Source: Rhodoblastus sp. (GTDB lineage: Bacteria; Pseudomonadota; Alphaproteobacteria; Rhizobiales; Beijerinckiaceae). From it: a stretch of DNA of 64,000 nucleotides. Below the pieces are notes generated by a model, which saw only the letters and a list, made by a program, of their open reading frames with translations, searched no databases and had not been told where the DNA came from. Positions within the stretch are counted from its first letter, which is position 1, and each line of letters starts with the position of its first letter. This document shows positions 1-64,000 of the stretch, in pieces. The position numbers and the translations under genes are program-made. Where the stretch lies: the NCBI GenBank assembly GCA_036796555.1, contig DAIRCS010000002.1, positions 10,233-74,232 of the forward strand. Direction: 5' to 3'.

Positions 1-375
1 CCCTTCGCCTCCTTTCCTGACGCAAAGACGCTCGCCGCCTTCGTGCGCGGTTTCGCCTCCCCGGCGGTCGGCGTCTGCTATGACGCCGCCAACGCCCATT
101 TCATCGGCGAGGACCTCGCGGAAGGGGTCGCCGAACTCGCCGATCTCCTGAAGGTCGTTCACCTCTCGGACACGACGCGCGAGATCTGGCGGCATGATCC
201 CATCGGCCTCGGCGACGTTCCCGCGGAAGCCTTCGCGCGCGCGCTCGACAGGGCGGGCTTCAAGGGGCCGTGCACGCTGGAGATCATCGACGCGGATACG
301 GAAGGCGCGCTTGCGGCCTCCTGCCGCGCGCTCGCGCCGTTCGGGTTCGCGCAGCCCGCGAGGGCCGATACATGA
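1..375 (+). CDS. sugar phosphate isomerase/epimerase (xylose-isomerase-like TIM barrel) family protein, C-terminal part; 5' end outside window
   Basis: Frame 1 is open from base 1 and joins ORF 43..375. The peptide VCYDAANAHFIGEDL...VVHLSDT...GPCTLEI resembles the C-terminal half of this TIM-barrel family. Its TGA overlaps the next ATG (ATGA at 372-375). Confidence 0.55.
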   Translation, partial: PFASFPDAKTLAAFVRGFASPAVGVCYDAANAHFIGEDLAEGVAELADLLKVVHLSDTTREIWRHDPIGLGDVPAEAFARALDRAGFKGPCTLEIIDADTEGALAASCRALAPFGFAQPARADT

Positions 376-1298
376 GCGCCGTGCTTGTGACCGGCGCCGC
401 GGGCCTTCTCGGCCGTCATGTCGTCCGCGACCTTCTCGCCCGAGGCTGTGCGGTGCGCGGCCTCGACCGTCGCGCCGGCGAGGCGGCGATCGAATGGCAT
501 GTCGGCGATATCGCCGATCCCGCGCTCGTCGCCCGCGCGATGGCCGGCGTCGACGCCGTGATGCATATCGCCGCGATCCCCAATATCTGGTCCGGCGACG
601 GCCAGACGATCATGCGCGTCAATCTTCTGGGAACCTATACCGTCTTCGAAGCCGCCGAGGCGGCTGGCGTGAAGCGCGCGATTTTCTGTTCCAGCGATTC
701 CGTCGCAGGCTATACGGTGCGCGAAGGGCGAATGCTGCATCCGCGCTACGCCCCGCTCGACCTCGAACATCCGCTGCTTGCGACCGATCCCTACGCCGTC
801 AGCAAGGTCATGGGGGAAGATCTGGCGCGCGCCTACGCGCTGCGCGGCATGTCCGTCGCGGCGCTGCGCACGGTCTTCGTCGCCTATCCCGAAATGGCCG
901 GCGAAATTGTCGCGCGCGCGAAAAGTCCCGCGACCTACCGGGGCCCCATGGTCGGCGGGCCGTCCGCCGCCGGCGGCGGTCCGCTGCATCATCACATCGA
1001 TCCGCGCGATCTCGCGCGCGCGTTCCGGCTCGCCATGGAATTGCCGATGCGGCCGGGCGACTTCGAGCGCTTCTATCTGTCGGCGCAGACGACCCTGTCG
1101 CCCGAACCGACCTTGCAGCGTCTGCGCCGCCTGCACGGCGATGCGATCGAAATCCGCGACCCCGGCCTCTACGACAGAAACCCCTTCGCGCCGCTCTATG
1201 ATCTGACTCACGCCGCGGAGCGCCTCGGCTTCGTCGCGGAATACGATCAGCGGGGCCTGCTCGCCGGTCTGGCGGAATTTTCAGGAGAAACCAGATGA
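372..1298 (+). CDS. NAD-dependent epimerase/dehydratase family protein
   Basis: In-frame ATG at 372 gives MSAVLVTGAAGLLGRHVVRDLLARG (Rossmann GxxGxxG) and later YAVSK (YxxxK). The upstream part of ORF 270..1298 overlaps the previous gene and is Arg-rich. Confidence 0.8.
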   Translation: MSAVLVTGAAGLLGRHVVRDLLARGCAVRGLDRRAGEAAIEWHVGDIADPALVARAMAGVDAVMHIAAIPNIWSGDGQTIMRVNLLGTYTVFEAAEAAGVKRAIFCSSDSVAGYTVREGRMLHPRYAPLDLEHPLLATDPYAVSKVMGEDLARAYALRGMSVAALRTVFVAYPEMAGEIVARAKSPATYRGPMVGGPSAAGGGPLHHHIDPRDLARAFRLAMELPMRPGDFERFYLSAQTTLSPEPTLQRLRRLHGDAIEIRDPGLYDRNPFAPLYDLTHAAERLGFVAEYDQRGLLAGLAEFSGETR

Positions 1299-1711
1299 CC
1301 TTCGTTTCGCCCCCGGCCGACGCCTTCGCCGACGCCGCCAGCAAGAAATACGCCGCGACCCGCAACCTCGGCGAATTGATGTGGACCCAGTATCCCGGGC
1401 ATTTCAACCAGGCGCTGTCGAAAGCGCTCGTGACGCCCGCGACGGTCGGCAGCCGCTTCTTCGACTACCGGATTTCCTCCTACGAGCCCGGCGCCCACGT
1501 CGAAAGCCACGTGCACGCCGTGCAGGAGCAGATCTATCACGTGCTCTCGGGCGAAGGCCTGCTCATTGTCGACGGCGAGCGCCGCCTCGTGCGCGCAGGC
1601 GACGTGACCTACATTCCGCCGGGCGTCGTGCACGAGTTCCACTGCACCGGCAACGATACGCTGCTGTTCCTCGTCATCACCAGCCCGCCGACGGACGAGG
1701 AGCCGCGGTGA
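1295..1711 (+). CDS. cupin domain protein
   Basis: 138 aa with GAHVESHVHAVQEQIYHVLSGEG...GDVTYIPPGVVHEF (two cupin motifs). The ATGA overlap with the upstream gene suggests translational coupling. Confidence 0.75.
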   Translation: MTFVSPPADAFADAASKKYAATRNLGELMWTQYPGHFNQALSKALVTPATVGSRFFDYRISSYEPGAHVESHVHAVQEQIYHVLSGEGLLIVDGERRLVRAGDVTYIPPGVVHEFHCTGNDTLLFLVITSPPTDEEPR

Positions 1712-1719
1712 GCGGTCGA

Positions 1720-2676
1720 ATGTCCAGGAAGATTCTCGTCACGGGCGGCTGTGGCTGGCTCGGCGCGGCCATCGTGCGAGCTCTTCTCGCGCGCGGCGAC
1801 TCCGTGGTCGCGGCCGACCTCGCCGTATCGGCGCCTATGTCGGCGCTGGCGGCGCGTGAATCGCGCCTTGTCGTAGCGTCCGTCGATCTCGGCGAGTGGC
1901 GCCAGGTCGTGGATCTCTTCGGCGAGCATGCGCCGGACGCCGTGGTCCACACGGCCGCTATCGTCGGCGTCGCGCCCGCGGCGGACATTCCGCTGAAAGC
2001 GCTTCGCGTCAACGTGGAAGGCTCCGTCAATCTGTTTGAGGCGATGCGGCTGGCCGGCGTGAAGCGCGTCGTACACATCAGCACGGAGGAGACCTATGGC
2101 GATTTCCTGTCGCCGGTCATCGACGAGGAGCATCCGCAGAAGCCGACCAGCATCTACGGCCTGACGAAACTCGCGACCGAACACTACGGCCGCGTCTATA
2201 CGCGCGACCATGGGCTCGAATGCGTCAACGTCCGCACCTGCTGGGTCTACGGCCCACATCTGCCGCGGCTGCGCATGCCGCGCACCTTCGTGGAGGCGGC
2301 GCTGCGCGGCGAGCCGTTTCACCAGCCGGATGGCGGCGATTTCGCCGTCGACCAGGTCTATATCGACGATGTCGTGCAGGGCGTCATGCTCGCGCTCGAC
2401 AAGGAGCGTCATCGGTTCGACTCCTACAATATCGCGACCGGCGTCGCGCCGACCCTTCGCGACACGGCAGAGGCGGTCAACCGCGCGGTCGCCGGCGCGC
2501 GGATCACGGTCGGCGACAGCGGTCCCTACAGGCACGGCGGGCGGGTGCTCAGCGCCGTCAAGGGAGCGCTCGACATTTCGCGCGCACGGGAAGAACTCGG
2601 CTATGCGCCGCGCTTCGATCTTCAGAAGGGCATCGAGGCCACCGTCGCCGCGACGCGCGCCGGTCCACCGCTTTAA
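1720..2676 (+). CDS. NAD-dependent epimerase/dehydratase family protein
   Basis: ATG at 1720 gives MSRKILVTGGCGWLGAAIVRALLARGD; YGLTK (YxxxK) lies downstream. An alternative GTG at 1708 overlaps the cupin stop. Confidence 0.8.
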   Translation: MSRKILVTGGCGWLGAAIVRALLARGDSVVAADLAVSAPMSALAARESRLVVASVDLGEWRQVVDLFGEHAPDAVVHTAAIVGVAPAADIPLKALRVNVEGSVNLFEAMRLAGVKRVVHISTEETYGDFLSPVIDEEHPQKPTSIYGLTKLATEHYGRVYTRDHGLECVNVRTCWVYGPHLPRLRMPRTFVEAALRGEPFHQPDGGDFAVDQVYIDDVVQGVMLALDKERHRFDSYNIATGVAPTLRDTAEAVNRAVAGARITVGDSGPYRHGGRVLSAVKGALDISRAREELGYAPRFDLQKGIEATVAATRAGPPL

Positions 2677-2692
2677 TCGTCAGGAAAGTCTC

Positions 2693-3397
2693 ATGAGCAA
2701 ATCTTCCGTTCTCGTCTTCGGCGGCTCGCGCGGCATCGGCGCGGCCTGCGTCGACGCATTCGTCGCGGCCGGCTGGCAGGTCGGCTGCACTTTCGCGACG
2801 CGGAAGGCGCCGCGGGCCGATGTGCGCGGCTGGCAGGTCGACATTCGCGATGCGGCGGCCGTGGCGCGCGTGTTCGACGAGGCCGCGGCCGCCTTCGGCG
2901 GTCCTCCGCGCGCGGTCGTCGCCAACGCCGGGGTCAACGTGCCGGGCAGGCCGGTGGCGGATTTCAGCCCCGAGGATTTCCGGCTGCTGATGGATGTGAA
3001 CCTGTTCGGCGCCTACAACGTGCTCGCGGAGGCCGCGCGCCGGACGCCGGAGGGCGGCGCGATCGTCGCCATCACGACATCGCTCGTGCGTTACGTCGTG
3101 CCGGGCACGGGTCCCTATGCGGCCAGCAAGGCGGCGGTCGAGAGCCTCGTGCGCGCCATGTCGAAGGAACTCGCCGGCCGTCGCATCCGTGTCAACGGCG
3201 TGGCGCCCGGGCCGGTCGACACCGACCTTTTCAACGCCGGCAAGACGGAGGAAGCCAAGCAGCGCATGGCCGCCTTCAGCCCGCTCAACCGCATCGGCCG
3301 GCCGGAGGAAATTGCGCATGTCGTGCAATTCCTCGCGTCGGACGCTGCCTCCTGGGTGACCGGCCAGATCGTGCAGCCCAACGGCGGGATGATATGA
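2693..3397 (+). CDS. short-chain dehydrogenase/reductase (SDR), FabG-like
   Basis: ATG at 2693 gives MSKSSVLVFGGSRGIGAA (glycine-rich NAD(P) site), YAASKAA (YxxxK) and PGPVDTD. Confidence 0.85.
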   Translation: MSKSSVLVFGGSRGIGAACVDAFVAAGWQVGCTFATRKAPRADVRGWQVDIRDAAAVARVFDEAAAAFGGPPRAVVANAGVNVPGRPVADFSPEDFRLLMDVNLFGAYNVLAEAARRTPEGGAIVAITTSLVRYVVPGTGPYAASKAAVESLVRAMSKELAGRRIRVNGVAPGPVDTDLFNAGKTEEAKQRMAAFSPLNRIGRPEEIAHVVQFLASDAASWVTGQIVQPNGGMI

Positions 3398-5094
3398 ACG
3401 AAGAGGCGCGCGCGCCGCAGGAATCATATGACGCGGTCGTCGTCGGCGCCGGCGCCGGCGGCCTCGTCGCGGCCTGCGCGGCGGCGATGAACGGCTGCTC
3501 GGTGCTGCTGGTCGAGCAGGCGGATGTCGTCGGCGGCACGACCGCCATTTCCGGCGGCATGGTGTGGCTGCCGGGCAATCACAAAATGGCCGAGGCCGGC
3601 AGGCCCGACAGCCTCGCCGCCGCACGCGCCTATCTCGCCGCGACCGTGCCCGGAGCCGACCGCGCGCGGCTCGAGACCTTTCTCGCCCGCGGCGACGAGG
3701 CGTTGCGCGATCTGGAGGCGCATACGTCGCTGCGTCTGCAGCCGGTCCTGACCTATCCCGACTATTATCCCGATCTGCCGGGCGCGACGACGGGCGGACG
3801 CGTGCTCGAGCCGGTCCCCTTCGACGCCCGCGAACTCGGAAAATTCTTCGCGCTGGTGCGGCCGCCATTGCCCGAATTCATGCTGTTCGGCGGCATGATG
3901 ATCAGCCGCGCGGACATTCCGCATCTGCGTCGCGCGACAAGGTCGGCGCGTTCGGCGCGGCGCTCGGCGCGGCTCGTTCTGCAGTACGCCTGGCAGCGCC
4001 TCGGCGCGCCGCGCGGCGCGTCGCTTTATCTCGGCAACGCGCTTGTCGCGCGCCTGCTCAAGTCCGCGATCGATCTCGGGGTGCGGATCGAAACCGGCGC
4101 GACTGTCGACGCTCTGGGCAAGGACGAGCATGGCCGTATCGCGATCGTCGATATGCTCGGCAGGAGCGGGCGCCGTCGCGTCGCCGCGCGGCGCGGCGTC
4201 GTTTTGGCGACTGGCGGCCTCTCGCATGATCCCGACCTGCGCCGTCGCTTCACGCCGGATGCGGCGGGCGCCCTGACGGCGAGCGTTCAGCCGGGCGCCG
4301 CGCCGCGCGGAGCGCGCCTCGCCGTGGGCGCCGGCGCCGCGCTTTCCCCGCCGACGCAAGACGGCGCGTTCTGGGCGCCGGCGTCGACTTTCAAGCGCAA
4401 GGACGGTTCTGCCGCGCTCTTTCCGCATACGGTGACGGATCGCGCCAAGCCGGGCCTGATCGCGGTCGACGCCAACGGCAGGCGGTTCGTCAACGAGGCC
4501 GTGTCCTATCACGAGTTCGTGCGCGCGCAGTTGCGCAACGCCAACAGCGCGATTCCCGCCTGGCTGGTCTGCGACAGGAACTTCCTGTGGAAGTATGGCC
4601 TCGGCAAGGTGAAGCCCTTCTCGCCCTCGCATGAAGGCGACGTCTCGTCCGGCTATCTCAAGCGCGCGGCCACGATCGCCGATCTTGCGCGCGCCATCGG
4701 CGCGCCAGCCGCGGCGCTCGTCGAGACGGTCGCCGAGTTCAATCGCCACGCAGGCCGGGGCGAGGATCCCGCGTTCGGTCGCGGCGGCGACGTGTATCAG
4801 CGCTCGCTCGGCGACGCCGATCACGGCCCCAATCCCTGCGTCGCGCCGATCGTGCAGGCGCCCTTCTTCGCCGTCGCCGTCGCGCCGGCCGATCTCGGCA
4901 TGTCGGCCGGCGTCAGGACGGACGCCGAGGCGCGCGCGCTCACGCCGGAGGGGACGCCCATTCCGGGACTCTACGCGTGCGGAAACGACATGGCTTCGAT
5001 CATGGAAGGCGCGTATCCCGGCCCGGGCGTCACGCTCGGGCCGGCATTGGTGTTCGGCTGGATTGCAGGACGCCATCTGGCGGCGGCGACATGA
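3394..5094 (+). CDS. FAD-dependent oxidoreductase (KstD/fumarate-reductase flavoprotein-like)
   Basis: N-terminal YDAVVVGAGAGGLVAACAAA...VLLVEQ...GGTTAISGG dinucleotide fold and C-terminal GLYACGND...GPALVFG. ATGA overlap with the SDR stop. Confidence 0.8.
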   Translation: MNEEARAPQESYDAVVVGAGAGGLVAACAAAMNGCSVLLVEQADVVGGTTAISGGMVWLPGNHKMAEAGRPDSLAAARAYLAATVPGADRARLETFLARGDEALRDLEAHTSLRLQPVLTYPDYYPDLPGATTGGRVLEPVPFDARELGKFFALVRPPLPEFMLFGGMMISRADIPHLRRATRSARSARRSARLVLQYAWQRLGAPRGASLYLGNALVARLLKSAIDLGVRIETGATVDALGKDEHGRIAIVDMLGRSGRRRVAARRGVVLATGGLSHDPDLRRRFTPDAAGALTASVQPGAAPRGARLAVGAGAALSPPTQDGAFWAPASTFKRKDGSAALFPHTVTDRAKPGLIAVDANGRRFVNEAVSYHEFVRAQLRNANSAIPAWLVCDRNFLWKYGLGKVKPFSPSHEGDVSSGYLKRAATIADLARAIGAPAAALVETVAEFNRHAGRGEDPAFGRGGDVYQRSLGDADHGPNPCVAPIVQAPFFAVAVAPADLGMSAGVRTDAEARALTPEGTPIPGLYACGNDMASIMEGAYPGPGVTLGPALVFGWIAGRHLAAAT

Positions 5095-5107
5095 AGGGAA
5101 CGATTGC

Positions 5108-6553
5108 ATGAGCGCCTCGCCGCAACTCGACGTGCTCGTCATCGGCGGCGGCAATGCGGCCCTCTGCGCCGCCCTGATGGCGCGCGAAGCCGGCGCGTCC
5201 GTATTGATGCTGGAATCGGCGCCGCGCGAATGGCGCGGCGGCAATTCGATGCACGTCCGCAATCTGCGCTGCATGCACGACGCGCCCCAGGACGTGCTCG
5301 TTGAGGCTTATCCGGAAGAAGAGTTCTGGCAGGATCTCCTGAAGGTGACCAGCGGGCTGACGGACGAAAGGCTCGCCCGGCTCGCCATCCGCCATTCCTC
5401 CCGCTGCAGGCCGTGGATGATCAGGCACGGCGTGCGGTTCCAGCCTCCGCTGTCCGGGGCGCTGCATGTTGCGCGCACCAACGCCTTCTTCATGGGCGGC
5501 GGCAAGGCGCTGTTGAACGCCTACTACCGCAGCACGCAGAACCTCGGCGCGCGCGTGCGCTACGATACGCCCGTCGAGGCTCTCGAACTCGACGATGGCC
5601 GGTTTGTCGCCGCGATCACGCAGGCGGGCGAGCGGATCGAAGCGAAAACCTGCGTGCTTGCGTGCGGCGGATTCGAATCCAATCTCGAATGGCAGCGCGA
5701 GGCCTGGGGGCAGAACGAGCGCGGCGAGTGGACGGCCGAGAATTTCCTGATCCGCGGCACGCGGTTCAACCAGGGCGTGCTGCTCAAATTCATGATCGAC
5801 GCGGGCGCTGACTCCGTCGGCGATCCCACGCAGGCGCATTGCGTGGCGATCGATGCGCGCGCGCCGCTTTATGACGGCGGAATCTGCACGCGCATCGACT
5901 GCGTCTCGCTCGGCGTCGTCGTCAATCGCGAAGCGCAGCGGTTCTACGACGAGGGCGAGGATTTCTGGCCGAAACGCTATGCGATCTGGGGCCGTCTGGT
6001 CGCGCAGCAGCCGGGCCAGACCGCGTGGTCGATCATCGACCGCAAGGCGGTTGGACGATTTATGCCGCCGGTGTTCGACGGGACATATGCGGAAACGCTC
6101 GAAGATCTCGCGGCGAAGATCGGCGTCGACGCCGCGGCCTTCGTCGAGACGATCAGGACCTACAACGCCGCATGCCGGCCGGGCGTGTTCGACCATACCG
6201 CATTGGACGATTGCCGGACCGAGGGGCTCGCGCCCGCCAAGTCCCATTGGGCGCTGCCGATCGACGCCCCGCCGTTCGTCGCCTATCCGCTCAGGCCCGG
6301 CATCACCTTCACCTATCTCGGTATGAAGACGGACGCGACTGCGGCCGTGCGGTTCGACGATCGGCCGAGCCCCAATCTGTTCGCGGCCGGCGAGATGATG
6401 GCCGGCAACGTGCTCGGCAAGGGGTATACGGCGGGCGTCGGCATGAGCATCGGAACGGCGTTCGGTCGGATCGCCGGCGTCGGAGCCGCGGCGGCCGCGG
6501 GCTTCAGCCATCCGACCTTCGACAGGGAATTCGCCTATGCCGCCGCTCGCTGA
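5108..6553 (+). CDS. tcuA: tricarballylate dehydrogenase flavoprotein TcuA
   Basis: ATG at 5108 gives [64 protein letters not shown], which I recognise as the TcuA N-terminus. It is followed by tcuB. RBS-like GAAGGGAA lies 8 nt upstream. Confidence 0.85.
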
Positions 6554-7697
6554 GTCCACCGCGGCGAGCACGCCCGCCGAGCGCGAGATCGCGCGCGTCA
6601 TGCAGATTTGCAACGCCTGCCGGTATTGCGAGGGCTTCTGCGCGGTCTTTCCCGCGATGACGCGGCGGCTGGAGTTCGGCAAGGCGGATGTGCACTACCT
6701 CGCCAATCTCTGCCACAATTGCGGCGCGTGCCTGCACGCCTGCCAATATGCGCCGCCGCACGAATTCATGGTCAACGTGCCGCAGGCGATGGCGAAGGCG
6801 CGCGTGGAGACCTATCGCGAATTCGCCTGGCCGCGCATGTTCGGCCGGCTGTATGCGCATGCGGGGCTGACGGTCGGGCTCTCGCTGGCGGCGGGTTGCG
6901 CGCTGTTTCTGCTGCTGGCCGCATGGCTCTCCGGCGGACTCGTCCGGGCGGTTCCGGGCGGCGATTTCTACGCTGTCTTTCCGCACAATCTCCTCGTGCT
7001 CCTGTTCGGGGCGGCGTTTCTTTTCGCTCTTGTGGCGCTCGGCGTCGGCGCGCTGCGCTTTTGGCGGGACGTGTCTCCGGCCAATGATCCCCGCGACGCG
7101 CCGCTGATCGCAAAGGCGCGCGCGCCGGCGGCGCTCGAGGCGGCCGGCGATGTCGCGACGCTGAAATATCTCGGCGGCGGACACGGGCAGGGATGCAACG
7201 AGGAAGATGATCGCTTCACGCTTGCGCGACGGCGTTTTCATCATCTCACCTTCTACGGCTTTCTGCTCTGTTTCGCCTCGACCAGCGTCGCGACGATCTA
7301 TCACTATTTTCTGGGCCTGCATGCGCCCTATGGCTGGACCAGCGCGCCGGTGGCGCTCGGCGCGCTCGGCGGAGCGGGGCTGATCGTGGGGCCGGCGGGG
7401 CTGATGTGGCTGAATTTCAGGCGCGACCCGCTGCATGGCGACGGCGGGCAACGCACATTGGATCGGGGTTTCATCGGTCTCCTGTTTCTTGTCAGCGCGA
7501 CCGGTTTCGCCGTTCTCCTGCTGCGGGAGACGGCCGCGCTTCCCGTCGCGCTCGCGCTTCATCTCGGCGCGGTGATCGCCTTCTTCGTGACGGCGCCCTA
7601 CAGCAAGTTCGCGCATGCGGCGTTCCGTTGCGCGGCGCTATTGAAATTCACGATTGAGAAGCGTTTGCCGAACAGGCTTTCGCTCGGCTCCGACTAG
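6537..7697 (+). CDS. tcuB: tricarballylate utilization protein TcuB (4Fe-4S / membrane electron-transfer subunit)
   Basis: Contains [11 protein letters not shown] and [11 protein letters not shown] cysteine clusters followed by several hydrophobic helices. Overlaps the tcuA 3' end by 17 nt. Confidence 0.85.
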
Positions 7698-8599
7698 AGC
7701 GTCGGCGTCAGGCGGCGTATCACGCTCCTGACGATCGGGACGAAGGCCGAGACGGCGGGTGAGATCGAGCGGCCGCTGGCGTGGATCATCTCGATGTCGC
7801 GTCCGATTTCCGGATCGCCGAGAGGCCGCGCCACGACCTCGCGAAATTTGGCCTCCGAATAGGCGTAGGTCGGCAACACCGCGACGCCGAGCCCGGCTTT
7901 GACGAGTGAAAGCGCCGTGACGATCTGATGGACCTCGTAGGCGGGCGTCAGGGCGATCTGCGCGGTTTCGAATCCGATCTCCACGAGGCGGCGGATCGCG
8001 CTCGTCGGCGACAGGGTGACGAGCGGTCGCCGGTGAAGATCGCTCCACCGCACGGACGCCGCCTCCGCGAAAGGACTGTCGGCGCGACAGAAAAGGAGCA
8101 GGCGGTCGCGCATGAGCGCAATCTGCTGAATGCCGCTCTCGCCCGCGGGGAATGTGCCGATCCCGCAATCCGCGCCGCCCGAACGGACCGTATCGACGAT
8201 GCTTGTGGTCGGCGCATCGACCACGACGATCTGAACGTCAGGGTATTGCGACGAGAATTCGACGATCGCCTGAGGCAGGACTGCGGCCGCGAGCAGCGGC
8301 GGCGCCGCGACCACCACGCGCCCCCGCTTGCGCCCGGCGAGATCGCGGGCGTTGCGCACCGCGAATTCGAGATCGCTGACGATCTTGACCGCCGCATCGC
8401 GAAACTCGCGGCCGGCCGTCGTGAGTTCGACGCGTCGCGTCGTGCGGTCGAACAGGCGCAGGCCGAGAGAGGATTCGAGCTCCCGGACCGCCTGCGAAAG
8501 AGCCGGCTGGGCGACCTTGAGCTGTTCGGCGGCGCGCGTGAAGCTTCCGGCGTCGGCGACCGCCAGGAAGGCCGTGACCTGCCGTAGACTGACGCTCAT
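7694..8599 (-). CDS. LysR-family transcriptional regulator
   Basis: N-terminal HTH: [66 protein letters not shown]. 301 aa, typical length. Divergent from the 8748.. operon. Confidence 0.9.
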
Positions 8600-8652
8600 C
8601 TTCTCCCTCGCCGCCAGGCTCGTAAGATAAGTCTATAGAGTGGGAAATTTGA

Positions 8653-8667
8653 TAACATAATTTTATA
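8653..8667. promoter_or_regulatory. candidate LysR box (ATAA-N7-TTAT, a T-N11-A type dyad) in an AT-rich divergent promoter region
   Basis: ATAACATAATTTTAT lies in the only AT-rich stretch (about 8620-8680) between the LysR gene and the DHDPS-like gene. Confidence 0.3.
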
Positions 8668-8747
8668 AATTAATAATGCGCCGCCGCCTTTTTCCCCGCG
8701 CCGCCGCCGGGCACATTTTGGGACGTCAGGGATCGGGGAGGCAGCGC

Positions 8748-9701
8748 GTGAACTACGGCAAGGCGGACGCCAAGGCCCATGCCCGCAGGACCATGAAGGG
8801 TATCTGGGCGGCGGCGCTGACGCCGTTCGCCGCGAACGGCGCGATCGACGCGGACGGCTTCCAGTCCAACATCCGACACTGGCTCGACGATCTGGGGATC
8901 GATGGCCTGTTCATCGCCGGCAAGCAGGGCGAGTTCTTCTCCATGTCGGTCGAGGAGCGCAAGCGCGTCTTCGACCTGGCGGTAGAGGCGTCGAAGGGGC
9001 GGGGGCAGACGATCATGTCCTGCTCCGACCAGAACATGGATGTCGTGATCGACCTCGCGCGCCACGCCGAGAAATGCGGCGCCGACTACATCGTCGTTCA
9101 CGCGCCGGTGCTGCATTTCTTCAAGGCGCAGGACGAGACGCTGCTGAATTACTACAAGACCGTCTGCGGCGCCGTGGATATCGGCGTCGCGCTGTGGAGC
9201 CATCCCGATTCCGGCTATCTGATGAGCCCCGAGCTCTGCAATCGGCTGGCCGACATCGAGAACGTCGTCGCGATCAAATATTCGACGCCGCGGCCGATGT
9301 ACGCCGAGCTCACGCGGCTCGCCTCGGATCGCATTCTCGTTTCGACCGCCTCGGAAGAGGAGTGGCTCGACAACATTCTCGAACTCGGCTGGCGGCTCTA
9401 TCTCTGCTCGTCGCCGCCCTATCTGATGCAGAGCGCGACTGACCGGCGGATGCGCGAATACACCGACCTCGCCTTCGCCGGCAGGGCGGAGGAGGCACGG
9501 CGCGTGCGGGATTCGCTGGATCCGGTGCGCCATGCGCTGAAGTCGACGCGCCCGCCGGAAAAGCCGCATGCGCATCAAAAATACTGGCAGGAGCTGCTCG
9601 GGCAGGTCGGCGGCGGCGTGCGCGCGCCGCTGCTGGAACTGACCGAAGCCGAGAAGGCCGCCACCCGGGCCGCGTTCGAGGCCTGCGGGTTGAAAGTCTA
9701 G
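8748..9701 (+). CDS. dihydrodipicolinate synthase / N-acetylneuraminate lyase family (class I aldolase-type lyase or dehydratase)
   Basis: MKGIWAAALTPFAANGAIDADGF...DGLFIAGKQGEFFSMSVEERKRVF...VVAIKYS fits the DHDPS-family layout, including the Schiff-base Lys context (IKYS). GTG at 8748 is preceded by GGGGAGG; ATG at 8793 is the alternative start. Confidence 0.8.
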   Translation: MNYGKADAKAHARRTMKGIWAAALTPFAANGAIDADGFQSNIRHWLDDLGIDGLFIAGKQGEFFSMSVEERKRVFDLAVEASKGRGQTIMSCSDQNMDVVIDLARHAEKCGADYIVVHAPVLHFFKAQDETLLNYYKTVCGAVDIGVALWSHPDSGYLMSPELCNRLADIENVVAIKYSTPRPMYAELTRLASDRILVSTASEEEWLDNILELGWRLYLCSSPPYLMQSATDRRMREYTDLAFAGRAEEARRVRDSLDPVRHALKSTRPPEKPHAHQKYWQELLGQVGGGVRAPLLELTEAEKAATRAAFEACGLKV

Positions 9702-9726
9702 TTTCGGGCAAAAGGGAGATCGGGCG

Positions 9727-10296
9727 ATGAGCGAGACGTCGACAGGGCTGACATACGGGCGCCTGCGCGCCTTCAACTTCCAGAAGTGGATCGCGGAGAA
9801 CCAGCACCTGCTGAAGCCGCCGGTCGGCAACAAGATGGTCTGGAAGGATTCCGAGCTGATGGTCACGGTCGTCGGCGGCCCCAACGAGCGCGCCGATTTT
9901 CACGACGATCCCGTGGAGGAATTCTTCTACCAGCTCAAGGGCGACATGGTTCTCAAGGTGATCGACAACGGCGAGCACTATGACGTGCCGATCCGCGAGG
10001 GCGACGTGTTCCTTCTGCCCGCGCACGTCCGCCATTCGCCGCAGCGGCCGCAGGAAGGGTCGGTCGGCCTGGTCATCGAGCCGGCGCGGCCGGAAGGCGC
10101 GCTCGACGCGATCGAATTCTACTGCTTCGAATGCAAGGGGCTCGTTTACCGCGCCGAACTCGATCTGGAATCGATCGTCGACGATCTGCCGCCTGTCTAC
10201 AAGGCGTTCTACGAGAACGAGGAAGCGCGCAAATGCCCGCATTGCGGCGCGATCCATCCCGGCAAGAAGCCGCCGAAGGGCTGGGTCCGCCTCTGA
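9727..10296 (+). CDS. 3-hydroxyanthranilate 3,4-dioxygenase
   Basis: 189-aa cupin with FHDDPVEEFFYQLKGDM...LLPAHVRHSPQR (His/Glu/His iron site) and C-terminal CFEC...CPHC, the rubredoxin-like site known in bacterial HAO. Confidence 0.85.
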   Translation: MSETSTGLTYGRLRAFNFQKWIAENQHLLKPPVGNKMVWKDSELMVTVVGGPNERADFHDDPVEEFFYQLKGDMVLKVIDNGEHYDVPIREGDVFLLPAHVRHSPQRPQEGSVGLVIEPARPEGALDAIEFYCFECKGLVYRAELDLESIVDDLPPVYKAFYENEEARKCPHCGAIHPGKKPPKGWVRL

Positions 10297-10354
10297 CAGT
10301 TTTCGCGGCGCGACGTTTTCGCGCCGCGTTTCTCGCCGCAACTCCAGGACGGCC

Positions 10355-11206
10355 GTGAACGCGCTTCCCGTTTCAGACAGGACCGACGCCAAAGCCGTCG
10401 CACGGCCCGCCCTGCGCGTCGCGTTGATCGGCTGGGGCGCCATCGCTCGGCGCTTTAGCGAATTGATCCGCGCCCGCAACGGCGCGCGTGTCGAGATCGC
10501 CGCGCTTTGCCTGCGCCGGACCTCGCCGCCGGCGGATGGACCGCAAGGCGCGCGCATCGTCGCCGACCCCGCCGCGCTTTCCGCGCTCGGCGTCGATCTC
10601 GTGATCGAGGCCGCCGGCCGCGACGCGGTCGCCCAGTGGGGCGAGGCCGCGCTTGCCGCCGCGCCCGCCTTCGCTGTGTCCTCCACCAGCGCCTTCTGCG
10701 ACGACGCGCTGCTCGCGCGCCTGCTGGCGGCCGCCGAGGCCAATCGCAGCCAGATCGTCGTGCCCGCGGGCGCGCTCGCGGGCGTCGACGGTCTTGCCGC
10801 GGCGTCCGTGCTCGGCCTGGCCGCCGTCGTCCATTCGATCGTGAAGCCCCCGGCCGCGTGGAAAGGCACGGAGGCCGAGACCCTGTGCGATCTCGCCGGT
10901 CTCGAAAGCGCGACCGTGTTCTTCGAAGGCGCGGCGCGCGAGGCGGCGCGGCGCTTTCCGCAGAACGCCAATGTCGCCGTCATCAGCGCGCTCGCGGGCC
11001 TGGGTCTCGACAGGACGAAGGTGCGGCTCGTCGCCGATCCCCGCGCCGCGCGCAACGGCCACAGCATCCGCGCGGAAGGCGATTTCGGCGTCATGGAAAT
11101 GACGATCCAGAACCGACCGCTCGCCGCCAATCCCAAGTCGTCGGAAATGACGGCGCTCAACCTCGTGCGCATGGTCGAGAACCGCATTCGACCGCTCGCG
11201 TGCTGA
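10355..11206 (+). CDS. aspartate dehydrogenase (NadX/DUF108) family protein
   Basis: LRVALIGWGAIARRF Rossmann start, then PAGALAGVDGLAAA, NANVAVISALAGLG and HSIRAEGDFG segments as in L-aspartate dehydrogenases. GTG 10355 is the only in-frame start I see upstream of the Rossmann motif, so the start is uncertain. Confidence 0.7.
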   Translation: MNALPVSDRTDAKAVARPALRVALIGWGAIARRFSELIRARNGARVEIAALCLRRTSPPADGPQGARIVADPAALSALGVDLVIEAAGRDAVAQWGEAALAAAPAFAVSSTSAFCDDALLARLLAAAEANRSQIVVPAGALAGVDGLAAASVLGLAAVVHSIVKPPAAWKGTEAETLCDLAGLESATVFFEGAAREAARRFPQNANVAVISALAGLGLDRTKVRLVADPRAARNGHSIRAEGDFGVMEMTIQNRPLAANPKSSEMTALNLVRMVENRIRPLAC

Positions 11207-11231
11207 CATCAAGATACGGAGCCTCTTCGAT

Positions 11232-12668
11232 ATGCCAGCCTACCCGGAGATTTCGCTCTACATCGGCGGCAGATGGCGCAACGCGAAAGACACGCTGCCC
11301 GTCCTCAATCCCGCCGACGAGAGCGTGATCGGGCGCGTCCCCGTCGCGACTGCCGCCGACCTCGACGATGCGCTGGCCGCAGCCGCCGAAGGGTTTCGCG
11401 TCTGGAGCCGCACGGCGCCGGCGAAGCGGGCCGAGGTGATGCTGAGGGCCGCGCAACTGATGCGCGCGCGCATCGAGGACATCGCCTATGCGATCACGCT
11501 CGAACACGGCAAGCCATTGCCGGCGGCGCGCGCGGAAGTGATCCGCGGCTGCGAATTCTTCGAATGGGACGCCGGCGAGGCGGTGCGCATGTACGGGCGC
11601 GTCATCCCGTCGGCGCCGGGCATTCGTTATGTCGTGCATCATCAGCCCATCGGCGCGGTCGCGGCCTTTTCGCCGTGGAACTTCCCGATGAGCCAGCCTG
11701 CGCGCAAGATCGCCGGCGCCATCGCGTCCGGCTGCTCGATCATCATCAAGGCGGCGGAGGAGACGCCGGGCGGCGCAATGCATATCGCGCGCGCCTTCCA
11801 CGACGCCGGCCTGCCGCCGGGCGTGCTCAATCTCGTCTTCGGCGTCCCCGCCGATATTTCGAGCTACCTGATCCCGCGCGATCCCGTCCGCATGGTCGCC
11901 TTCACCGGCTCGACCGCGGTCGGCAAATGGCTGAGCGAGCGCGCCGCCCGCGCGATGAAGCCGGTGCTGATGGAGCTTGGCGGCCACGCGCCCGTCATCG
12001 TCTGCGACGATGTGGACGCGGCGCGCGCCGGCCAGGTTTCGGCCGTCCGCAAGGCGCGCAACACGGGACAGGTCTGCACCTCGCCGACGCGCTTCTTCGT
12101 GATGGAGAAATCCTACCGGCGCTTCGCCGACGCCTTCGTCGAGCGGGCGAAGGCGATCCGCGTCGGCAACGGCATGGAGGAGGGCGTCGAGATGGGCCCG
12201 CTTGCCAACGGCCGGCGCATCGAGGCGCTGGAAGAGATGTCGGCGGACGCGCGCGCCAAGGGCGCCAGGATACTGGCGGGCGGCGATCGACTCGCCAACC
12301 GCGGCTATTTCTTCCCCGTCACCGTTTTGGCGGAAGCCTCGGATGACGTGATGGCGATGAAGGTCGAGCCCTTCGGCCCGCTCGCCATCATCAATCCCGT
12401 GCGCTCGCTCGACGAGGCCATCGCGAAGGCCAACGCCCTGCCTTTCGGCCTCGCCGCCTACGCCTTCACCCATTCCGCCGCCAACGCCGACCGGCTGAGC
12501 GACGAGATGGAATGCGGCAACCTGTCGATCAACACGCTCGAAGCCTCGGTGGCCGAGACGCCCTTCGGCGGCGTCAAGGAAAGCGGCTACGGGCGCGAGG
12601 GCGGCGCCGAGGGCCTGCATCATTACATGGTCGTCAAGAACGTCTCGCACAGCATGGACATCCGCTGA
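11232..12668 (+). CDS. NAD(P)-dependent aldehyde dehydrogenase (semialdehyde dehydrogenase-like)
   Basis: 478 aa with FSPWNFP, VAFTGSTAVG, LMELGGHAP (catalytic Glu context) and GQVCTSPTR (catalytic Cys). Confidence 0.9.
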   Translation: MPAYPEISLYIGGRWRNAKDTLPVLNPADESVIGRVPVATAADLDDALAAAAEGFRVWSRTAPAKRAEVMLRAAQLMRARIEDIAYAITLEHGKPLPAARAEVIRGCEFFEWDAGEAVRMYGRVIPSAPGIRYVVHHQPIGAVAAFSPWNFPMSQPARKIAGAIASGCSIIIKAAEETPGGAMHIARAFHDAGLPPGVLNLVFGVPADISSYLIPRDPVRMVAFTGSTAVGKWLSERAARAMKPVLMELGGHAPVIVCDDVDAARAGQVSAVRKARNTGQVCTSPTRFFVMEKSYRRFADAFVERAKAIRVGNGMEEGVEMGPLANGRRIEALEEMSADARAKGARILAGGDRLANRGYFFPVTVLAEASDDVMAMKVEPFGPLAIINPVRSLDEAIAKANALPFGLAAYAFTHSAANADRLSDEMECGNLSINTLEASVAETPFGGVKESGYGREGGAEGLHHYMVVKNVSHSMDIR

Positions 12669-12746
12669 CGACGTGATGGAATGCGACTTGCACGAGGTTC
12701 ATCGATCCTGCCGCGTTTGGCGGCGCAATCCGGGAAGGGGAATAGC

Positions 12747-13916
12747 ATGACGTTCCGCATCGCTGCGTCCGCGAGGCTCGCCGGCCTCGCGCTTGCTCTG
12801 GCGGCCTCGAGCGCCTTTGCGCAGGCGCCCGTCAAGATCGGCATGATCACCACGCTGTCGGGCCCCGGCGGCTATCTCGGCCAGGACGTGCGCGACGGAT
12901 TCAAGCTCGCGATCCAGGACGGCAAGCTCGGCGGCGTGCCGGTGGAGCTGCTCGTCGAGGACGACGGCCTGAAGCCCGGGCAGGGCAAGCAGATCGCCGA
13001 GAAATTCATGAAGACCGACGGTGTGAAGATTCTCACCGGCATCATCTTCTCCAACGTGGCCGGCGCGACCGTGCCCGACATCGTCGACGGCGGCGCGCTC
13101 TACGTCAGCCCGAACGCCGCGCCGTCGGCTTTCGCCGGCAAGGAATGCAACAAGAATTATTTCGTCATCGCCTGGCAGAACGATTCGCTGCACGAGAGCG
13201 CGGGGCAGATCGCCACCAATCTCGGCTACAAGAAGGCCTTCATCCTCGCGCCCAATTATCCCGCGGGCAAGGACGCGCTGACCGGCTTCAAGCGCTTCTT
13301 CAAGGGCGATATCGTCGGCGAAGTCTATACGCGCCTCGACCAGACCGATTTCGCCGCCGAACTCGCGCAGATCCGCGCGGCCAATCCTGACGTCGTCTTC
13401 CAGTTCCATCCGGGCGGCCTCGGCATCGCCTTCCTGCGCCAGTACGATCAGGCGGGCCTGCGCGGCAAGATTCCGATGGTGGTCGCCGAGCCCTCGCTCG
13501 ACGGCGTGACGCTCGCCGCCGTCGGCGACGCGGCGGAGGGACTGAACGTCTCCGCGCACTGGAACTCGGATTTCGACAATCCCGCCAACAAGGCGTTCAT
13601 GGCCGCCTGGACGAAGGCCTACAACCGTCCCGCGACCTATTATTCCAGCCAGGGCTACGACACGGCGCTCGCGCTCGCTTCGGCGCTCAAGGCGACGGGC
13701 GGCAAGACCGACGCGGACGCGCTGGGCGCCGCGCTGCGCAAGGCCGATTTCCAGTCGGTGCGCGGCAAGTTCAAGTTCGGCCCCAACCAGCATCCGGTGC
13801 AGGATTGGTATGCGCTCAAGGTCGAGCGCGGCGCCGACGGCAAGCTCGCGATCGTGACCAAGGGCGTCGTGATGAAGGATCACGGCGACGCCTACGCCGC
13901 GCAATGCAAGATGTGA
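12747..13916 (+). CDS. ABC transporter substrate-binding protein, branched-chain amino-acid (LivK/LivJ) type
   Basis: ATG at 12747 follows GGGAAGGGG. Signal peptide MTFRIAASARLAGLALALAASSAFAQA, then PVKIGMITTLSGPGGYLGQD, typical of Leu/Ile/Val-binding-protein family SBPs. Confidence 0.85.
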   Translation: MTFRIAASARLAGLALALAASSAFAQAPVKIGMITTLSGPGGYLGQDVRDGFKLAIQDGKLGGVPVELLVEDDGLKPGQGKQIAEKFMKTDGVKILTGIIFSNVAGATVPDIVDGGALYVSPNAAPSAFAGKECNKNYFVIAWQNDSLHESAGQIATNLGYKKAFILAPNYPAGKDALTGFKRFFKGDIVGEVYTRLDQTDFAAELAQIRAANPDVVFQFHPGGLGIAFLRQYDQAGLRGKIPMVVAEPSLDGVTLAAVGDAAEGLNVSAHWNSDFDNPANKAFMAAWTKAYNRPATYYSSQGYDTALALASALKATGGKTDADALGAALRKADFQSVRGKFKFGPNQHPVQDWYALKVERGADGKLAIVTKGVVMKDHGDAYAAQCKM

Positions 13917-13963
13917 CGGGCGCGTAGGGCGATGCGCGCGGCGGCCGGCGGAAGGGCGCGATC

Positions 13964-14878
13964 ATGACGCTCGTGTTCGAGCAATTGCTCAACGGCCTGC
14001 AGCTCGGCGTGATGCTGTTCCTGCTGGCCGCCGGGCTCACGCTCATCTTCGGCGTCATGGGCGTCATCAATCTCGCCCACGGCTCGCTCTACATGGTCGG
14101 CGCCTACGCCGCCGCGCTCACGGCCTCCAGAACGGGCTCGCCCGTTCTGGCGCTCGTGGCGGGCGTCGCCGCCGCCGCCGTCGTCGGCATGGCGATGGAG
14201 CTGACGGTGATGCGTCGTCTCTATGCGCGCGATCATCTCGATCAGGTGCTGGCGACCTTCGCCCTCATCATGATCTTCAATCAGGCGACGACCGCGCTGT
14301 TCGGGCGCCAGCCGCTGTTCGTGTCCGTTCCGCCGCTGCTGTCGGGATCGGTGCAGATTCCGCCGGGCTTCGCCTATCCCGTGTTCCGTCTCGCGATCAT
14401 CGCCGTCGGACTCCTGGTGGCGGTCGGACTTTATTTTCTCATCAACAGGACGCGCGTCGGCATGCTGGTGCGCGCGGGCTCCACGCACCGCCAGATGGTG
14501 CGCGCGCTCGGCGTCGACATCCGCCTGCTGTTCACCATCGTCTTCGGCCTCGGCGCGCTGCTGGCGGGTCTGGCCGGCGTGATGGCGGGGCCGATCCTGT
14601 CGGTGCAGGTCGGCATGGGCGAGCAGATCCTCATCCTCACTTTCGTCGTCGTCGTCATCGGCGGCGTCGGCTCGGTGCGTGGCGCGCTGTTCGGCGCGCT
14701 GACCGTCGGGCTGGTCGACACGCTGCTGCGCGCCTTCCTGCCGGGCCTGCTGCGCGGGTTCATGCAGGTCGCCGACGCCGACGCGCTGGCGGGCGGCCTG
14801 TCCTCCATGGGCGTCTATCTCCTGATGGCGCTGGTGCTTCTGGCGCGCCCCAAGGGGCTGTTCCCCGCCAATGGCTGA
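13964..14878 (+). CDS. branched-chain amino-acid ABC transporter permease (LivH-like)
   Basis: 304 aa, polytopic hydrophobic. Has the MTLVFEQLLNGLQLGVMLFLLAAGLTLIFGVMGVINLAHG start typical of LivH. Confidence 0.85.
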   Translation: MTLVFEQLLNGLQLGVMLFLLAAGLTLIFGVMGVINLAHGSLYMVGAYAAALTASRTGSPVLALVAGVAAAAVVGMAMELTVMRRLYARDHLDQVLATFALIMIFNQATTALFGRQPLFVSVPPLLSGSVQIPPGFAYPVFRLAIIAVGLLVAVGLYFLINRTRVGMLVRAGSTHRQMVRALGVDIRLLFTIVFGLGALLAGLAGVMAGPILSVQVGMGEQILILTFVVVVIGGVGSVRGALFGALTVGLVDTLLRAFLPGLLRGFMQVADADALAGGLSSMGVYLLMALVLLARPKGLFPANG

Positions 14879-15869
14879 TCCCGCGCCGTCCTCTCTGTCG
14901 CGCTACGTCGCGGCCCTCGCGCTGCTCGCGGCCCTGTGCGCCTTTCCCTGGATCGCCGACAGGCTCGGCCAGCCGGCGCTCACGCCGCTCGCCGCCCGCA
15001 TCCTCATCTACGGAATCGCCGCGGCGAGCCTCAATCTCGCGCTCGGCTTCGGCGGCATGGTCTCGTTCGGCCACGCGGCCTTCTTCGGTCTCGGCGGCTA
15101 CGTCGCCGGCGTCATGGCGCTCGGCGCGCGCACCGGCGATCTCGCCTTCGGCCTGTTTCCGGGGTCGGACCAGCTCGTCGTCGTGCTCCTCGTCGCCGCC
15201 GCGTTCGGCGGCCTGCTCGCCGCCGTCATCGGCGGCCTGTCGCTGCGCACGGCGGGCGTGCAATTCATCATGATCACGCTCGCCTTCGCGCAGATGATGT
15301 TTTTTCTGTTCCTGTCGCTGAAGGCCTACGGCGGCGATGACGGACTCACCATCCGCCGCCGGCTAGCGCTCGGCGCGCTCGACATGCGCGACGACAAGAC
15401 GCTTTATTTCATCGCGCTCGCCTGCGCCGTCGCGATCTTCCTGCTGCTGTGGCGCATCGTGGTCTCGCGCTTCGGCCGCGCTTTATCGGGCGTGCGGCAG
15501 AACGAAATGCGCATGCAGGCGATCGGCGTCGCGCCGCGCCGCTACAGGCTCGCGGCCTTCGTCATGTCCGGCGTCGGCGCGGCTGTCGCCGGCGCCCTGA
15601 TGGCCAACCAGATGCGCTTCGTCTCGCCCGATATGCTGCACTGGACCAAGTCGGGCGAACTCATGATCATGGTCATTCTCGGCGGCGTCGGCACGCTGCT
15701 CGGCCCCTTTCTCGGCGCGGCGACGCTCGTCGGCCTCGAGACGGTCCTCGGCGCATGGACCGAGAACTGGCAATTGCTGCTCGGGCCCGCTCTTCTCGCG
15801 ATCGTTCTGTTCACCCACGGCGGGCTGGTGGGACTGGCGGCCGCGCTCGGAGTCGGGAAGCGCTCATGA
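14871..15869 (+). CDS. branched-chain amino-acid ABC transporter permease (LivM-like)
   Basis: 332 aa, hydrophobic, with NLALGFGGMVSFGHAAFFGLGGY. Overlaps the livH-like stop by 8 nt. Confidence 0.85.
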   Translation: MADPAPSSLSRYVAALALLAALCAFPWIADRLGQPALTPLAARILIYGIAAASLNLALGFGGMVSFGHAAFFGLGGYVAGVMALGARTGDLAFGLFPGSDQLVVVLLVAAAFGGLLAAVIGGLSLRTAGVQFIMITLAFAQMMFFLFLSLKAYGGDDGLTIRRRLALGALDMRDDKTLYFIALACAVAIFLLLWRIVVSRFGRALSGVRQNEMRMQAIGVAPRRYRLAAFVMSGVGAAVAGALMANQMRFVSPDMLHWTKSGELMIMVILGGVGTLLGPFLGAATLVGLETVLGAWTENWQLLLGPALLAIVLFTHGGLVGLAAALGVGKRS

Positions 15870-16629
15870 CGGCGGATGCGCAAGCCCCGCTGCTCGACGT
15901 GCGCGGCCTGCGCAAGAGGTTTGGCGGGCTGGTGGCGACCGACAATGTGTCGCTCGACGTGCGGCCGGGCGAAATTCACGCGCTGATCGGCCCCAACGGC
16001 GCCGGCAAATCGACATTGATCGCCCAGCTCATCGGCCAGCTTCGTCACGACGGCGGCGAAATCCTGCTCGGCGGCGCGCGCATCGACCAGCTTCCCGCCT
16101 CGGCGCGCGTGCGGCGCGGGCTCGGCCGCACATTCCAGATCACGCAGCTTCTGCCCGAATTTTCCGCGCTGGAGAATGTGGCTCTGGCGATCCAGGCGCG
16201 CGAGGGCCACAGCTTCCGCTTCCTGCGCGCCGCAGCGCGCGAGGAGCGCCTGAACGCGCCCGCGCGCCGGCGATTGGAAGAGGCCGGTCTCGCCGCGCGG
16301 GCGCATGTGAAAGTCGCGGCGCTCTCGCAGGGCGAGCGCAAGCAGCTCGAACTCGCCATCGCGCTCGCCGGCGAGCCGCGCCTGCTTCTGCTCGACGAGC
16401 CCATGGCGGGCCTCGGCCCCGGCGAGAGCGCCGAAATGGTCGAGACGTTGCGGGCTCTGAAGGGGCAGGTCGGCATGCTCTTGGTCGAGCACGACATGGA
16501 CGCGGTCTTCGCGCTCGCCGACCGCATTTCCGTGCTCGTCTACGGCAGAATCGTCGCAACCGGCGATCCCGCCGCGATCCGCGACGATCCCGTGGTGCAT
16601 ACGGCCTATCTCGGCGAGGGAGACGCCTG

Positions 16630-16630
<1 letters not shown>
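15866..16630 (+). CDS. ABC transporter ATP-binding protein (LivG-like)
   Basis: ATG at 15866. Walker A GPNGAGKST, signature LSQGERKQLE, Walker B LLLLDEP. Confidence 0.9.
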
Positions 16631-17331
<701 letters not shown>

Positions 17332-17560
17332 CTGACGGCCGATTGAAAGTCGATAGTGGCGGATATGCGGGCCGGTTCGGGAAGCCTGACGTCGACGCAG
17401 GCGCTCGATGAGCTATGAATAGCTCACTGGATCGTGCAATCATGCCCGCGTATGGTCTGGCCGGCTTGCGAGGCAAGGCTTTATTCTCGGCTACGTTGGC
17501 GCGCGGAACGACGGCCCGGGAATGCGCGGCGCGCCGGGTTCGGGGGGTGGGTCCGATTCC

Positions 17561-19828
17561 ATGTGGAGTGTTGCAAGAGGCGGATTGCGCGCGGCGCTGT
17601 TTGCGCTGGCGCTGTTCTCCGCGTGCCTGCCTGCCGCGCAATGCCGGGCGGCGCCGGTCGAACTCGGGCGCGACGCCGCGCGCATGATCGACCGCGCCGG
17701 GAACCTGACGGTCGAACAGCTTGCCGCCGATCCCGGCCTGTTCGAGCCCTCGGACGGAAGGCCGGCGAATTTCGGCGCGCGCGGCGATCCGCACGCGGCC
17801 ATGTGGCTCAGGATCGACGCGCCCGTCCTCGACGCCGCCGCCAGGACCTACGTCCTGTCGACGCCCGAAACGCGCGTGCGCGCCTTCTATGTCTTTGCGC
17901 CGGGCCCGGGCGGCTGGACGCGTTACGCCTGGGATGAGCAGCGCGGCGCCTCCACGCGGGCCGCGACGACCCGGTTTCCGTCCATCCATGCGCCGCGCGA
18001 CGCCATCTCGGGCAAGACGCTCTACATCCGCGTCGGAACGGCCTCGTCCATGCGCGGCCTGATCTTTCTGCAGACCGAAAGGGAATTCGCGGCGAGCTAC
18101 GCCGCGAGCAATTTCGTGTTCTCGATCGCCGCCGGCATGCTGGCGTCGCTGGCGATCTACCTCGTCGCCACCGGCTGGGCGGCGGGAGACCGCGCGCTCG
18201 TCACGCTCGGCGCCTTCTCCTTCGCCTATCTCTGCTATCTGCTTTCGCAACTCGCCTTCGTCGAGACGATCATCCTGCCCGGCGCGCGCGAACTGTCGCG
18301 CGCGATCTCCACGGCCTCGACATTCTGGCTGTTTACGGCCTGGGCGGCGTTCACGAATATCTATCTCGACGTTCGCCGGCATCGGCCGCTCGTCGCGCGG
18401 GGGCTCGCGGCTCTCGCCGTCGTCTGTTTCGTCGCATCCTTCCTCAACGCCGCCAGCACGCTCGCCGAATGGAACGTCATCTTTCCGCGCGCGACGCCGA
18501 TTCTCGGCGTGACGACGCTGCTGGCCGGATTCGCGGCGGCCCTGTCGATGATCGCGCCGACGCCGCGGCGCGCGATTGTCTATCTGCTGTGCTGGTCGCC
18601 GGGCATCGCGGCAGGCGTGCTGCGGCTCTCATTCGATCTCTTTCCGGCCCTCGGCGCGAATTACCTCGCGCTGAACGCGACCTATCTGGCGACCTGCTTC
18701 TGCCTCCTCGTCTTCGGCATCGCTATATCCGTCGAAATGTATCGACGGGAGCTGGCCTTGCGCCATGCGCTTTCGGCGACCGGCGACCGGCTGCGCGACT
18801 TCGCCGAATCCGTCGCCGACAGTTTCTGGGAGACGGACGCCTCGGGCCGCGTGACGTTCGCCAGCGGCAGGACGTCGGCCGTTCTGGGCCTCGCCCCCGG
18901 CGTCGATCTTGCCGCGCGATTGCGGCCGCATCTGCCGGCCGACGATGCGCCCGCATTCGCCGGCGCGCCGGCGCGCACGCTGTTGACGGCGGGCGCGCAA
19001 AAACTCGAATTGCGCGGAACGCCGCGGCTCGATCCGACCGGGACGCTCATCGGCTATCGCGGCGTCCTGTCCGACCTCACGCAGGACCTGGAGGAACAGG
19101 AGCGCCGCGCGCAGCAGCAGAAGCTCGCCGCGATCGGCCAGCTCGCCGGCGGCGTCGCGCACGAGATCAACAACCTGCTTCATCCGATCGTCAATCTCGC
19201 GCGCCGCGCGACGGACAGGCTCGACCCGGCCGACGCTGAGGGACGGCGCTGGCTGACGATTGTCGTCGAATCCGGCGAACGGGCCGCGCAGATCGTCGCC
19301 TCGCTGCTGCGCAGCGTGCGTCCCGCCGCCGGGCGCCAGGCGCCGCAGCCCCTGCGTCTGTCGCTCGAACGCGCGCTCGCCGCGATCCGCGCCATCACGC
19401 CGGCGGGCGTCTCGCTGTCGCTCGCCAGCGACGGCGCCGCCGGCCCCGATCTGCTCGAGCAGGACGTCTTTCAGGTGGTCGCCAATCTCGTGTCGAACGC
19501 GGTGCAGGCGACGAGCGGCGCCGGGCGCGTCGTCGTGGATCTCAGGCGGTCCGCCGGTCCGGCGGGGGATCGATTTACGCTGAGCGTGACCGATAACGGA
19601 TGCGGCATGGCGGACGACGTGCGGCAGAAGGCGCTCGAACCTTTTTTCACCACGCGCGCGATCGGCGAGGGACATGGGCTCGGGCTCTTCGTCGTTTACG
19701 AGATCGTGCGTAAATGGAACGGCGAAATCGCGATAAGCTCGTCGCCGGGCGCCGGCGCGACGGTCGCGATCAGCATTCCGGCAAATCCATCGCAAGCGGA
19801 GTTTCCCGATGCGCATTCTCGTCATTGA
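17561..19828 (+). CDS. sensor histidine kinase with periplasmic 7TMR-DISMED2-like domain, 7 TM helices, PAS-like region, HisKA and HATPase_c
   Basis: ATG at 17561 gives a signal/TM start (MWSVARGGLRAALFALALFSACLPAA). A run of about 7 hydrophobic helices follows (aa 190-400). H-box GQLAGGVAHEINNLL, N-box VVANLVSNAVQA, G-boxes DNGCGM and GHGLGL. Confidence 0.8.
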   Translation: MWSVARGGLRAALFALALFSACLPAAQCRAAPVELGRDAARMIDRAGNLTVEQLAADPGLFEPSDGRPANFGARGDPHAAMWLRIDAPVLDAAARTYVLSTPETRVRAFYVFAPGPGGWTRYAWDEQRGASTRAATTRFPSIHAPRDAISGKTLYIRVGTASSMRGLIFLQTEREFAASYAASNFVFSIAAGMLASLAIYLVATGWAAGDRALVTLGAFSFAYLCYLLSQLAFVETIILPGARELSRAISTASTFWLFTAWAAFTNIYLDVRRHRPLVARGLAALAVVCFVASFLNAASTLAEWNVIFPRATPILGVTTLLAGFAAALSMIAPTPRRAIVYLLCWSPGIAAGVLRLSFDLFPALGANYLALNATYLATCFCLLVFGIAISVEMYRRELALRHALSATGDRLRDFAESVADSFWETDASGRVTFASGRTSAVLGLAPGVDLAARLRPHLPADDAPAFAGAPARTLLTAGAQKLELRGTPRLDPTGTLIGYRGVLSDLTQDLEEQERRAQQQKLAAIGQLAGGVAHEINNLLHPIVNLARRATDRLDPADAEGRRWLTIVVESGERAAQIVASLLRSVRPAAGRQAPQPLRLSLERALAAIRAITPAGVSLSLASDGAAGPDLLEQDVFQVVANLVSNAVQATSGAGRVVVDLRRSAGPAGDRFTLSVTDNGCGMADDVRQKALEPFFTTRAIGEGHGLGLFVVYEIVRKWNGEIAISSSPGAGATVAISIPANPSQAEFPDAHSRH

Positions 19829-20177
19829 CGACGTGGCCGCCGTCCGCGAATCGCTCGCGGGCGCGCTTGCGGCGGCCGGCCATTCCGTGACGCTCGCCGA
19901 GCGCGGCGACACGGCGCTGGAACTGGCGACGCGGGAAGATTTCGATGCGGTCGTCACCGATCTCTGGATGCCCGGGATGGACGGGCTCGACCTGATCAAG
20001 AATCTTCGCGGCCGCAAACCCGGTCTTCGCATCTTCGCCATGACGGGCGGCGGCCCGCGCCTGACGACGGAGACCGCTTCGGCGATCGCGGAGGTCTGGG
20101 GCGCCGAGGAAACGCTGATCAAGCCGTTCGACGAGCGCGCGCTCGTCCGCAAGCTCGCGCAGACGCCCGGCGGCTGA
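19809..20177 (+). CDS. single-domain response regulator (CheY-like receiver)
   Basis: MRILVIDDV...VVTDLWMPGMDG...LIKPF (acidic pocket, phospho-Asp, conserved Lys). No output domain. Overlaps the kinase 3' end by 20 nt. Confidence 0.85.
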   Translation: MRILVIDDVAAVRESLAGALAAAGHSVTLAERGDTALELATREDFDAVVTDLWMPGMDGLDLIKNLRGRKPGLRIFAMTGGGPRLTTETASAIAEVWGAEETLIKPFDERALVRKLAQTPGG

Positions 20178-20202
20178 AGCTCGCCCACAGGCGGAAACAG
20201 CG

Positions 20203-20359
20203 TCGTCATTGCGAGCCCGGCAGAAGTCTGCTTTTGCCGACTTCGCCTGAAAGCGAAGCAATCCATCCACCGGGATTTGATCCAGTTCCGGGGATGGATT
20301 GCTTCGTCGCTTCAGGTGAAACCGCAACGCGGTTTCACCGGAGCTCCTCGCAATGACGG
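20203..20359. repeat. composite nested-palindrome intergenic element (REP/MITE-like)
   Basis: Outer arms are GTCATTGCGAG (20205-20215) and CTCGCAATGAC (20347-20357). Inner arms are GAAGCAATCCATCC (20255-20268) and GGATGGATTGCTTC (20292-20305). A perfect 11-bp stem GGTGAAACCGC-aac-GCGGTTTCACC lies at 20315-20339. The element sits between convergent genes. Confidence 0.6.
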
Positions 20360-20433
20360 CCGGATGATTCTGCTTCACCGTGGAACGCTTTAGATTGGCC
20401 CGTTCGCGGGGGCCGAAAACATGGCCGGAACCG

Positions 20434-20877
20434 TCAGCCGTCGTCGTCCGCGCCCTGGCGCTTGGCCGACTGGATGGCGCCGAGGATCGCCTCGCAGGCG
20501 AGCGCCAGGGCCTCGGCCTGGTTCGACGGCAGGCCGGCGAGCGCCCGCGCGACCACGAGCAGGGGGTCGGCGGCGAGCAGCGCGCGGCCCATCTCGGTCA
20601 GTTCCACACCCACGAGGCGACCGCGTCCCGCAGACCCCGTCTTGCGGAGCAGGCGCTTGTCGATGAGCGTCCGCACCGTGCGCGACGTCGGCCCGAACGC
20701 CATGCCCTGATATCGCGCGAGCGCGACGGTCGTGTTGTGGGGCGGCGTGGCGTCCCGGAAATAGCGCAGGGCCGTCCATTGCGCAGGAAACAGACCGCCC
20801 TCGTGCCCCTGCGAATGAAGCGCGCGCGCGAGCTGGTCGACCAGGCGCGCGAGCGGCTCCCTGGCGATTCTGGTCAA
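20434..20877 (-). CDS. MarR-family transcriptional regulator
   Basis: 147 aa. The winged-helix region LFPAQWTALRYF...TVALARYQGMAFGPTSRTVRTLIDKRLLRK...GRLVGVELTEMG is MarR-like. Confidence 0.85.
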   Translation of the reverse strand: MTRIAREPLARLVDQLARALHSQGHEGGLFPAQWTALRYFRDATPPHNTTVALARYQGMAFGPTSRTVRTLIDKRLLRKTGSAGRGRLVGVELTEMGRALLAADPLLVVARALAGLPSNQAEALALACEAILGAIQSAKRQGADDDG

Positions 20878-21172
20878 GGTCTGGCCTCGCGCGGCATCTG
20901 TCGATCGTTCATCCGCTCATCAATCCGGCCGGCAGCGTCTGCGTCGACGCTGTTGACCATATTTCGACCCGGCGCGCGAGGAAGAAATGGCCAAGGCGTC
21001 GCCTGCGGCGCCGATGCGCCCACCCGTCCATCCTCGGGCCTCTTCCGAAATATGTGGCCGAAAGGCGACAGCGTCCATAATAAATAGCTCTGTGAGTTAT
21101 TCACTCTTGAGCCTGCCGCTGGACTGAGGCACTCCATCATCGAGCAGTTTCTTTCAGCCCAGGAGTGTGTGG

Positions 21173-22807
21173 ATGTCGAGCGTGTCGCGTGGGCGCAGCC
21201 AGAAGCGTTTTCGGGCCGGCGTCGCCGGTCTTGCGATTGTGGCGGCCATGCCGGCCTTCGCCGCGGACCTGCCCTCCCGCAAGAGCGCGCCCGTCGCCGC
21301 GCCGCCGCTTCTCACCTGGACCGGCTTCTACGTCGGCCTGAACGCCGGCACGTCGGCGGGCGATGTTTCCTCGAGCCGCTCGTTCTTCGCGCCTGCCGGC
21401 GTCGGCGCCCCGGAATTCCAGCGGATGGATTCCCGGCTGCCGTTCGGCGACCTCTTCGTCGGCGCCCAGGCGGGCTATAACTGGCAGATGCCGAGCGGCG
21501 TGGTCGTCGGCGTCGAGACGGACTTCTCGCTCGGCGTCCTGCGCAAGCACGCCAGCGCCGACTACGTCGACGTCGTTCCCGGCTTCTTCAATAGCGTGAC
21601 CGGCACGGCGCGGTTCGGACTCGACTGGCAGGGCTCGACGCGTCTGCGCCTCGGCTATGCGGTCACGCCGCGCTTCCTGCCCTACGTCACCGGCGGCCTC
21701 GCCTATGCGGCCATCGCCGGCGCGACGCGATGGTCGACCGACGCCTTCGGCATCGGCAACACCTCGATCGTCGACGGCGCCGGCTCTTCGGTGAAGCTCG
21801 GCTGGACGCTGGGCGCGGGCTTTGAATATGCGCTGGGCGGCAATCTGACCTTCAAGACCGAATATCTCTACGCCCAATACGGCGGCGCCTCCTATGTGCT
21901 GCCGACGCTGCACAATCCGGCGTTCGGCGCCTCGGGCTCCGGCCCGATCGAATCGCATACGGTCGGCGTGCACACGCTGCGCTCCGGCTTCAACTACAAG
22001 TTCGGCGCGCCGGTCGTCGCCTCGACCGGCGGCGGCCCGCTCGGCCTGTTCGCCGACGTGGCCGGGCCCCGTCCGGTCTGGACGGGCTTCTATCTCGGCG
22101 TGAACGGCGGCTACGGCGGCGGCGTGCTCGAGTCGCAGCTCACCCAGTTCCAGCCGACATTGGGCGGCTTCGAAGCCCAGGGCATTCACACCAAGCTCGG
22201 CATGACCGGTTTCTCGATCGGCGGCCAGGCCGGCTACAATTACGAATTCGCCAATCACGTGGTCGCCGGCCTCGAAACCGACCTGCAATGGGGCGGCGCC
22301 AAAACGCGCGGCGAGGCGGGATTTGGAGACTTCCAGCCCGGGTTCGGGCAGGGCCTGGTCGGCAGCATCCGCTACGGTCTCGACTGGAGCGGTTCGACCC
22401 GCGCGCGCCTCGGCTACGCCATGGGCAACGGCGTCCTGACCTATGTGACGGGCGGTCTGGCCTATGCCGACCTGAGCGGCCGGATCAGTTGGACCAGCGG
22501 CAATAATTTCTTCCCGGTGGTCGGTCTGGTCGGCGGTTCGGCGTCCGGGGTGAAGCTCGGCTGGACGGCGGGCTTCGGCGGCGAATATCCGATCAACGAC
22601 CGCCTGAGCATCCGCAGCGAATTCCTCTACGCGCGTTACGCCGGCATGCCGGTCGGCGGCGGCGGCACGATCAACGTCCCGGCCTTCGCTGCGGGCCCGA
22701 TGGTCCAGTCGCTCCAGGTCAGAAGCCTCGGCGTCTCCACCGCGCGCGTCGGCCTCAACTGGAAGCTTGGCGGCTTCGGCCCCGCGCCCGTCGTCGCCAA
22801 ATACTGA
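21173..22807 (+). CDS. outer-membrane beta-barrel protein, tandem-duplicated Omp25/Omp31/RopB-like (OMP_b-brl) modules
   Basis: ATG at 21173 lies 7 nt after AGGAG. Signal peptide ends ...AAMPAFAA. WTGFYVGLNAG (21317) and WTGFYLGVNGG (22079) each open a module ending in an aromatic-rich strand (FNYKF / LNWKL). Confidence 0.8.
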   Translation: MSSVSRGRSQKRFRAGVAGLAIVAAMPAFAADLPSRKSAPVAAPPLLTWTGFYVGLNAGTSAGDVSSSRSFFAPAGVGAPEFQRMDSRLPFGDLFVGAQAGYNWQMPSGVVVGVETDFSLGVLRKHASADYVDVVPGFFNSVTGTARFGLDWQGSTRLRLGYAVTPRFLPYVTGGLAYAAIAGATRWSTDAFGIGNTSIVDGAGSSVKLGWTLGAGFEYALGGNLTFKTEYLYAQYGGASYVLPTLHNPAFGASGSGPIESHTVGVHTLRSGFNYKFGAPVVASTGGGPLGLFADVAGPRPVWTGFYLGVNGGYGGGVLESQLTQFQPTLGGFEAQGIHTKLGMTGFSIGGQAGYNYEFANHVVAGLETDLQWGGAKTRGEAGFGDFQPGFGQGLVGSIRYGLDWSGSTRARLGYAMGNGVLTYVTGGLAYADLSGRISWTSGNNFFPVVGLVGGSASGVKLGWTAGFGGEYPINDRLSIRSEFLYARYAGMPVGGGGTINVPAFAAGPMVQSLQVRSLGVSTARVGLNWKLGGFGPAPVVAKY

Positions 22808-22880
22808 TGATCGCTGACGCCGCCCGGCGGCGCTCGAGCGTTTGATAGGGGGGTCGTCAAGGCGCTCGTTTTCGGCGATC

Positions 22881-22920
22881 CGGCGAGGCGTCCGAGATAT
22901 CGGACGCCTCGCCGTCGTTT
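22881..22920 (+). terminator. candidate intrinsic terminator downstream of the porin gene
   Basis: Perfect 15-bp stem CGGCGAGGCGTCCGA-gata-TCGGACGCCTCGCCG (22881-22914) followed by TCGTTT. The U-tract is short. Confidence 0.5.
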
Positions 22921-22970
22921 CAGGGCTCTGTCCTGAGAGCCCGGCCCGTAATTCGCTGCGAACCTGCGCC

Positions 22971-23074
22971 CCTCATGCTGAGGAGGCGGCGAAGCCGCCG
23001 TCTCGAAGCATGTTCCAGAGCTAAGTGAGCCTGCCACCCTTCGAGACGCCGCTTCGCGGCTCCTCAGGGTGAGG
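22971..23074. repeat. two inverted copies of a ~40-bp GC-rich hairpin-forming unit (REP-like)
   Basis: 22971-23012 is CCTCATGCTGAGGAGGCGGCGAAGCCGCCGTCTCGAAGCATG. The reverse complement of 23035-23074 is CCTCACCCTGAGGAGCCGCGAAGCGGCGTCTCGAAGGGTG. The two share the CTGAGGAG...GCGAAGC...GTCTCGAAG cores. Confidence 0.5.
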
Positions 23075-23114
23075 ATTCGAGTTATGGGCCAGACTCTGAG
23101 AAAGGGAGGGCCGT

Positions 23115-23891
23115 TCAGGGCGAGTTGGCGCCGGAGCGGGGAAACCACGGGGCCGTCGCCGCATTCGGGCGAAACGGCTTCCACGTTCCCTCCGGCTGTG
23201 CGAGACGATCGGCGATGACCCACAATGCGGGCGCGTGAAAGCCGAGCCCGATGTGAGTCGTCGCGACCTCGACATTCTCGCGTTCGCCCCCTTCCTGCTC
23301 GAGGCAGGCGCGCCATGCCACGACGCCGTCGGCGCGCGTGTAGATCGACGTCGACGGCGCGGGGATCGGCTGCGCCAGCCGGCTGACGCGCTCGGGCGTC
23401 GGCGGCTGGTAGTTCTGGCCGGTGAGCAGTCTCCAGATGATCCGGACGTTGCTTGCGCCCGGCGCGGCGAACGGACTTCCCAGCGTGATCACCATGCGGA
23501 CCGCGTCGGGAACCCGCCGCGCCGCCTCGCGCGCGATGATCCCGCCGCGGCTCCAGCCGATCAGGCTGACCTTCTGGCCGGTCTTCGCATGCAATCCTTC
23601 GACTTGCGCCGCGATGGCGGCGAGATCCGCGTCGGGCGCGCGAACGTTGCGCCCGCGCCCCCACCCGTAGACCTGATAGCCGAGCCGATCCAGAAAGCCG
23701 CGGATGGCGATCGTGGATGTGTCGTCGGCGCCGAGGCCGGGGAGCACGACCACGGGATGCGGTTGTCCGCGCGGCGCGGCCGCCAGAAACGGCGCGGCGG
23801 CGAACAGCGCGGGAATGTCCAGCAATCCTCGTCCCTCGCTCGCCAGCAGGACGAGTGACGGCGGCTTTGGTTCCTGATCGTCGCGAGCCAT
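23115..23891 (-). CDS. alpha/beta hydrolase (lipase/esterase-like)
   Basis: ATG at 23891 (MARDDQEPK...). Nucleophile elbow GWSRGG, with VVLPGLGADD upstream. Confidence 0.75.
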   Translation of the reverse strand: MARDDQEPKPPSLVLLASEGRGLLDIPALFAAAPFLAAAPRGQPHPVVVLPGLGADDTSTIAIRGFLDRLGYQVYGWGRGRNVRAPDADLAAIAAQVEGLHAKTGQKVSLIGWSRGGIIAREAARRVPDAVRMVITLGSPFAAPGASNVRIIWRLLTGQNYQPPTPERVSRLAQPIPAPSTSIYTRADGVVAWRACLEQEGGERENVEVATTHIGLGFHAPALWVIADRLAQPEGTWKPFRPNAATAPWFPRSGANSP

Positions 23892-23910
23892 GACGCCTCT
23901 CGTGCGCAAG

Positions 23911-24825
23911 TCAGTTCAAGGCAGGCTGAAACTGCCGGTCGGCGGCAAGGCAATGGCCTGCGATCGCTTCCGCGAGAATGGGAACGAGGCCGGGCGCGAG
24001 ATCGTGCCCCATGCCGGGAATGATCTGCAGCCGCGCGCCGGGAACGCGCTTGGCCGTATCCACGCCGGCCTCGACGGGAACCAGCGGATCGTCGGCGCCG
24101 TGGAGCACCAGCGTCGGCGCTTTTATGGTCCGCAGCAGATCGACCCGGCTGCCGGACGCGAGGATCGCAACCATCTGCCGCGCCACGCCGGCCGGATAAT
24201 AGGAGCGGTCCGCCGCCTGTTCGATCTTGGCGCGAAGTTCCGCATCGGAGGTCGGAAAGCCGGGGCTGCCGATGATGCGATAGATATTCATGCCGTGCTT
24301 GACGACGCGCTCGCGATCCTCCGGGCCCGGACGCGGCGCGAGCAGCGCCGCCATCGCCTTGGGCTTGGCGGAAGGAAGCTTGGGATCGCCGCTCGACGAC
24401 ATGATCGAGACGAGGCTCCGGACGCGGTCGCGATATTTCGCCGCGACGATCTGGGCGATCATGCCGCCCATCGACGCGCCGACCACATGAGCCTGGTCGA
24501 TGCCGAGCTCGTCCATGAGTCCGACCGCGTCCGCCGCCATGTCGTCGAGCTTGTAGGGCGCCTCGACAGAGCGCCCGATCAGGGCGCGCGCGAAGGCCGC
24601 GGCGACGTTCACGGTTCCCGCCTTGTCGAATTTCGTCGAAAGGCCGATGTCGCGATTGTCGAAACGCACGACGCGGAAACCGCGCTCGGCGAGCGCCCGA
24701 CAGAACGGGAGCGGCCATGCGATCATCTGGGTGCCCAGACCCATGACCAGGAGAATGGCCGGGGCCTTCGGATCGCCGATTTCGTCGTAGGCGATACGGA
24801 TGCCGTTCGCGGCTATTTCGGGCAT
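23911..24825 (-). CDS. alpha/beta hydrolase fold protein
   Basis: ATG at 24825 follows GGAGAA. MPEIAANGIRIAYDEIGDPKAPAILLVMGLG..., nucleophile elbow GASMGG, C-terminal GMGHDL (catalytic His context). Confidence 0.85.
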   Translation of the reverse strand: MPEIAANGIRIAYDEIGDPKAPAILLVMGLGTQMIAWPLPFCRALAERGFRVVRFDNRDIGLSTKFDKAGTVNVAAAFARALIGRSVEAPYKLDDMAADAVGLMDELGIDQAHVVGASMGGMIAQIVAAKYRDRVRSLVSIMSSSGDPKLPSAKPKAMAALLAPRPGPEDRERVVKHGMNIYRIIGSPGFPTSDAELRAKIEQAADRSYYPAGVARQMVAILASGSRVDLLRTIKAPTLVLHGADDPLVPVEAGVDTAKRVPGARLQIIPGMGHDLAPGLVPILAEAIAGHCLAADRQFQPALN

Positions 24826-24874
24826 TGACCATTCTCCATTTTCTGCGCCGCGCCGGAACCGGACGTCCGCCCGT

Positions 24875-25666
24875 TCACGCGCCGCCGCTCTTGCCGAGCG
24901 CGCCGCCGATGGCCCGCAGCAGCCAGCTCGGCTGATACTTGATCCATTGCACGGCCAGTTCGTTGGCGATCCCGGCGACATGAACCGGCTTGCCCGCCAT
25001 GCACGCGCGATAGCCTTCCTGCGCGACCGTCTTGGCGTCCATGATCATCGCGCTCGGCATTTTGCCAAGTTCGGTTCCTTCCACCATCCCCGTCTCGGTG
25101 ACCCCGGGACACAGCGTCGTCACCGTGATCCCGCTGCCGGCCAGCTCCTGCGACAGCGCGTCGCCGAAGGAGCGGACATAGGCTTTGGAGGCCGCATAGA
25201 CCGCCAGATTCGGCACGGGCATGAAGGAGGCGATCGAGGCGACGTTGAGGATTCGCCCGCGCTTGCGCTCGATCATCGGGCCGAGGAAGAGATGGGTCAT
25301 CGCCGTCATCGCCATGACGTTGACCTGCAGGAGCTGCATTTGCCGGTTGAGGTCGAGGGCGCTGAAACGACCCTCGACCAGCAGTCCCGCGTTGTTCACC
25401 AGAAGATCGATCTGCGCGCCCGCGTCCCGCAGCGAGTCGAACAGGGCTTGCGGCGCGTCCGGCTCGCTCAGGTCGACGGATGCGATCGTCGCCTTGACGC
25501 CGTGCGCGGCGCGCAATTCGTCGGCGAGTTCCTGCAGCTTGTCGCGGCGGCGCGCCGCCAGGACGAGGCTGTGCCCGTTGGCGGCCAGCACGCGCGCAAG
25601 CTCCTGGCCGATCCCCGCCGAAGCGCCGGTGACCAGCGCGCAGGGCTTCTCGTTCTCCTTGGCCAT
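24875..25666 (-). CDS. short-chain dehydrogenase/reductase (SDR)
   Basis: ALVTGASAGIGQELA (TGxxxGxG), NNAG, YAASKAY (YxxxK). Confidence 0.85.
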   Translation of the reverse strand: MAKENEKPCALVTGASAGIGQELARVLAANGHSLVLAARRRDKLQELADELRAAHGVKATIASVDLSEPDAPQALFDSLRDAGAQIDLLVNNAGLLVEGRFSALDLNRQMQLLQVNVMAMTAMTHLFLGPMIERKRGRILNVASIASFMPVPNLAVYAASKAYVRSFGDALSQELAGSGITVTTLCPGVTETGMVEGTELGKMPSAMIMDAKTVAQEGYRACMAGKPVHVAGIANELAVQWIKYQPSWLLRAIGGALGKSGGA

Positions 25667-25767
25667 CCGCCGTTTCCTTCCGATCCCGGATGATCCGCGC
25701 TTTCCCAGGTCCGCCGCTTGCGCGCGTCGCCGCCGCCGGCAATTCGCCGGCGGCGGCTCTTATGCGC

Positions 25768-27123
25768 TCACTCCGCCGGAACGGCCGCCGGGGCGCGACG
25801 GCCGGCGGCGGCGCGGATCGACAGCAGCAGCACCGCCGCGGACACCACATACAGGCCGATGACGAAATACAGGCTGTAGATGTTGTTGCCGGTCTGCTTG
25901 ACGATGAGGCCGTTGATCGAGGGACTGACGGCCGGGCCGAGGTTTCCGAGGCTGCTGATCAGCGCCAGGCCGCCGGCGGCCGCGCCGGCCGAGAGATATT
26001 CGCTCGTCAACGCGAAGAAGAGCGGCGTCGCCGCGGCGATACCGATCACGGCGAACGACAGGGCCAGGATCGAGCCGACCAGATTGCCCTGCAGCAGGCC
26101 CGTCACGAACAGGCCCACGGCGGCGATGAGCATGCAGGTCGCGTAGTGCCAGCGCCGTTCGCGCCACGCGTCCGAATTGCGGCCGATCAGAACCATGCCG
26201 ACGATACCCACGGCGTTGGGAATGGCCGCATAGACGCCGATGAGGAAAAAGTCCTTCACGCCCCAGCTCTGAATGAGGGTCGGCAGCCAGAACACCATCG
26301 TGTAGGTTCCGCCCAGCAGCAGGAAATACACCAGCGACAAGGCGTAGATTCGCGGGTCGCGCAGGCACTGGCCGAACGTCGACGTGCGCTCCGACTCCAC
26401 ATCCTTGACGTCGTGCGCGAAAGCGTCCTGGAGCAGCGCCTTCTCTTCGGTCGAAAGCCATTTCGCCTGCGCCGGCTTGTCCTCGAGCAGGAGGTAGACG
26501 AGAACGCCGAGGATGACCGCGGGCACGCCTTGCACGAGGAACAGCCACTGCCAGCCGTGAAGCCCCGAGAAGCCGTCGAAATATTTCAGGATCGCGCCGC
26601 AGAGCGGTCCCGCGAACACCGAGGCGATCGTGGTCGCCGTCATGAAGATCGCGATCACCTGCCCGCGCCGCGCCGACGGATACCAATAGGTGAAATACAG
26701 AATGACCCCGGGGAAGAATCCCGCCTCGAACGCGCCGAGCAGGAACCGCACGACGTAGAACCGCCACGGCGTCGTCGCAAACATCATCGCAATCGCCGCC
26801 AGGCCCCACAGGACCATGATGCGCAGCAGCGTCTTGCGGGCGCCGATCTTCTCGAGGAACAGATTGCTCGGCACTTCGAAGATGAAATAGCCGATGAAGA
26901 AGATGCCCGCGCCGAGACCGTAGACCGCATCGTCGAACGTCAGGGTCTGCTTCATCTGGAGCTGTGCGTATCCGACGTTGATGCGATCGAGATAGGCGAC
27001 GATATAGGCGACGAGCAGCAGAGGTATGATGCGCCAGTCGATTTTCGAGAAGACGGCCTTGAAGGCCGGGTCTCGTAAATTCAGGGATCCTGCCGATCCT
27101 TCGGTCGTGGCGGATAGGTGCAT
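25768..27123 (-). CDS. MFS transporter (anion:cation symporter-like)
   Basis: 451 aa, about 12 hydrophobic helices, with LDRINVGYAQLQM and GYFIFEVPSN as in ACS-family MFS permeases. Confidence 0.85.
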   Translation of the reverse strand: MHLSATTEGSAGSLNLRDPAFKAVFSKIDWRIIPLLLVAYIVAYLDRINVGYAQLQMKQTLTFDDAVYGLGAGIFFIGYFIFEVPSNLFLEKIGARKTLLRIMVLWGLAAIAMMFATTPWRFYVVRFLLGAFEAGFFPGVILYFTYWYPSARRGQVIAIFMTATTIASVFAGPLCGAILKYFDGFSGLHGWQWLFLVQGVPAVILGVLVYLLLEDKPAQAKWLSTEEKALLQDAFAHDVKDVESERTSTFGQCLRDPRIYALSLVYFLLLGGTYTMVFWLPTLIQSWGVKDFFLIGVYAAIPNAVGIVGMVLIGRNSDAWRERRWHYATCMLIAAVGLFVTGLLQGNLVGSILALSFAVIGIAAATPLFFALTSEYLSAGAAAGGLALISSLGNLGPAVSPSINGLIVKQTGNNIYSLYFVIGLYVVSAAVLLLSIRAAAGRRAPAAVPAE

Positions 27124-27276
27124 CGTTGTCTTCTCCCCGGCTGTCTGTTTCTTCTTCCGCGCAAATGCGCGCCAGCGGCCGAAACCGCGGCCAGTCTCGT
27201 ATCTTCTCCTCCGGGAAAGGCGGCGCGGCGTCGCCTGGCCGCCAATCTCCGGAATGAAGCAGCTTCTTCCGGCCGG

Positions 27277-28830
27277 CTATTTGCCTTTGCGCGCGGCGCC
27301 GGACGCTTCTTTTCTTGCTGATGATTTCGACGATCCCGTCGATGACGGAACGACGATCTCCGCGACCGGCGGCGCATCGGCCGCCGGCGACGCATCGGCG
27401 GCGGCCGGCGGAGCGACGACCGGCGGGAGCGCCTCGATGGCCTTGAGCGCGTCCTGCAGGTGCTTGACGATCTCCCAGGACTCTTCCTGCGAGACGACGC
27501 GACGACAGGCGGTCAGGCCGAATTCCAGCAGGCCTGCGTAGCTGTGCACGGTGATGTTCAGCGCGCTGCCGTGATAGGGAATCGACACCGGGAAGTAATG
27601 CGTCATCCGCGCGCCCGCCATGTAGAGAGGCATCGGCGGTCCGGGGAAGTTCGAGATCAGCGCATTGCCCCCCCCCGGAAGACGGCCGGCCAGATTGGAC
27701 CGCCCGAGCAGCGCCGCCATCCCGGTCATCAACCAGGGCGCGCCGGTGATCGGCACATTGATGCCGAGCGCCGGCTTGAGCTCCCGCACGACGGCCTTCG
27801 CCGCTTCCGACGAGGCGTGGATGGCCTTGAACCGGGCCGGAATGTCCGCGATGTCGGTGGCGAGATCGACGCGGACGGACGACACCTGGTTGTTCATCGA
27901 CGTGTCGCCTTCGGCGCGCAGGCTGACCGGAACCATGGCGATCAGCGCTTCCTTGGGCAGCAGATCGCGTTCCTTCAGGAAGCGTTCGAGCGCGATGCTG
28001 CACGCCGCCATCACGATCGTGTTGACGGTGCCGCCGACCCGCTTGCCCAGCGCCTTGATGTCGGAGAGCGGAACGGTCAGCGTGCTGTAGGAACGCTGAT
28101 TGGTGATCGACTGATTGAAGATCGTCTTGGGCGCCAATCCGAGGTTCAGCGGGCGCTCGCCTTCGGGCGTCCGCTGGCTGGCGATCACGCCGGCCGCCGT
28201 GGCGAAGGCCTTCGCCGTCGAGGGAAGCGCTTCGACGATCTTGCGATATTGCTGCGCCGCGTTGGTCGTCGCCGCCTGCAGCAGTTCCGTGACGCCGAGC
28301 TGGTACTGGCCGCTCGATCGCTTGCGCCGCGGCGGCGGGACCTCGCGTATTTTCGGCGACGTATCGTAGAGCACCTTCGCCAGCTCGACGCCGGCCTTGC
28401 CGTCGACGCCGCTGTGATGGGCCTTCGTGTAGAAGGCCATCTGCCCGTTTTCGAGACCGTCGATGACGTACATTTCCCAAAGCGGGCGGCTGCGGTCGAG
28501 CAGGGTCGAATGCAGCCGGGCGACGAGCTGCTCGAGCTGCGCCATCGTGCCGGGACGACGGAGCGTCACGGTGCGGATGTGATAGTCGAGGTCGATGTCG
28601 TCGTCCTCGATCCAGACGGGTTCGGCCAGTTCGAACGGCATGGGCGCCAGCTTGCGCGTCAGCACCGAGGCGAGATGAAGGCGCTTGCCGATCATCGCCT
28701 TCACGTCTTCGTAATAATCGCCCTCGTAGCCCGCGGGCAGCTCGAAGAGCATCAGGCTGCCGACGTGCATCGGCGTTTCGGGCGTCTCGAAATGCAGAAA
28801 CGAGGCGTCGATGCTGCTGAGCTGGTCCAT
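27277..28830 (-). CDS. wax ester synthase / diacylglycerol acyltransferase (WS/DGAT)
   Basis: N-terminal LSSIDASFLHFETPETPMHVG plus the catalytic HHSGVDG motif (HHxxxDG; codons at 28399-28419, verified on the minus strand). 517 aa with a low-complexity C-terminal tail. Confidence 0.85.
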   Translation of the reverse strand: MDQLSSIDASFLHFETPETPMHVGSLMLFELPAGYEGDYYEDVKAMIGKRLHLASVLTRKLAPMPFELAEPVWIEDDDIDLDYHIRTVTLRRPGTMAQLEQLVARLHSTLLDRSRPLWEMYVIDGLENGQMAFYTKAHHSGVDGKAGVELAKVLYDTSPKIREVPPPRRKRSSGQYQLGVTELLQAATTNAAQQYRKIVEALPSTAKAFATAAGVIASQRTPEGERPLNLGLAPKTIFNQSITNQRSYSTLTVPLSDIKALGKRVGGTVNTIVMAACSIALERFLKERDLLPKEALIAMVPVSLRAEGDTSMNNQVSSVRVDLATDIADIPARFKAIHASSEAAKAVVRELKPALGINVPITGAPWLMTGMAALLGRSNLAGRLPGGGNALISNFPGPPMPLYMAGARMTHYFPVSIPYHGSALNITVHSYAGLLEFGLTACRRVVSQEESWEIVKHLQDALKAIEALPPVVAPPAAADASPAADAPPVAEIVVPSSTGSSKSSARKEASGAARKGK

Positions 28831-28949
28831 TCCGTGCCTCCGTATTGCGAGCGCGGCGGCGATCCGTTCAGGCCGCGCGCGCGAGTTTCAGCGAGAGCTT
28901 GCGGTTCGCGATCGTTCGACGTCGCGCTGCGCGGACGCCGGGCGAACCA

Positions 28950-30650
28950 CTAGGCCTGCGCTTTCGCCTTTTGTGCTTCCTCGTCGTAGAGATCCTTCTT
29001 CGAGATCTTGCCGACCGCCGTCTTCGGCAGCTCGGGCCGTATCTCGAGCGCGTGGATCATCTCGTGCTTGCCGAGCTTGTCCTTGAGGAAGTCCTGCAGC
29101 TCCTTGAGCGCGAAGGGCGTGGCGTCGGCCTTGAGCTTGATGAAGGCTTTCGGCGACTGGCCGCGATATTCGTCGTGAATGCCGATCACGGCGACCTCTT
29201 CGACCGAAGGATGCTTGTAGACGGCTTCCTCGAGGACGCGGGGGTAGACGTTGTAGCCGCTGCACAGCAGCATGTCCTTGGTGCGGTCGACGATGTAGAC
29301 GAAGCCGTCGTCGTCCATGTAGCCGACGTCGCCGGTGCGCAGGAAACCGTCGGACGTCATCACCTCGGCCGTCGCGTCCGGCTTGTTCCAGTAGCCCTTC
29401 ATGACGTTCGGGCCCTTGATGCAGATTTCGCCGCGCTCCCCGAGCGGCACATATGTCGTCGAATCCTCGACGCTCAGGAACTTGATGACGATGCCCGGCG
29501 ACGGCAGCCCGCAGGAGCCGATCTTCCGCATGGCTCCGGCCTGCCCCGGCGTGAACGTGCCGGTCGGCGACGTCTCGGTCATCCCCCATCCTTCGGACGG
29601 ATAGACGCCGGTGATCGCGGTGAACTGCTCGGCCACCTCGACCGGCAGCGGCGCGCCGCCGGACCCGCAATACCTCAGCGAGCGCAGGCTGTAGTTGGGC
29701 GTCTCGGGGTTGTGGATCAATGCGGTGAACATCGTCGGAACGCCGCAGAAGACCGTCACCTGCTTGTTCGTGATGTCGGCCAGCACGCTCTTGGGATCGA
29801 AGCGCACGTGCTGGATGATCTCCGATCCGCTGAGGATGCCGAACAGCACGTTCACCGTAAGGGCGTAGATGTGGAACGGCGGCAGCACGGCGAGCATGCG
29901 CTCCTGCCCTTCGTGCAGGACCCCGCCCGCCGTCGCCCAGGACTGGCGAGCGGCGCAATTGAGGTTGGCGTGCGTGAGCATGGCGCCCTTGGGCAGGCCG
30001 GTCGTGCCGCCGGTATATTGAAGCACCGCGATCGCCTCGGTCGGATCGCCGATCGGATACGCTTCGTACTTGCCGTCATTGTTGAGCAGTTCGGCGAAGC
30101 TGACGTGGCGGTCGTCCCATTGCGGCGCGCTCACTTGCTTGCCGGCCTTCAATTCCGCCGCGACGGCCGCGGGGTCGGCGGCCATTTCCGCCAGATTGCC
30201 GACGATGAGCTTCTTCAGCCGCGTCTTGCCGAGCATGCCCGCCATCTGGGGATAGAGGGCCGCCATGTCGAGCGTGATGACGAAATCGGTGCGGCTGTCC
30301 TCGATCTTGTGCTCGAGGACCTTGGCGGCGTCGAGCGGCGAGTAGTTGACGACGGTTCCGCCGGCCTTCAGCACGCCGAGGAAGGAGATGATGTAATGGG
30401 GCGAATTCGGCAGGAACAGGCCGACATGCACGCCCGGCTTGACGCCGAGCTTCTGCAATCCGCGCGCGGCCCGGTTCACCAGATCGCCGAGTTCGCGATA
30501 GGCGATCCGCTTGCCCATGAACTCGATTGCGGGATTGTCCGGATATCTGGCGACGGTGTCGTCCAGTATCTGCTGCACCGCGCCGGGAGCGATGTCGATA
30601 TCCCAGCGCACGCCGGCGGGGTAGGACTTGATCCACGGCATATCGTTCAT
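28950..30650 (-). CDS. long-chain fatty acid-CoA ligase (FadD-like)
   Basis: ATG at 30650 follows GAGGAAGGAAA. MNDMPWIKSYPAGV...; AMP-binding motifs LQYTGGTTGLPKGAMLTH, GWGMTE and GDVGYMDDDGFVYIVDRTKD. Confidence 0.9.
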   Translation of the reverse strand: MNDMPWIKSYPAGVRWDIDIAPGAVQQILDDTVARYPDNPAIEFMGKRIAYRELGDLVNRAARGLQKLGVKPGVHVGLFLPNSPHYIISFLGVLKAGGTVVNYSPLDAAKVLEHKIEDSRTDFVITLDMAALYPQMAGMLGKTRLKKLIVGNLAEMAADPAAVAAELKAGKQVSAPQWDDRHVSFAELLNNDGKYEAYPIGDPTEAIAVLQYTGGTTGLPKGAMLTHANLNCAARQSWATAGGVLHEGQERMLAVLPPFHIYALTVNVLFGILSGSEIIQHVRFDPKSVLADITNKQVTVFCGVPTMFTALIHNPETPNYSLRSLRYCGSGGAPLPVEVAEQFTAITGVYPSEGWGMTETSPTGTFTPGQAGAMRKIGSCGLPSPGIVIKFLSVEDSTTYVPLGERGEICIKGPNVMKGYWNKPDATAEVMTSDGFLRTGDVGYMDDDGFVYIVDRTKDMLLCSGYNVYPRVLEEAVYKHPSVEEVAVIGIHDEYRGQSPKAFIKLKADATPFALKELQDFLKDKLGKHEMIHALEIRPELPKTAVGKISKKDLYDEEAQKAKAQA

Positions 30651-30910
30651 TGCGTTTCCTTCCTCGAATTTTCTCGACATCCGCTTTTCATGCGGCCGCG
30701 CGCAAGCGCCCGACAGCGAGGGCCATCCCCCGAAGCCGGTGGCGGCGAGTTCAATGACGGCTTGATACGGTCGACGACCGTATTCATGTCGGAATGTCCC
30801 TCCCGGCGCCGCGATGCCGTGCGCATCTGCGTGTCACGTTTTTCTATTTTGACGAGGACGCTACCCAGCGTGACAATGCGATGAAAGGTGCGGATTGCCC
30901 GCCCGCCCGG

Positions 30911-31987
30911 TTACTTTGGGACAAAGCCGCCTGCGCTCAACGCGCCCGGCGCCAGCCTCTCCGCCGTCCGGAAGGCCGACGGGCTCTTGCCGGTCCAGCG
31001 CGCGAACGCGTGGCGGAAGTTCGCGGCGTCGCTGTAGTCGAGCCGCGCGGCGATCTCGTCGTTGGTCATCTGGGTGTCGCGCAGATACACGATCGCAAGC
31101 CGCATCCGCACGTCCGCGACCAGATCCCGATAGGTGAGCCCCTGCGCCTCCAGTTTGCGGCGCAACGCACGCGGATGCAGCGCCAGTTCGCCGGCCATCG
31201 CCTCGATGGCCGGAAACCGGCCGGGCTGTTCGAGCAGCGCGCGGCGAATGTCGGCGGCGATCCCGCCGTCCAGGTTCGTGTCGTCGAGGAATTGCTGGCA
31301 CATCCCGGCGGCCGTCGCCCGCGCCGCCGCATCGGGATGCGCCTTGGGGCCGTCGATCCATGCGGCGTCGAATTCCAGTTCGCTGCCGGTTTGCTCGAAC
31401 AGGACGGGGCAGGCGAATATCCGCTTGTAGAGCCTTGCGTGCGGCGGCGGCGGATAGGCCGCGCGCAGGCGTGAAAATTCGAACGCACGGCCGTAGACCG
31501 CCTTGCAGAGGGTCTGGCAGGTCGCAAAGGCGAATTCCAACACGAAGCGATAGAGATCGTCGGCGGGGTTTCTCGACAGCAGGGGCCCCAGAACGAAGGT
31601 CGCGACGTCCCCGTCGCGCGCGAAGAAGATATCGGCGACCATCCCGAGGTCGCGGCCGTATTTGGTCGCGAACCGAATGGCCTCGGCGGGGGTCGAACTG
31701 CTCAGCAGCGCATAGCCGTACATGCCGTAGGTCATGACGTGCATGCGCTGGCCGGCGCGAAGCGCGATGGCCGGGTCTTTCGACAGGCGCAGCGCGTTCC
31801 GGAATACGATTTCGACCTGCCGGTAGGACACGCGCGTATCCGGCGATCTGAGATCGGAAGGCGCGAGTTCCGTTCCCGCCAGCACGCGCGACGACGCGAT
31901 TCCCTCTTCCGCAAGAGCGTCGACGACCGCGACGATCCGCGGCGCGACGTGAGTCCGCTGCACAAGATTGGGCGACGGCTGAAACAT
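30911..31987 (-). CDS. AraC-family transcriptional regulator with N-terminal AraC-type ligand-binding-like domain
   Basis: ATG at 31987 (MFQPSPNLV...). C-terminal HTH: MTNDEIAARLDYSDAANFRHAFARWTGKSPSAFR. Confidence 0.85.
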   Translation of the reverse strand: MFQPSPNLVQRTHVAPRIVAVVDALAEEGIASSRVLAGTELAPSDLRSPDTRVSYRQVEIVFRNALRLSKDPAIALRAGQRMHVMTYGMYGYALLSSSTPAEAIRFATKYGRDLGMVADIFFARDGDVATFVLGPLLSRNPADDLYRFVLEFAFATCQTLCKAVYGRAFEFSRLRAAYPPPPHARLYKRIFACPVLFEQTGSELEFDAAWIDGPKAHPDAAARATAAGMCQQFLDDTNLDGGIAADIRRALLEQPGRFPAIEAMAGELALHPRALRRKLEAQGLTYRDLVADVRMRLAIVYLRDTQMTNDEIAARLDYSDAANFRHAFARWTGKSPSAFRTAERLAPGALSAGGFVPK

Positions 31988-32162
31988 GATCCCGCCTTCT
32001 TCCCGCCTGGACGGGTCGCCCGTCGTCGCCGGGCGCGACGTCCGCGGCGGTCCTCGACGATCCGCGGTCGGCAAGCTAGCGGCGTCGCATTCGGGACGGA
32101 AGGTTCGGTCTGTCCGGTTGGCGGGTGATTTGCGGACAGGCCGCGGCGGGCTGGAAGGCGCG

Positions 32163-33239
32163 CTATTCCCGCGTCGCGCTCCGGAAATCGGTCGGGCTCT
32201 TGCCGGTCCAGCGAATGAAGGCGTGCCGGAAATTCGCCGCGTCGCTATAGCCCAGGCGGCCGGCGATCTCCTCGTTCGTCATGCGGGTCTTGCGCAGATA
32301 TTCGATGGCCAGCCGCATCCGCACTTCCGCCAGCAGGTCGCGATAGGAGGTGCCCTCGGCCTCGAGCTTGCGCCGCAGCGCGCGCGGATACATCGAGAGC
32401 TTCTCGGCGACGGCTTCGATGCTCGGATACCGGCCGGGCTGCTCGATCAGGATGCGCCGGATGTCCGCGGCGACGCCGCCCGCGCGATTGACCTCGTCCA
32501 GCAATTGCTCGCACATTTCCCGCGCCATCGCATGAGAGCGCGGATCGGCGAGCCGGGCCAGCCCGTCGTTTCGGACATGCTCGTAGCCGCACCTGTCCTG
32601 CCGGAACAGAATCGGGCAGCCGAACAGGCTGTCGTAGGCCGCGGCGTATCGAGGCTGCGCATAGTCGAGAAATACGTGAGAAAACGCGAATTGCGGGCCG
32701 ATCCGATCCTTCGTCGAAACGAGATGCGCCGACAGGGCGAATTCGACGGCGAACCGATGCACGTCGTCGATCGGATTCGGCCAGTGCAGCGGTTCGAACG
32801 TCACCGTGACGCGCGCGTCGTTCCAATCGACCGAGAAATCGCAGAACGGGCCGACCACCAGAATGTATTTGGCGGCGAAATCGCGCGCCGCCTCCTGCGT
32901 CGGACTGCTGAGCAGCGCATAGCCATACATGCCGTAGGCGGTGACGTGCATCCGCCGCCCGGCCCGCAACGCCACCGCGGGGTCGCCGGACAGGCGCAGG
33001 GCGTTGCGGATCACGACGTCGATCTGCCGATAGGACACCTTCGTCGTATGGCTGTCGAGTTGCGTCTCGAGAAGGCCCGTCCCCTCGAGCGCATCGGATG
33101 GAGCGACGCCCTCCTGCGCCAGCTCGGCCACGATCGCGGCGATCGAATGCGGCAGATAGATGCGCTGCTCGAAGCTCGGCAACGATCGCCGGTCCGGCTC
33201 ATGACCGTTCGAACCTTGTCGTCCGTCCGCCACAGCCAT
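32163..33239 (-). CDS. AraC-family transcriptional regulator, paralogue of 30911..31987
   Basis: ATG at 33239 follows GGGAGG. It can be aligned with the neighbour along its length (VSYRQ..V.RNALRLS.DPA.ALRAG.RMHV..YGMYGYALLSS; MTNEEIAGRLGYSDAANFRHAFIRWTGKSPTDFR). Confidence 0.85.
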   Translation of the reverse strand: MAVADGRQGSNGHEPDRRSLPSFEQRIYLPHSIAAIVAELAQEGVAPSDALEGTGLLETQLDSHTTKVSYRQIDVVIRNALRLSGDPAVALRAGRRMHVTAYGMYGYALLSSPTQEAARDFAAKYILVVGPFCDFSVDWNDARVTVTFEPLHWPNPIDDVHRFAVEFALSAHLVSTKDRIGPQFAFSHVFLDYAQPRYAAAYDSLFGCPILFRQDRCGYEHVRNDGLARLADPRSHAMAREMCEQLLDEVNRAGGVAADIRRILIEQPGRYPSIEAVAEKLSMYPRALRRKLEAEGTSYRDLLAEVRMRLAIEYLRKTRMTNEEIAGRLGYSDAANFRHAFIRWTGKSPTDFRSATRE

Positions 33240-33529
33240 CGCCGCCTCCCTGCGCGCGATCCTCCCGCCCCGGCTCAATGGCCACTTTGTCGAGAAGGTA
33301 AGCTCGATTTCGCGCGCAATGCAACGATCGCGGTGGAGGTTCGACAGACGGCCGCCCCGCGGGGCGAGCGGTCGCCGGGAGGTCGTCCTCAAATCACCTA
33401 GACGACGGCCCAAACGCACCTTGCCCGAAGCGTCAATGATCGGTAGCGCGGCGATCTCATCGGTCGGAAATCCGGATCGGCTCCGCACGATCATCGAATC
33501 CGGCCGCGCTTCGGACGTTTCGCACGGAT

Positions 33530-34783
33530 CTATTCGGCGACCCGCAAATGCTCGTGGATCGCTCTCTGGAACGCGGTCGCGCTCGCGGTCCGCAACGGGC
33601 ACAGACGCTTGCCGTGGCGCTCGCACAGGGTTTTGACCGATCCGACCGCGCCATGGCTCACGCAGTCCACAGGGAAGAGGACCACATCCGCCTTTCGCAC
33701 CATCTCGCCGAGAATACCGGCCGATTGCTCGACGCCGCCGTCATGGTGAAGCAGCTCTCCGTTTCGCTTGCCGACCCATTCCCTGAGCTTGCAGACGATC
33801 TGGGGCCGTCCGCCGACATACAGGAAGCGGCGTCCGCAGAGATCGCACCCCGGCTCCGCGTCGCACGGCGACTGCGGCGACGTCTCCTCCGTTCGCGGGC
33901 CGTCGAACGAAGCCATCAGGCTCGCGCGTTCGAACTCGAACGCATCTTCGTCGATCTTGTCTTGCAGGCGCGCATTTTGCGATTCCAGCGCGCGGCAGGC
34001 GCGGCGCAGTCGTCCGTTTTCGTCGGCGAGCGCGGCGCGCTCGCGCTCCAGATCCGCGATGCGCGCAGGCATCGCGCTCGAGTCGAGCAATCCACGCAGC
34101 CGGTCGCGTTCGGCGGCGGCTGATCGCAATTCGGAAATCTCGGCGCGCAGGGCGCAAAGCTCGGCCTCCTGGGTCTTCAGGCGCTCGTCGCGTTCGGCGA
34201 TCCGGCCGGACAGGCGTCGCGCCAGTTCCGCCTTTGTGCGCTGCGCTTCCGCGGCCGCGCGCGCGTCGCCGCGATTCGACGCGCCGCAGATATGCGACAT
34301 CATGTGCACTTCGCCGAAGATGCGGCGCTCGAAAGCCGGCGACAATCGCGGATGGGTGACGCAAGCCCAATAGGCGCCGGGGACCAGGCCGTTGTCGAGC
34401 GCATCTTCCCAGAAGCTCGCGAAATCGCCGTCTGTCGCGAGCGCTTTCGACTTGCGGATCAGCCCTTCGAACTTGGCGTCGAGATGTTTCTGCAGCGCGC
34501 GCGCCACCGGATTGTCGTTGGCGGTCCGCTGGACGGCGAGGCCGTGCAGATCGTAGTCGGCGAGACGATGCGGATCGTCGACCAGCCGCGCCTTCTTCGC
34601 GATCTTGCGCAGTTCGGAGAGGGTCAGGCAGGTGCCGACGATCGAGCAGGCCGAGGCCGCCCGCACCTCCCAGATATTGCGCCGCGCCGTCCCGGACGGC
34701 GCGCAGGCCTGCTGGCGCGCGTCGTCGATATCCGCGCGCGGCGCGCCCTGCGCGGCGCTGGGCACATACACGAGCGGCCTCAT
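33530..34783 (-). CDS. DUF2325-domain protein with long central coiled coil (function unknown)
   Basis: ATG at 34783 (MRPLVYV...). The central region is a heptad-like Glu/Arg/Leu-rich stretch. The C-terminal FLYVGGRPQ...LLHHDGGVEQS...ADVVLFPVDCVSHGA is what I recognise as DUF2325. Same strand as hutX, 41 bp downstream. Confidence 0.65.
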   Translation of the reverse strand: MRPLVYVPSAAQGAPRADIDDARQQACAPSGTARRNIWEVRAASACSIVGTCLTLSELRKIAKKARLVDDPHRLADYDLHGLAVQRTANDNPVARALQKHLDAKFEGLIRKSKALATDGDFASFWEDALDNGLVPGAYWACVTHPRLSPAFERRIFGEVHMMSHICGASNRGDARAAAEAQRTKAELARRLSGRIAERDERLKTQEAELCALRAEISELRSAAAERDRLRGLLDSSAMPARIADLERERAALADENGRLRRACRALESQNARLQDKIDEDAFEFERASLMASFDGPRTEETSPQSPCDAEPGCDLCGRRFLYVGGRPQIVCKLREWVGKRNGELLHHDGGVEQSAGILGEMVRKADVVLFPVDCVSHGAVGSVKTLCERHGKRLCPLRTASATAFQRAIHEHLRVAE

Positions 34784-34824
34784 CGCCGCCCCGGCGCGGT
34801 CCGGCGGGGCGCCGCGCGAAAACT

Positions 34825-35364
34825 TCACTGTCCGTTCTCGCGGAACGCCGCGGCCGCGGCCTCGAATTTCGCGAGCTGGCCCGGGTCGAGCTCGCGCGCC
34901 GCATCGCGCCGGACGAAGATCTTGAACATGCCGGCGCCGTCCGAATCGAGGAACTGGACCGAGCACGACCTGCGCCCGAAGAAGGGCCGGTCGACGAACC
35001 AGATCGCGCCGCAGCGTTCGGCGCGCAAATGTCCGCCGAGCGGCGTCTCCCCGTGGATGTTGAAATAGCCGCGGCTGAACGATCCCTGCGGCAGCGCCGT
35101 CTTGATCTCGAACACGCCGTGCTGGTTGTGCAGCAGGAAGAGCACGTCGCCCCAGCTCGCGAGCTCACGCCAGACATCCTCGAATCGCGCGCCCGCGATT
35201 CGCGTCGCCTGCCCCTCGGGCAGCAGGCCGAGGACGTCGTGCATCGTCAGGCCGTGCTTTTCGGCGACGGCTTCCAGCACGCCGTCGGGATTGGCGTCGA
35301 TATCGGCGCGCGCCGCGCGCATATTGGCCTGCTTGTCCCCGGCAGGTAGCGCGTGAACGCTCAT
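34825..35364 (-). CDS. hutX: heme utilization cytosolic carrier protein HutX/ChuX family
   Basis: 179 aa. GVLEAVAEKHGLTMHDVLGLLP...WGDVLFLLHNQHGVFEIKT...YFNIHGE...HL... is typical of HutX/ChuX. Sits in a heme-locus context. Confidence 0.75.
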   Translation of the reverse strand: MSVHALPAGDKQANMRAARADIDANPDGVLEAVAEKHGLTMHDVLGLLPEGQATRIAGARFEDVWRELASWGDVLFLLHNQHGVFEIKTALPQGSFSRGYFNIHGETPLGGHLRAERCGAIWFVDRPFFGRRSCSVQFLDSDGAGMFKIFVRRDAARELDPGQLAKFEAAAAAFRENGQ

Positions 35365-35436
35365 GGACGTCTCCTTCAGTTCGAGGCTGGCGCGACGGCT
35401 GCCCCCTGCCGCCGCAAGCTCTATTGTTCGAAAAGA

Positions 35437-35781
35437 TCAGGCGGCCTGTCCGGGCGCGCCTTCGGCGTTCGTGTACTGGATGACCTCGAAGCCCTCGAAC
35501 TGCGGATGGCCGGTGGTCATGCGCGGCCGGTTCTCGGCGCGCTCGTGCGCCACGCGGAACTGCTCGGACTTCGTCCAGGCCTCGAAATCGGCCTTGTGCG
35601 CCCAGCGCGTATAGGACGAATAGAGCACGGTTCCGTCCTCGCCCTCGGGCCCGCGCAGCATCTGGAACTCGATGAAGCCCTTGAGCTCGTGCAGGCGCGA
35701 ATCGCGCGTCAGCCACATCTGCTCGAAGGCGTGCGCCTGCTCCTTGAGGACCCGGAACCTGTTCATTGCAATAAACATCAT
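35437..35781 (-). CDS. antibiotic-biosynthesis-monooxygenase (ABM) fold protein, heme-degrading HmuD/IsdG-like
   Basis: 114 aa. FIAMNRFRV...F...W...L....GF..F.LL pattern of the ABM fold. AAGGAGAA precedes the ATG. Located between tonB and hutX. Confidence 0.7.
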   Translation of the reverse strand: MMFIAMNRFRVLKEQAHAFEQMWLTRDSRLHELKGFIEFQMLRGPEGEDGTVLYSSYTRWAHKADFEAWTKSEQFRVAHERAENRPRMTTGHPQFEGFEVIQYTNAEGAPGQAA

Positions 35782-35802
35782 GTTCTCCTTGAACTTGCGG
35801 TC

Positions 35803-36957
35803 TCACCGCACATAGAAGTTGACCGGCGCGGAAAACACGCCTCTGGCGCCCGCGGGATTGGGTGGAAACGGCGCCGCGCGGCGCACCATCTCGAGCGCCG
35901 CCTGATCGAGTATGGGCGCGCCGGACGATCGGACGAGCGAGACCGACGACAGCGCGCCCGACGGCGCGAGCGAAAAGGTGATGACGGGTTGCCCGGTGAT
36001 GTTCTTGTCGCGCGCCGCGGGCGGATAATGTTTGCTGCGCTGGAGCTGGGCCAGCACCATGCCGCGCCAGTTGGCGACCTGCGCGGCGCCGGCCGCGGCC
36101 CCGCCCGCTCCGCCGCGCGCCGCCGCCCGGCTGTTGGCGGCCTCCGCGCCGCTGCCTGAGTCCCGCGCCGCGCGCGCCCGCTCGGCCTGCTGGGCCGCCC
36201 GCTGCGTCGCGCGTTCGGCCCGCGCTTTTTCCTGCTGTTCGCGCTGCGCGCGCGCCTTCTGCACGCGCATCTTCTCCTCACGCTCTTCCTTGATGCGCTC
36301 GGCGCGCTCTTGCGCGAGACGTTCGGCGCGCTCCTCGCGCTGGCGCTCCAGGCGTTCCTCCTGCAGGCGCGCCAGGCGCTGCTCGCGCAGGCGGGCCTGC
36401 CGCAGGCGCTCGCGCTCGGCCTGCGCCTCGTCGTCGCGCTTGACCACGGGAGGTTTGATGGGCGCGACGAAATCCGGGTTCGGCGTCTCGGTCGCCGGAA
36501 TGGGCGGCGGCGGAACGGCCAGCGCCGTCACGGGTGTGGGCTCCGGCGGGGCGGCAGCCGGCGCAGCGGCCGGCGGCGGCGGCGCGGCTTCGGCGGCGAC
36601 GGTCTTCGCCGGATCCGGTTCGGGCGCGGCCGGCGTGGCGTCGGAAACCGGCGCATCCATCTGCGGCGCGGCGATGGATTGTGTGGACTCCACCGCGTCG
36701 GCGGCGGCGAGATCCATTTCGATCGCCGGACCGCCGGCGGGCATCTGCGGCGCATCCAGATCGCGGACGGCCGGCAGGAGCGCGCTCGCCAGCGCGAGGT
36801 GGCAGGCGACGCTGGCGAGAGCCGACCACCGGATCAACGTGCGCCGCTCGGCGGCGCGGATCGTTTCCAGAGTGTCGAGCGCGGCTATGGAAACGGCGAC
36901 GGGCGCGGGCGATACACGCCCGCGCCCTGCGCCATTCGTCGCCGCAGCAGGTATCAC
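35803..36957 (-). CDS. tonB: TonB energy-transducer protein with Pro-rich and extended Glu/Arg-rich spacer
   Basis: GTG at 36957 follows GAGGTAGGA, 8 nt after the receptor stop. TM helix WSALASVACHLALASALL, a Pro/Ala-rich segment, and C-terminal YPPAARDKNITGQPVITFSL...SSGAPILDQAALEMVRRA.PFPP (TonB_C). Confidence 0.8.
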   Translation of the reverse strand: MIPAAATNGAGRGRVSPAPVAVSIAALDTLETIRAAERRTLIRWSALASVACHLALASALLPAVRDLDAPQMPAGGPAIEMDLAAADAVESTQSIAAPQMDAPVSDATPAAPEPDPAKTVAAEAAPPPPAAAPAAAPPEPTPVTALAVPPPPIPATETPNPDFVAPIKPPVVKRDDEAQAERERLRQARLREQRLARLQEERLERQREERAERLAQERAERIKEEREEKMRVQKARAQREQQEKARAERATQRAAQQAERARAARDSGSGAEAANSRAAARGGAGGAAAGAAQVANWRGMVLAQLQRSKHYPPAARDKNITGQPVITFSLAPSGALSSVSLVRSSGAPILDQAALEMVRRAAPFPPNPAGARGVFSAPVNFYVR

Positions 36958-36964
36958 TCCTACC

Positions 36965-39203
36965 TCACTTCGATGCGAACTTCACGCTGAGGGCAAACTT
37001 CGCGGTGAAGCCGGCGCTCGGCAGCGTGCTGTTGTATTGCGTGTAGGTCTTGTTGAAGATGTTGAGCAGCGAGACGTCGGCGCTGATGCGGTCGTCGAAC
37101 TTGTAATTGCCGAAGAGATCGACCGTGCCGTAGCCCGGGCAGCGCAGCGCGTTGGTCGCCGCCGGATCGCAAGCGACCGACCACACTTCCTTGACGTAGG
37201 TGTAGCGGCCGCCGACCGTCAGCGCCTGATCGAAGAAGCGCAGGCCGAGCGTCGAGCTGAAGCGGCCGGGATAGACGCTGTTCAGACGCGCGCCGGTGGC
37301 CGAGTTGATGCCGTTGACATTGGTGTAGGCGGCGGAGGCGAAACCCCAGCCCCAGTCGTAGGCGCCTTCCGCCTCGACGCCGCTGAGCTCGGCGTTGGCG
37401 ACGTTCTGATATTGATAGACCGGGAACAGCGCGCAGGCGGCTGGAATGAAGGCGCAGAACGAGTTCGGCAGACCGGGGATGAAGATGACGAGAGTGGTCG
37501 CCCCCGTCGTGGTCATGTCGATGTAGTTCTTCACCTTGTTCTGGAAGATGTTCACCTTGGCGCGGAACTTGTCGTCCGGCCGGAAGATCGCATCGTATTT
37601 CAGGTTCAGGCCGGCCTCGATGTTGTGCGCGACCTCGGGCTTCAGCCCCGGATTGGGCAGGATGGTGAAGGCCGGGAACGGATGCTGGCCCGCGATCAGC
37701 GTCTCGGTGATCGCCGGCGCGCGATAGCCTTCCGAATAGGAGCCGTAGGCCTCGATGCCCTCGAACGGCGAGATGCCGACGATGAACTTCGGCGACAGGC
37801 GGCTGCCCGAGGACGAATAGGCGCCGCCGCTCAGTTGATAGTCGTCGTAGCGCGCCGCGCCGACCACGCGCACCAGGCGGCCGAAGCGGACCTCGTCCTG
37901 GACGAACGCGCCCGACACGCGACGGTCGCCCATCGGCGTCAGCGCCGAAACGAAGCCGCCCGCGAAGTCCGTCGTATTGACGCGATCCCACGAACTGTCG
38001 CCGCCGAAGGTCAGCGCGTGGTCGAACACGCCGGTCGAGAAGCGCGACGTGTTGTTCACGTCGAAGCCCTTCGTGCGAATCTTGTCGTTGAGCTTGGCGC
38101 CGGGATAGGCCTTCAGCGCGAAGTAGGTCGCCGTCGGCTGGATCAGCGTCTGAACGTTGTTGGTCTGGGTGTAATAGGCCTTGGCGTTCAGGTCGATCAG
38201 CAGGTTGTCGGCGGGGTTGAAGCGATAGCCGATCGTGTAATTGTCGGTCTTCACGTCGTCCCAGAAGCGCGAGCCGGTCGTGCTCGTGCCGTTGTTGGCG
38301 AACTGGAAGCCCTGCTTCATGCCGGTGATGGTGATCTCGTGGCCGTCGGCCGGGCGCAGGCGGATCTTGCCGAGGCCGCCCATGATCTCCGAGCCCGTGT
38401 CGTTGACCTTGGAGCCGCCGGGCAGCAATTGTTTGCCGTTGGCGTCGATCTGGGCGCCGCCGCCCATGTGGTAGGCCGACGACGATCGATACAGGAACTG
38501 GCCGAAGACCTCGACATTGGGGCTGATGCGCGCGGCCGCCGCCGTCGAGTTGAAGAAGTGCTGCCCGTTCGTCCCCGCGCCGATGCGCTGGAGCACCGTA
38601 TTTCTCGTCGGGCTTGAGCACGTCGTCGACGTCCTTGGTGCGGATCGAGACGACGCCGCCGATGGCGCCGGAACCGTAGATATTCGAGATCGGGCCGCGC
38701 ACGACGTCGACCTGGCCCATGAATTCCGGATCGAAATAGAACTCGCCGTTCGCGTTGTGACCGGAGATTTGATAGTTCTGGCGGGCGCCGTCGATGAGCA
38801 CGTTGACGCGCCCGAAGTCCTGAAGGCCGCGAATATTGATCGCCTGCCCGGGATTATTGAGGCTTTCCTGGAAATTGACGCCCGGCACGTTGCGCATGGC
38901 GTCGGCCATCGAACCCGCCCCGTAGCGCTGCACGTCCTGCTGCGTGACGGTCGTGACCGCGCCGAGCGTCTCGATCGCCTTTTCCTCGGTCTTGGTCGCG
39001 GTGACGTTGATCGTGTCGAAAGATTCGACCTGGGTGGCCGGCGGCTTTTGTCCGCGCTTCGGCTTTGCGCCGGCTTCCGCGGCCGGTTGCGCGGCGCCCT
39101 GGGTTCCCGCGGCCTGCTGCGCCTCCGCCACGCCGAAGGACAAGGCCGACGCGACGACGAGCGCGGCTACGCTCGCGGACGCATGGAAAGACAGACGACG
39201 CAT
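36965..39203 (-). pseudogene. hmuR: TonB-dependent heme/hemoglobin outer-membrane receptor (HmuR-like), reading frame broken near 38596
   Basis: The ATG 39203 frame (after GGAGGG) gives a signal peptide, TonB box-like FDTINVTAT and the plug (NIRGLQDFGRVNVLIDG, VDVVRGP) up to ...DVLKPDEKYG. The barrel continues in another frame from 38596 (VLQRIGAGTNGQHFF... to ...FALSVKFASK). Confidence 0.8.
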
Positions 39204-39373
39204 AAATTCACCCTCCAGCCGGTGTTCGATCTTGGCTGGCTGGGCGACGTCGCCTGGCTGGCTATATGCGGCGCGTGCGAATTTCTTCCGGGATCGCGCC
39301 TGTGCAAGGGCAATTAACGGGAGGCTCATACCCGTGTCAAGAATATGAGCACATCATGGCGGAACATTATTTG

Positions 39374-39390
39374 TTTAGAGTAATTCTAAG
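39374..39390. promoter_or_regulatory. candidate Irr-binding iron control element (ICE)
   Basis: TTTAGAG-TAA-TTCTAAG versus the ICE consensus TTTAGAA-N3-TTCTAAA (12 of 14 specified positions). Lies in the AT-rich hmuR/hmuP divergent region. Confidence 0.55.
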
Positions 39391-39486
39391 AACGCTAAAG
39401 TCCATTTTCTACATTATTTCTAAAGTTCAATACGCTTCTTGCGCCAAGAAATAGTTGGCGCATAACCGAGTCATGTAAGGCCCCAC

Positions 39487-39503
39487 TTTAGAATCGATCA
39501 AAA
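39487..39503. promoter_or_regulatory. second ICE-like site just upstream of hmuP
   Basis: TTTAGAA-TCG-ATCAAAA (12 of 14: left half perfect, right half 5 of 7). Ends 15 nt before the hmuP ATG. Confidence 0.35.
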
Positions 39504-39517
39504 TAAGGGCAGAACCC

Positions 39518-39697
39518 ATGGCTGACCCGCCGCGCAAGAGCGCGCAAAGCGATCCCCCGCAATCGCCCGACCGCAAGCCGCGCGAGATCGATCTGCGCGA
39601 TCTCGTTGGCTCGGACCGGGAGATCGCGATCGTTCATGACGGCGAGCGCTATCGATTGCGCGTGACCGCGAACAACAAGCTCATCCTCACGAAGTAG
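39518..39697 (+). CDS. hmuP: hemin uptake protein HemP/HmuP
   Basis: Not in the ORF track (59 aa). My translation is MADPPRKSAQSDPPQSPDRKPREIDLRDLVGSDREIAIVHDGERYRLRVTANNKLILTK. The C-terminal I.H.G..Y.LR.T...KLILTK is the HemP signature. AAGGG is an RBS-like element upstream. Confidence 0.8.
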   Translation: MADPPRKSAQSDPPQSPDRKPREIDLRDLVGSDREIAIVHDGERYRLRVTANNKLILTK

Positions 39698-39701
39698 CGA
39701 C

Positions 39702-40583
39702 ATGACGATTCGATTCATCCATTTCGCAAGCCTGCGCAGCCGCGCGGCCGCCGTCGCCGTGATCGGCGCAAGCCTCGTCTTCACAGCCGCGCCCGGCGCC
39801 GCGGAGGAGCGCCGCATCGTCGCGCTCGGCGGCGCGGTGACGGAGATTCTCTACGCTCTCGGCCAGCAGGACAGGATCGTCGCCGTCGACACGACCAGCC
39901 TCTATCCGCCGGAGGCTTTGAAAACCAAGCCGAACGTCGGATATTTCCGCGCGCTGTCGGCCGAAGGCATTCTCTCGGTTCAGCCGACACTGGTCGTGGC
40001 CGTCGACGGCGCCGGTCCGCCAGCCGCGCTCGCGGCGATCGAGCAGGCGCATGTGCCCGTCGAGCGCGCGCCCGATACGCCGACGCCTGAGGGAGTCGCG
40101 ACGAAAATCCGCGCCGTCGGCCGCGCCGTGCAGGCGCAGGCGCAGGCGGACAAGCTCGCGGACGATGTGGAGCGCCGGTTCGGCGAGCTCGCCGAGGCGC
40201 GCGCGAAGATCAAGGACCGCAAGCGCGTTCTGTTCATCCTGTCCCTGCAGAACGGCCGCGCGATCGTCGGCGGCCGCGGCACGGCGGCGGACGCCATGAT
40301 TACCCTGGCGGGCGGCGTCAACGCGGCCGCCGACCTGCAAGGCTACAAGCCGATGACGGACGAGGCCCTGCTCGCGGCCGCGCCGGAAGCCATCGTCATG
40401 ATGGATCTCGGCCCCGACGCCAAGACCGAGGATGTCTTCGCGCGCCCCGCGCTCGCCGGTTCGCCGGCGGCGCGCACGCATGCGCTGATCTCGATGAACG
40501 GCCTGTATCTGATCGGCTTCGGACCGCGCGCGCCTGAGGCGGCGCGGGATCTGATGGCCAGGCTCTATCCGGCGCAGAATTGA
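39702..40583 (+). CDS. hmuT: hemin ABC transporter periplasmic binding protein HmuT
   Basis: Signal peptide, then RIVALGGAVTEILYALG...IVAVDTTS.YP (cluster-A/type III SBP). Followed by a FecCD permease and an ATPase. Confidence 0.85.
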   Translation: MTIRFIHFASLRSRAAAVAVIGASLVFTAAPGAAEERRIVALGGAVTEILYALGQQDRIVAVDTTSLYPPEALKTKPNVGYFRALSAEGILSVQPTLVVAVDGAGPPAALAAIEQAHVPVERAPDTPTPEGVATKIRAVGRAVQAQAQADKLADDVERRFGELAEARAKIKDRKRVLFILSLQNGRAIVGGRGTAADAMITLAGGVNAAADLQGYKPMTDEALLAAAPEAIVMMDLGPDAKTEDVFARPALAGSPAARTHALISMNGLYLIGFGPRAPEAARDLMARLYPAQN

Positions 40584-40591
40584 GCGGCGCG

Positions 40592-41686
40592 ATGGATGCG
40601 AGCGCAGATGTGAGAAAGGCGGCGCGCGCAAGCGCGTTCGATCTTCGCCGGTCGCGGTCGGCGATCGCGATCGCGCTGCTGGCCGCGGCCTGTCTCGCCG
40701 TCGTCGTCATCTCCATCGGCGCCGGCGCGCTGCACATTCCGCCGGCGCGCGCGGTCGCCGCCTTGTGGCGCATGGCGACCGAGCCGAACGCCGCATCGCT
40801 CGACCGCGACGTCCTCGTCATCGCCAACATCCGCCTGCCGCGCGTGCTGACCGGTCTCGGCGTCGGCGCGGCGCTGGGGGCGTCCGGCGCGATCATGCAG
40901 GGTCTGTTCCGCAATCCGCTCGCCGACCCCGGCCTCGTCGGCGTGTCGGGCGGCGCCGCGCTGGCGGCGTCGATCGTGATCGTGCTCGGCGACAGGATCA
41001 TGGCGCCGGCGACCGTGCCTTTCTACATGCTGCCCGTGGGCGCGTTCTTCGGCGGTCTCGCCTCCACGCTGCTCATTTATATGATCTCGACGCTGCGCGG
41101 CCGGTCCTCGACCAACATCATGTTGCTCGCGGGCGTCGCGATCGGCGCGCTCGCGGGCGCGCTGACGGGGCTCCTGTCCTATTTCTCCGACGACAGGCAA
41201 TTGCGCGACCTGACCTTCTGGTCGATGGGCAGCCTCAACGGCGCCACGTGGATGAAGACGCTCGTCTTGCTCGGCCTGCTCGCGCCGCTGGCGGTCTTCC
41301 TGCCGATGCTCGCGCGCGGTCTGAACGCGCTGGCCTTCGGCGAGGCCGAAGCCTTTCATCTCGGCGCGCGCGTCGAACGCGTGAAGGCGGTCGCGGTCGT
41401 TTTCGTTGCGGTGGCGGTCGGCGCGAGCGTTGCCGTCTCGGGCATGCTCGCCTTCATCGGCATTGTCGCGCCGCATGCGGTGCGGCTGCTGGTCGGGCCC
41501 AACCATCGCACGCTGCTGCCGCTCTCGATGCTTGTCGGCGGCGGCGGGCTCGTCGGCGCGGACGCGCTCGCGCGCACGATGCTCGCGCCCGCCGAACTGC
41601 CCGTCGGCATACTCACGGCAGCCATCGGCGCACCGTTCTTTCTCTGGCTGCTGCTGCGCCGCCGCGCGGGAGACGCCGTATCATGA
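40592..41686 (+). CDS. hmuU: hemin ABC transporter permease HmuU (FecCD family)
   Basis: ATG at 40592 (the track start at 40580 is TTG). RLPRVLTGLGVGAALGASGAIMQGLFRNPLADPGLVGVSGGAAL is characteristic of FecCD. Confidence 0.85.
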   Translation: MDASADVRKAARASAFDLRRSRSAIAIALLAAACLAVVVISIGAGALHIPPARAVAALWRMATEPNAASLDRDVLVIANIRLPRVLTGLGVGAALGASGAIMQGLFRNPLADPGLVGVSGGAALAASIVIVLGDRIMAPATVPFYMLPVGAFFGGLASTLLIYMISTLRGRSSTNIMLLAGVAIGALAGALTGLLSYFSDDRQLRDLTFWSMGSLNGATWMKTLVLLGLLAPLAVFLPMLARGLNALAFGEAEAFHLGARVERVKAVAVVFVAVAVGASVAVSGMLAFIGIVAPHAVRLLVGPNHRTLLPLSMLVGGGGLVGADALARTMLAPAELPVGILTAAIGAPFFLWLLLRRRAGDAVS

Positions 41687-42510
41687 CCGGCGTTCTGGAA
41701 GCCCGCTCCCTCGTCTACGCGATCAGGCGTCAGCGGCTGGTTGACGACGTCTCGCTGTCGCTCGCGCCCGGCCGGCTCGCGGTCGTGATCGGGCCGAACG
41801 GCGCGGGCAAGTCGACGCTGCTCAAGCTCCTGTCCGGCGAGCTTCGGCCGCAATCGGGAGACGTCAGTTTCAACGGCGAGCGCATCGACAGGATCGAGCC
41901 GGTCCGTCTCGCGTCGATGCGCACGGTGATGACCCAGAACTGCCGTCTGGCGACGGCCTTTCTCGTCGACGAAGTCGTTCGCCTCTCCACCGAATTCATC
42001 GGGCGGCTCCTGACCCCGGCGCAAAAGGACGAGATCGTCGACCTATGCCTCGACGAAGCCGGCGTGCGGCATCTGGCGGGGCGCGACTACACGACATTGT
42101 CCGGCGGCGAGCAGCAGCGCGCGCGTTTCGCCGCCTGCCTGTGCCAGATCCACGTGGGACAGAGATTGTCGCGAAACCAGGCCTTCCTGCTGGACGAGCC
42201 GATCGCGAGTCTGGACCTCGATCGCCAGCTCGCCTTGATGGACGCGGCCCGGGCGCTAGCGCGGCGTGACGGCGTCGCCGTCCTGGCCGTGCTCCACGAT
42301 CTGAACATGGCGGTCGCCTACGCCGACGAGCTTCTCGTCATGAAGGAAGGCAGGATCGTCGCGCGCGGGCGGCCGGAAGAGGCGTTGACCGACGCGCTGC
42401 TGTCGGACGTGTTCAACGTCGGCCTGCGGACGAACGAGCAGCCTTTGGCCGACCTGCCGTTCGTCCTGCCGCAGCATCATGCGATGCGGGCGCGCAACCT
42501 CGGTCAGTGA
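41683..42510 (+). CDS. hmuV: hemin ABC transporter ATP-binding protein HmuV
   Basis: ATG at 41683 overlaps the hmuU stop (ATGA). Walker A GPNGAGKST, signature LSGGEQQR, Walker B FLLDEP. Confidence 0.9.
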   Translation: MTGVLEARSLVYAIRRQRLVDDVSLSLAPGRLAVVIGPNGAGKSTLLKLLSGELRPQSGDVSFNGERIDRIEPVRLASMRTVMTQNCRLATAFLVDEVVRLSTEFIGRLLTPAQKDEIVDLCLDEAGVRHLAGRDYTTLSGGEQQRARFAACLCQIHVGQRLSRNQAFLLDEPIASLDLDRQLALMDAARALARRDGVAVLAVLHDLNMAVAYADELLVMKEGRIVARGRPEEALTDALLSDVFNVGLRTNEQPLADLPFVLPQHHAMRARNLGQ

Positions 42511-42950
42511 TCCGCAAGGGTCGGCGCGCGCGGCGCCACGTCCTTCAGCCGCACCACCACGTCGACGCCGATGACCTGCATGCCCGCGGGCGGCGCGATG
42601 GCGAGCGCCGGCTCGGCGTGCGCCGGCATGTCGAACAGCCTGTCGCTCTCCTCGACGTAATAATGGTAGTGCGAACCGGTGGTCGTGTCGTACCAGAGCC
42701 GCGACCCGTAAAGCGCGACCTCGCGCAGCAGGCCGCAGCGGACGAAATCGCGTAGCGCGTTGTAGATCGTGGCCTGCGAGGGCGGATAGCGTTCGGCGCG
42801 CGTCTCGTCGAAGAGCGTTTCCGCGGTGACGTGGCGTCCGCCGCCGCAGAACAGCAGGCGCGCGATCTGCAGGCGTTGCCGCGTCGGCTTCAGCCCCGCT
42901 TCCCGCAACATGCGCGCGTAGATGTCGGTTTGCTCCGGCAGCTTGTCCAT
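42504..42950 (-). CDS. irr: Fur-family regulator, Irr-like (iron response regulator)
   Basis: 148 aa Fur-family fold (LKPTRQRLQIARLLF...HVTAETLF...SQATIYNALRDFV..GLL). Lacks the C-terminal CxxC pairs of Fur/Zur. Has an HYH motif (SHYHYY) where Irr proteins carry HxH/HHH. Adjacent to the heme locus and an ICE. Confidence 0.7.
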   Translation of the reverse strand: MDKLPEQTDIYARMLREAGLKPTRQRLQIARLLFCGGGRHVTAETLFDETRAERYPPSQATIYNALRDFVRCGLLREVALYGSRLWYDTTTGSHYHYYVEESDRLFDMPAHAEPALAIAPPAGMQVIGVDVVVRLKDVAPRAPTLADH

Positions 42951-43111
42951 GGTCCCGCCTCGACACGAGTATCGGTCGATTTGCCGCAGCGCCCCTTGAC
43001 GGAGGTCAAATGTCGCGATCGTGACGCGGCGTAGCGTTTGCAGCGTTGCGCCGTGGGCAAATCAATGCCGGCGCCATCCCGTCGCCTCTGGCAACTTGAT
43101 CGGGATCATAG

Positions 43112-43128
43112 ATTAGAATCATTCTAAA
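43112..43128. promoter_or_regulatory. candidate Irr-binding iron control element (ICE)
   Basis: ATTAGAA-TCA-TTCTAAA, 13 of 14 specified consensus positions. 69 nt upstream of the peroxidase ATG and 162 nt upstream of the irr ATG (divergent). Confidence 0.6.
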
Positions 43129-43196
43129 GTAATAAACCCGTCGCGGATTGGCGGTCCACAATTCGGTCGGCCCGCCATCCGGAAGATGAGGGACCA

Positions 43197-44192
43197 ATGA
43201 CACGCCATCTGTTCGCGCTGACGCTTGCCGTCAGCCTGGGCGCGCTGACCGCGCCCGCCCGTGCGGCCGAGCCGATCGAGCCGATCGCGCCTGCGAAGGT
43301 AGCCAATGCCGCGCAGGTCGAACTCGGCAAGAAGCTCTTCTTCGACCCGCGCCTGTCGAAGTCGGGGTTTATCTCGTGCAACTCCTGCCACAACCTGTCG
43401 ATGGGCGGCACGGACAATCTCAAGACCTCGATCGGCCACAATTGGGCGCAAGGCCCGATCAACGCGCCGACGGTGCTCAACGCCGTCTACGGCGTCGCGC
43501 AATTCTGGGATGGCCGCGCCAAGGATCTGAAGGCGCAGGCCGGCGGCCCGATCGCCAATCCCGGCGAGATGGCCTCGTCGCACCAGCTCGCGGTCGACGT
43601 GCTGCAGTCGATCCCCGGCTATGTCAACGAATACAAGGCCGTCTTCGGCAGCGACAAGATCACGATCGATGGCGTGACGACCGCCATCGCCGCCTTCGAG
43701 GCGACGCTGGTCACGCCGAATTCGCGCTTCGACAAATGGCTCGCGGGCGACAAGAAGGCGCTGAGCGCCGACGAGCTCGCCGGTTATGAATTGTTCAAGG
43801 ACGCCGGCTGCACCGCCTGCCACAACGGCGCGGCGGTCGGCGGCGCAACCTTCCAGAAGATGGGCCTGGTCGAGCCTTACAAATCCACGAGCGCGGCCGA
43901 GGGCCGCGTCGCCGTCACCAAGGAGGAAGCCGACCGCTTCAACTTCAAGGTGCCGACGCTGCGCAACGTCGAGCTCACCTATCCCTATTTCCACGACGGC
44001 GAAGCGGCGACGCTCACGCAGGCCGTGGACACGATGGGCCGCATCCAGCTCGGCAAGAAGTTCACGGGCGCGGAGAATGCGAAGATCGTCGCCTTCCTGA
44101 AGACGCTGACCGGCGACCAGCCGGACTTCAAGCTGCCGATCCTGCCGCCCTCCGTCGACGCGACGCCGCGGCCGACTCCCTTCGGCAAGTAG
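43197..44192 (+). CDS. ccp: di-heme cytochrome c peroxidase (CcpA/MauG family)
   Basis: Signal peptide. Two CxxCH motifs (CNSCH, CTACH). GKKLFFDPRLS, QFWDGRA, GPIANPGEM, FKVPTLRNVELTYPYFHDG are hallmark CCP segments. Confidence 0.9.
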   Translation: MTRHLFALTLAVSLGALTAPARAAEPIEPIAPAKVANAAQVELGKKLFFDPRLSKSGFISCNSCHNLSMGGTDNLKTSIGHNWAQGPINAPTVLNAVYGVAQFWDGRAKDLKAQAGGPIANPGEMASSHQLAVDVLQSIPGYVNEYKAVFGSDKITIDGVTTAIAAFEATLVTPNSRFDKWLAGDKKALSADELAGYELFKDAGCTACHNGAAVGGATFQKMGLVEPYKSTSAAEGRVAVTKEEADRFNFKVPTLRNVELTYPYFHDGEAATLTQAVDTMGRIQLGKKFTGAENAKIVAFLKTLTGDQPDFKLPILPPSVDATPRPTPFGK

Positions 44193-44262
44193 GCGCTGCC
44201 TGCGATCAATCGAGGCCGGGCGATCCTTTCGCCCGGCTTTTTCGTTCCGGCCAAAATCTCCG

Positions 44263-45399
44263 ATGCAGTTTCGCACGTTCCTCAAATGGCTTTCCGCTCC
44301 CGCGCTGCTCGTCGGCCTCGTCGCCGGCGTGTTGGTCTGGGGCGGCTTCAACACGGCGATGGAGGCGACCAACACGCTCGACTTCTGCATTTCCTGCCAC
44401 GAGATGCGTGACAATCCCTACGCGGAATACAAGAAGAGCGTTCATTACAGGAACGCCTCCGGCGTGCGCGCGATCTGCTCGGATTGTCACGTGCCGAAGG
44501 ACTGGACGCACAAGGTCGTGCGCAAGGCGCAGGCGAGCATGGAGCTTCTCGCCAAATTGCGCGGCGCGATCGACACGCCGGAGAAATACGAGGCGAGGCG
44601 CGTCGATCTCGCGCGTCACGAATGGGCGCGCATGAAAGCGACCGACAGCCGCGAATGCCGCAATTGCCATTCCTTCGAGGCGATGGATCACGCAAAACAG
44701 TCGCAGCGCGCCGCCGCCGCGATGGAAAAGGCGGCGCAACAGAACTGGACCTGTATCGACTGCCACAAGGGCGTCGCCCACAAGCTGCCCGATCTGTCGC
44801 GCGAACGTCGCCGCATGCTCGAGGCCTTGGAGCGCGCCGCCGCGGACGCGCCGCCGAAGGCGGGCGACGTCGTCGTTGCGTTGAAGGCGACGCCTTTTCG
44901 GCTCGCGGCGCCCGGCGACGACGAGAGCAACGACGGCGAGATCGCGGCCGGCGCCGAACTGCGCGTGATCGAAGCCAGGGATGAGTGGCTGAAGGCCGAA
45001 CTTTCCGGCTGGCGTCGCGAGGGCTCCGACGAAACGCTCTTCGCGGCGATCGGCAAGCGGATCGTGCAGGCCTCGCTGTCTCCGCGCGCAGCCGAGCAGA
45101 TGACGAAGCTGCGCGCGCAAAGCGATCCTGCGACCGACATGCAGTGGCGCGAAGGCAAGCTCGAGATCTGGACGCAGCGCGCGGCCGTCTCGTCCGATCG
45201 CGCGGCGCTGTCGGCCTATTCAGGCGAACTCTACAGCTCGGCCTGCAACTTCTGTCACGATCTGCCCCCGACGACGAAACACGACGCCAACGACTGGATC
45301 GGCACCATGAACGCCATGAAGCGCATGACCCCTCTCAGCGACGGGGAAGCGCAGTTCCTGCTGCGCTATCTGCAGATGCACGCTTCGGACGCCCGCTGA
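44263..45399 (+). CDS. membrane-anchored pentaheme c-type cytochrome, NapC/NirT family with extra C-terminal monoheme domain (TorC/DorC-like)
   Basis: N-terminal TM helix. Five CxxCH motifs: CISCH, CSDCH, CRNCH, CIDCH (NapC/NirT core) and CNFCH near the C-terminus. Confidence 0.8.
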   Translation: MQFRTFLKWLSAPALLVGLVAGVLVWGGFNTAMEATNTLDFCISCHEMRDNPYAEYKKSVHYRNASGVRAICSDCHVPKDWTHKVVRKAQASMELLAKLRGAIDTPEKYEARRVDLARHEWARMKATDSRECRNCHSFEAMDHAKQSQRAAAAMEKAAQQNWTCIDCHKGVAHKLPDLSRERRRMLEALERAAADAPPKAGDVVVALKATPFRLAAPGDDESNDGEIAAGAELRVIEARDEWLKAELSGWRREGSDETLFAAIGKRIVQASLSPRAAEQMTKLRAQSDPATDMQWREGKLEIWTQRAAVSSDRAALSAYSGELYSSACNFCHDLPPTTKHDANDWIGTMNAMKRMTPLSDGEAQFLLRYLQMHASDAR

Positions 45400-45427
45400 C
45401 CGCAACCCCATCCGCAGGCGAGGCGCT

Positions 45428-46492
45428 CTATCTGGCCTCGCATTCGCCGAAGGCGAGACAGGCGATCTTGCGATTGACGTCGGTATCGCAGCTACCACCC
45501 TGTTGCGCGAAGTTGCGCCAGAAAAAGACTGCGTTTATCCCGCGTCTTGAAACGATTGATTTCACGACCGCAGCGTCGCGCAGACTGGTGTTCGCCAGCT
45601 CGAACGCCACCAGCAGCTTTGCGGGATCGGGCTGGCCCAGCACGGCCAGCTGCGAATCGAACGAGCGGGCGATGTCGCCTTGACGGTTCCTCGACCACAG
45701 AAAAATCGAGATACGGTCGAAAGCGCCCATCAATTCGTGGGCGTTGCTGGCGTCGATGCCGGTGGATTGTTGCGTCGGCGCGTCGAGCGGGTTCGTGTAG
45801 AGGATCGCCTTTTTGCCGGCGCTGTGAACGAGCTTGGCGTATTCCAGAAGGAAGCTGCGCGTGCGGGCTGGCGTCCGGCCGTCCTGGACCTCGTAGTCGA
45901 GCAAAACGCCCTCGGCGTTTTGGGGCAATCGCTTGTCCCAGATCAGGCAGGTGTCGGTCGTCGTCCGCGCGGGATCGGCCTTGGTCAGCTGGACGCCGCC
46001 GTCGCGTGCGTATCGTTGGGCCTGGCCGTCGAGACCGAGCGCTGTCGCCGTCTGGGCGAGCGTGCAGGCGTCCGCGGTGTTCGCCGAAGAAAAATGGAGC
46101 TGTGTCGGGCCGCGCGGCGTGACCCGCGGCCCGAAATTGGGTTTGGGAACCCTTCTCGGCCCGTGATTGCCCCATTGCCAGTAATAGACCGGAAAAGAAG
46201 AGGCGCTTGCGTCGATCGCATCCAAATTCATCGTCGCGAAGGCGGACGCCGGGAAATACGCGGAACGGCCCCTGGCGCCGTCGCGCGGGGGCGGCGCGTT
46301 CTGCAGGATCGTAACCGAGGGCTTGCGGCTGCCGTCGAAACAATTGGCGTCCGAATTCGCCGGGGCCGCACGAACGCTGGTCGGGCCTGAGAAACCATAC
46401 GCGAGAAGGTAGAGCAGCAGCGCCAGCCCGAAAAAGGCGCGGGAACTCGTCGTCCGTGGCGCTCGCGGCAAAGGCATTCCAGATCGTTCCAA
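45428..46492 (-). CDS. hypothetical secreted protein (possibly polysaccharide-active; fold not recognised)
   Basis: 354-aa ORF with a signal/TM-like N-terminus (AFFGLALLLYLLAYGF...VRAA) and non-artefactual composition (Tyr, Trp, Asn, Lys present). I recognise no motif. The start could be the ATG at 46477. Confidence 0.45.
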   Translation of the reverse strand: MERSGMPLPRAPRTTSSRAFFGLALLLYLLAYGFSGPTSVRAAPANSDANCFDGSRKPSVTILQNAPPPRDGARGRSAYFPASAFATMNLDAIDASASSFPVYYWQWGNHGPRRVPKPNFGPRVTPRGPTQLHFSSANTADACTLAQTATALGLDGQAQRYARDGGVQLTKADPARTTTDTCLIWDKRLPQNAEGVLLDYEVQDGRTPARTRSFLLEYAKLVHSAGKKAILYTNPLDAPTQQSTGIDASNAHELMGAFDRISIFLWSRNRQGDIARSFDSQLAVLGQPDPAKLLVAFELANTSLRDAAVVKSIVSRRGINAVFFWRNFAQQGGSCDTDVNRKIACLAFGECEAR

Positions 46493-46493
46493 G

Positions 46494-46529
46494 TTTACGC
46501 CGCAATCTGCGTTTACGCCTCAATCTGCG
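46494..46529. repeat. perfectly abutting tandem 18-bp direct repeat (1 mismatch)
   Basis: TTTACGCCGCAATCTGCG (46494-46511) followed by TTTACGCCTCAATCTGCG (46512-46529), in the divergent region upstream of the kpsE-like gene. Confidence 0.7.
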
Positions 46530-46636
46530 CTGATATTGGGGTTGCGGGTAGGGCTTGGCAATGGGGCCGCCACGAACTATCATGATGTTGCAACGCAACT
46601 GGCTGCATCTATCTTGTTGGCAAATCGGGGTTAACG

Positions 46637-48202
46637 ATGACTGAACAGTCCCAATCTGCGCTGTCGTCGTTGCGTGATCGACTTCAAGCGCGTTCGGCCG
46701 ATTTTTCCAAGGATTCCACCGCAGGAGACCGGGCCCGTGTCGGCTTGCCGCCTTTGCCGCGGCGTCCCGCCCGGCCGGACGGGGTCGTGTTCGAGGCGCC
46801 GCTTTCCGCAGGCGATGTGTGGCAGCCCTCCCAGGAGCTTCACGTCGTTCATTCGCGCGACGATGATGCGGACGGCGCGCCCGCCGCCGTCGATGAATTG
46901 CAGGCGCGGCGCGACGCCCGAACTGTCGCGGAGGCTGGCGCGGCGTCGAAGATGCCTGCGCGCGGTTTCCAAAGCCAGCCGGAGATCGAAGCCGACGACG
47001 AAACTTCCCCGATTTCATCGCTGATGCGCTTGCCGTCCTTGCAGCGCGCGCGGGAAGGCTGGCTGTTCGTTAGTTTCCTGATGGTCGTCGCGTTGCCGGT
47101 GATAGCCGCGACGCTTTATTACGCCATTCTCGCCAAGCCCCAGTATACGGCGGAGTTTCGTTTTTCGGTCACCGAGCAGACTCCTGCCCTGCCTGGAGCG
47201 CAAGCTCCTCCGTCCAATTCGTTGTCGGGAGGCGGGTCGTCGTCGGCGGCGATGGCCACGCTCGCGGCGGGGATGGGAAGCGGCACGCTCAGCAGCGGGA
47301 CGGTCCAGAATTATATCGTCGTAGACTTCGTGAAGAGCCGGGAGGCGGTCGAAGGACTGCAGAAGCAGCTTCAGTTGAAGTCGCTGATGGCTAAGGGCGA
47401 CATTCTGTACAGGGTCGATCAGGAGGCGCCGACGGAATCGTTCATGCCCTTCTGGGGCAATATGGTCGATGCCGATTTCGATCAGGTGACAGGTCTGGCC
47501 TATGTGCGCGTGCGCGCATTCTCGCCGAGCGATGCGCTGAACATCGCGACGACGCTCATGCACATGAGCGAAAAGCTCGTGAATGACATGGCCAATCGGG
47601 CGAACGAGGATTCCGTGAAATTCGCGGAGCAGGAGGTTAAACGCGCGGAGGTTCGGGTGACCGAGGCCGCCAAGGCGCTCTCCGAATTCCGCAAGGCCGA
47701 CAATGTAATCGACCCGAACAGCAGCGCGGTGCAAACCAACAATAATCTGGTGCTGACGCAGCGGCAGGCGCTGCTTCAGCTGCAAACGGAACTTGCTTCG
47801 CTGGAACGCCAGTCGCTTGCTCGCAATTCTCCGGTCGCCGCCAATCTGGCCGCGCGCATCGCCGCGGGAAAGGCGGAGCTCGAGCGTTTGCAGAACGAGA
47901 CGCGCGAGCAGAGCGCCGGGCGCGGGGCGCTCGCGGGGCTGGTCGGACGATACGAGCAGCTTGACCTCGAACGTCAATACGCCAATACGGCCTATATGAG
48001 CGCGCTCCTGGCGCGGGATCAGGCGCGCGCGAACGCCGCCGCGCAGCACATCTATCTGACTCCCTACGCAAAGCCGTTCCTGCCGGAGGAATCGACCTAT
48101 CCGAAACCGATCCGCTCCTTGCTTCTGATCTTTGGCGTGGCGATGTTCGTGTGGCTGATCGGTCTCCTGATCGTACGGACCGTGCAGGATCATCAGTTGT
48201 GA
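46637..48202 (+). CDS. kpsE: capsule polysaccharide export inner-membrane protein, KpsE/RkpR-like (PCP-3 family)
   Basis: TM helix WLFVSFLMVVALPVIAATLYY, then AKPQYTAEFRFSV, a long coiled periplasmic region and a C-terminal TM helix (LLLIFGVAMFVWLIGLLIV). Followed by kpsM/kpsT-like genes. The ~130-aa N-terminal extension makes the start uncertain. Confidence 0.7.
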   Translation: MTEQSQSALSSLRDRLQARSADFSKDSTAGDRARVGLPPLPRRPARPDGVVFEAPLSAGDVWQPSQELHVVHSRDDDADGAPAAVDELQARRDARTVAEAGAASKMPARGFQSQPEIEADDETSPISSLMRLPSLQRAREGWLFVSFLMVVALPVIAATLYYAILAKPQYTAEFRFSVTEQTPALPGAQAPPSNSLSGGGSSSAAMATLAAGMGSGTLSSGTVQNYIVVDFVKSREAVEGLQKQLQLKSLMAKGDILYRVDQEAPTESFMPFWGNMVDADFDQVTGLAYVRVRAFSPSDALNIATTLMHMSEKLVNDMANRANEDSVKFAEQEVKRAEVRVTEAAKALSEFRKADNVIDPNSSAVQTNNNLVLTQRQALLQLQTELASLERQSLARNSPVAANLAARIAAGKAELERLQNETREQSAGRGALAGLVGRYEQLDLERQYANTAYMSALLARDQARANAAAQHIYLTPYAKPFLPEESTYPKPIRSLLLIFGVAMFVWLIGLLIVRTVQDHQL

Positions 48203-49011
48203 CACTCGTCCGCACGTCGCGCCGGACTAGCCTGAGGCAATCTTTTCGGATTCAGTGGGCCATACTGCGCGCTGTAACCCGGAGGGAAGTCACCACAGTA
48301 TTTGGCGTAGGCTACGGAATTGCTTTTGTCGCAGCTTTGCTGGAGCCTGTGTTTCACATCGGCATAATCGCGCTCTGGCACTGGCTGATTCGTGTCAACT
48401 CGATTTACGGTCCAAGCAAGGTTCTGTTTATTAGCTCCGGCCTGTACCCGTTGTTCGTATTCGTGCACTTGTCGACTTCTTTTACCGCGGTCGCGAGATC
48501 GGAGATCTCTGAGCGCCGTTTGCCGACGGTGCGGCTATCCGATGTTATATTGGCGCGGGCCGCGGTGAAGTTGCTTGTCTATGTAGCGGTGGGGGTCGTG
48601 CTTTTCGGCGGGATCGCTCTTTTCATCACGCCGATGGCTGTGCCCCACGATCCTTCGCGTGTTTTGCTCGCGATCGCATTGCTTGCCGTGATCGGCGTCG
48701 GGATGGGCTTTTGCAATATCGCCATAGAATCTGTGCTGCCCATCTGGCACATGATCTATTCGCCATTGTCGCGAAGCATGATGCTATTTGCGGGTGTCCT
48801 GTACGTACCGGACTTTCTTCCGCCTTTTCTGCGAGGGTGGTTGGCATACAACCCGATCTTGCATGAGGTCATCTTGTTTCGGCAGGGCTTCTATCCCAAC
48901 TTTCCGTCGATATCCTATAGGCCGGGATATATGGCGGTCAGCGCCGGCGTCGTGCTATTCGTCGGGCTCGGATCGATGCGACTCATGACGAGGCGCCTTG
49001 ATGATCGTTGA
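48199..49011 (+). CDS. kpsM: capsule export ABC-2 type permease, KpsM/RkpS-like
   Basis: GTG at 48199 overlaps the kpsE-like stop (GTGA). About 6 hydrophobic helices and about 270 aa, with position typical for KpsM. Confidence 0.7.
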   Translation: MTLVRTSRRTSLRQSFRIQWAILRAVTRREVTTVFGVGYGIAFVAALLEPVFHIGIIALWHWLIRVNSIYGPSKVLFISSGLYPLFVFVHLSTSFTAVARSEISERRLPTVRLSDVILARAAVKLLVYVAVGVVLFGGIALFITPMAVPHDPSRVLLAIALLAVIGVGMGFCNIAIESVLPIWHMIYSPLSRSMMLFAGVLYVPDFLPPFLRGWLAYNPILHEVILFRQGFYPNFPSISYRPGYMAVSAGVVLFVGLGSMRLMTRRLDDR

Positions 49012-49180
49012 TCTGAACCAGAGGGATTGACGTTTCGTCCGTCGCGGATAGCCGACGTCGCGCGGCGCTGTTTCGCTGATGCACGACGTTGCGGTTTCAG
49101 ACGAGCCCTGGTTTGTGTGTGGGAGCTAGCTCCTGCCACGGTTTGCGGTTGGCCTTATCGAAGGAGGCAGTCGACGGAAT

Positions 49181-49846
49181 ATGGTTGTTCTTGAAACCGT
49201 TTCGCTGTCTTTTGAGACCAAGGGGCGTCGGCAGGTCATTTTCGACAAACTTGTCGGCATGTTGCCTACGAACAAGCGCTTTATCATTCTTGGCGCCCCC
49301 GGTTCCGGTAAATCCATCCTCATCAAGATGGTCGCTGGTCTGATACGGCCGGATTCCGGCTCGATCGAGAGAATGGCGCGCCTTTCCTATCCCGTCGGCT
49401 TTGGCGCCTGGTTCCGGCCCAAACTGACCGTCAAGCAGAACCTCGGCTACGCAGCCGACGTCTACGAAGTCGATCGGGACGAACTGATCGAATTCGTCGG
49501 CGAAGTCACGCGATTGCGCTACTGTTTCAGTATGAAATACGGCGAATTGCCTCCGCTGATGCGAGCTCAGCTGCACTATGCGACGAGTTACGCCATACCT
49601 TTTGACACCTATCTGATCGACGGTCTCATCGGCGCGGGCGATGAAGAGTTTCGGCTAACTTGCGACTCGATGTTCGAAGCGCGTGCGGCGGAAAGCGGGA
49701 TCATCATGGCAACCCGCCATATTCAGCATGCAAAGAAGTATGGCGATTGCGGCGCCCTGCTGAGCAACGGGAAGTTGACCTTCTTCGATGATGTCAATTT
49801 GTTGGTTCAGGCTTACCGGGAGAGCAAGACCGAAGTCCAGGATTAA
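49181..49846 (+). CDS. kpsT: capsule export ABC ATP-binding protein, KpsT/RkpT-like, with degenerate signature and Walker B
   Basis: GAAGGAGG precedes the ATG. Walker A GAPGSGKS. Aligns by eye to the KpsT layout (...MRAQL.YA....FDTYLIDGLIGAGDEEF...), but the residue after the Walker B Asp is Gly (GGT 49622-49624). Confidence 0.7.
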   Translation: MVVLETVSLSFETKGRRQVIFDKLVGMLPTNKRFIILGAPGSGKSILIKMVAGLIRPDSGSIERMARLSYPVGFGAWFRPKLTVKQNLGYAADVYEVDRDELIEFVGEVTRLRYCFSMKYGELPPLMRAQLHYATSYAIPFDTYLIDGLIGAGDEEFRLTCDSMFEARAAESGIIMATRHIQHAKKYGDCGALLSNGKLTFFDDVNLLVQAYRESKTEVQD

Positions 49847-50000
49847 CGAGGCGCGTCAGCGTCCTTGCCGTGAGACGCGCATCGAACGCAATAGGCAAGT
49901 TCAGCCGACGATGAGTCCGCGCGGGCTTTTCGCTCGAGCTCAGGACACGAGCGTCAAGCGATCGGCGCGAAACGGCGATTTATCGAAAAGGACACCTCAC

Positions 50001-50702
50001 ATGCTTTGCTCCCGATCGAATGGAATTCGCGCTTCGGCCATTGCGCTCACTTTCTCCTGCGCCTCCGCCATGGCGTCGGAATGCGACGGACATCCGGTGC
50101 AAACAGTGGAATTTCGGGGGAGGCCGATGACAGTTCGTATCGGGAACATGGCGCGGGCGCTGCCTGAGAACAGCGTTGTTGTTCTCGGCGATTCCATTGT
50201 GGCGCGTTGGCCGAAGCCGCAATTGGCCGGTGTCCTCGGCGACCCGATCGTCGTTCTTGCGAACGGCGGCGACAGGATCGAAAATACAAACTGGACTTTG
50301 ACTCAGGTCGACCAGAGCAAGGCCAGGACGGTCAGGCGCGTCGTATCCGAGGTCGGCACGGCGAATCTCACTGACACCGGCTGCGAGTTCGTGGCGAGAA
50401 CCCGAGCGTATTTCCAGAATTTGAGACGCGTTTTCTCAAATGCGAAAATCTACGCATTGAACATCTATCAAAAAGGTCTCGGCGGGCGCGCACGGGTTGA
50501 GCAGGTCCGGGCGGCGAACGAAGCCATAAGATCGGCTGCGGCCGACAATAACATCGCATATGTCGATATCCACGACCCTCTGGAGAACAAGTGCGTTGGT
50601 CAGGAGAGTTGCGCGCTGCTGGAAGCAAATCGTGTGCATCCATCCCAAGCGGGATACGATTTGTTCACCGCTGTCCTGCAAGACGCCATGCGCCGGCGAT
50701 AG
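50001..50702 (+). CDS. secreted SGNH/GDSL-family hydrolase (esterase/acyl-modifying)
   Basis: ATG at 50001 gives the signal peptide MLCSRSNGIRASAIALTFSCASAMA. Block I VVVLGDSIV, GTANL, and block V ...RVHPS. An upstream in-frame ATG at 49911 is possible. Confidence 0.6.
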   Translation: MLCSRSNGIRASAIALTFSCASAMASECDGHPVQTVEFRGRPMTVRIGNMARALPENSVVVLGDSIVARWPKPQLAGVLGDPIVVLANGGDRIENTNWTLTQVDQSKARTVRRVVSEVGTANLTDTGCEFVARTRAYFQNLRRVFSNAKIYALNIYQKGLGGRARVEQVRAANEAIRSAAADNNIAYVDIHDPLENKCVGQESCALLEANRVHPSQAGYDLFTAVLQDAMRRR

Positions 50703-50848
50703 CTTCAGGAATCGTCGGGTTCCCGGCCCAGCGAAGCTCTCAGTTCTTTACATCTCGGCCGGTCGACGCTTATCAGATATGTCCGTCGCTGAATGTCCTT
50801 CGTTCAGAGAGGCGCGTCTTCAGCGGCTATGTCCATGAAGGATTTGTG

Positions 50849-52804
50849 ATGACCTCGATCGTCGATCTCCCGTGGCTGCCGGCCGCTCCTGAAAATTTCA
50901 CGAAGCTGTGCAGGCAGTTCTCGCAGAGCGAAGGGCCTGCCGGCGGAGAAGCTCAAGCGCTCGCCAACTATCGTCTTAATCCGTCGCAATCGGGCGCCTT
51001 GACGCGCGCAATCGCCAAGCGACGCAAAACGACCGATAACTTTTCTCCGCTCACGCCGCTGCGGCTCGGCATTCTCTCGAATGCGACGACCGACGTGATC
51101 GACGATTGCATCCCCGCCGCCGCGCTGCGTCACGGCGTAGTCGTCGAATATGTGTCTTCGCCGTATGACCAGGTCGTACAGCAAGCGCTGGATCCGAATT
51201 CCATCGTCAACACAAGCAAGCTGGACCTGGTGCTGCTCGCCGTCGATCATCGATGGCTGCAACTCGACCGTCCCTCTCTTGCGACAGCCGATGCGAACAA
51301 GGTCACGGCTGCATTGCAGAAGCTGCGCAGCGTGATCCAGGCGTTGCGCCAGAACGGCGTCGCCACGATCCTGCAGACCGTTCCGACTCCGCCCATGTCG
51401 CTGTTCGGCAGCTTCGATCGTCGCGTGTCCGGAACGGTGCGCGCCATGATCGACGAGATCAACCGCCAGATACCGGCGCTCGCCGCGGAAGCAGGCGGCT
51501 ATATCCTGGACGTCGCGGCGCTCGCGGAGCGTGTCGGCTCGGACCGATGGTTCGATCCGGTACAATGGGCGGCTTATAAGCTTCCCTTTGCATCCGATGT
51601 CGTGCCCGCTTATGCCGATATGGTTGGTCGGCTGCTTGGCGCGGTGGCGGGCAAGGCGCGAAAATGCCTCGTTCTCGATCTCGACAACACCGTCTGGGGA
51701 GGCGTGATCGGCGACGACGGCCTTGAAGGCATCAAGATCGGACAGGGCAGCGCGCTTGGCGAAGCGTTTCTCTCCGTCCAGCATGCGGCGTTGGATTTGC
51801 GCGAGCGCGGTATAATACTGGCGGTCAGTTCGAAGAACGACGACGCCGTCGCGCGCGGCCCGTTTCGCGATCATCCCGACATGGCCTTGCGCGAATCTCA
51901 TATTTCGGCGTTTCAAGCCAACTGGTCCGATAAGCCCAGCAATCTGAAAGCCATCGCCGCCAGCCTGAACATCGGCGTCGATGCGCTCGTGTTCCTCGAC
52001 GACAACCCGGTCGAACGCGCCCAGGTTCGCGCGGCGCTGCCCATGGTGGCCGTTCCGGAATTGCCGCGGGATCCAGGCTGGTATGCGTGGTATCTCGCCG
52101 CCGCCGGATATTTCGAATCCGTCGCTTTTTCGGCCGAAGACACGATGCGCCTGGCGTCTTACGCCACCGATGCCCAACGCGCCAAGCTTCTCGAGCAGTC
52201 GCATGATCTCGGCGACTACCTGAGTTCGCTGCGCATGGAGATGGAAATTGCGCCGTTCGACGTTCAGGGACGACAGCGTATCACGCAGTTGATCAACAAG
52301 ACCAATCAGTTCAACCTGACGACACGTCGCTACAAGGAAGGGGACGTCGAATCCTTCGAGACCGATCCGTCCACATTCACGATGCAGGTGCGACTGCGCG
52401 ACTCCTACAGCGACCTGGGCATGATCGCCGTAGTGATCTGCAAGAGCTCCGAGACAGACGCCGCGCGGGAATGGCGCATCGACACCTGGTTGATGAGTTG
52501 CCGCGTCCTTGGACGGCGGGTTGAAGAAGCAATGCTCGCGCATGTGCTCGAGCACGCCAAAGCGCACGACGTGCGCCGATTGATCGGAACCTACATTCCC
52601 ACCGCCAAGAATTCGATGGTCGCCGATCTTCTCGGTCGACTCGGATTCGCGATGCGCTCGGAAACGGCCGACGGCGTGCGGACTTACGAATTGGATGTCG
52701 AACAGTATGTTGCGCCCGCCGATTTGCCGTTCTTGATGATTACAACGCCGAAGGCGCCCGTTGCGGCGGATTGGAGTCCGGTCGCGGTCGGGGACACTGC
52801 GTGA
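50849..52804 (+). CDS. FkbH-like protein (HAD-superfamily subfamily IIIC phosphatase domain with C-terminal acyltransferase-like domain)
   Basis: ATG at 50849. LRLGILSNATTD N-domain; HAD motif I CLVLDLDNTVWGGVIGDDG (51671-51700 region); SSKN, FLDDNP; C-terminal IDTWLMSCRVLGRRVEEAML. This is the architecture I know for TIGR01686-type FkbH-like proteins. Confidence 0.8.
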   Translation: MTSIVDLPWLPAAPENFTKLCRQFSQSEGPAGGEAQALANYRLNPSQSGALTRAIAKRRKTTDNFSPLTPLRLGILSNATTDVIDDCIPAAALRHGVVVEYVSSPYDQVVQQALDPNSIVNTSKLDLVLLAVDHRWLQLDRPSLATADANKVTAALQKLRSVIQALRQNGVATILQTVPTPPMSLFGSFDRRVSGTVRAMIDEINRQIPALAAEAGGYILDVAALAERVGSDRWFDPVQWAAYKLPFASDVVPAYADMVGRLLGAVAGKARKCLVLDLDNTVWGGVIGDDGLEGIKIGQGSALGEAFLSVQHAALDLRERGIILAVSSKNDDAVARGPFRDHPDMALRESHISAFQANWSDKPSNLKAIAASLNIGVDALVFLDDNPVERAQVRAALPMVAVPELPRDPGWYAWYLAAAGYFESVAFSAEDTMRLASYATDAQRAKLLEQSHDLGDYLSSLRMEMEIAPFDVQGRQRITQLINKTNQFNLTTRRYKEGDVESFETDPSTFTMQVRLRDSYSDLGMIAVVICKSSETDAAREWRIDTWLMSCRVLGRRVEEAMLAHVLEHAKAHDVRRLIGTYIPTAKNSMVADLLGRLGFAMRSETADGVRTYELDVEQYVAPADLPFLMITTPKAPVAADWSPVAVGDTA

Positions 52805-54093
52805 CGCCGTCGGATGCGTCTGCGGACGTCGTCAGGCGGGCGTTTTCGTCAACGGCCGGTCCAGTTCGTATTTTCAAGCAGACGGGAAATTCGACTTCGA
52901 TCGGTTGCCAGAGCGTGACCGGCGGAGAAGTCGTTCATCGCGACACGCCTGCCGATGTTCTCGGCTATGGCTTCATGTTCAATCCCGGCGCGATATCCAG
53001 CGGCGCGCGCGGGATCGGCGCAGCGCGTCTACGGCCCGACACGCTTCGCGATTTCGTGCCGATTTACGAACAGAATTTTCCAGGCAAGTCGCCCGGAGAA
53101 TCTCACGGCACGTCGATGTTGTCCTGGCTTGCCTGGCGCCGCGCGCATTTGGCCCTCCCCCAGGAACTCATGCTCTATCGAGCCCACGGCGCCGCTGGCA
53201 AAAGCCTCCGGGAGATTTCCAAAGGGACTCAGCCGTACGAAAACGGCCTGGTCGAATTGCGCCGCGCCACAGAAATCGCGGCGGGATACGGGAAGAGGGT
53301 CGTCTGCGAAGATTGCATTATCTCCAACGGGACGCAGGAACGAAAAGCAGGCGTTGGCCGATCCCAGTTCGTGCGCGAGCTCGAGGAGATCGCTCGCGAT
53401 CACAAAGTGGATTGGTCCCAGATCACCGGGCAGACGGAGGATATCCGTACCTGGATCACTCAGCTTTCGGCGAACTTCACGCCTGCTCGGGCCATCGGCT
53501 CGGAAATCTCGCTGGCGCAGCTCGACTTCGTCCGTTCGAACAAGCTGGCGAGGATGGTCGGGCCGCGCTATCCCTTCCAATATGCGGACGTGTCGCATTT
53601 TGTCGCCGAACGCGGCTACATCTGGGAGGGTGAATACATAGCGAAGGCGATATTTCAGGAAATCCAGGGCGTCCCCTGGAAGGCGCTCGGTCAGGACATT
53701 CTCATACGCCGAGACGGGCGCAATGTTTTTGTCCATTTCGACCGTGGGGGACTGACCATCGACAAGACGACCTTGCCGCCCGCGCCGCAGCTTGGATTTG
53801 CGGTGCATGAGGGCGACGCGCAGATTTGCATCGAGGACGTTTTGGTGTTCGGCGAGCGGCAGAAAGACGATTCCGTCCGCCTGGCGCTGGAGCGTGAGCC
53901 AGAAGGCGACGACCTTTGGCTGTCTTACTCATTCGATGGGCCAGGATCGCGTCTCCGAAGCGAGGCAGGCTGTCCCGGCCCGGCCGCATGGGGAAATCTG
54001 CGGGATTGCGATCCGACGCCGAGCCGTTACTTCCGCGGTGAATCTCTTCCCAATTGGTGCGTCGTGATGAAAGAGCGAATTCACCGGCAATGA
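52801..54093 (+). CDS. hypothetical protein (weak, unverified resemblance to SASA/SGNH-type carbohydrate esterases)
   Basis: 430-440 aa ORF in the lower-GC island with normal amino-acid composition. GTG 52801 overlaps the FkbH-like stop (GTGA). ...GESHGTSMLSW... and ...IISNGTQE... loosely parallel GQSNM / QGExD blocks. Confidence 0.45.
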   Translation: MTPSDASADVVRRAFSSTAGPVRIFKQTGNSTSIGCQSVTGGEVVHRDTPADVLGYGFMFNPGAISSGARGIGAARLRPDTLRDFVPIYEQNFPGKSPGESHGTSMLSWLAWRRAHLALPQELMLYRAHGAAGKSLREISKGTQPYENGLVELRRATEIAAGYGKRVVCEDCIISNGTQERKAGVGRSQFVRELEEIARDHKVDWSQITGQTEDIRTWITQLSANFTPARAIGSEISLAQLDFVRSNKLARMVGPRYPFQYADVSHFVAERGYIWEGEYIAKAIFQEIQGVPWKALGQDILIRRDGRNVFVHFDRGGLTIDKTTLPPAPQLGFAVHEGDAQICIEDVLVFGERQKDDSVRLALEREPEGDDLWLSYSFDGPGSRLRSEAGCPGPAAWGNLRDCDPTPSRYFRGESLPNWCVVMKERIHRQ

Positions 54094-54347
54094 ACGAGAT
54101 CGCCTTTCTGACGCGCGCGCGGAAGTTGCGTCAGATTGACGGTTGCAGCGCAAACTGATACCGAAACGGGGTAGAATGCTGGCTTTTGCCGCCTAGGCCA
54201 ATCCTTCAGATTCCCATGGAGCAGGAAGGCGCCTAATGCTAAATGCGGCGCTTGCGGCCAATGAAATCAATCGCGCAACTTCTCAGCCGTCTCCAGCCCC
54301 GGATAGGGGACGCGTTGCGGAATCCCGGCTCTGTCGAGAGAGGTGAT

Positions 54348-56261
54348 ATGGATACGATACGTGTCATGGCGATGGGTGGGTGCAACCTGAGGGGTCCCCT
54401 TGCGAAAGTTCGCGGTGTTGGACGTCGGGCGCCGGGTTCCGCTTGGAGCGCTGTTCCCGCAAATTTTCGTGTGGTCGGTCCGCCGTTCTGGACATACACA
54501 TTCGGCGAAATTATCCAGACGCTCGATCTTTATCGCGGAGAGCGAAAGATTCCCGACGAGTATCGACCGATGTGCGGGATCGACCGTAATTTTGTCGCCA
54601 AACCTGAGATTTTGAAAGAAACCGACGTATTTCTGCTCGAGCCAAATACGTCGCAAGAGATATCCTTGGACGGCTATTTTCTGAATCGAGTTCCCGTAAT
54701 CAACATGATGCATGCGCTCCGAGAGCTTGGGGCGGGGTACGGCAGTCAGGTCGGTCAGTGGTATAGTCGCGGAATAAATGGCCTTGATCACGAATTCGCG
54801 CAAAAGGTCGCGAAAGAACTGTCGCCGATACTGCGCGATGCCGATCTGAGTCCGAACGAGAAAGAGCTTTATCTGATGACCCTGAACGAGGCGCGCGGTT
54901 CAGTGCGCGATGTCGGGGAAGGCCTTCGTCAGGTGCTGTCAATCATCGATCGACCAGTAGGGCTTGTGACGTATACTTGGCAGTATCTTGAAGACGGTCG
55001 TTACATCAGTTGGCCGGCGGTCTTCATCAAGCAGGTGCTGGCGGCTGCGGAGAAGTTTTCGATTCCCGCCCTGGAACCGTACAAATACGTTCTCGAGCGC
55101 GGCGCCAAAGCCGCGATGCGCGAGGATATGCGCCATTACAATGGCGAGTTCGAGCCTTTTATGGCAGGGAAACTCGTCAGCTTTCTTCATGCCGTCGCAG
55201 GGCGGGAGTGTATAGACACGACCCAGGCCGTCGACGCCCCCCACTCGATCGCGCCTCGCATTTTCAAACCGCGTCCCTTACTTCATGTAAACGTCGCGTC
55301 GCCATTCGATCTGTATCTTGAACGACCGCCGCAATACGTGCTGAAACTTGCGTCGACTATGCATGTATACGAGCGTTCTTTCCTCTACAATCTGGCCAAG
55401 GAATACTATGCTGGAGATGGAATTATAGTCGATAACGGGGTATATCTTGGCGCTTCGACCTGCTCACTAGGGTATGGGGTTGGCGATTCCGATCTTCGCT
55501 CGAGCGTTATCGCCCATTTCGCAAGGCCAGTCACAGCTACGGATCCGGCAACGGTTACCGCGCCAAAATTAGGTCGCATGCGGCGCGAAGGGCTCGGCGA
55601 CGAGTTTCGTGTCGGCGATTCTGTAGAAGATATCGTCAAAGCAAATATAAAGCCTGTAAGCGATCTCATTAATCTACGGATTGGCGAGACGGTCGACGCT
55701 GGCGGGTCAGGCCCGGATGTCGAGATCTTATTCCAAGACAATTTGAATGGTCGAGACGCCAACCTGCGTGCTATTCATATGTATTATCCGAAGCTAATAC
55801 CAAATAGATCGATTGTCATTCAGAGAAATTATTTTATAGATAGCATGATGTATATAAGGATCCATCAGGAGTGTCTTGCCGAGAAATTTGAGTTCATTGG
55901 CGAGATCGGTTCCACGGCGATCTTTCGATGCAGGGAAAAGATAACCGAGGAGGAGGCGAAAAATGTTGCGGCCGCGTGCAAGGGACTCGACCGGCAATGC
56001 GCCTTTCTCGATGCGGCGACTGAGCGCAGTTCGGACCCGCAGCGGCGCTTGCTGATGATGATCTCCGTCGTGCGCCTGCTCGGTTATTCGCGGAGGGTTG
56101 AGGAGGCGCGCGCTCGCCTGAAGATGGTGGAAGCGGTTGTCGCGGAGATAGGCGAAGACAAGCTCTTGTCGCGCGTAAGGTCTTCGCTGCGAGGCGCCAG
56201 GCATATCTGCGCGCCCGATGAAAGCGGGCAGAGCCTTGCGCAGGCGCGCGAAATCGCGTAG
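54348..56261 (+). CDS. two-domain hypothetical protein: unknown N-terminal domain plus C-terminal TylF/class I methyltransferase-like domain
   Basis: ATG at 54348 follows GAGAGAGGTGAT (the track start at 54243 has no RBS). C-half YAGDGIIVDNGVYLGASTCSLGYG and VEILFQDNLNG...YYPKLIPNRSIVIQRNYF parallel the GD.VE.GV.RGGS and DGDLY...LY..L..GG....DDY blocks of macrocin-O-methyltransferase-like enzymes. Lowest GC of the window. Confidence 0.5.
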   Translation: MDTIRVMAMGGCNLRGPLAKVRGVGRRAPGSAWSAVPANFRVVGPPFWTYTFGEIIQTLDLYRGERKIPDEYRPMCGIDRNFVAKPEILKETDVFLLEPNTSQEISLDGYFLNRVPVINMMHALRELGAGYGSQVGQWYSRGINGLDHEFAQKVAKELSPILRDADLSPNEKELYLMTLNEARGSVRDVGEGLRQVLSIIDRPVGLVTYTWQYLEDGRYISWPAVFIKQVLAAAEKFSIPALEPYKYVLERGAKAAMREDMRHYNGEFEPFMAGKLVSFLHAVAGRECIDTTQAVDAPHSIAPRIFKPRPLLHVNVASPFDLYLERPPQYVLKLASTMHVYERSFLYNLAKEYYAGDGIIVDNGVYLGASTCSLGYGVGDSDLRSSVIAHFARPVTATDPATVTAPKLGRMRREGLGDEFRVGDSVEDIVKANIKPVSDLINLRIGETVDAGGSGPDVEILFQDNLNGRDANLRAIHMYYPKLIPNRSIVIQRNYFIDSMMYIRIHQECLAEKFEFIGEIGSTAIFRCREKITEEEAKNVAAACKGLDRQCAFLDAATERSSDPQRRLLMMISVVRLLGYSRRVEEARARLKMVEAVVAEIGEDKLLSRVRSSLRGARHICAPDESGQSLAQAREIA

Positions 56262-56346
56262 GGCGCAAGTTCATGAGGGGCCTCTAGTGCGTCGTTTCGA
56301 AGCGATGCGGCCATTTCCGGCAATTCAAATCAGAGTGACATCGGCA

Positions 56347-57303
56347 ATGACAATCGACAGCCTCGCCGCTTGGCCCAACTTGCAAAGACTGGCGTCCGCT
56401 GTGCTGGATGCGTGGCCGGCGCATCGTCGCGTCCTCGACAAATATCTCGGCGGCAGAGACGCGCAATTGCTGGATCATTCCGAATATGTCTCGTCGCTTG
56501 TCTGCAAGCTGACGGACCAGGGCGTCTACGACCTTGCGACGCTCGCGCAGTCCTATCGTTTTCTGTGCGAAAAGATCGTGTTGCCCGAAGAATTGTATTT
56601 CAGACGGCACAACGCCTATCGTCTGAGCACCTTCGAAGAGGCTTTTCGCGAAGTCTACAGCAACGACGAAGTCATGCCGAAATACATGGAGGGATTGCTG
56701 ACCTCCTACGCGATCTGGCCTAACCACGTCGCGGCCAGCCATCACTATGCCCACACGTTCTTGAAGGTCATTGCGCCGGGCGCGCGCATGCTCGAGATCG
56801 GCCCCGGACATGGCATGCTGATGTATATCGCCAGTTGCGCCCCGAATATCCGCAGTCTGACGGGGTGGGACGTCTCCCAGGCCAGCCTTGATATGACCAG
56901 GCAGACGCTCGACCATCTCGGCGTGACGCGAGAATATACTCTGGCCGAGCGCAACATTTTCGCCGGCGCCGGAGCCGACGTCGGAACCGAAAAATTCGAT
57001 GCGATCGTCCTCAGCGAGGTGCTCGAACATCTCGAACATCCGATGGAGGCTCTCGCAGCCATCTACGATTTGCTGGAGCCCGGTGGAAAGGCCTGGATCA
57101 ACGTGCCGGTCAACAGTCCGCTGCCCGATCACATCTTCCTTCTGAGGAGCGTTCAGGAAGCCGTGGGGGTGATCGAAAAGGCGGGATTCGCCATCCATTC
57201 CTGGGATGCGTTTCCGGCGGGCGCGGTGACGCTCGAACGCGCCGTAAAGGAAGCCCTGACCATAAACTGCGTCATCATAGCAGAGCGGCCCGCCCGCCAA
57301 TGA
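56347..57303 (+). CDS. class I SAM-dependent methyltransferase
   Basis: ARMLEIGPGHGML (motif I), DAIVLSEVLEHLEHP, LLEPGGKAWINVP. The start may be ATG 56347 or ATG 56305. Confidence 0.75.
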   Translation: MTIDSLAAWPNLQRLASAVLDAWPAHRRVLDKYLGGRDAQLLDHSEYVSSLVCKLTDQGVYDLATLAQSYRFLCEKIVLPEELYFRRHNAYRLSTFEEAFREVYSNDEVMPKYMEGLLTSYAIWPNHVAASHHYAHTFLKVIAPGARMLEIGPGHGMLMYIASCAPNIRSLTGWDVSQASLDMTRQTLDHLGVTREYTLAERNIFAGAGADVGTEKFDAIVLSEVLEHLEHPMEALAAIYDLLEPGGKAWINVPVNSPLPDHIFLLRSVQEAVGVIEKAGFAIHSWDAFPAGAVTLERAVKEALTINCVIIAERPARQ

Positions 57304-58802
57304 TCGCAACCGAGGCGCTGCTGGGCCTGTTCGACGAGAATGCGACGGTCGGTCGACTGCCGGTCGGCAAGGTATTCACGATGGCGGACCAGGAGTCGTT
57401 CGCGCGCTTGTCCGGCGATCGCAATCCCATGCACATGGATTTCGTCGCCGCGCGACGCACGCAGGGCGGAGGGTGCGTCGTGCATGGCGTCCAGGCGACG
57501 CTTTGGGCGCTGGAGCAACTGGCCGCCGCGGGGCTGGATGTCGCGGGCGCCGAAGCGCTAAACGTGAGCTTCTCGAAATTCATCATCGTCGATCAGGCCG
57601 TGGCGCTGCACTTCTCGCGTAAAGGGACCACCGCGCGCGCGGAAATCGTCTTGGGCGGCCAGACCGCGGTCACGATCGCGTTCAAGTCTTCGAGCAAAGT
57701 CGCTGTTTCCACGCCGGCCTCTACGGCGGATTTGTCCGATTATCCTGAATTCGACCTGCTCGAGCGTCCGTTCGAACCTTCGCCCGCGGACATGCAGTCG
57801 TTCGTGCGCTGGATATCGCCGACGGGCTCGAAAGCCGAGTTCGAGGCGGCGTATCCGAACGCTTGTGCGCGTCTGGGAGCCGAAACGATCATGAGCATTT
57901 CGGCGCTGTCGTCCCTGGTCGGTATGGCTTGTCCGGGGCTCAATTCCATTTTCTCGGGCTTTGCGATTCAGTGGACCGCCTCGAGAGGCCAGCGGATCGG
58001 CGTCGGCGCAAGAACCAGGTCCTTCGACGATCGAACGAGGCTGATTCAGATCTCGATTGAAGGCGCACGATTTGTTGGAACCGTCTCCGCGTTCGAACGG
58101 ATGCCGCCCGTCGAAACGTCCCTGGATCGCGTCAGGCAGCGCGTCAGCCCGCGTGAATTCGCCGGCGTCAGGGCTCTCGTCGTCGGCGGCTCGCGTGGGT
58201 TGGGCGCGGCGACCGCCAAATTGCTGGCCGCCGGTGGCGCACAGGTGACGATCACTTACTTTCAGGGCGCGGCGGACGCCGATCGGGTGCGCGAAGAACT
58301 CTGCGCGGCGTTTGGGCCGCAGGCGTGCGCGACAGCCAGGCTCGACATGCGGGACGCCTCGGCGGACCAACTGACGAATCTGACGAGAGACGTCACGCAC
58401 CTCTACTACTTCGCTACGCCGCTGATTGGCGGGCAGAGGTCGGGCTCATTCGACGGAAAGGCGTTTGCGCAATTCGTGGACATCTATGTCCGCGGTTTCT
58501 GCAAGGTTGTGGATGCGATGGCTGGCGCCCGCAAGGGCGAAAAACTGTTTGCATGCTATCCCTCATCGATCTTTGTGGAGAAAAGACCCAAACAGATGAC
58601 TGAATATGCGATGGCGAAAGCCGCCGGCGAGGTTCTCTGCGAAGATCTGATGCGTAACCACGCGGGGCTTTCGATTATCGCGCCGCGTCTGCCGCGCACC
58701 CTGACTGATCAGACCGCCACCGTGCCGCCAGTCGAGACGGCGGACGCGGTCGATGTGATGCTTCCGCATATTCGTTCACAGATGCCGCAGCCGGGGCCAT
58801 GA
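57300..58802 (+). CDS. fusion protein: MaoC-like (R)-hydratase/dehydratase double hot-dog region plus C-terminal SDR ketoreductase domain
   Basis: The hydratase-2 motif FARLSGDRNPMHMDFVAA is followed by a second hot-dog-sized region. Then comes ALVVGGSRGLGAATAKLLAAGGAQVTITY (Rossmann) with YAMAK (YxxxK). ATGA overlap with the upstream methyltransferase. Confidence 0.75.
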   Translation: MIATEALLGLFDENATVGRLPVGKVFTMADQESFARLSGDRNPMHMDFVAARRTQGGGCVVHGVQATLWALEQLAAAGLDVAGAEALNVSFSKFIIVDQAVALHFSRKGTTARAEIVLGGQTAVTIAFKSSSKVAVSTPASTADLSDYPEFDLLERPFEPSPADMQSFVRWISPTGSKAEFEAAYPNACARLGAETIMSISALSSLVGMACPGLNSIFSGFAIQWTASRGQRIGVGARTRSFDDRTRLIQISIEGARFVGTVSAFERMPPVETSLDRVRQRVSPREFAGVRALVVGGSRGLGAATAKLLAAGGAQVTITYFQGAADADRVREELCAAFGPQACATARLDMRDASADQLTNLTRDVTHLYYFATPLIGGQRSGSFDGKAFAQFVDIYVRGFCKVVDAMAGARKGEKLFACYPSSIFVEKRPKQMTEYAMAKAAGEVLCEDLMRNHAGLSIIAPRLPRTLTDQTATVPPVETADAVDVMLPHIRSQMPQPGP

Positions 58803-58848
58803 GGAAAAACCTGGTTGCGGAGAGCCAACTCAAGCGATGGAGAAGCGA

Positions 58849-59094
58849 ATGACCCGGGATTCCGTGAGGGAGATGATTGCGAGAAATCTCGCCGACGTTC
58901 TCGACGAAGATCATATCGACCTGACCGATCAGACGCGGGCGGACGAGGTAGATGGCTGGGATAGCGTCAACCACGTGAAACTGATCATTGCGATCGAGTC
59001 GGAGATGGGCATTCGTTTCGAATCCGATGAAATCACGTCGCCGGAGAACGTCGGCGCGCTGATCGACCTGATCATGTCCAAGAAGGCGGCATGA
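58849..59094 (+). CDS. acyl carrier protein (discrete)
   Basis: 81 aa from the ATG at 58849 (GGAGAA 4 nt upstream; the track start at 58837 is also possible). Phosphopantetheine-site context DEVDGWDSVNHVKLIIAIE (Ser codon 58963-58965). Acidic four-helix-sized protein. Confidence 0.8.
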   Translation: MTRDSVREMIARNLADVLDEDHIDLTDQTRADEVDGWDSVNHVKLIIAIESEMGIRFESDEITSPENVGALIDLIMSKKAA

Positions 59095-59252
59095 CGTCGG
59101 ATTCGGCATGAGGCCGGATGCGCCCATATGCTGAGATCGTTGGATTTCCGGCGATTGTGGCTGCTTGGGCGAACTTTGAAATGGCCCTTATTTGAGCTAC
59201 AAGTTCGGCTAGGTTTTCGTCGTGGCGGGCGTCCATTCGGAGCAAGGTGGAA

Positions 59253-60398
59253 ATGAAAGCTGTTGGTTCGTCTTCGAGCGTAGCGCCGTTTCCGGACGCC
59301 GCGGAGGCGCAGGACAAGATCGACCCGAATCTTGTCAGCGTGGTCGACAGCGAAACGAGCGGCGTCGCAAAGTCGGTCGCGCTCAAGGAGCCGACGCATT
59401 TTTCCGAGAAGTCCTTCAGCCAGTATATCATCGATCTCTGCAATGCCGGTCGGCATCGCGCGGCGGAAATCTACTATCTGAAGAATGTCCGCCAGCTGCT
59501 CGATTCCAACATGAACGGCAAGGAGAAGCTCAATCATCTGATCTATCTGCCCCGCATCATCCAGGGTGGAGGCGGGACGAAGCACGGCTATCAAAAGCTC
59601 CGCATCAAGGCGGCAGGCGTTGAAAGGGCGATCAAGGGTCTGGCGCTGCCCAAAGGCGGCGCGTTTATCGAACTCGGCTGCGGCGCGCATGATCCGCTGG
59701 CCCTGCCAACCTATTTTTATCTGAACGGCTTCGAGCCCTGCTACGGGATCGATCTGTTGCCGCCGCGCACCGAATATTATTCGGCGATGTCGATGTACGA
59801 CATCTGCCTCAATGTTCGTACGTTTCCGCGTTCCTATTGCCGTCCCGGCGTCGAACCGAAGGATATTCTGGCGCGGCTCAAGGATTTCCACCTGACCAAA
59901 TTCGAACAGGGGAATCTTGCCGCCGGTTTTGGCGCCGCCAAGGACAAGGTCAAGTTCCTGCAGGAAGACATCTGCGAGGCTGACATCAAGCGAGAAAGCT
60001 GCTCGCTGATTGTTTCCTTCGCGGTGCTGGAGCATGTGACAGACATCACGCGCGTCGCCCAGACGCTCTACGATCTGCTGCTGCCGGGAGGCGTCGTCTA
60101 TCATTTCGTCGACCTGGCGGATCACAGATCGTATCGCGGCGATGGCGCATTCGGCCCGCTTTCCTTCCTCGCTGATGAAGTCGCGCCGCCGAACATGAAT
60201 CGGTTGCGCGCGCCGCAGATCACGGAAGCGCATGTGGCGGCGGGCTTCGAGGTTCTCAGAGATTCGCGCGAAACCGCGGAAATGCCTGACGAGATCCTGA
60301 AAAACCTGCAGCCGCGCTTCAAGGCCTTCTCTCTGGAAGACGTGAGTGTCATCAAGCAGAGTCTGATTCTGCGGAAGCCTGGAACAGCAAGGACCTGA
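59253..60398 (+). CDS. class I SAM-dependent methyltransferase-like protein
   Basis: FIELGCGAHDP (motif I-like), LIVSFAVLEHV, LLLPGGVVYHF. About 130-aa unknown N-terminal region. The start may be ATG 59253 or GTG 59247. Confidence 0.65.
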   Translation: MKAVGSSSSVAPFPDAAEAQDKIDPNLVSVVDSETSGVAKSVALKEPTHFSEKSFSQYIIDLCNAGRHRAAEIYYLKNVRQLLDSNMNGKEKLNHLIYLPRIIQGGGGTKHGYQKLRIKAAGVERAIKGLALPKGGAFIELGCGAHDPLALPTYFYLNGFEPCYGIDLLPPRTEYYSAMSMYDICLNVRTFPRSYCRPGVEPKDILARLKDFHLTKFEQGNLAAGFGAAKDKVKFLQEDICEADIKRESCSLIVSFAVLEHVTDITRVAQTLYDLLLPGGVVYHFVDLADHRSYRGDGAFGPLSFLADEVAPPNMNRLRAPQITEAHVAAGFEVLRDSRETAEMPDEILKNLQPRFKAFSLEDVSVIKQSLILRKPGTART

Positions 60399-60754
60399 AG
60401 CGCGCTCGGTCGTCTTGAATCAACAAGCGCCTGCGGTCGATGACGGGGATTTGCGCTTTCGCTCCGCCCGCCTGTCGACCGCAATCATTCATCGTAGGCC
60501 AGAAACCGTGCTTCAATATGGTGAGGCTCGCGATTCGATCGTTCCTCCCGGTGCGCGCCGCCACAGCTTCGATGCACGGAAGGCGGATCGATGATCGGCC
60601 AATGCGTTGGCGGTCGGGAATCTTCCCGACGACCGATCATGCAGACTCGTCAATGTCTGATTGATATGTCCTGACGCTTTACGCGCTGGCGTTCTCTTCT
60701 CCGCCTATGCAATCTTGATCAGAGGACACGCCGAACTGATGAGCGATCCGCGGC

Positions 60755-61108
60755 TTACTCTTCCTTGCTGGCTCGCCGAATGTGACGCAATCCTTCCATG
60801 ACGGCCGTGAAGATGAGCTTGCGTTCGGATTCGTTTGCGCCGCTCTCGAAATATTCGGCCACCTGACGCATCGTCTCGGGAAAAGCGAGGCAAGCGGCCT
60901 TGAGCCGCACGTTCTGCGCCTCCTTGTAGATCTCGATGACGGCGTTGAGCTCCTTCATCTCTTCTTGCGTCAGGGAATCGAAATCCTCACCAATAGCAAA
61001 GGTTTTCTTCGGGACCACGCCGACTCTTTCGCGGGTCGACCTCCCGTCACTGTCGTGATCGATACGAAGTACTTTGATGTTCTTGTCTTGATCGACGCAC
61101 AGCAGCAT
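60755..61108 (-). CDS. small hypothetical protein (117 aa)
   Basis: ATG at 61108 follows GAGGTGG. Balanced composition (MLLCVDQDKNIKVLRIDHDSDG...EEMKELNAVIEIYKEAQNVRLK...). I recognise no motif. Confidence 0.4.
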   Translation of the reverse strand: MLLCVDQDKNIKVLRIDHDSDGRSTRERVGVVPKKTFAIGEDFDSLTQEEMKELNAVIEIYKEAQNVRLKAACLAFPETMRQVAEYFESGANESERKLIFTAVMEGLRHIRRASKEE

Positions 61109-61610
61109 GGTCCACCTCATTTTTGCGGCGCTAGCGCGCGTCGCATCTGCGAGAGCTGGTCGTGGCGTTTGTCGCTTTTGCTCGCGACGCCCATTGCGGC
61201 ATACCAACCCATATTGACGATACGGCCCCGTCTGTCAAGCTTGGCCGTTCGACAAAGCCTAATAACAGGAGAGACTTAGTCATTCAACGGAAAGCCTGAT
61301 GCCTTGGCGCCCTGCGTAAAAAAGCAGACGGAAGCCCAGTCTGAAGGCAATTATGTGGCGGTTGGAAACTTATAGGCCCGGCATATGAGCAGCTCACTTC
61401 CGGCGTCAGGCAGCAATGCAGAGACAAGAGATAGTCGCGTATTTAACAGTATATCGTCTATTTTATACATATAAATGACACATTCCCGTCAGCAGTCGTC
61501 CATGCCGCGGGGCCGGCGTCGAACGGGAGCGGCGCAGCGCTTGCGGCCGCCGACAGTCCGCTGGACCGCGGCCTGACCCTTGCGAACCTGCCGTTCTTTT
61601 GTTCAACCGA

Positions 61611-64000
61611 TCAGTGCGCTTCCAAGAGTTCGTCGCCGCGCAGGATCATTCTGCCGCCTTTGAGCAACAGGCCTTCGTCGGCCGTGTAGACTTCGACACG
61701 ATGTTCGTCGCCGTTCCGGAGCGCTTTGGGAAGCTGGATTCTGAAGCCGTGGTCGCCATGGCCGATGCCTGCGTCCGCCAGATCCTCGCGATGCAGTGAC
61801 GCCGGCGTGCGAAGCAGGAACTTTCCGTCCACGAAGATGCAGACGTCGACCTTGTCGATGTCGCGGCCGACCCGCCAGACCCAGCCGTTGAGCCGGCCCG
61901 CCTCGCCGATCTCGCAATAGCCGTCGAGGCCAGCGGCTTCGAGGCTGGGGAAGTTGACCGAAACCTCCGCCACGGGAATATCGCCGTGTTCGCCGACCAG
62001 GAGCCGCACGATACGCGGTTTGCGCGCCAGCCGGCGTCGTAGGATGCCGCCTTTCAAATTGATCTCGAATCCGTGGCGTCGAAGATCGCCCGGAATCGCG
62101 TTGACGGTCGCCAGTTCGACGTTGGCCGACACCAGCCGCGGCGGTCCGTCGTTTTCGACGACATGGATGTTCACGAAGGAATCCGGCCGCGATTCATCAC
62201 GTAGCCATCCGATCAGCTTGCCGTCGCGAACGGCCAGAAGGCCGCCGGTAAAGAGAGCCCCGCGCTCCGCGCCGATCCGCACGAGATGGCGACGCAGATT
62301 GTCGGGCATCGCCTCCACGGGGTGCGGTTCCTTGCGGGCTTTTCTCTTGTTCGGCTGCTCGTCCTGATATTGCGCGTCGATAAGCTCGAAAAGCGCGGGC
62401 ATCTCGCGCTTGGCTTTCGGTTTCGTCCACGCTTTCCCCGCGCCGGGCCTCGCATTCGGTTTGGCCCTGGCGGGTTTCAGCTGCAGGCCTTTCGTGGCCA
62501 GCAGCAGGTCGCGCAACGCCAGCGGCGCCGCGGCCATCTGCGGACGAATGAGGCGGAAATAGCTGGTCGGGATGTCGTAGCCCTTCTGCCGCAGCCATTG
62601 CTCGTCCCAGCCCTGCACGCTGCCCAGCTCGATAAGCGCCGTCGTGCAGGTCAGGCCCAGCATTTGCGCGCGCGCGACAAACTCCATTTCGCTGCCGAGA
62701 ACGCGATAATCCGACGAAAACCCGTCGACCAGCTTGAAGCTTTCCCGGCGAACCGCGAGCGGGACGGGCGTCAGATCCGTATGGAAGAACGATTCCGAGA
62801 CGCTGCCCAGCACCGTCGCGCTGAGGTAGCTGTGGGCGTTCGCCTCTTCCGGATAAAGCACGCGGTAGAAGAAGTTCAGCACGTCGGATTTGTCGGAGCG
62901 CGCGACCCTCGACAGGGCGCGCAACGCCTGGCGGTTGAGAACGGTTCCCGACCACATGAAGAGCAGGTATTCGCCGGTCGCCCGATCGGCCGCCACATTG
63001 TACGACAGGCCGGCGTCGTAGTCGCTCGCCTCGACCAGCACGATCCGGCCTTCATGGTCGCCCTGCGCGCAAAAACTCCGGATGGCGGCGAAATCTTCGT
63101 TGGTGTCCACGTCGGCCGCCACGATGATCTCGTGGACGGGACTCTCCTGCGCGAGCAGCGAGGCGATGGTCGCCTCGAGCGCGGACAGGGAGCCGCTGTG
63201 GTAGACGCAGGCCGAAAAGGCGATCGGGCGCGCCTCCGGCTCGATCGTCGTCGGACCGAGCAGCTCCTGCAGCAGGCCCTTGCCGAGATTTTCGTGAAAT
63301 TCCTGCCAGATTTCGATGTTGCGTTCGTTGGAGAAGCTCGGCCGCGCGACATAGGCGCCGTTCTTCAGCGCGCGCGCGATCATGTCGGCCAGCGGCACCG
63401 GATGGGCTTCGCAGAGCACCTGGGCCCGGTCGTCGGGATGGACGAGCTCGGGCGTTCCGCCCGATGTCGAGGCGATGAACGGGATGCCGCATATCGCCGC
63501 CTCGTAGACCGCCAGCGACGAATTCTCGATGATCGAGGGCATGACCGCCAGGCGAGGCTCGGAGAGCAGATAGTCGAGCGCCTCGTATTGCTGGAAATCG
63601 GTCAGGAGCTGAACTTCGCACGGCCAGCCGGCCGTTTCGGTCAGGATGTAGTCGACGACGTCCTGATCCGGCCGCGCGGTCAGGCGCGCGCCGGGCTTGC
63701 CCATGAAGGAAATCTTCTTCGGAAGACCGCCGCCGGTCCGCAGGATATGCTTGATCGCCTGGCAGAAGACGAACAGGCCCTTGCGCGCCTCGAGCCGCCC
63801 GAAGAAGACGATCTCGTCCACGACCATCTTGGTTTCGAACGCATCGGCGCGCCGGTCCTTCAGCGCGGCGAGATGGTCGAACGAGACGAGATTCGGTTGC
63901 ACGAAGGTGCGGTTCGCCTGGATCCGGTAGCCCTGGCTCGACATCCAGCGCAGCAGATGCAGGCTGCCGCCGATCACGATGTCGCCGAGTTCGACGCTCC
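61611..64000 (-). CDS. multidomain glycosyltransferase (GT4-like, then GT2-like, then tandem C-terminal repeat domain); N-terminus outside window
   Basis: The ORF is open to the window edge. It contains EIVFFGRLEARKG...PSIIENSSLAVYEAAICGIPFIASTSGG.PE (GT4 C-half). Further along is FSACVYHSGSLSALEATIASLL...EIIVAADV...YDAGLSYN...GEYLLFM (GT2). Two ~75-aa repeats then follow, each ending HGF.I.L. Confidence 0.75.
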   Translation of the reverse strand, partial: SVELGDIVIGGSLHLLRWMSSQGYRIQANRTFVQPNLVSFDHLAALKDRRADAFETKMVVDEIVFFGRLEARKGLFVFCQAIKHILRTGGGLPKKISFMGKPGARLTARPDQDVVDYILTETAGWPCEVQLLTDFQQYEALDYLLSEPRLAVMPSIIENSSLAVYEAAICGIPFIASTSGGTPELVHPDDRAQVLCEAHPVPLADMIARALKNGAYVARPSFSNERNIEIWQEFHENLGKGLLQELLGPTTIEPEARPIAFSACVYHSGSLSALEATIASLLAQESPVHEIIVAADVDTNEDFAAIRSFCAQGDHEGRIVLVEASDYDAGLSYNVAADRATGEYLLFMWSGTVLNRQALRALSRVARSDKSDVLNFFYRVLYPEEANAHSYLSATVLGSVSESFFHTDLTPVPLAVRRESFKLVDGFSSDYRVLGSEMEFVARAQMLGLTCTTALIELGSVQGWDEQWLRQKGYDIPTSYFRLIRPQMAAAPLALRDLLLATKGLQLKPARAKPNARPGAGKAWTKPKAKREMPALFELIDAQYQDEQPNKRKARKEPHPVEAMPDNLRRHLVRIGAERGALFTGGLLAVRDGKLIGWLRDESRPDSFVNIHVVENDGPPRLVSANVELATVNAIPGDLRRHGFEINLKGGILRRRLARKPRIVRLLVGEHGDIPVAEVSVNFPSLEAAGLDGYCEIGEAGRLNGWVWRVGRDIDKVDVCIFVDGKFLLRTPASLHREDLADAGIGHGDHGFRIQLPKALRNGDEHRVEVYTADEGLLLKGGRMILRGDELLEAH

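Follow-up and report, generated by a model that had tools for sequence, protein, structure and literature searches.

A candidate acyl-donor cassette with an FkbH-type loader and carrier protein in a kpsMTE-type polysaccharide island of Rhodoblastus

What does an FkbH-type loader with a stand-alone acyl carrier protein (ACP) do beside genes for polysaccharide export? The question is raised by a 64,000-nt stretch of Rhodoblastus DNA (the window), in which a carrier-protein cassette occupies positions 50849-60398 with all of its genes on the + strand.

Gene content of the island

GC content is depressed across the whole island, from 45.4 to ~64.8 kb, and its content is limited to kpsE/M/T, one GT4+GT2 glycosyltransferase, SGNH proteins and the carrier-protein cassette (Table 1). 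The genes that a preliminary, sequence-only reading had named are all present where it placed them on the + strand, and the translational coupling it described at GTGA 52801 (FkbH/U430) and ATGA 57300 (MT1/MaoC-SDR) reflects real stop/start overlaps, to which a GTGA at 48199 (kpsE/kpsM) can be added. From kpsE through MT2, every gene lies on one strand. The same reading called the region a capsule locus, which holds for kpsE, kpsM and kpsT but not for kpsD, kpsC, kpsS or nucleotide-sugar genes, all missing from the window and the sequence just beyond it; nor was an LPLAT/VexE-type gene found in the island. Its claim that KS, AT, PKS, NRPS and acyl-ACP synthetase functions are lacking agrees with the domain matches: KS, AT, C, A and TE domains are all missing from the island, as are a thiolase, acyl-ACP synthetase or acyl-CoA ligase that could offer another route to a loaded ACP.

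The GT4+GT2 protein is the sole glycosyltransferase of the island; its complete gene is seen in locus L032, and it is 47% identical to a 1032-aa GT4 of Faunimonas. The GDSL/SGNH hydrolase, with homologues in loci L001, L005 and L123, is taken here in its 233-aa reading (gene callers also offer 191 aa, starting at 50127), of which the N-terminus, MLCSRSNGIRASAIALTFSCASAMA followed by SE, resembles a signal peptide as judged by eye. At the island edge, unk349 has neither a Pfam match nor a PDB profile match, and its homologue in locus L001 overlaps the FkbH stop codon.

Table 1. Features of the Rhodoblastus island, in window coordinates
Feature	Position	Strand	Basis or remarks
unk349, secreted protein without assigned function, island edge	45428..46477	-	signal-peptide-like N-terminus; conserved in loci L001, L005, L123
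KpsE-like inner-membrane polysaccharide co-polymerase	46637..48202	+	TIGR01010 BexC/CtrB/KpsE, 186 bits, under 437.5 cut-off; weak VexD match
KpsM-like ABC-2 permease	48199..49011	+	PF01061 ABC2_membrane; start overlaps kpsE stop (GTGA)
KpsT-like ABC ATPase	49181..49846	+	PF00005; Walker A motif
GDSL/SGNH hydrolase, probably exported	50001..50702	+	PF13472, 52 bits; GDS motif
FkbH-type loader	50849..52804	+	FkbH_N (SGNH-like), HAD-IIIC phosphatase, GNAT-like domain with Cys551
U430, SASA-like SGNH carbohydrate O-acyl esterase or transferase, cytoplasmic, C-terminal beta-sandwich	52801..54093	+	conserved motifs; AF2 model and Foldseek
TviD_N-like thiol-SGNH domain, N-half of 637-aa protein	54348..55240	+	precomputed Pfam match PF27354 TviD_N
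Methyltransf_24-like domain, C-half of 637-aa protein	55270..56261	+	family-level PF13578 matches
MT1, class-I SAM methyltransferase	56347..57303	+	Methyltransf_23, _12, _11 above cut-off
MaoC (hydratase-2) dehydratase-SDR ketoreductase fusion	57300..58802	+	PF01575, PF00106 adh_short; start overlaps MT1 stop (ATGA)
Stand-alone ACP (DGWDS)	58849..59094	+	weak ACP model matches; W-D-S motif
MT2, second class-I methyltransferase	59253..60398	+	Methyltransf_23, 44.8 bits, above cut-off
u117, small conserved protein without assigned function	60755..61108	-	homologues in L001, L123; no Pfam match
GT4+GT2 two-domain glycosyltransferase, 1047 aa	61611..64000, start beyond window	-	Glycos_transf_1, Glyco_trans_1_4, Glycos_transf_2

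Loader, carrier and candidate transferases

The loader scores 277.7 bits against TIGR01686 (cut-off 146.65), aligning over model positions 2-321 of 323, and also matches TIGR01681 (HAD-IIIC) and PF21211 (FkbH_N); in its AF2 model (pLDDT 86.8) the C-terminal domain matches GNAT folds, in keeping with its description as an FkbH-like HAD-IIIC protein with an acyltransferase-like C-terminus. Across 40 FkbH homologues DLDNT is unchanged, as is the Cys of LMSCRVLGR, and D277xD279xT281, S328, K362, D384-D385 and C551 are all invariant in the homologue alignment; the catalytic aspartates, checked for loss, are kept, and none of the four HAD motifs varies. PDB 3slr matches residues 58-428, spanning just the N and HAD domains. 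An additional SGNH-like domain at the N-terminus is not known from characterised FkbH enzymes of the PKS type.

Matches of the ACP to PP-binding and NCBIfam ACP models are weak and fall under the curated cut-offs. Its W-D-S motif is invariant across 35 aligned cassette ACPs, Ser included, and the serine, also checked for loss, is conserved. The proposed hydratase-2/SDR fusion is confirmed by its PF01575 and adh_short matches and by intact catalytic residues (D40/N42/P43/H45, GGSRGLG and Y436xxxK440, invariant in five homologues).

Of the three methyltransferase-like proteins initially noticed, those at 56.3-57.3 and 59.3-60.4 kb (MT1 and MT2) exceed the Methyltransf_23 cut-off, while the one at 55.3-56.3 kb is indeed methyltransferase-like but is no separate gene: it is the C-half of the second of two 'large unknown' proteins (54348-56261), 637 aa long, in which a TviD_N domain is fused to a Methyltransf_24-like domain. 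MT1 homologues adjoin FkbH/ACP in 11 loci (L001, L006, L007, L009, L025, L036, L079, L119, L120, L121, L123); MT1 travels with this pair, and we propose O-methylation of the ACP-bound acyl group as its role. MT2 is lineage-specific, with a homologue found only in locus L123.

The Vi-capsule O-acetyltransferase has TviD_N as its catalytic domain. In the Rhodoblastus domain G10, C12 and H263 are nearly invariant among 30 homologues, and D260 agrees with the family consensus DLRH, a DxxH motif; the Cys and DxxH correspond to Cys18 and D250xxH253 of TviD, in which Cys18 and His253 were shown to be necessary for O-acetylation (PMC8760489). We propose that the domain is an acyl-ACP:polysaccharide O-acyltransferase. 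The Methyltransf_24-like half is probably a sugar O-methyltransferase: PF13578 is matched by 20 of 30 family members (the domain of the window, taken alone, has no Pfam match), stand-alone homologues of ~320 aa exist, the family profile matches the MeT1 methyltransferase 6g7d (E 0.007), and the family consensus has a glycine-rich VDaGxFxGaST stretch that we read as SAM-motif-I-like.

In U430, G29-N30-S31, HGAAG, G177/Q179/R181 and D263xxH266 are invariant among aligned relatives, of which only six were found. Its AF2 model is of moderate quality (pLDDT 63, pTM 0.69), and in Foldseek matches the phage Pan3 tailspike 9vyh (E 1.7e-13), the sialic acid esterases 8f9o/8f9r, 2apj, 1zmb and NanS, and, among other viral tail proteins, those from Salmonella phages ViI and Vi06. 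U430 is accessory; close relatives do without it, and it is missing from loci L001 and L123. Both former 'large unknowns' are of polysaccharide O-acyl-transferase or esterase types, and supply transferase candidates that the sequence-only reading had not named.

Recurrence of the cassette and its proposed product

FkbH/ACP cassettes of this kind are widespread in bacteria. A search for conservation of FkbH, ACP and MaoC/SDR elsewhere found FkbH linked to ACP, and MaoC-SDR to FkbH, across unrelated lineages: an ACP gene directly adjoins FkbH in 24 of 27 genome loci, and FkbH lies near MaoC-SDR in 30 of 46 full-length metagenome loci and, where a metagenome locus extends 3 kb or more to each side, near a MaoC-SDR homologue in 15 of 16 cases, the exception (L048) having MBOAT and GDSL genes and no FkbH. 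No locus combines MaoC-SDR with a VOC-fold protein (0/10 VOC loci carry MaoC-SDR), a mutual exclusion that suggests alternative tailoring of one substrate. Glycan genes are recurrent neighbours in about 100 loci. An MBOAT gene stands beside the cassette in 22 loci (FkbH-ACP-MBOAT-GDSL/AlgX), and further recurrent partners are GDSL or AlgX-like SGNH proteins, TviD_N proteins (adjoining FkbH/ACP again in L001, L008, L011, L035 and L121), KASIII-like enzymes and NeuB/PglF/DegT sugar genes; on Sinorhizobium meliloti pSymB the cassette lies upstream of, and next to, rkpRST, and in Paroceanicella it adjoins mprF and acvB. The mixed gene set of the Rhodoblastus island is kept with changed order in Faunimonas pinastri, locus L123 and other lineages, and recurrence with such rearrangements argues that the arrangement is not due to chance.

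On balance we lean towards a self-contained acyl-donor cassette serving a kpsMTE ABC-transporter-type island, in which lactyl-ACP, possibly O-methylated, would be used to O-acylate the polymer via the TviD-like enzyme. The family assignments behind this reading are tool results, and its reactions, donors and products are inferred from those assignments, from gene linkage and from stated analogy. The ACP probably carries a small lactyl- or glyceryl-type group derived from a glycolysis intermediate. Judging from family membership, FkbH would take 1,3-bisphosphoglycerate, its HAD domain stripping the 3-phosphate and the glyceryl group passing to Cys551 of the GNAT-like domain and on to the phosphopantetheine of its dedicated ACP partner, with no need for an ATP-dependent ligase. 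By analogy with PKS DH/KR-FkbH-ACP loading modules, the MaoC half would dehydrate the beta-hydroxy thioester to enol-pyruvoyl-, equivalent to pyruvoyl-ACP, and the SDR half would reduce the 2-keto group to give lactyl-ACP. Co-occurrence suggests that MT1 might then O-methylate the 2-hydroxyl, forming 2-methoxypropanoyl-ACP; this target is proposed because MT1 accompanies cassettes of both MaoC-SDR and VOC type, whose products have no other hydroxyl in common. The Cys-His SGNH domain, if it works as its homology to TviD suggests, would move the acyl group of the ACP thioester first to its own Cys and then to hydroxyls of the growing polymer, as a cytoplasmic step at the GT4+GT2 polymerase that precedes KpsMT/KpsE export. 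Sugars are the probable O-methylation targets of MT2 and of the fused Methyltransf_24 domain; an accessory role, as editing esterases or additional transferases, could fall to U430 and the exported GDSL protein.

The sequence-only reading had anticipated a glycolysis-derived C3 acyl group built on the ACP, tailored and moved to polysaccharide, and the intact loader and carrier, the gene linkage and the transferase candidates are consistent with it. Several observations count against the pathway as we have drawn it. A TviD_N neighbour is missing from many FkbH/ACP cassettes and is thus not an obligatory partner; what is described for TviD is O-acetyl transfer, so that use of an acyl-ACP donor here is a prediction; the three-domain build with FkbH_N differs from characterised PKS-type FkbH; the ACP model matches are weak; and the island has no phosphopantetheinyl transferase gene, nor are there kpsD, kpsC, kpsS or nucleotide-sugar genes.

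With the same logic of loading and transfer, the acyl group could instead stay glyceryl or mono-/di-O-methylglyceryl, comparable to the dimethylglyceric acid on pseudaminic acid in Campylobacter jejuni, with MaoC-SDR inverting C2 by oxidation and reduction or acting on a different thioester. The two or three methyltransferase-type domains of the locus would suit such a product, as would the occurrence of MT1 with VOC-type cassettes lacking MaoC-SDR, the carrier-bound O-methylglycerate unit proposed for suomilide (PMC13122637), and C. jejuni strain 12664, in which cj1302 is a pseudogene and dimethylglyceric acid sugars are lacking, strain 12661 likewise (PMC7099621). We nevertheless hold it to be unlikely: a hydratase-2 with intact Asp and His is expected to dehydrate a beta-hydroxy thioester, the reductase fusion, tight FkbH linkage and DH/KR-FkbH-ACP precedent better suit the lactyl route, and MT2 and the Methyltransf_24 domain are lineage-specific, the Methyltransf_24 family resembling sugar O-methyltransferases. 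Improbable, in our judgement, is an acyl group from general metabolism, e.g. 3-hydroxybutyryl or crotonyl via MaoC-SDR, with the HAD, GNAT and SGNH-like domains of FkbH serving as phosphatase, as the actual acyltransferase, or as both. Rhizobial capsular sugars commonly bear 3-hydroxybutyryl groups, the SGNH-like N-terminal domain is extra relative to PKS-type FkbH (with 3slr spanning only the N and HAD domains), and the well-flanked MaoC-SDR of L048 has no FkbH; set against this are an end-to-end TIGR01686 match at nearly twice the cut-off, the invariance of all four HAD motifs and the Cys, and an island without KS, thiolase, acyl-ACP synthetase or acyl-CoA ligase.

The sequence-only reading had named the polysaccharide or its lipid anchor as the target, of which we retain the polymer and rate the anchor as less likely. 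A cassette building a reducing-end primer or lipid anchor, in place of the missing KpsC/KpsS or VexE function, would account for an island without kpsC, kpsS or an LPLAT/VexE-type gene; Vi capsule anchoring depends on acyl-ACP (PMC9597891), and the Paroceanicella neighbours mprF and acvB are lipid-modification genes. We consider it quite improbable, as a C3 acid is no membrane anchor, characterised or named members of the partner families (TviD_N, MBOAT with AlgX/GDSL, the phage-type O-acyl esterase fold) O-acylate or deacylate polymers, and the cassette also occurs in loci for synthase-type EPS and for nonulosonic acids, in which an anchor of this kind would not be expected. Production of a small diffusible metabolite, by a cassette that adjoins polysaccharide genes by chance, seems very improbable indeed, even if the enzymes in 21 papers using the term 'FkbH-like' belong to polyketide or nonribosomal-peptide natural-product clusters: the island is devoid of KS, AT, C, A and TE domains, its genes from kpsE to MT2 share one strand and show stop/start overlaps, the mixed set is kept and reordered in Faunimonas and L123, and glycan neighbours recur at those roughly 100 loci.

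Comparison with known systems

As the sequence-only reading had supposed, no characterised system with this gene content emerged from full-text literature searches, nor any test of such a cassette; the sole mention found is of the FkbH domain of cj1302. That reading's analogy to the methoxymalonyl route (FkbG-K) holds for an FkbH with a dedicated ACP but not for FkbI- or FkbK-type enzymes. Like FkbH/FkbJ-type polyketide loading generally (methoxymalonyl-ACP FkbG-K, OzmB, tetronate glyceryl-ACP synthases), Rhodoblastus has the full TIGR01686 domain, a dedicated stand-alone ACP and 1,3-bisphosphoglycerate as the expected FkbH substrate; it differs in lacking an FkbK-type 3-hydroxyacyl-CoA dehydrogenase, an FkbI-type acyl-CoA dehydrogenase and a KS/AT/PKS consumer, in adding the SGNH-like FkbH_N, and in that its consumers appear to be glycan acyltransferases.

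The bryostatin BryA loading module is DH-KR-FkbH-ACP. A DH-MT-FkbH-ACP module exists in OocJ (PMC4552970), FkbH and O-methyltransferase are proposed to yield 2-O-methylglycerate on the carrier domain of suomilide BslA OMT-FkbH-PCP-ST (PMC13122637), and D-lactate-ACP is listed as the product of an FkbH loading module (PMC7901079). These assembly lines (BryA, OocJ, BslA) share with the cassette the set of dehydratase, reductase, O-methyltransferase, FkbH and carrier, and the predicted lactyl or 2-O-methylglyceryl thioester products are the same; in Rhodoblastus, however, the activities reside on separate proteins, as in type-II systems, a MaoC/hydratase-2 dehydratase stands in place of a PKS DH domain, and no KS or condensation-domain extension follows.

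The flagellar glycosylation locus of C. jejuni NCTC 11168 likewise has an FkbH-domain gene (cj1302) in a glycan-modification locus, and also contains ACP and methyltransferase genes, whereas MaoC-SDR and TviD_N were not found reported there in the literature. Its product carries an O-methylated C3 acid, as dimethylglyceric-acid-modified pseudaminic acid, and the link between cj1302 and dimethylglyceric acid is correlative (PMC7099621). In C. jejuni the group is accepted by a nonulosonic acid of flagellin, as opposed to a capsule-type polymer in Rhodoblastus.

With the Vi system of Salmonella Typhi (TviD, the GT4 polymerase TviE, the ABC exporter VexBCD, and VexE) Rhodoblastus shares TviD_N with its Cys and DxxH, a GT4-containing polymerase, a KpsM/T/E-type exporter resembling VexB/C/D and, as predicted, cytoplasmic modification ahead of export. 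Vi capsule assembly also includes an acyl-ACP-dependent acylation, by VexE (PMC9597891). The island differs in lacking tviB/tviC sugar genes, VexA and VexE, and the proposed donor is a dedicated acyl-ACP instead of TviD's acetyl donor. Finally, relatives of the cassette pair loader, carrier, MBOAT and SGNH-type transferase as do DltABCD in D-alanylation of teichoic acids and AlgI/J/F/X in alginate O-acetylation. The Rhodoblastus window has no MBOAT, and for this reason we propose cytoplasmic transfer; its loader is predicted to be a phosphatase/acyltransferase fed by acyl phosphate rather than an adenylating enzyme, and its predicted cargo is a C3 hydroxy acid in place of D-alanine or acetate.

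The island and its carrier-protein genes

The genes under study belong to a 14-gene, 19-kb island (45.4-64.8 kb) that extends on the contig from a divergently transcribed gene for a secreted protein (unk349) to a 1047-aa GT4+GT2 glycosyltransferase gene starting just past the window, and that also comprises kpsE, kpsM, kpsT, an exported GDSL hydrolase and u117. It is preceded by a Fur regulator, iron-uptake ABC genes, a cytochrome c peroxidase and a NapC/NirT-type cytochrome, and followed by an IclR-like gene, a UbiE-like methyltransferase, an alpha/beta hydrolase and trehalose genes. GC content is 54-61% at window 48000-62000 versus 65-70% in the flanks and is lowest (54%) in the gene of a 637-aa protein discussed below, a drop consistent with horizontal acquisition. 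A protein of a Rhodoblastus sp. metagenome-assembled genome (MAG; alphaproteobacterium) matches the window FkbH at 100% identity.

Coordinates of the features discussed (window positions unless another replicon is named)
Feature	Coordinates	Strand	Remarks
unk349	45428-46477	-	Secreted, kept with the cassette; its start and the stop codon of FkbH overlap in Faunimonas
FkbH	50849-52804	+	Putative loader
U430	52801-54093	+	SGNH-like protein
637-aa protein	54348-56261	+	TviD_N-Methyltransf_24 fusion
MT1	56347-57303	+	Methyltransferase
MaoC-SDR	57300-58802	+	Hydratase-2/SDR fusion
ACP	58849-59094	+	Carrier protein
MT2	59253-60398	+	Methyltransferase
u117	60755-61108	-	
GT4+GT2	61611-64000	-	Start beyond the window
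L117	S. meliloti 1021 pSymB NC_003078.1 617247-647078	reverse complement	VOC-MBOAT-409-aa-ACP-FkbH
L118	S. meliloti ml47 CP140955.1 1037642-1067474		VOC-MBOAT-409-aa-ACP-FkbH
L035	metagenome scaffold_180_c1, locus positions 2735-16291		FkbH amid TviD_N proteins
L119	Paroceanicella profunda plasmid pD4M1C, locus positions 11693-21258		ACP-FkbH-MT1-VOC-hypothetical

The sequence-only reading had placed these genes within a capsule locus, and this stands in part: the export proteins KpsM, KpsT and KpsE were matched (ABC2_membrane, ABC_tran and TIGR01010, KpsE scoring under the curated cut-off), but KpsD and KpsC/KpsS were found neither in the island, nor in the scanned ORFs of the rest of the window, nor in the 6 kb beyond. 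Twenty of the larger ORFs at window 1-45 kb, scanned for kpsD, kpsC, kpsS or sugar genes, yielded none, encoding instead unrelated metabolism, transport and regulation; kpsD, kpsC and kpsS could be elsewhere in the genome. Also at window 1-45 kb, and unrelated to the island, a WS/DGAT wax-ester or triacylglycerol synthase adjoins an AMP-binding acyl-CoA synthetase (27277-30680, minus strand), with two AraC-type regulator genes (30911-33626) directly beside them on the same strand. Domain searches found no VexE-type acyltransferase, MBOAT or nucleotide-sugar genes in the island and, as had been claimed, no KS, AT or PKS domains in the island or its flanks. Neither a Pfam search nor a PDB profile search returned a match for unk349.

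The FkbH-like protein scores 277.7 bits against TIGR01686 (cut-off 146.65; model positions 2-321 of 323), and also matches HAD-IIIC and FkbH_N. HAD motifs I-IV (D277xD279xT281, S328, K362, D384-D385) are invariant in 40 homologues, as is Cys551 within WLMSCRVLGR of the C-terminal domain. In a confident AlphaFold model (pLDDT 86.8) the N-terminal and HAD domains resemble Bacteroides BF1531 (3slr) and the C-terminal domain resembles GNAT acetyltransferases. Relatives are plentiful: at least 8000 word-sharing candidates were scored, all with E <= 1e-10, and the best 120 of these are 57-100% identical. The putative stand-alone ACP is weak against ACP models, scoring just under the PF00550 cut-off (19.8 versus 20.8 bits) and well under those of the NCBIfam models (~26 bits versus 66-71); its W-D-S motif is kept without exception across 35 orthologues, and homologues carry the RefSeq annotation "ACP". 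Both the catalytic aspartates of the loader and the carrier serine, the loss of which would have spoken against the proposed system, are kept.

The MaoC-SDR fusion is present as predicted. Its MaoC half matches PF01575 at 43.5 bits with an SGDRNPMH hydratase-2 motif in which D40 and H45 are invariant, and its SDR half matches adh_short at 35.6 bits with the glycine-rich dinucleotide motif GGSRGLG and Y436xxxK440 invariant. The start/stop overlaps at 52801 and 57300, from which translational coupling had been proposed, were confirmed in the sequence. Of the three methyltransferase-like proteins that had been counted, MT1 and MT2 are clear class-I methyltransferases by domain search, but the one assigned to 55.3-56.3 kb is no separate gene, being the C-terminal half of the 637-aa protein.

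A TviD_N-Methyltransf_24 fusion and the SGNH-like U430

An exhaustive HMMER search revealed the 637-aa protein to be a fusion of two domains, each found alone in hundreds of proteins; the fusion was visible only by this full search, a word-indexed search having returned 2 matches. Assignment of the N-terminal domain to TviD_N is based on a precomputed Pfam match to PF27354 (E at most 1e-5) together with motif conservation: it contains G10-G11-C12 and D260-M-R-H263, of which G10, C12 and H263 hardly vary across 30 homologues, while D260 agrees with the DLRH consensus of the family. In TviD, the Gly-x-Cys nucleophile of block I and the DxxH of block V comprise Cys18, Asp250 and His253 (PMC8760489), to which C12 and D260/H263 would correspond by motif. 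A profile of the TviD_N-like domain found no solved relative in the PDB. The C-terminal domain belongs to a family of which 20 of 30 members match Methyltransf_24, and whose profile reaches MeT1, a mannoside O-methyltransferase from mycobacteria (PDB 6g7d); the C-terminal TPR domain by which TviD binds the TviE polymerase had no match in the 637-aa protein.

U430 has 6 relatives in a word-indexed database of 5.8 billion proteins, two of which (P0127, P0128) have an N-terminal extension of ~290 aa. Their alignment contains invariant GNS, HGAAG, the G, Q and R of NGTQDR, and DxxH, arranged as SGNH blocks. Single-sequence PDB searches returned nothing meaningful for either U430 or the 637-aa protein. 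A moderate model of U430 (pLDDT 63, pTM 0.69) resembles the Pan3 cyanopodophage tailspike (E 1.7e-13), sialic acid esterases of mammals, carbohydrate esterases of plants and clostridia, and NanS. Against viral models it matched tail proteins, some of them from the Vi-capsule phages ViI and Vi06. No signal peptide was found. We read U430 as a probable accessory polysaccharide O-acyl esterase or transferase. Its gene perhaps came from a phage and was inserted after FkbH, since it is missing from both of the closest syntenic loci, in Faunimonas pinastri and in a closer metagenomic relative (L123).

Related cassettes in other bacteria

L123 retains the window's gene order without U430, and encodes GT4, epimerase and GT2 as separate genes. 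In F. pinastri the order differs: u117, epimerase, GT4, GDSL, TviD_N protein, MT1, MaoC-SDR, ACP, FkbH, an unk349-like gene, kpsT and kpsM. The best stand-alone homologue of the window TviD_N domain adjoins an ACP, MT1, a VOC-fold protein and a 62%-identical FkbH. Conservation of the FkbH, ACP and MaoC-SDR triad was proposed as a check, and the linkage is strong from either side. An ACP adjoins FkbH in 24 of 27 loci of species-representative genomes, the other 3 being truncated contigs. A metagenome scan starting from MaoC-SDR recovered 80 loci, 46 with a full-length fusion, and FkbH was present in 30 of these 46; among MaoC-SDR loci flanked on each side by 3 kb or more it was present in 15/16 (14 by ORF clustering and one, L043, by tblastn).

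Across the FkbH-containing loci (L001-L123), a VOC/glyoxalase-fold protein and MaoC-SDR do not share a locus: the fusion is present in 0 of 10 VOC loci. This mutual exclusion suggests that glyceryl-ACP may be tailored in two alternative ways, such as epimerisation at C2 or an elimination by the VOC protein versus dehydration and reduction by MaoC-SDR. MT1 is found with both versions. Clustering of ~1100 ORFs near cassettes gave as the commonest neighbours an MBOAT O-acyltransferase (22 loci), a PglF-type sugar dehydratase (14 loci) and the VOC protein (11 loci), with MT1, GDSL and AlgX-type SGNH proteins, KASIII-like enzymes, DegT aminotransferases, NeuB and hexapeptide acyltransferases also frequent. 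Neighbour families c21, c25, c34, c39, c40 and c42, a 409-aa protein of S. meliloti and a 340-aa protein of Tistrella received no annotation even at E up to 0.5.

In Pandoraea spp., Castellaniella hirudinis, Paraburkholderia unamae and a betaproteobacterial MAG (L018-L021, L023, L024, L031) the cassette is part of a synthase-type exopolysaccharide locus in the order ~800-aa protein, ~570-aa protein, NfrA_C/TPR outer-membrane protein, two small proteins, AlgX-like SGNH protein, FkbH, ACP, MBOAT, VOC and DUF4434, which by analogy looks like alginate-style O-acylation with an FkbH/ACP donor. On S. meliloti pSymB the cassette lies ~5.5 kb upstream of rkpZ-like, rkpT, rkpS, rkpR and kpsF genes. The 409-aa protein encoded within it is annotated "TonB-dependent receptor", without Pfam support. 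The FkbH match of strain 1021 changes frame at position 15074 of the locus, where there may be a frameshift. In the metagenomic locus L035, FkbH lies amid three TviD_N proteins (679, 297 and 551 aa), GSCFA-TPR, GT4-TPR and amino-sugar genes, with no ACP gene called. On the evidence of these sequences, the cassette is widespread in bacteria.

A plasmid-borne cassette of Paroceanicella profunda (L119) immediately precedes mprF and a gene for an AcvB/VirJ lysyl-phosphatidylglycerol hydrolase. Given these neighbours, some cassettes may act on membrane lipids rather than glycans.

Proposed pathway and comparison with known systems

The searches cover domain families, catalytic residues, gene overlaps and linkage, from which we infer the chemistry. 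The sequence-only reading proposed that FkbH loads a glycolysis-derived C3 unit that is tailored, perhaps O-methylated, and passed to the capsular polysaccharide. As its family membership implies, FkbH would be a glyceryl loader, transferring the unit from 1,3-bisphosphoglycerate to the ACP. The hydratase-2 half of MaoC-SDR would act on the beta-hydroxy thioester to give the enol of pyruvoyl-ACP, which the fused SDR would reduce to lactyl-ACP. Bryostatin and FR901464 are polyketide cases in which loading modules combine dehydratase/reductase and FkbH activities. In the OocJ loading module such activities are fused as DH-MT-FkbH-ACP (PMC4552970), and a pathway-reconstruction tool lists the product of an FkbH loading module as D-lactate-ACP (PMC7901079). 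If MT1 acts on the ACP-bound acid it would methylate the 2-hydroxyl, the parsimonious target because MT1 accompanies both MaoC-SDR and VOC cassettes; carrier-bound 2-O-methylglycerate has a precedent in suomilide (PMC13122637).

We suggest that the TviD_N thiol then takes the acyl group from the phosphopantetheine thioester and esterifies hydroxyls of the polymer with it while still in the cytoplasm, beside the polymerase and ABC exporter. This step is modelled on TviD with TviE, and a thiol nucleophile would suit acyl uptake from a thioester; Vi-type capsule assembly draws on acyl-ACP donors through VexE (PMC9597891). Where the cassette is paired with MBOAT and SGNH proteins, the same acyl group would be handed over outside the cytoplasm, in a Dlt- or AlgI/J/X-like manner. 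It is tempting to go further, and we give slightly less than an even chance to FkbH-ACP with interchangeable MaoC-SDR or VOC and optional MT1 being a general, unrecognised glycan-acylation pathway, Dlt-like, in which a C3 hydroxy acid is activated by the acyl phosphate of 1,3-bisphosphoglycerate and not by ATP. It would have three delivery routes: cytoplasmic, by thiol-SGNH TviD_N enzymes (the window locus); across the membrane, by MBOAT and SGNH/AlgX-like proteins (Pandoraea, Paraburkholderia, S. meliloti pSymB); and, where NeuB, PglF and DegT are encoded nearby, onto nucleotide-linked amino sugars.

The acyl groups on capsules and exopolysaccharides determine how these polymers are charged, whether they gel, how phages recognise them and how antigenic they are. 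To our knowledge, the donor and enzymes for non-acetyl groups (glyceryl, lactyl, methoxy-acyl) are mostly not established, and if the proposal is correct the cassette could explain such substituents. FkbH chemistry would then reach beyond polyketide assembly lines to glycan decoration, TviD-family enzymes would take acyl-ACP donors, TviD-type and MBOAT-type acyltransferases would both be able to use dedicated acyl-ACP pools, and the genes would provide parts for engineering polysaccharide esters. The window locus brings together, in little space, every part of a candidate pathway (loader, carrier, tailoring enzymes, transferase, one polymerase and one exporter) and should be fit for heterologous reconstitution; the cassette is also present in genetically tractable bacteria (S. 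meliloti pSymB, Pandoraea, Paraburkholderia).

Full-text literature searches turned up no characterised glycan acylation supplied by an FkbH. The sole link was a remark that cj1302 of the Campylobacter jejuni flagellar glycosylation locus has an FkbH domain. Two C. jejuni strains showed no dimethylglyceric-acid sugars, and in one of them, 12664, cj1302 is a pseudogene (PMC7099621); Hitchen et al. 2010 make no mention of cj1302.

The methoxymalonyl-ACP pathway (FkbG-H-I-J-K) was rejected because the island lacks a PKS and any FkbI- or FkbK-type enzyme, no island protein matching the Acyl-CoA_dh or 3HCDH families, and has the MaoC-SDR fusion instead. The MBOAT and SGNH-type pairing of Dlt and Alg systems occurs in related loci, whereas the window island has no MBOAT, and the likeness to Dlt in working is limited to those relatives. 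Relative to group 2 (kps) systems, the island has KpsMTE but not the complete locus. The 637-aa protein shares the catalytic domain type of TviD but not its architecture, having a Methyltransf_24-like C-terminal half in place of TPR. With a loader that is a member of the FkbH family, we rate the locus, from its gene content, as known enzymes in a new combination, probably directed at a new class of acceptor.
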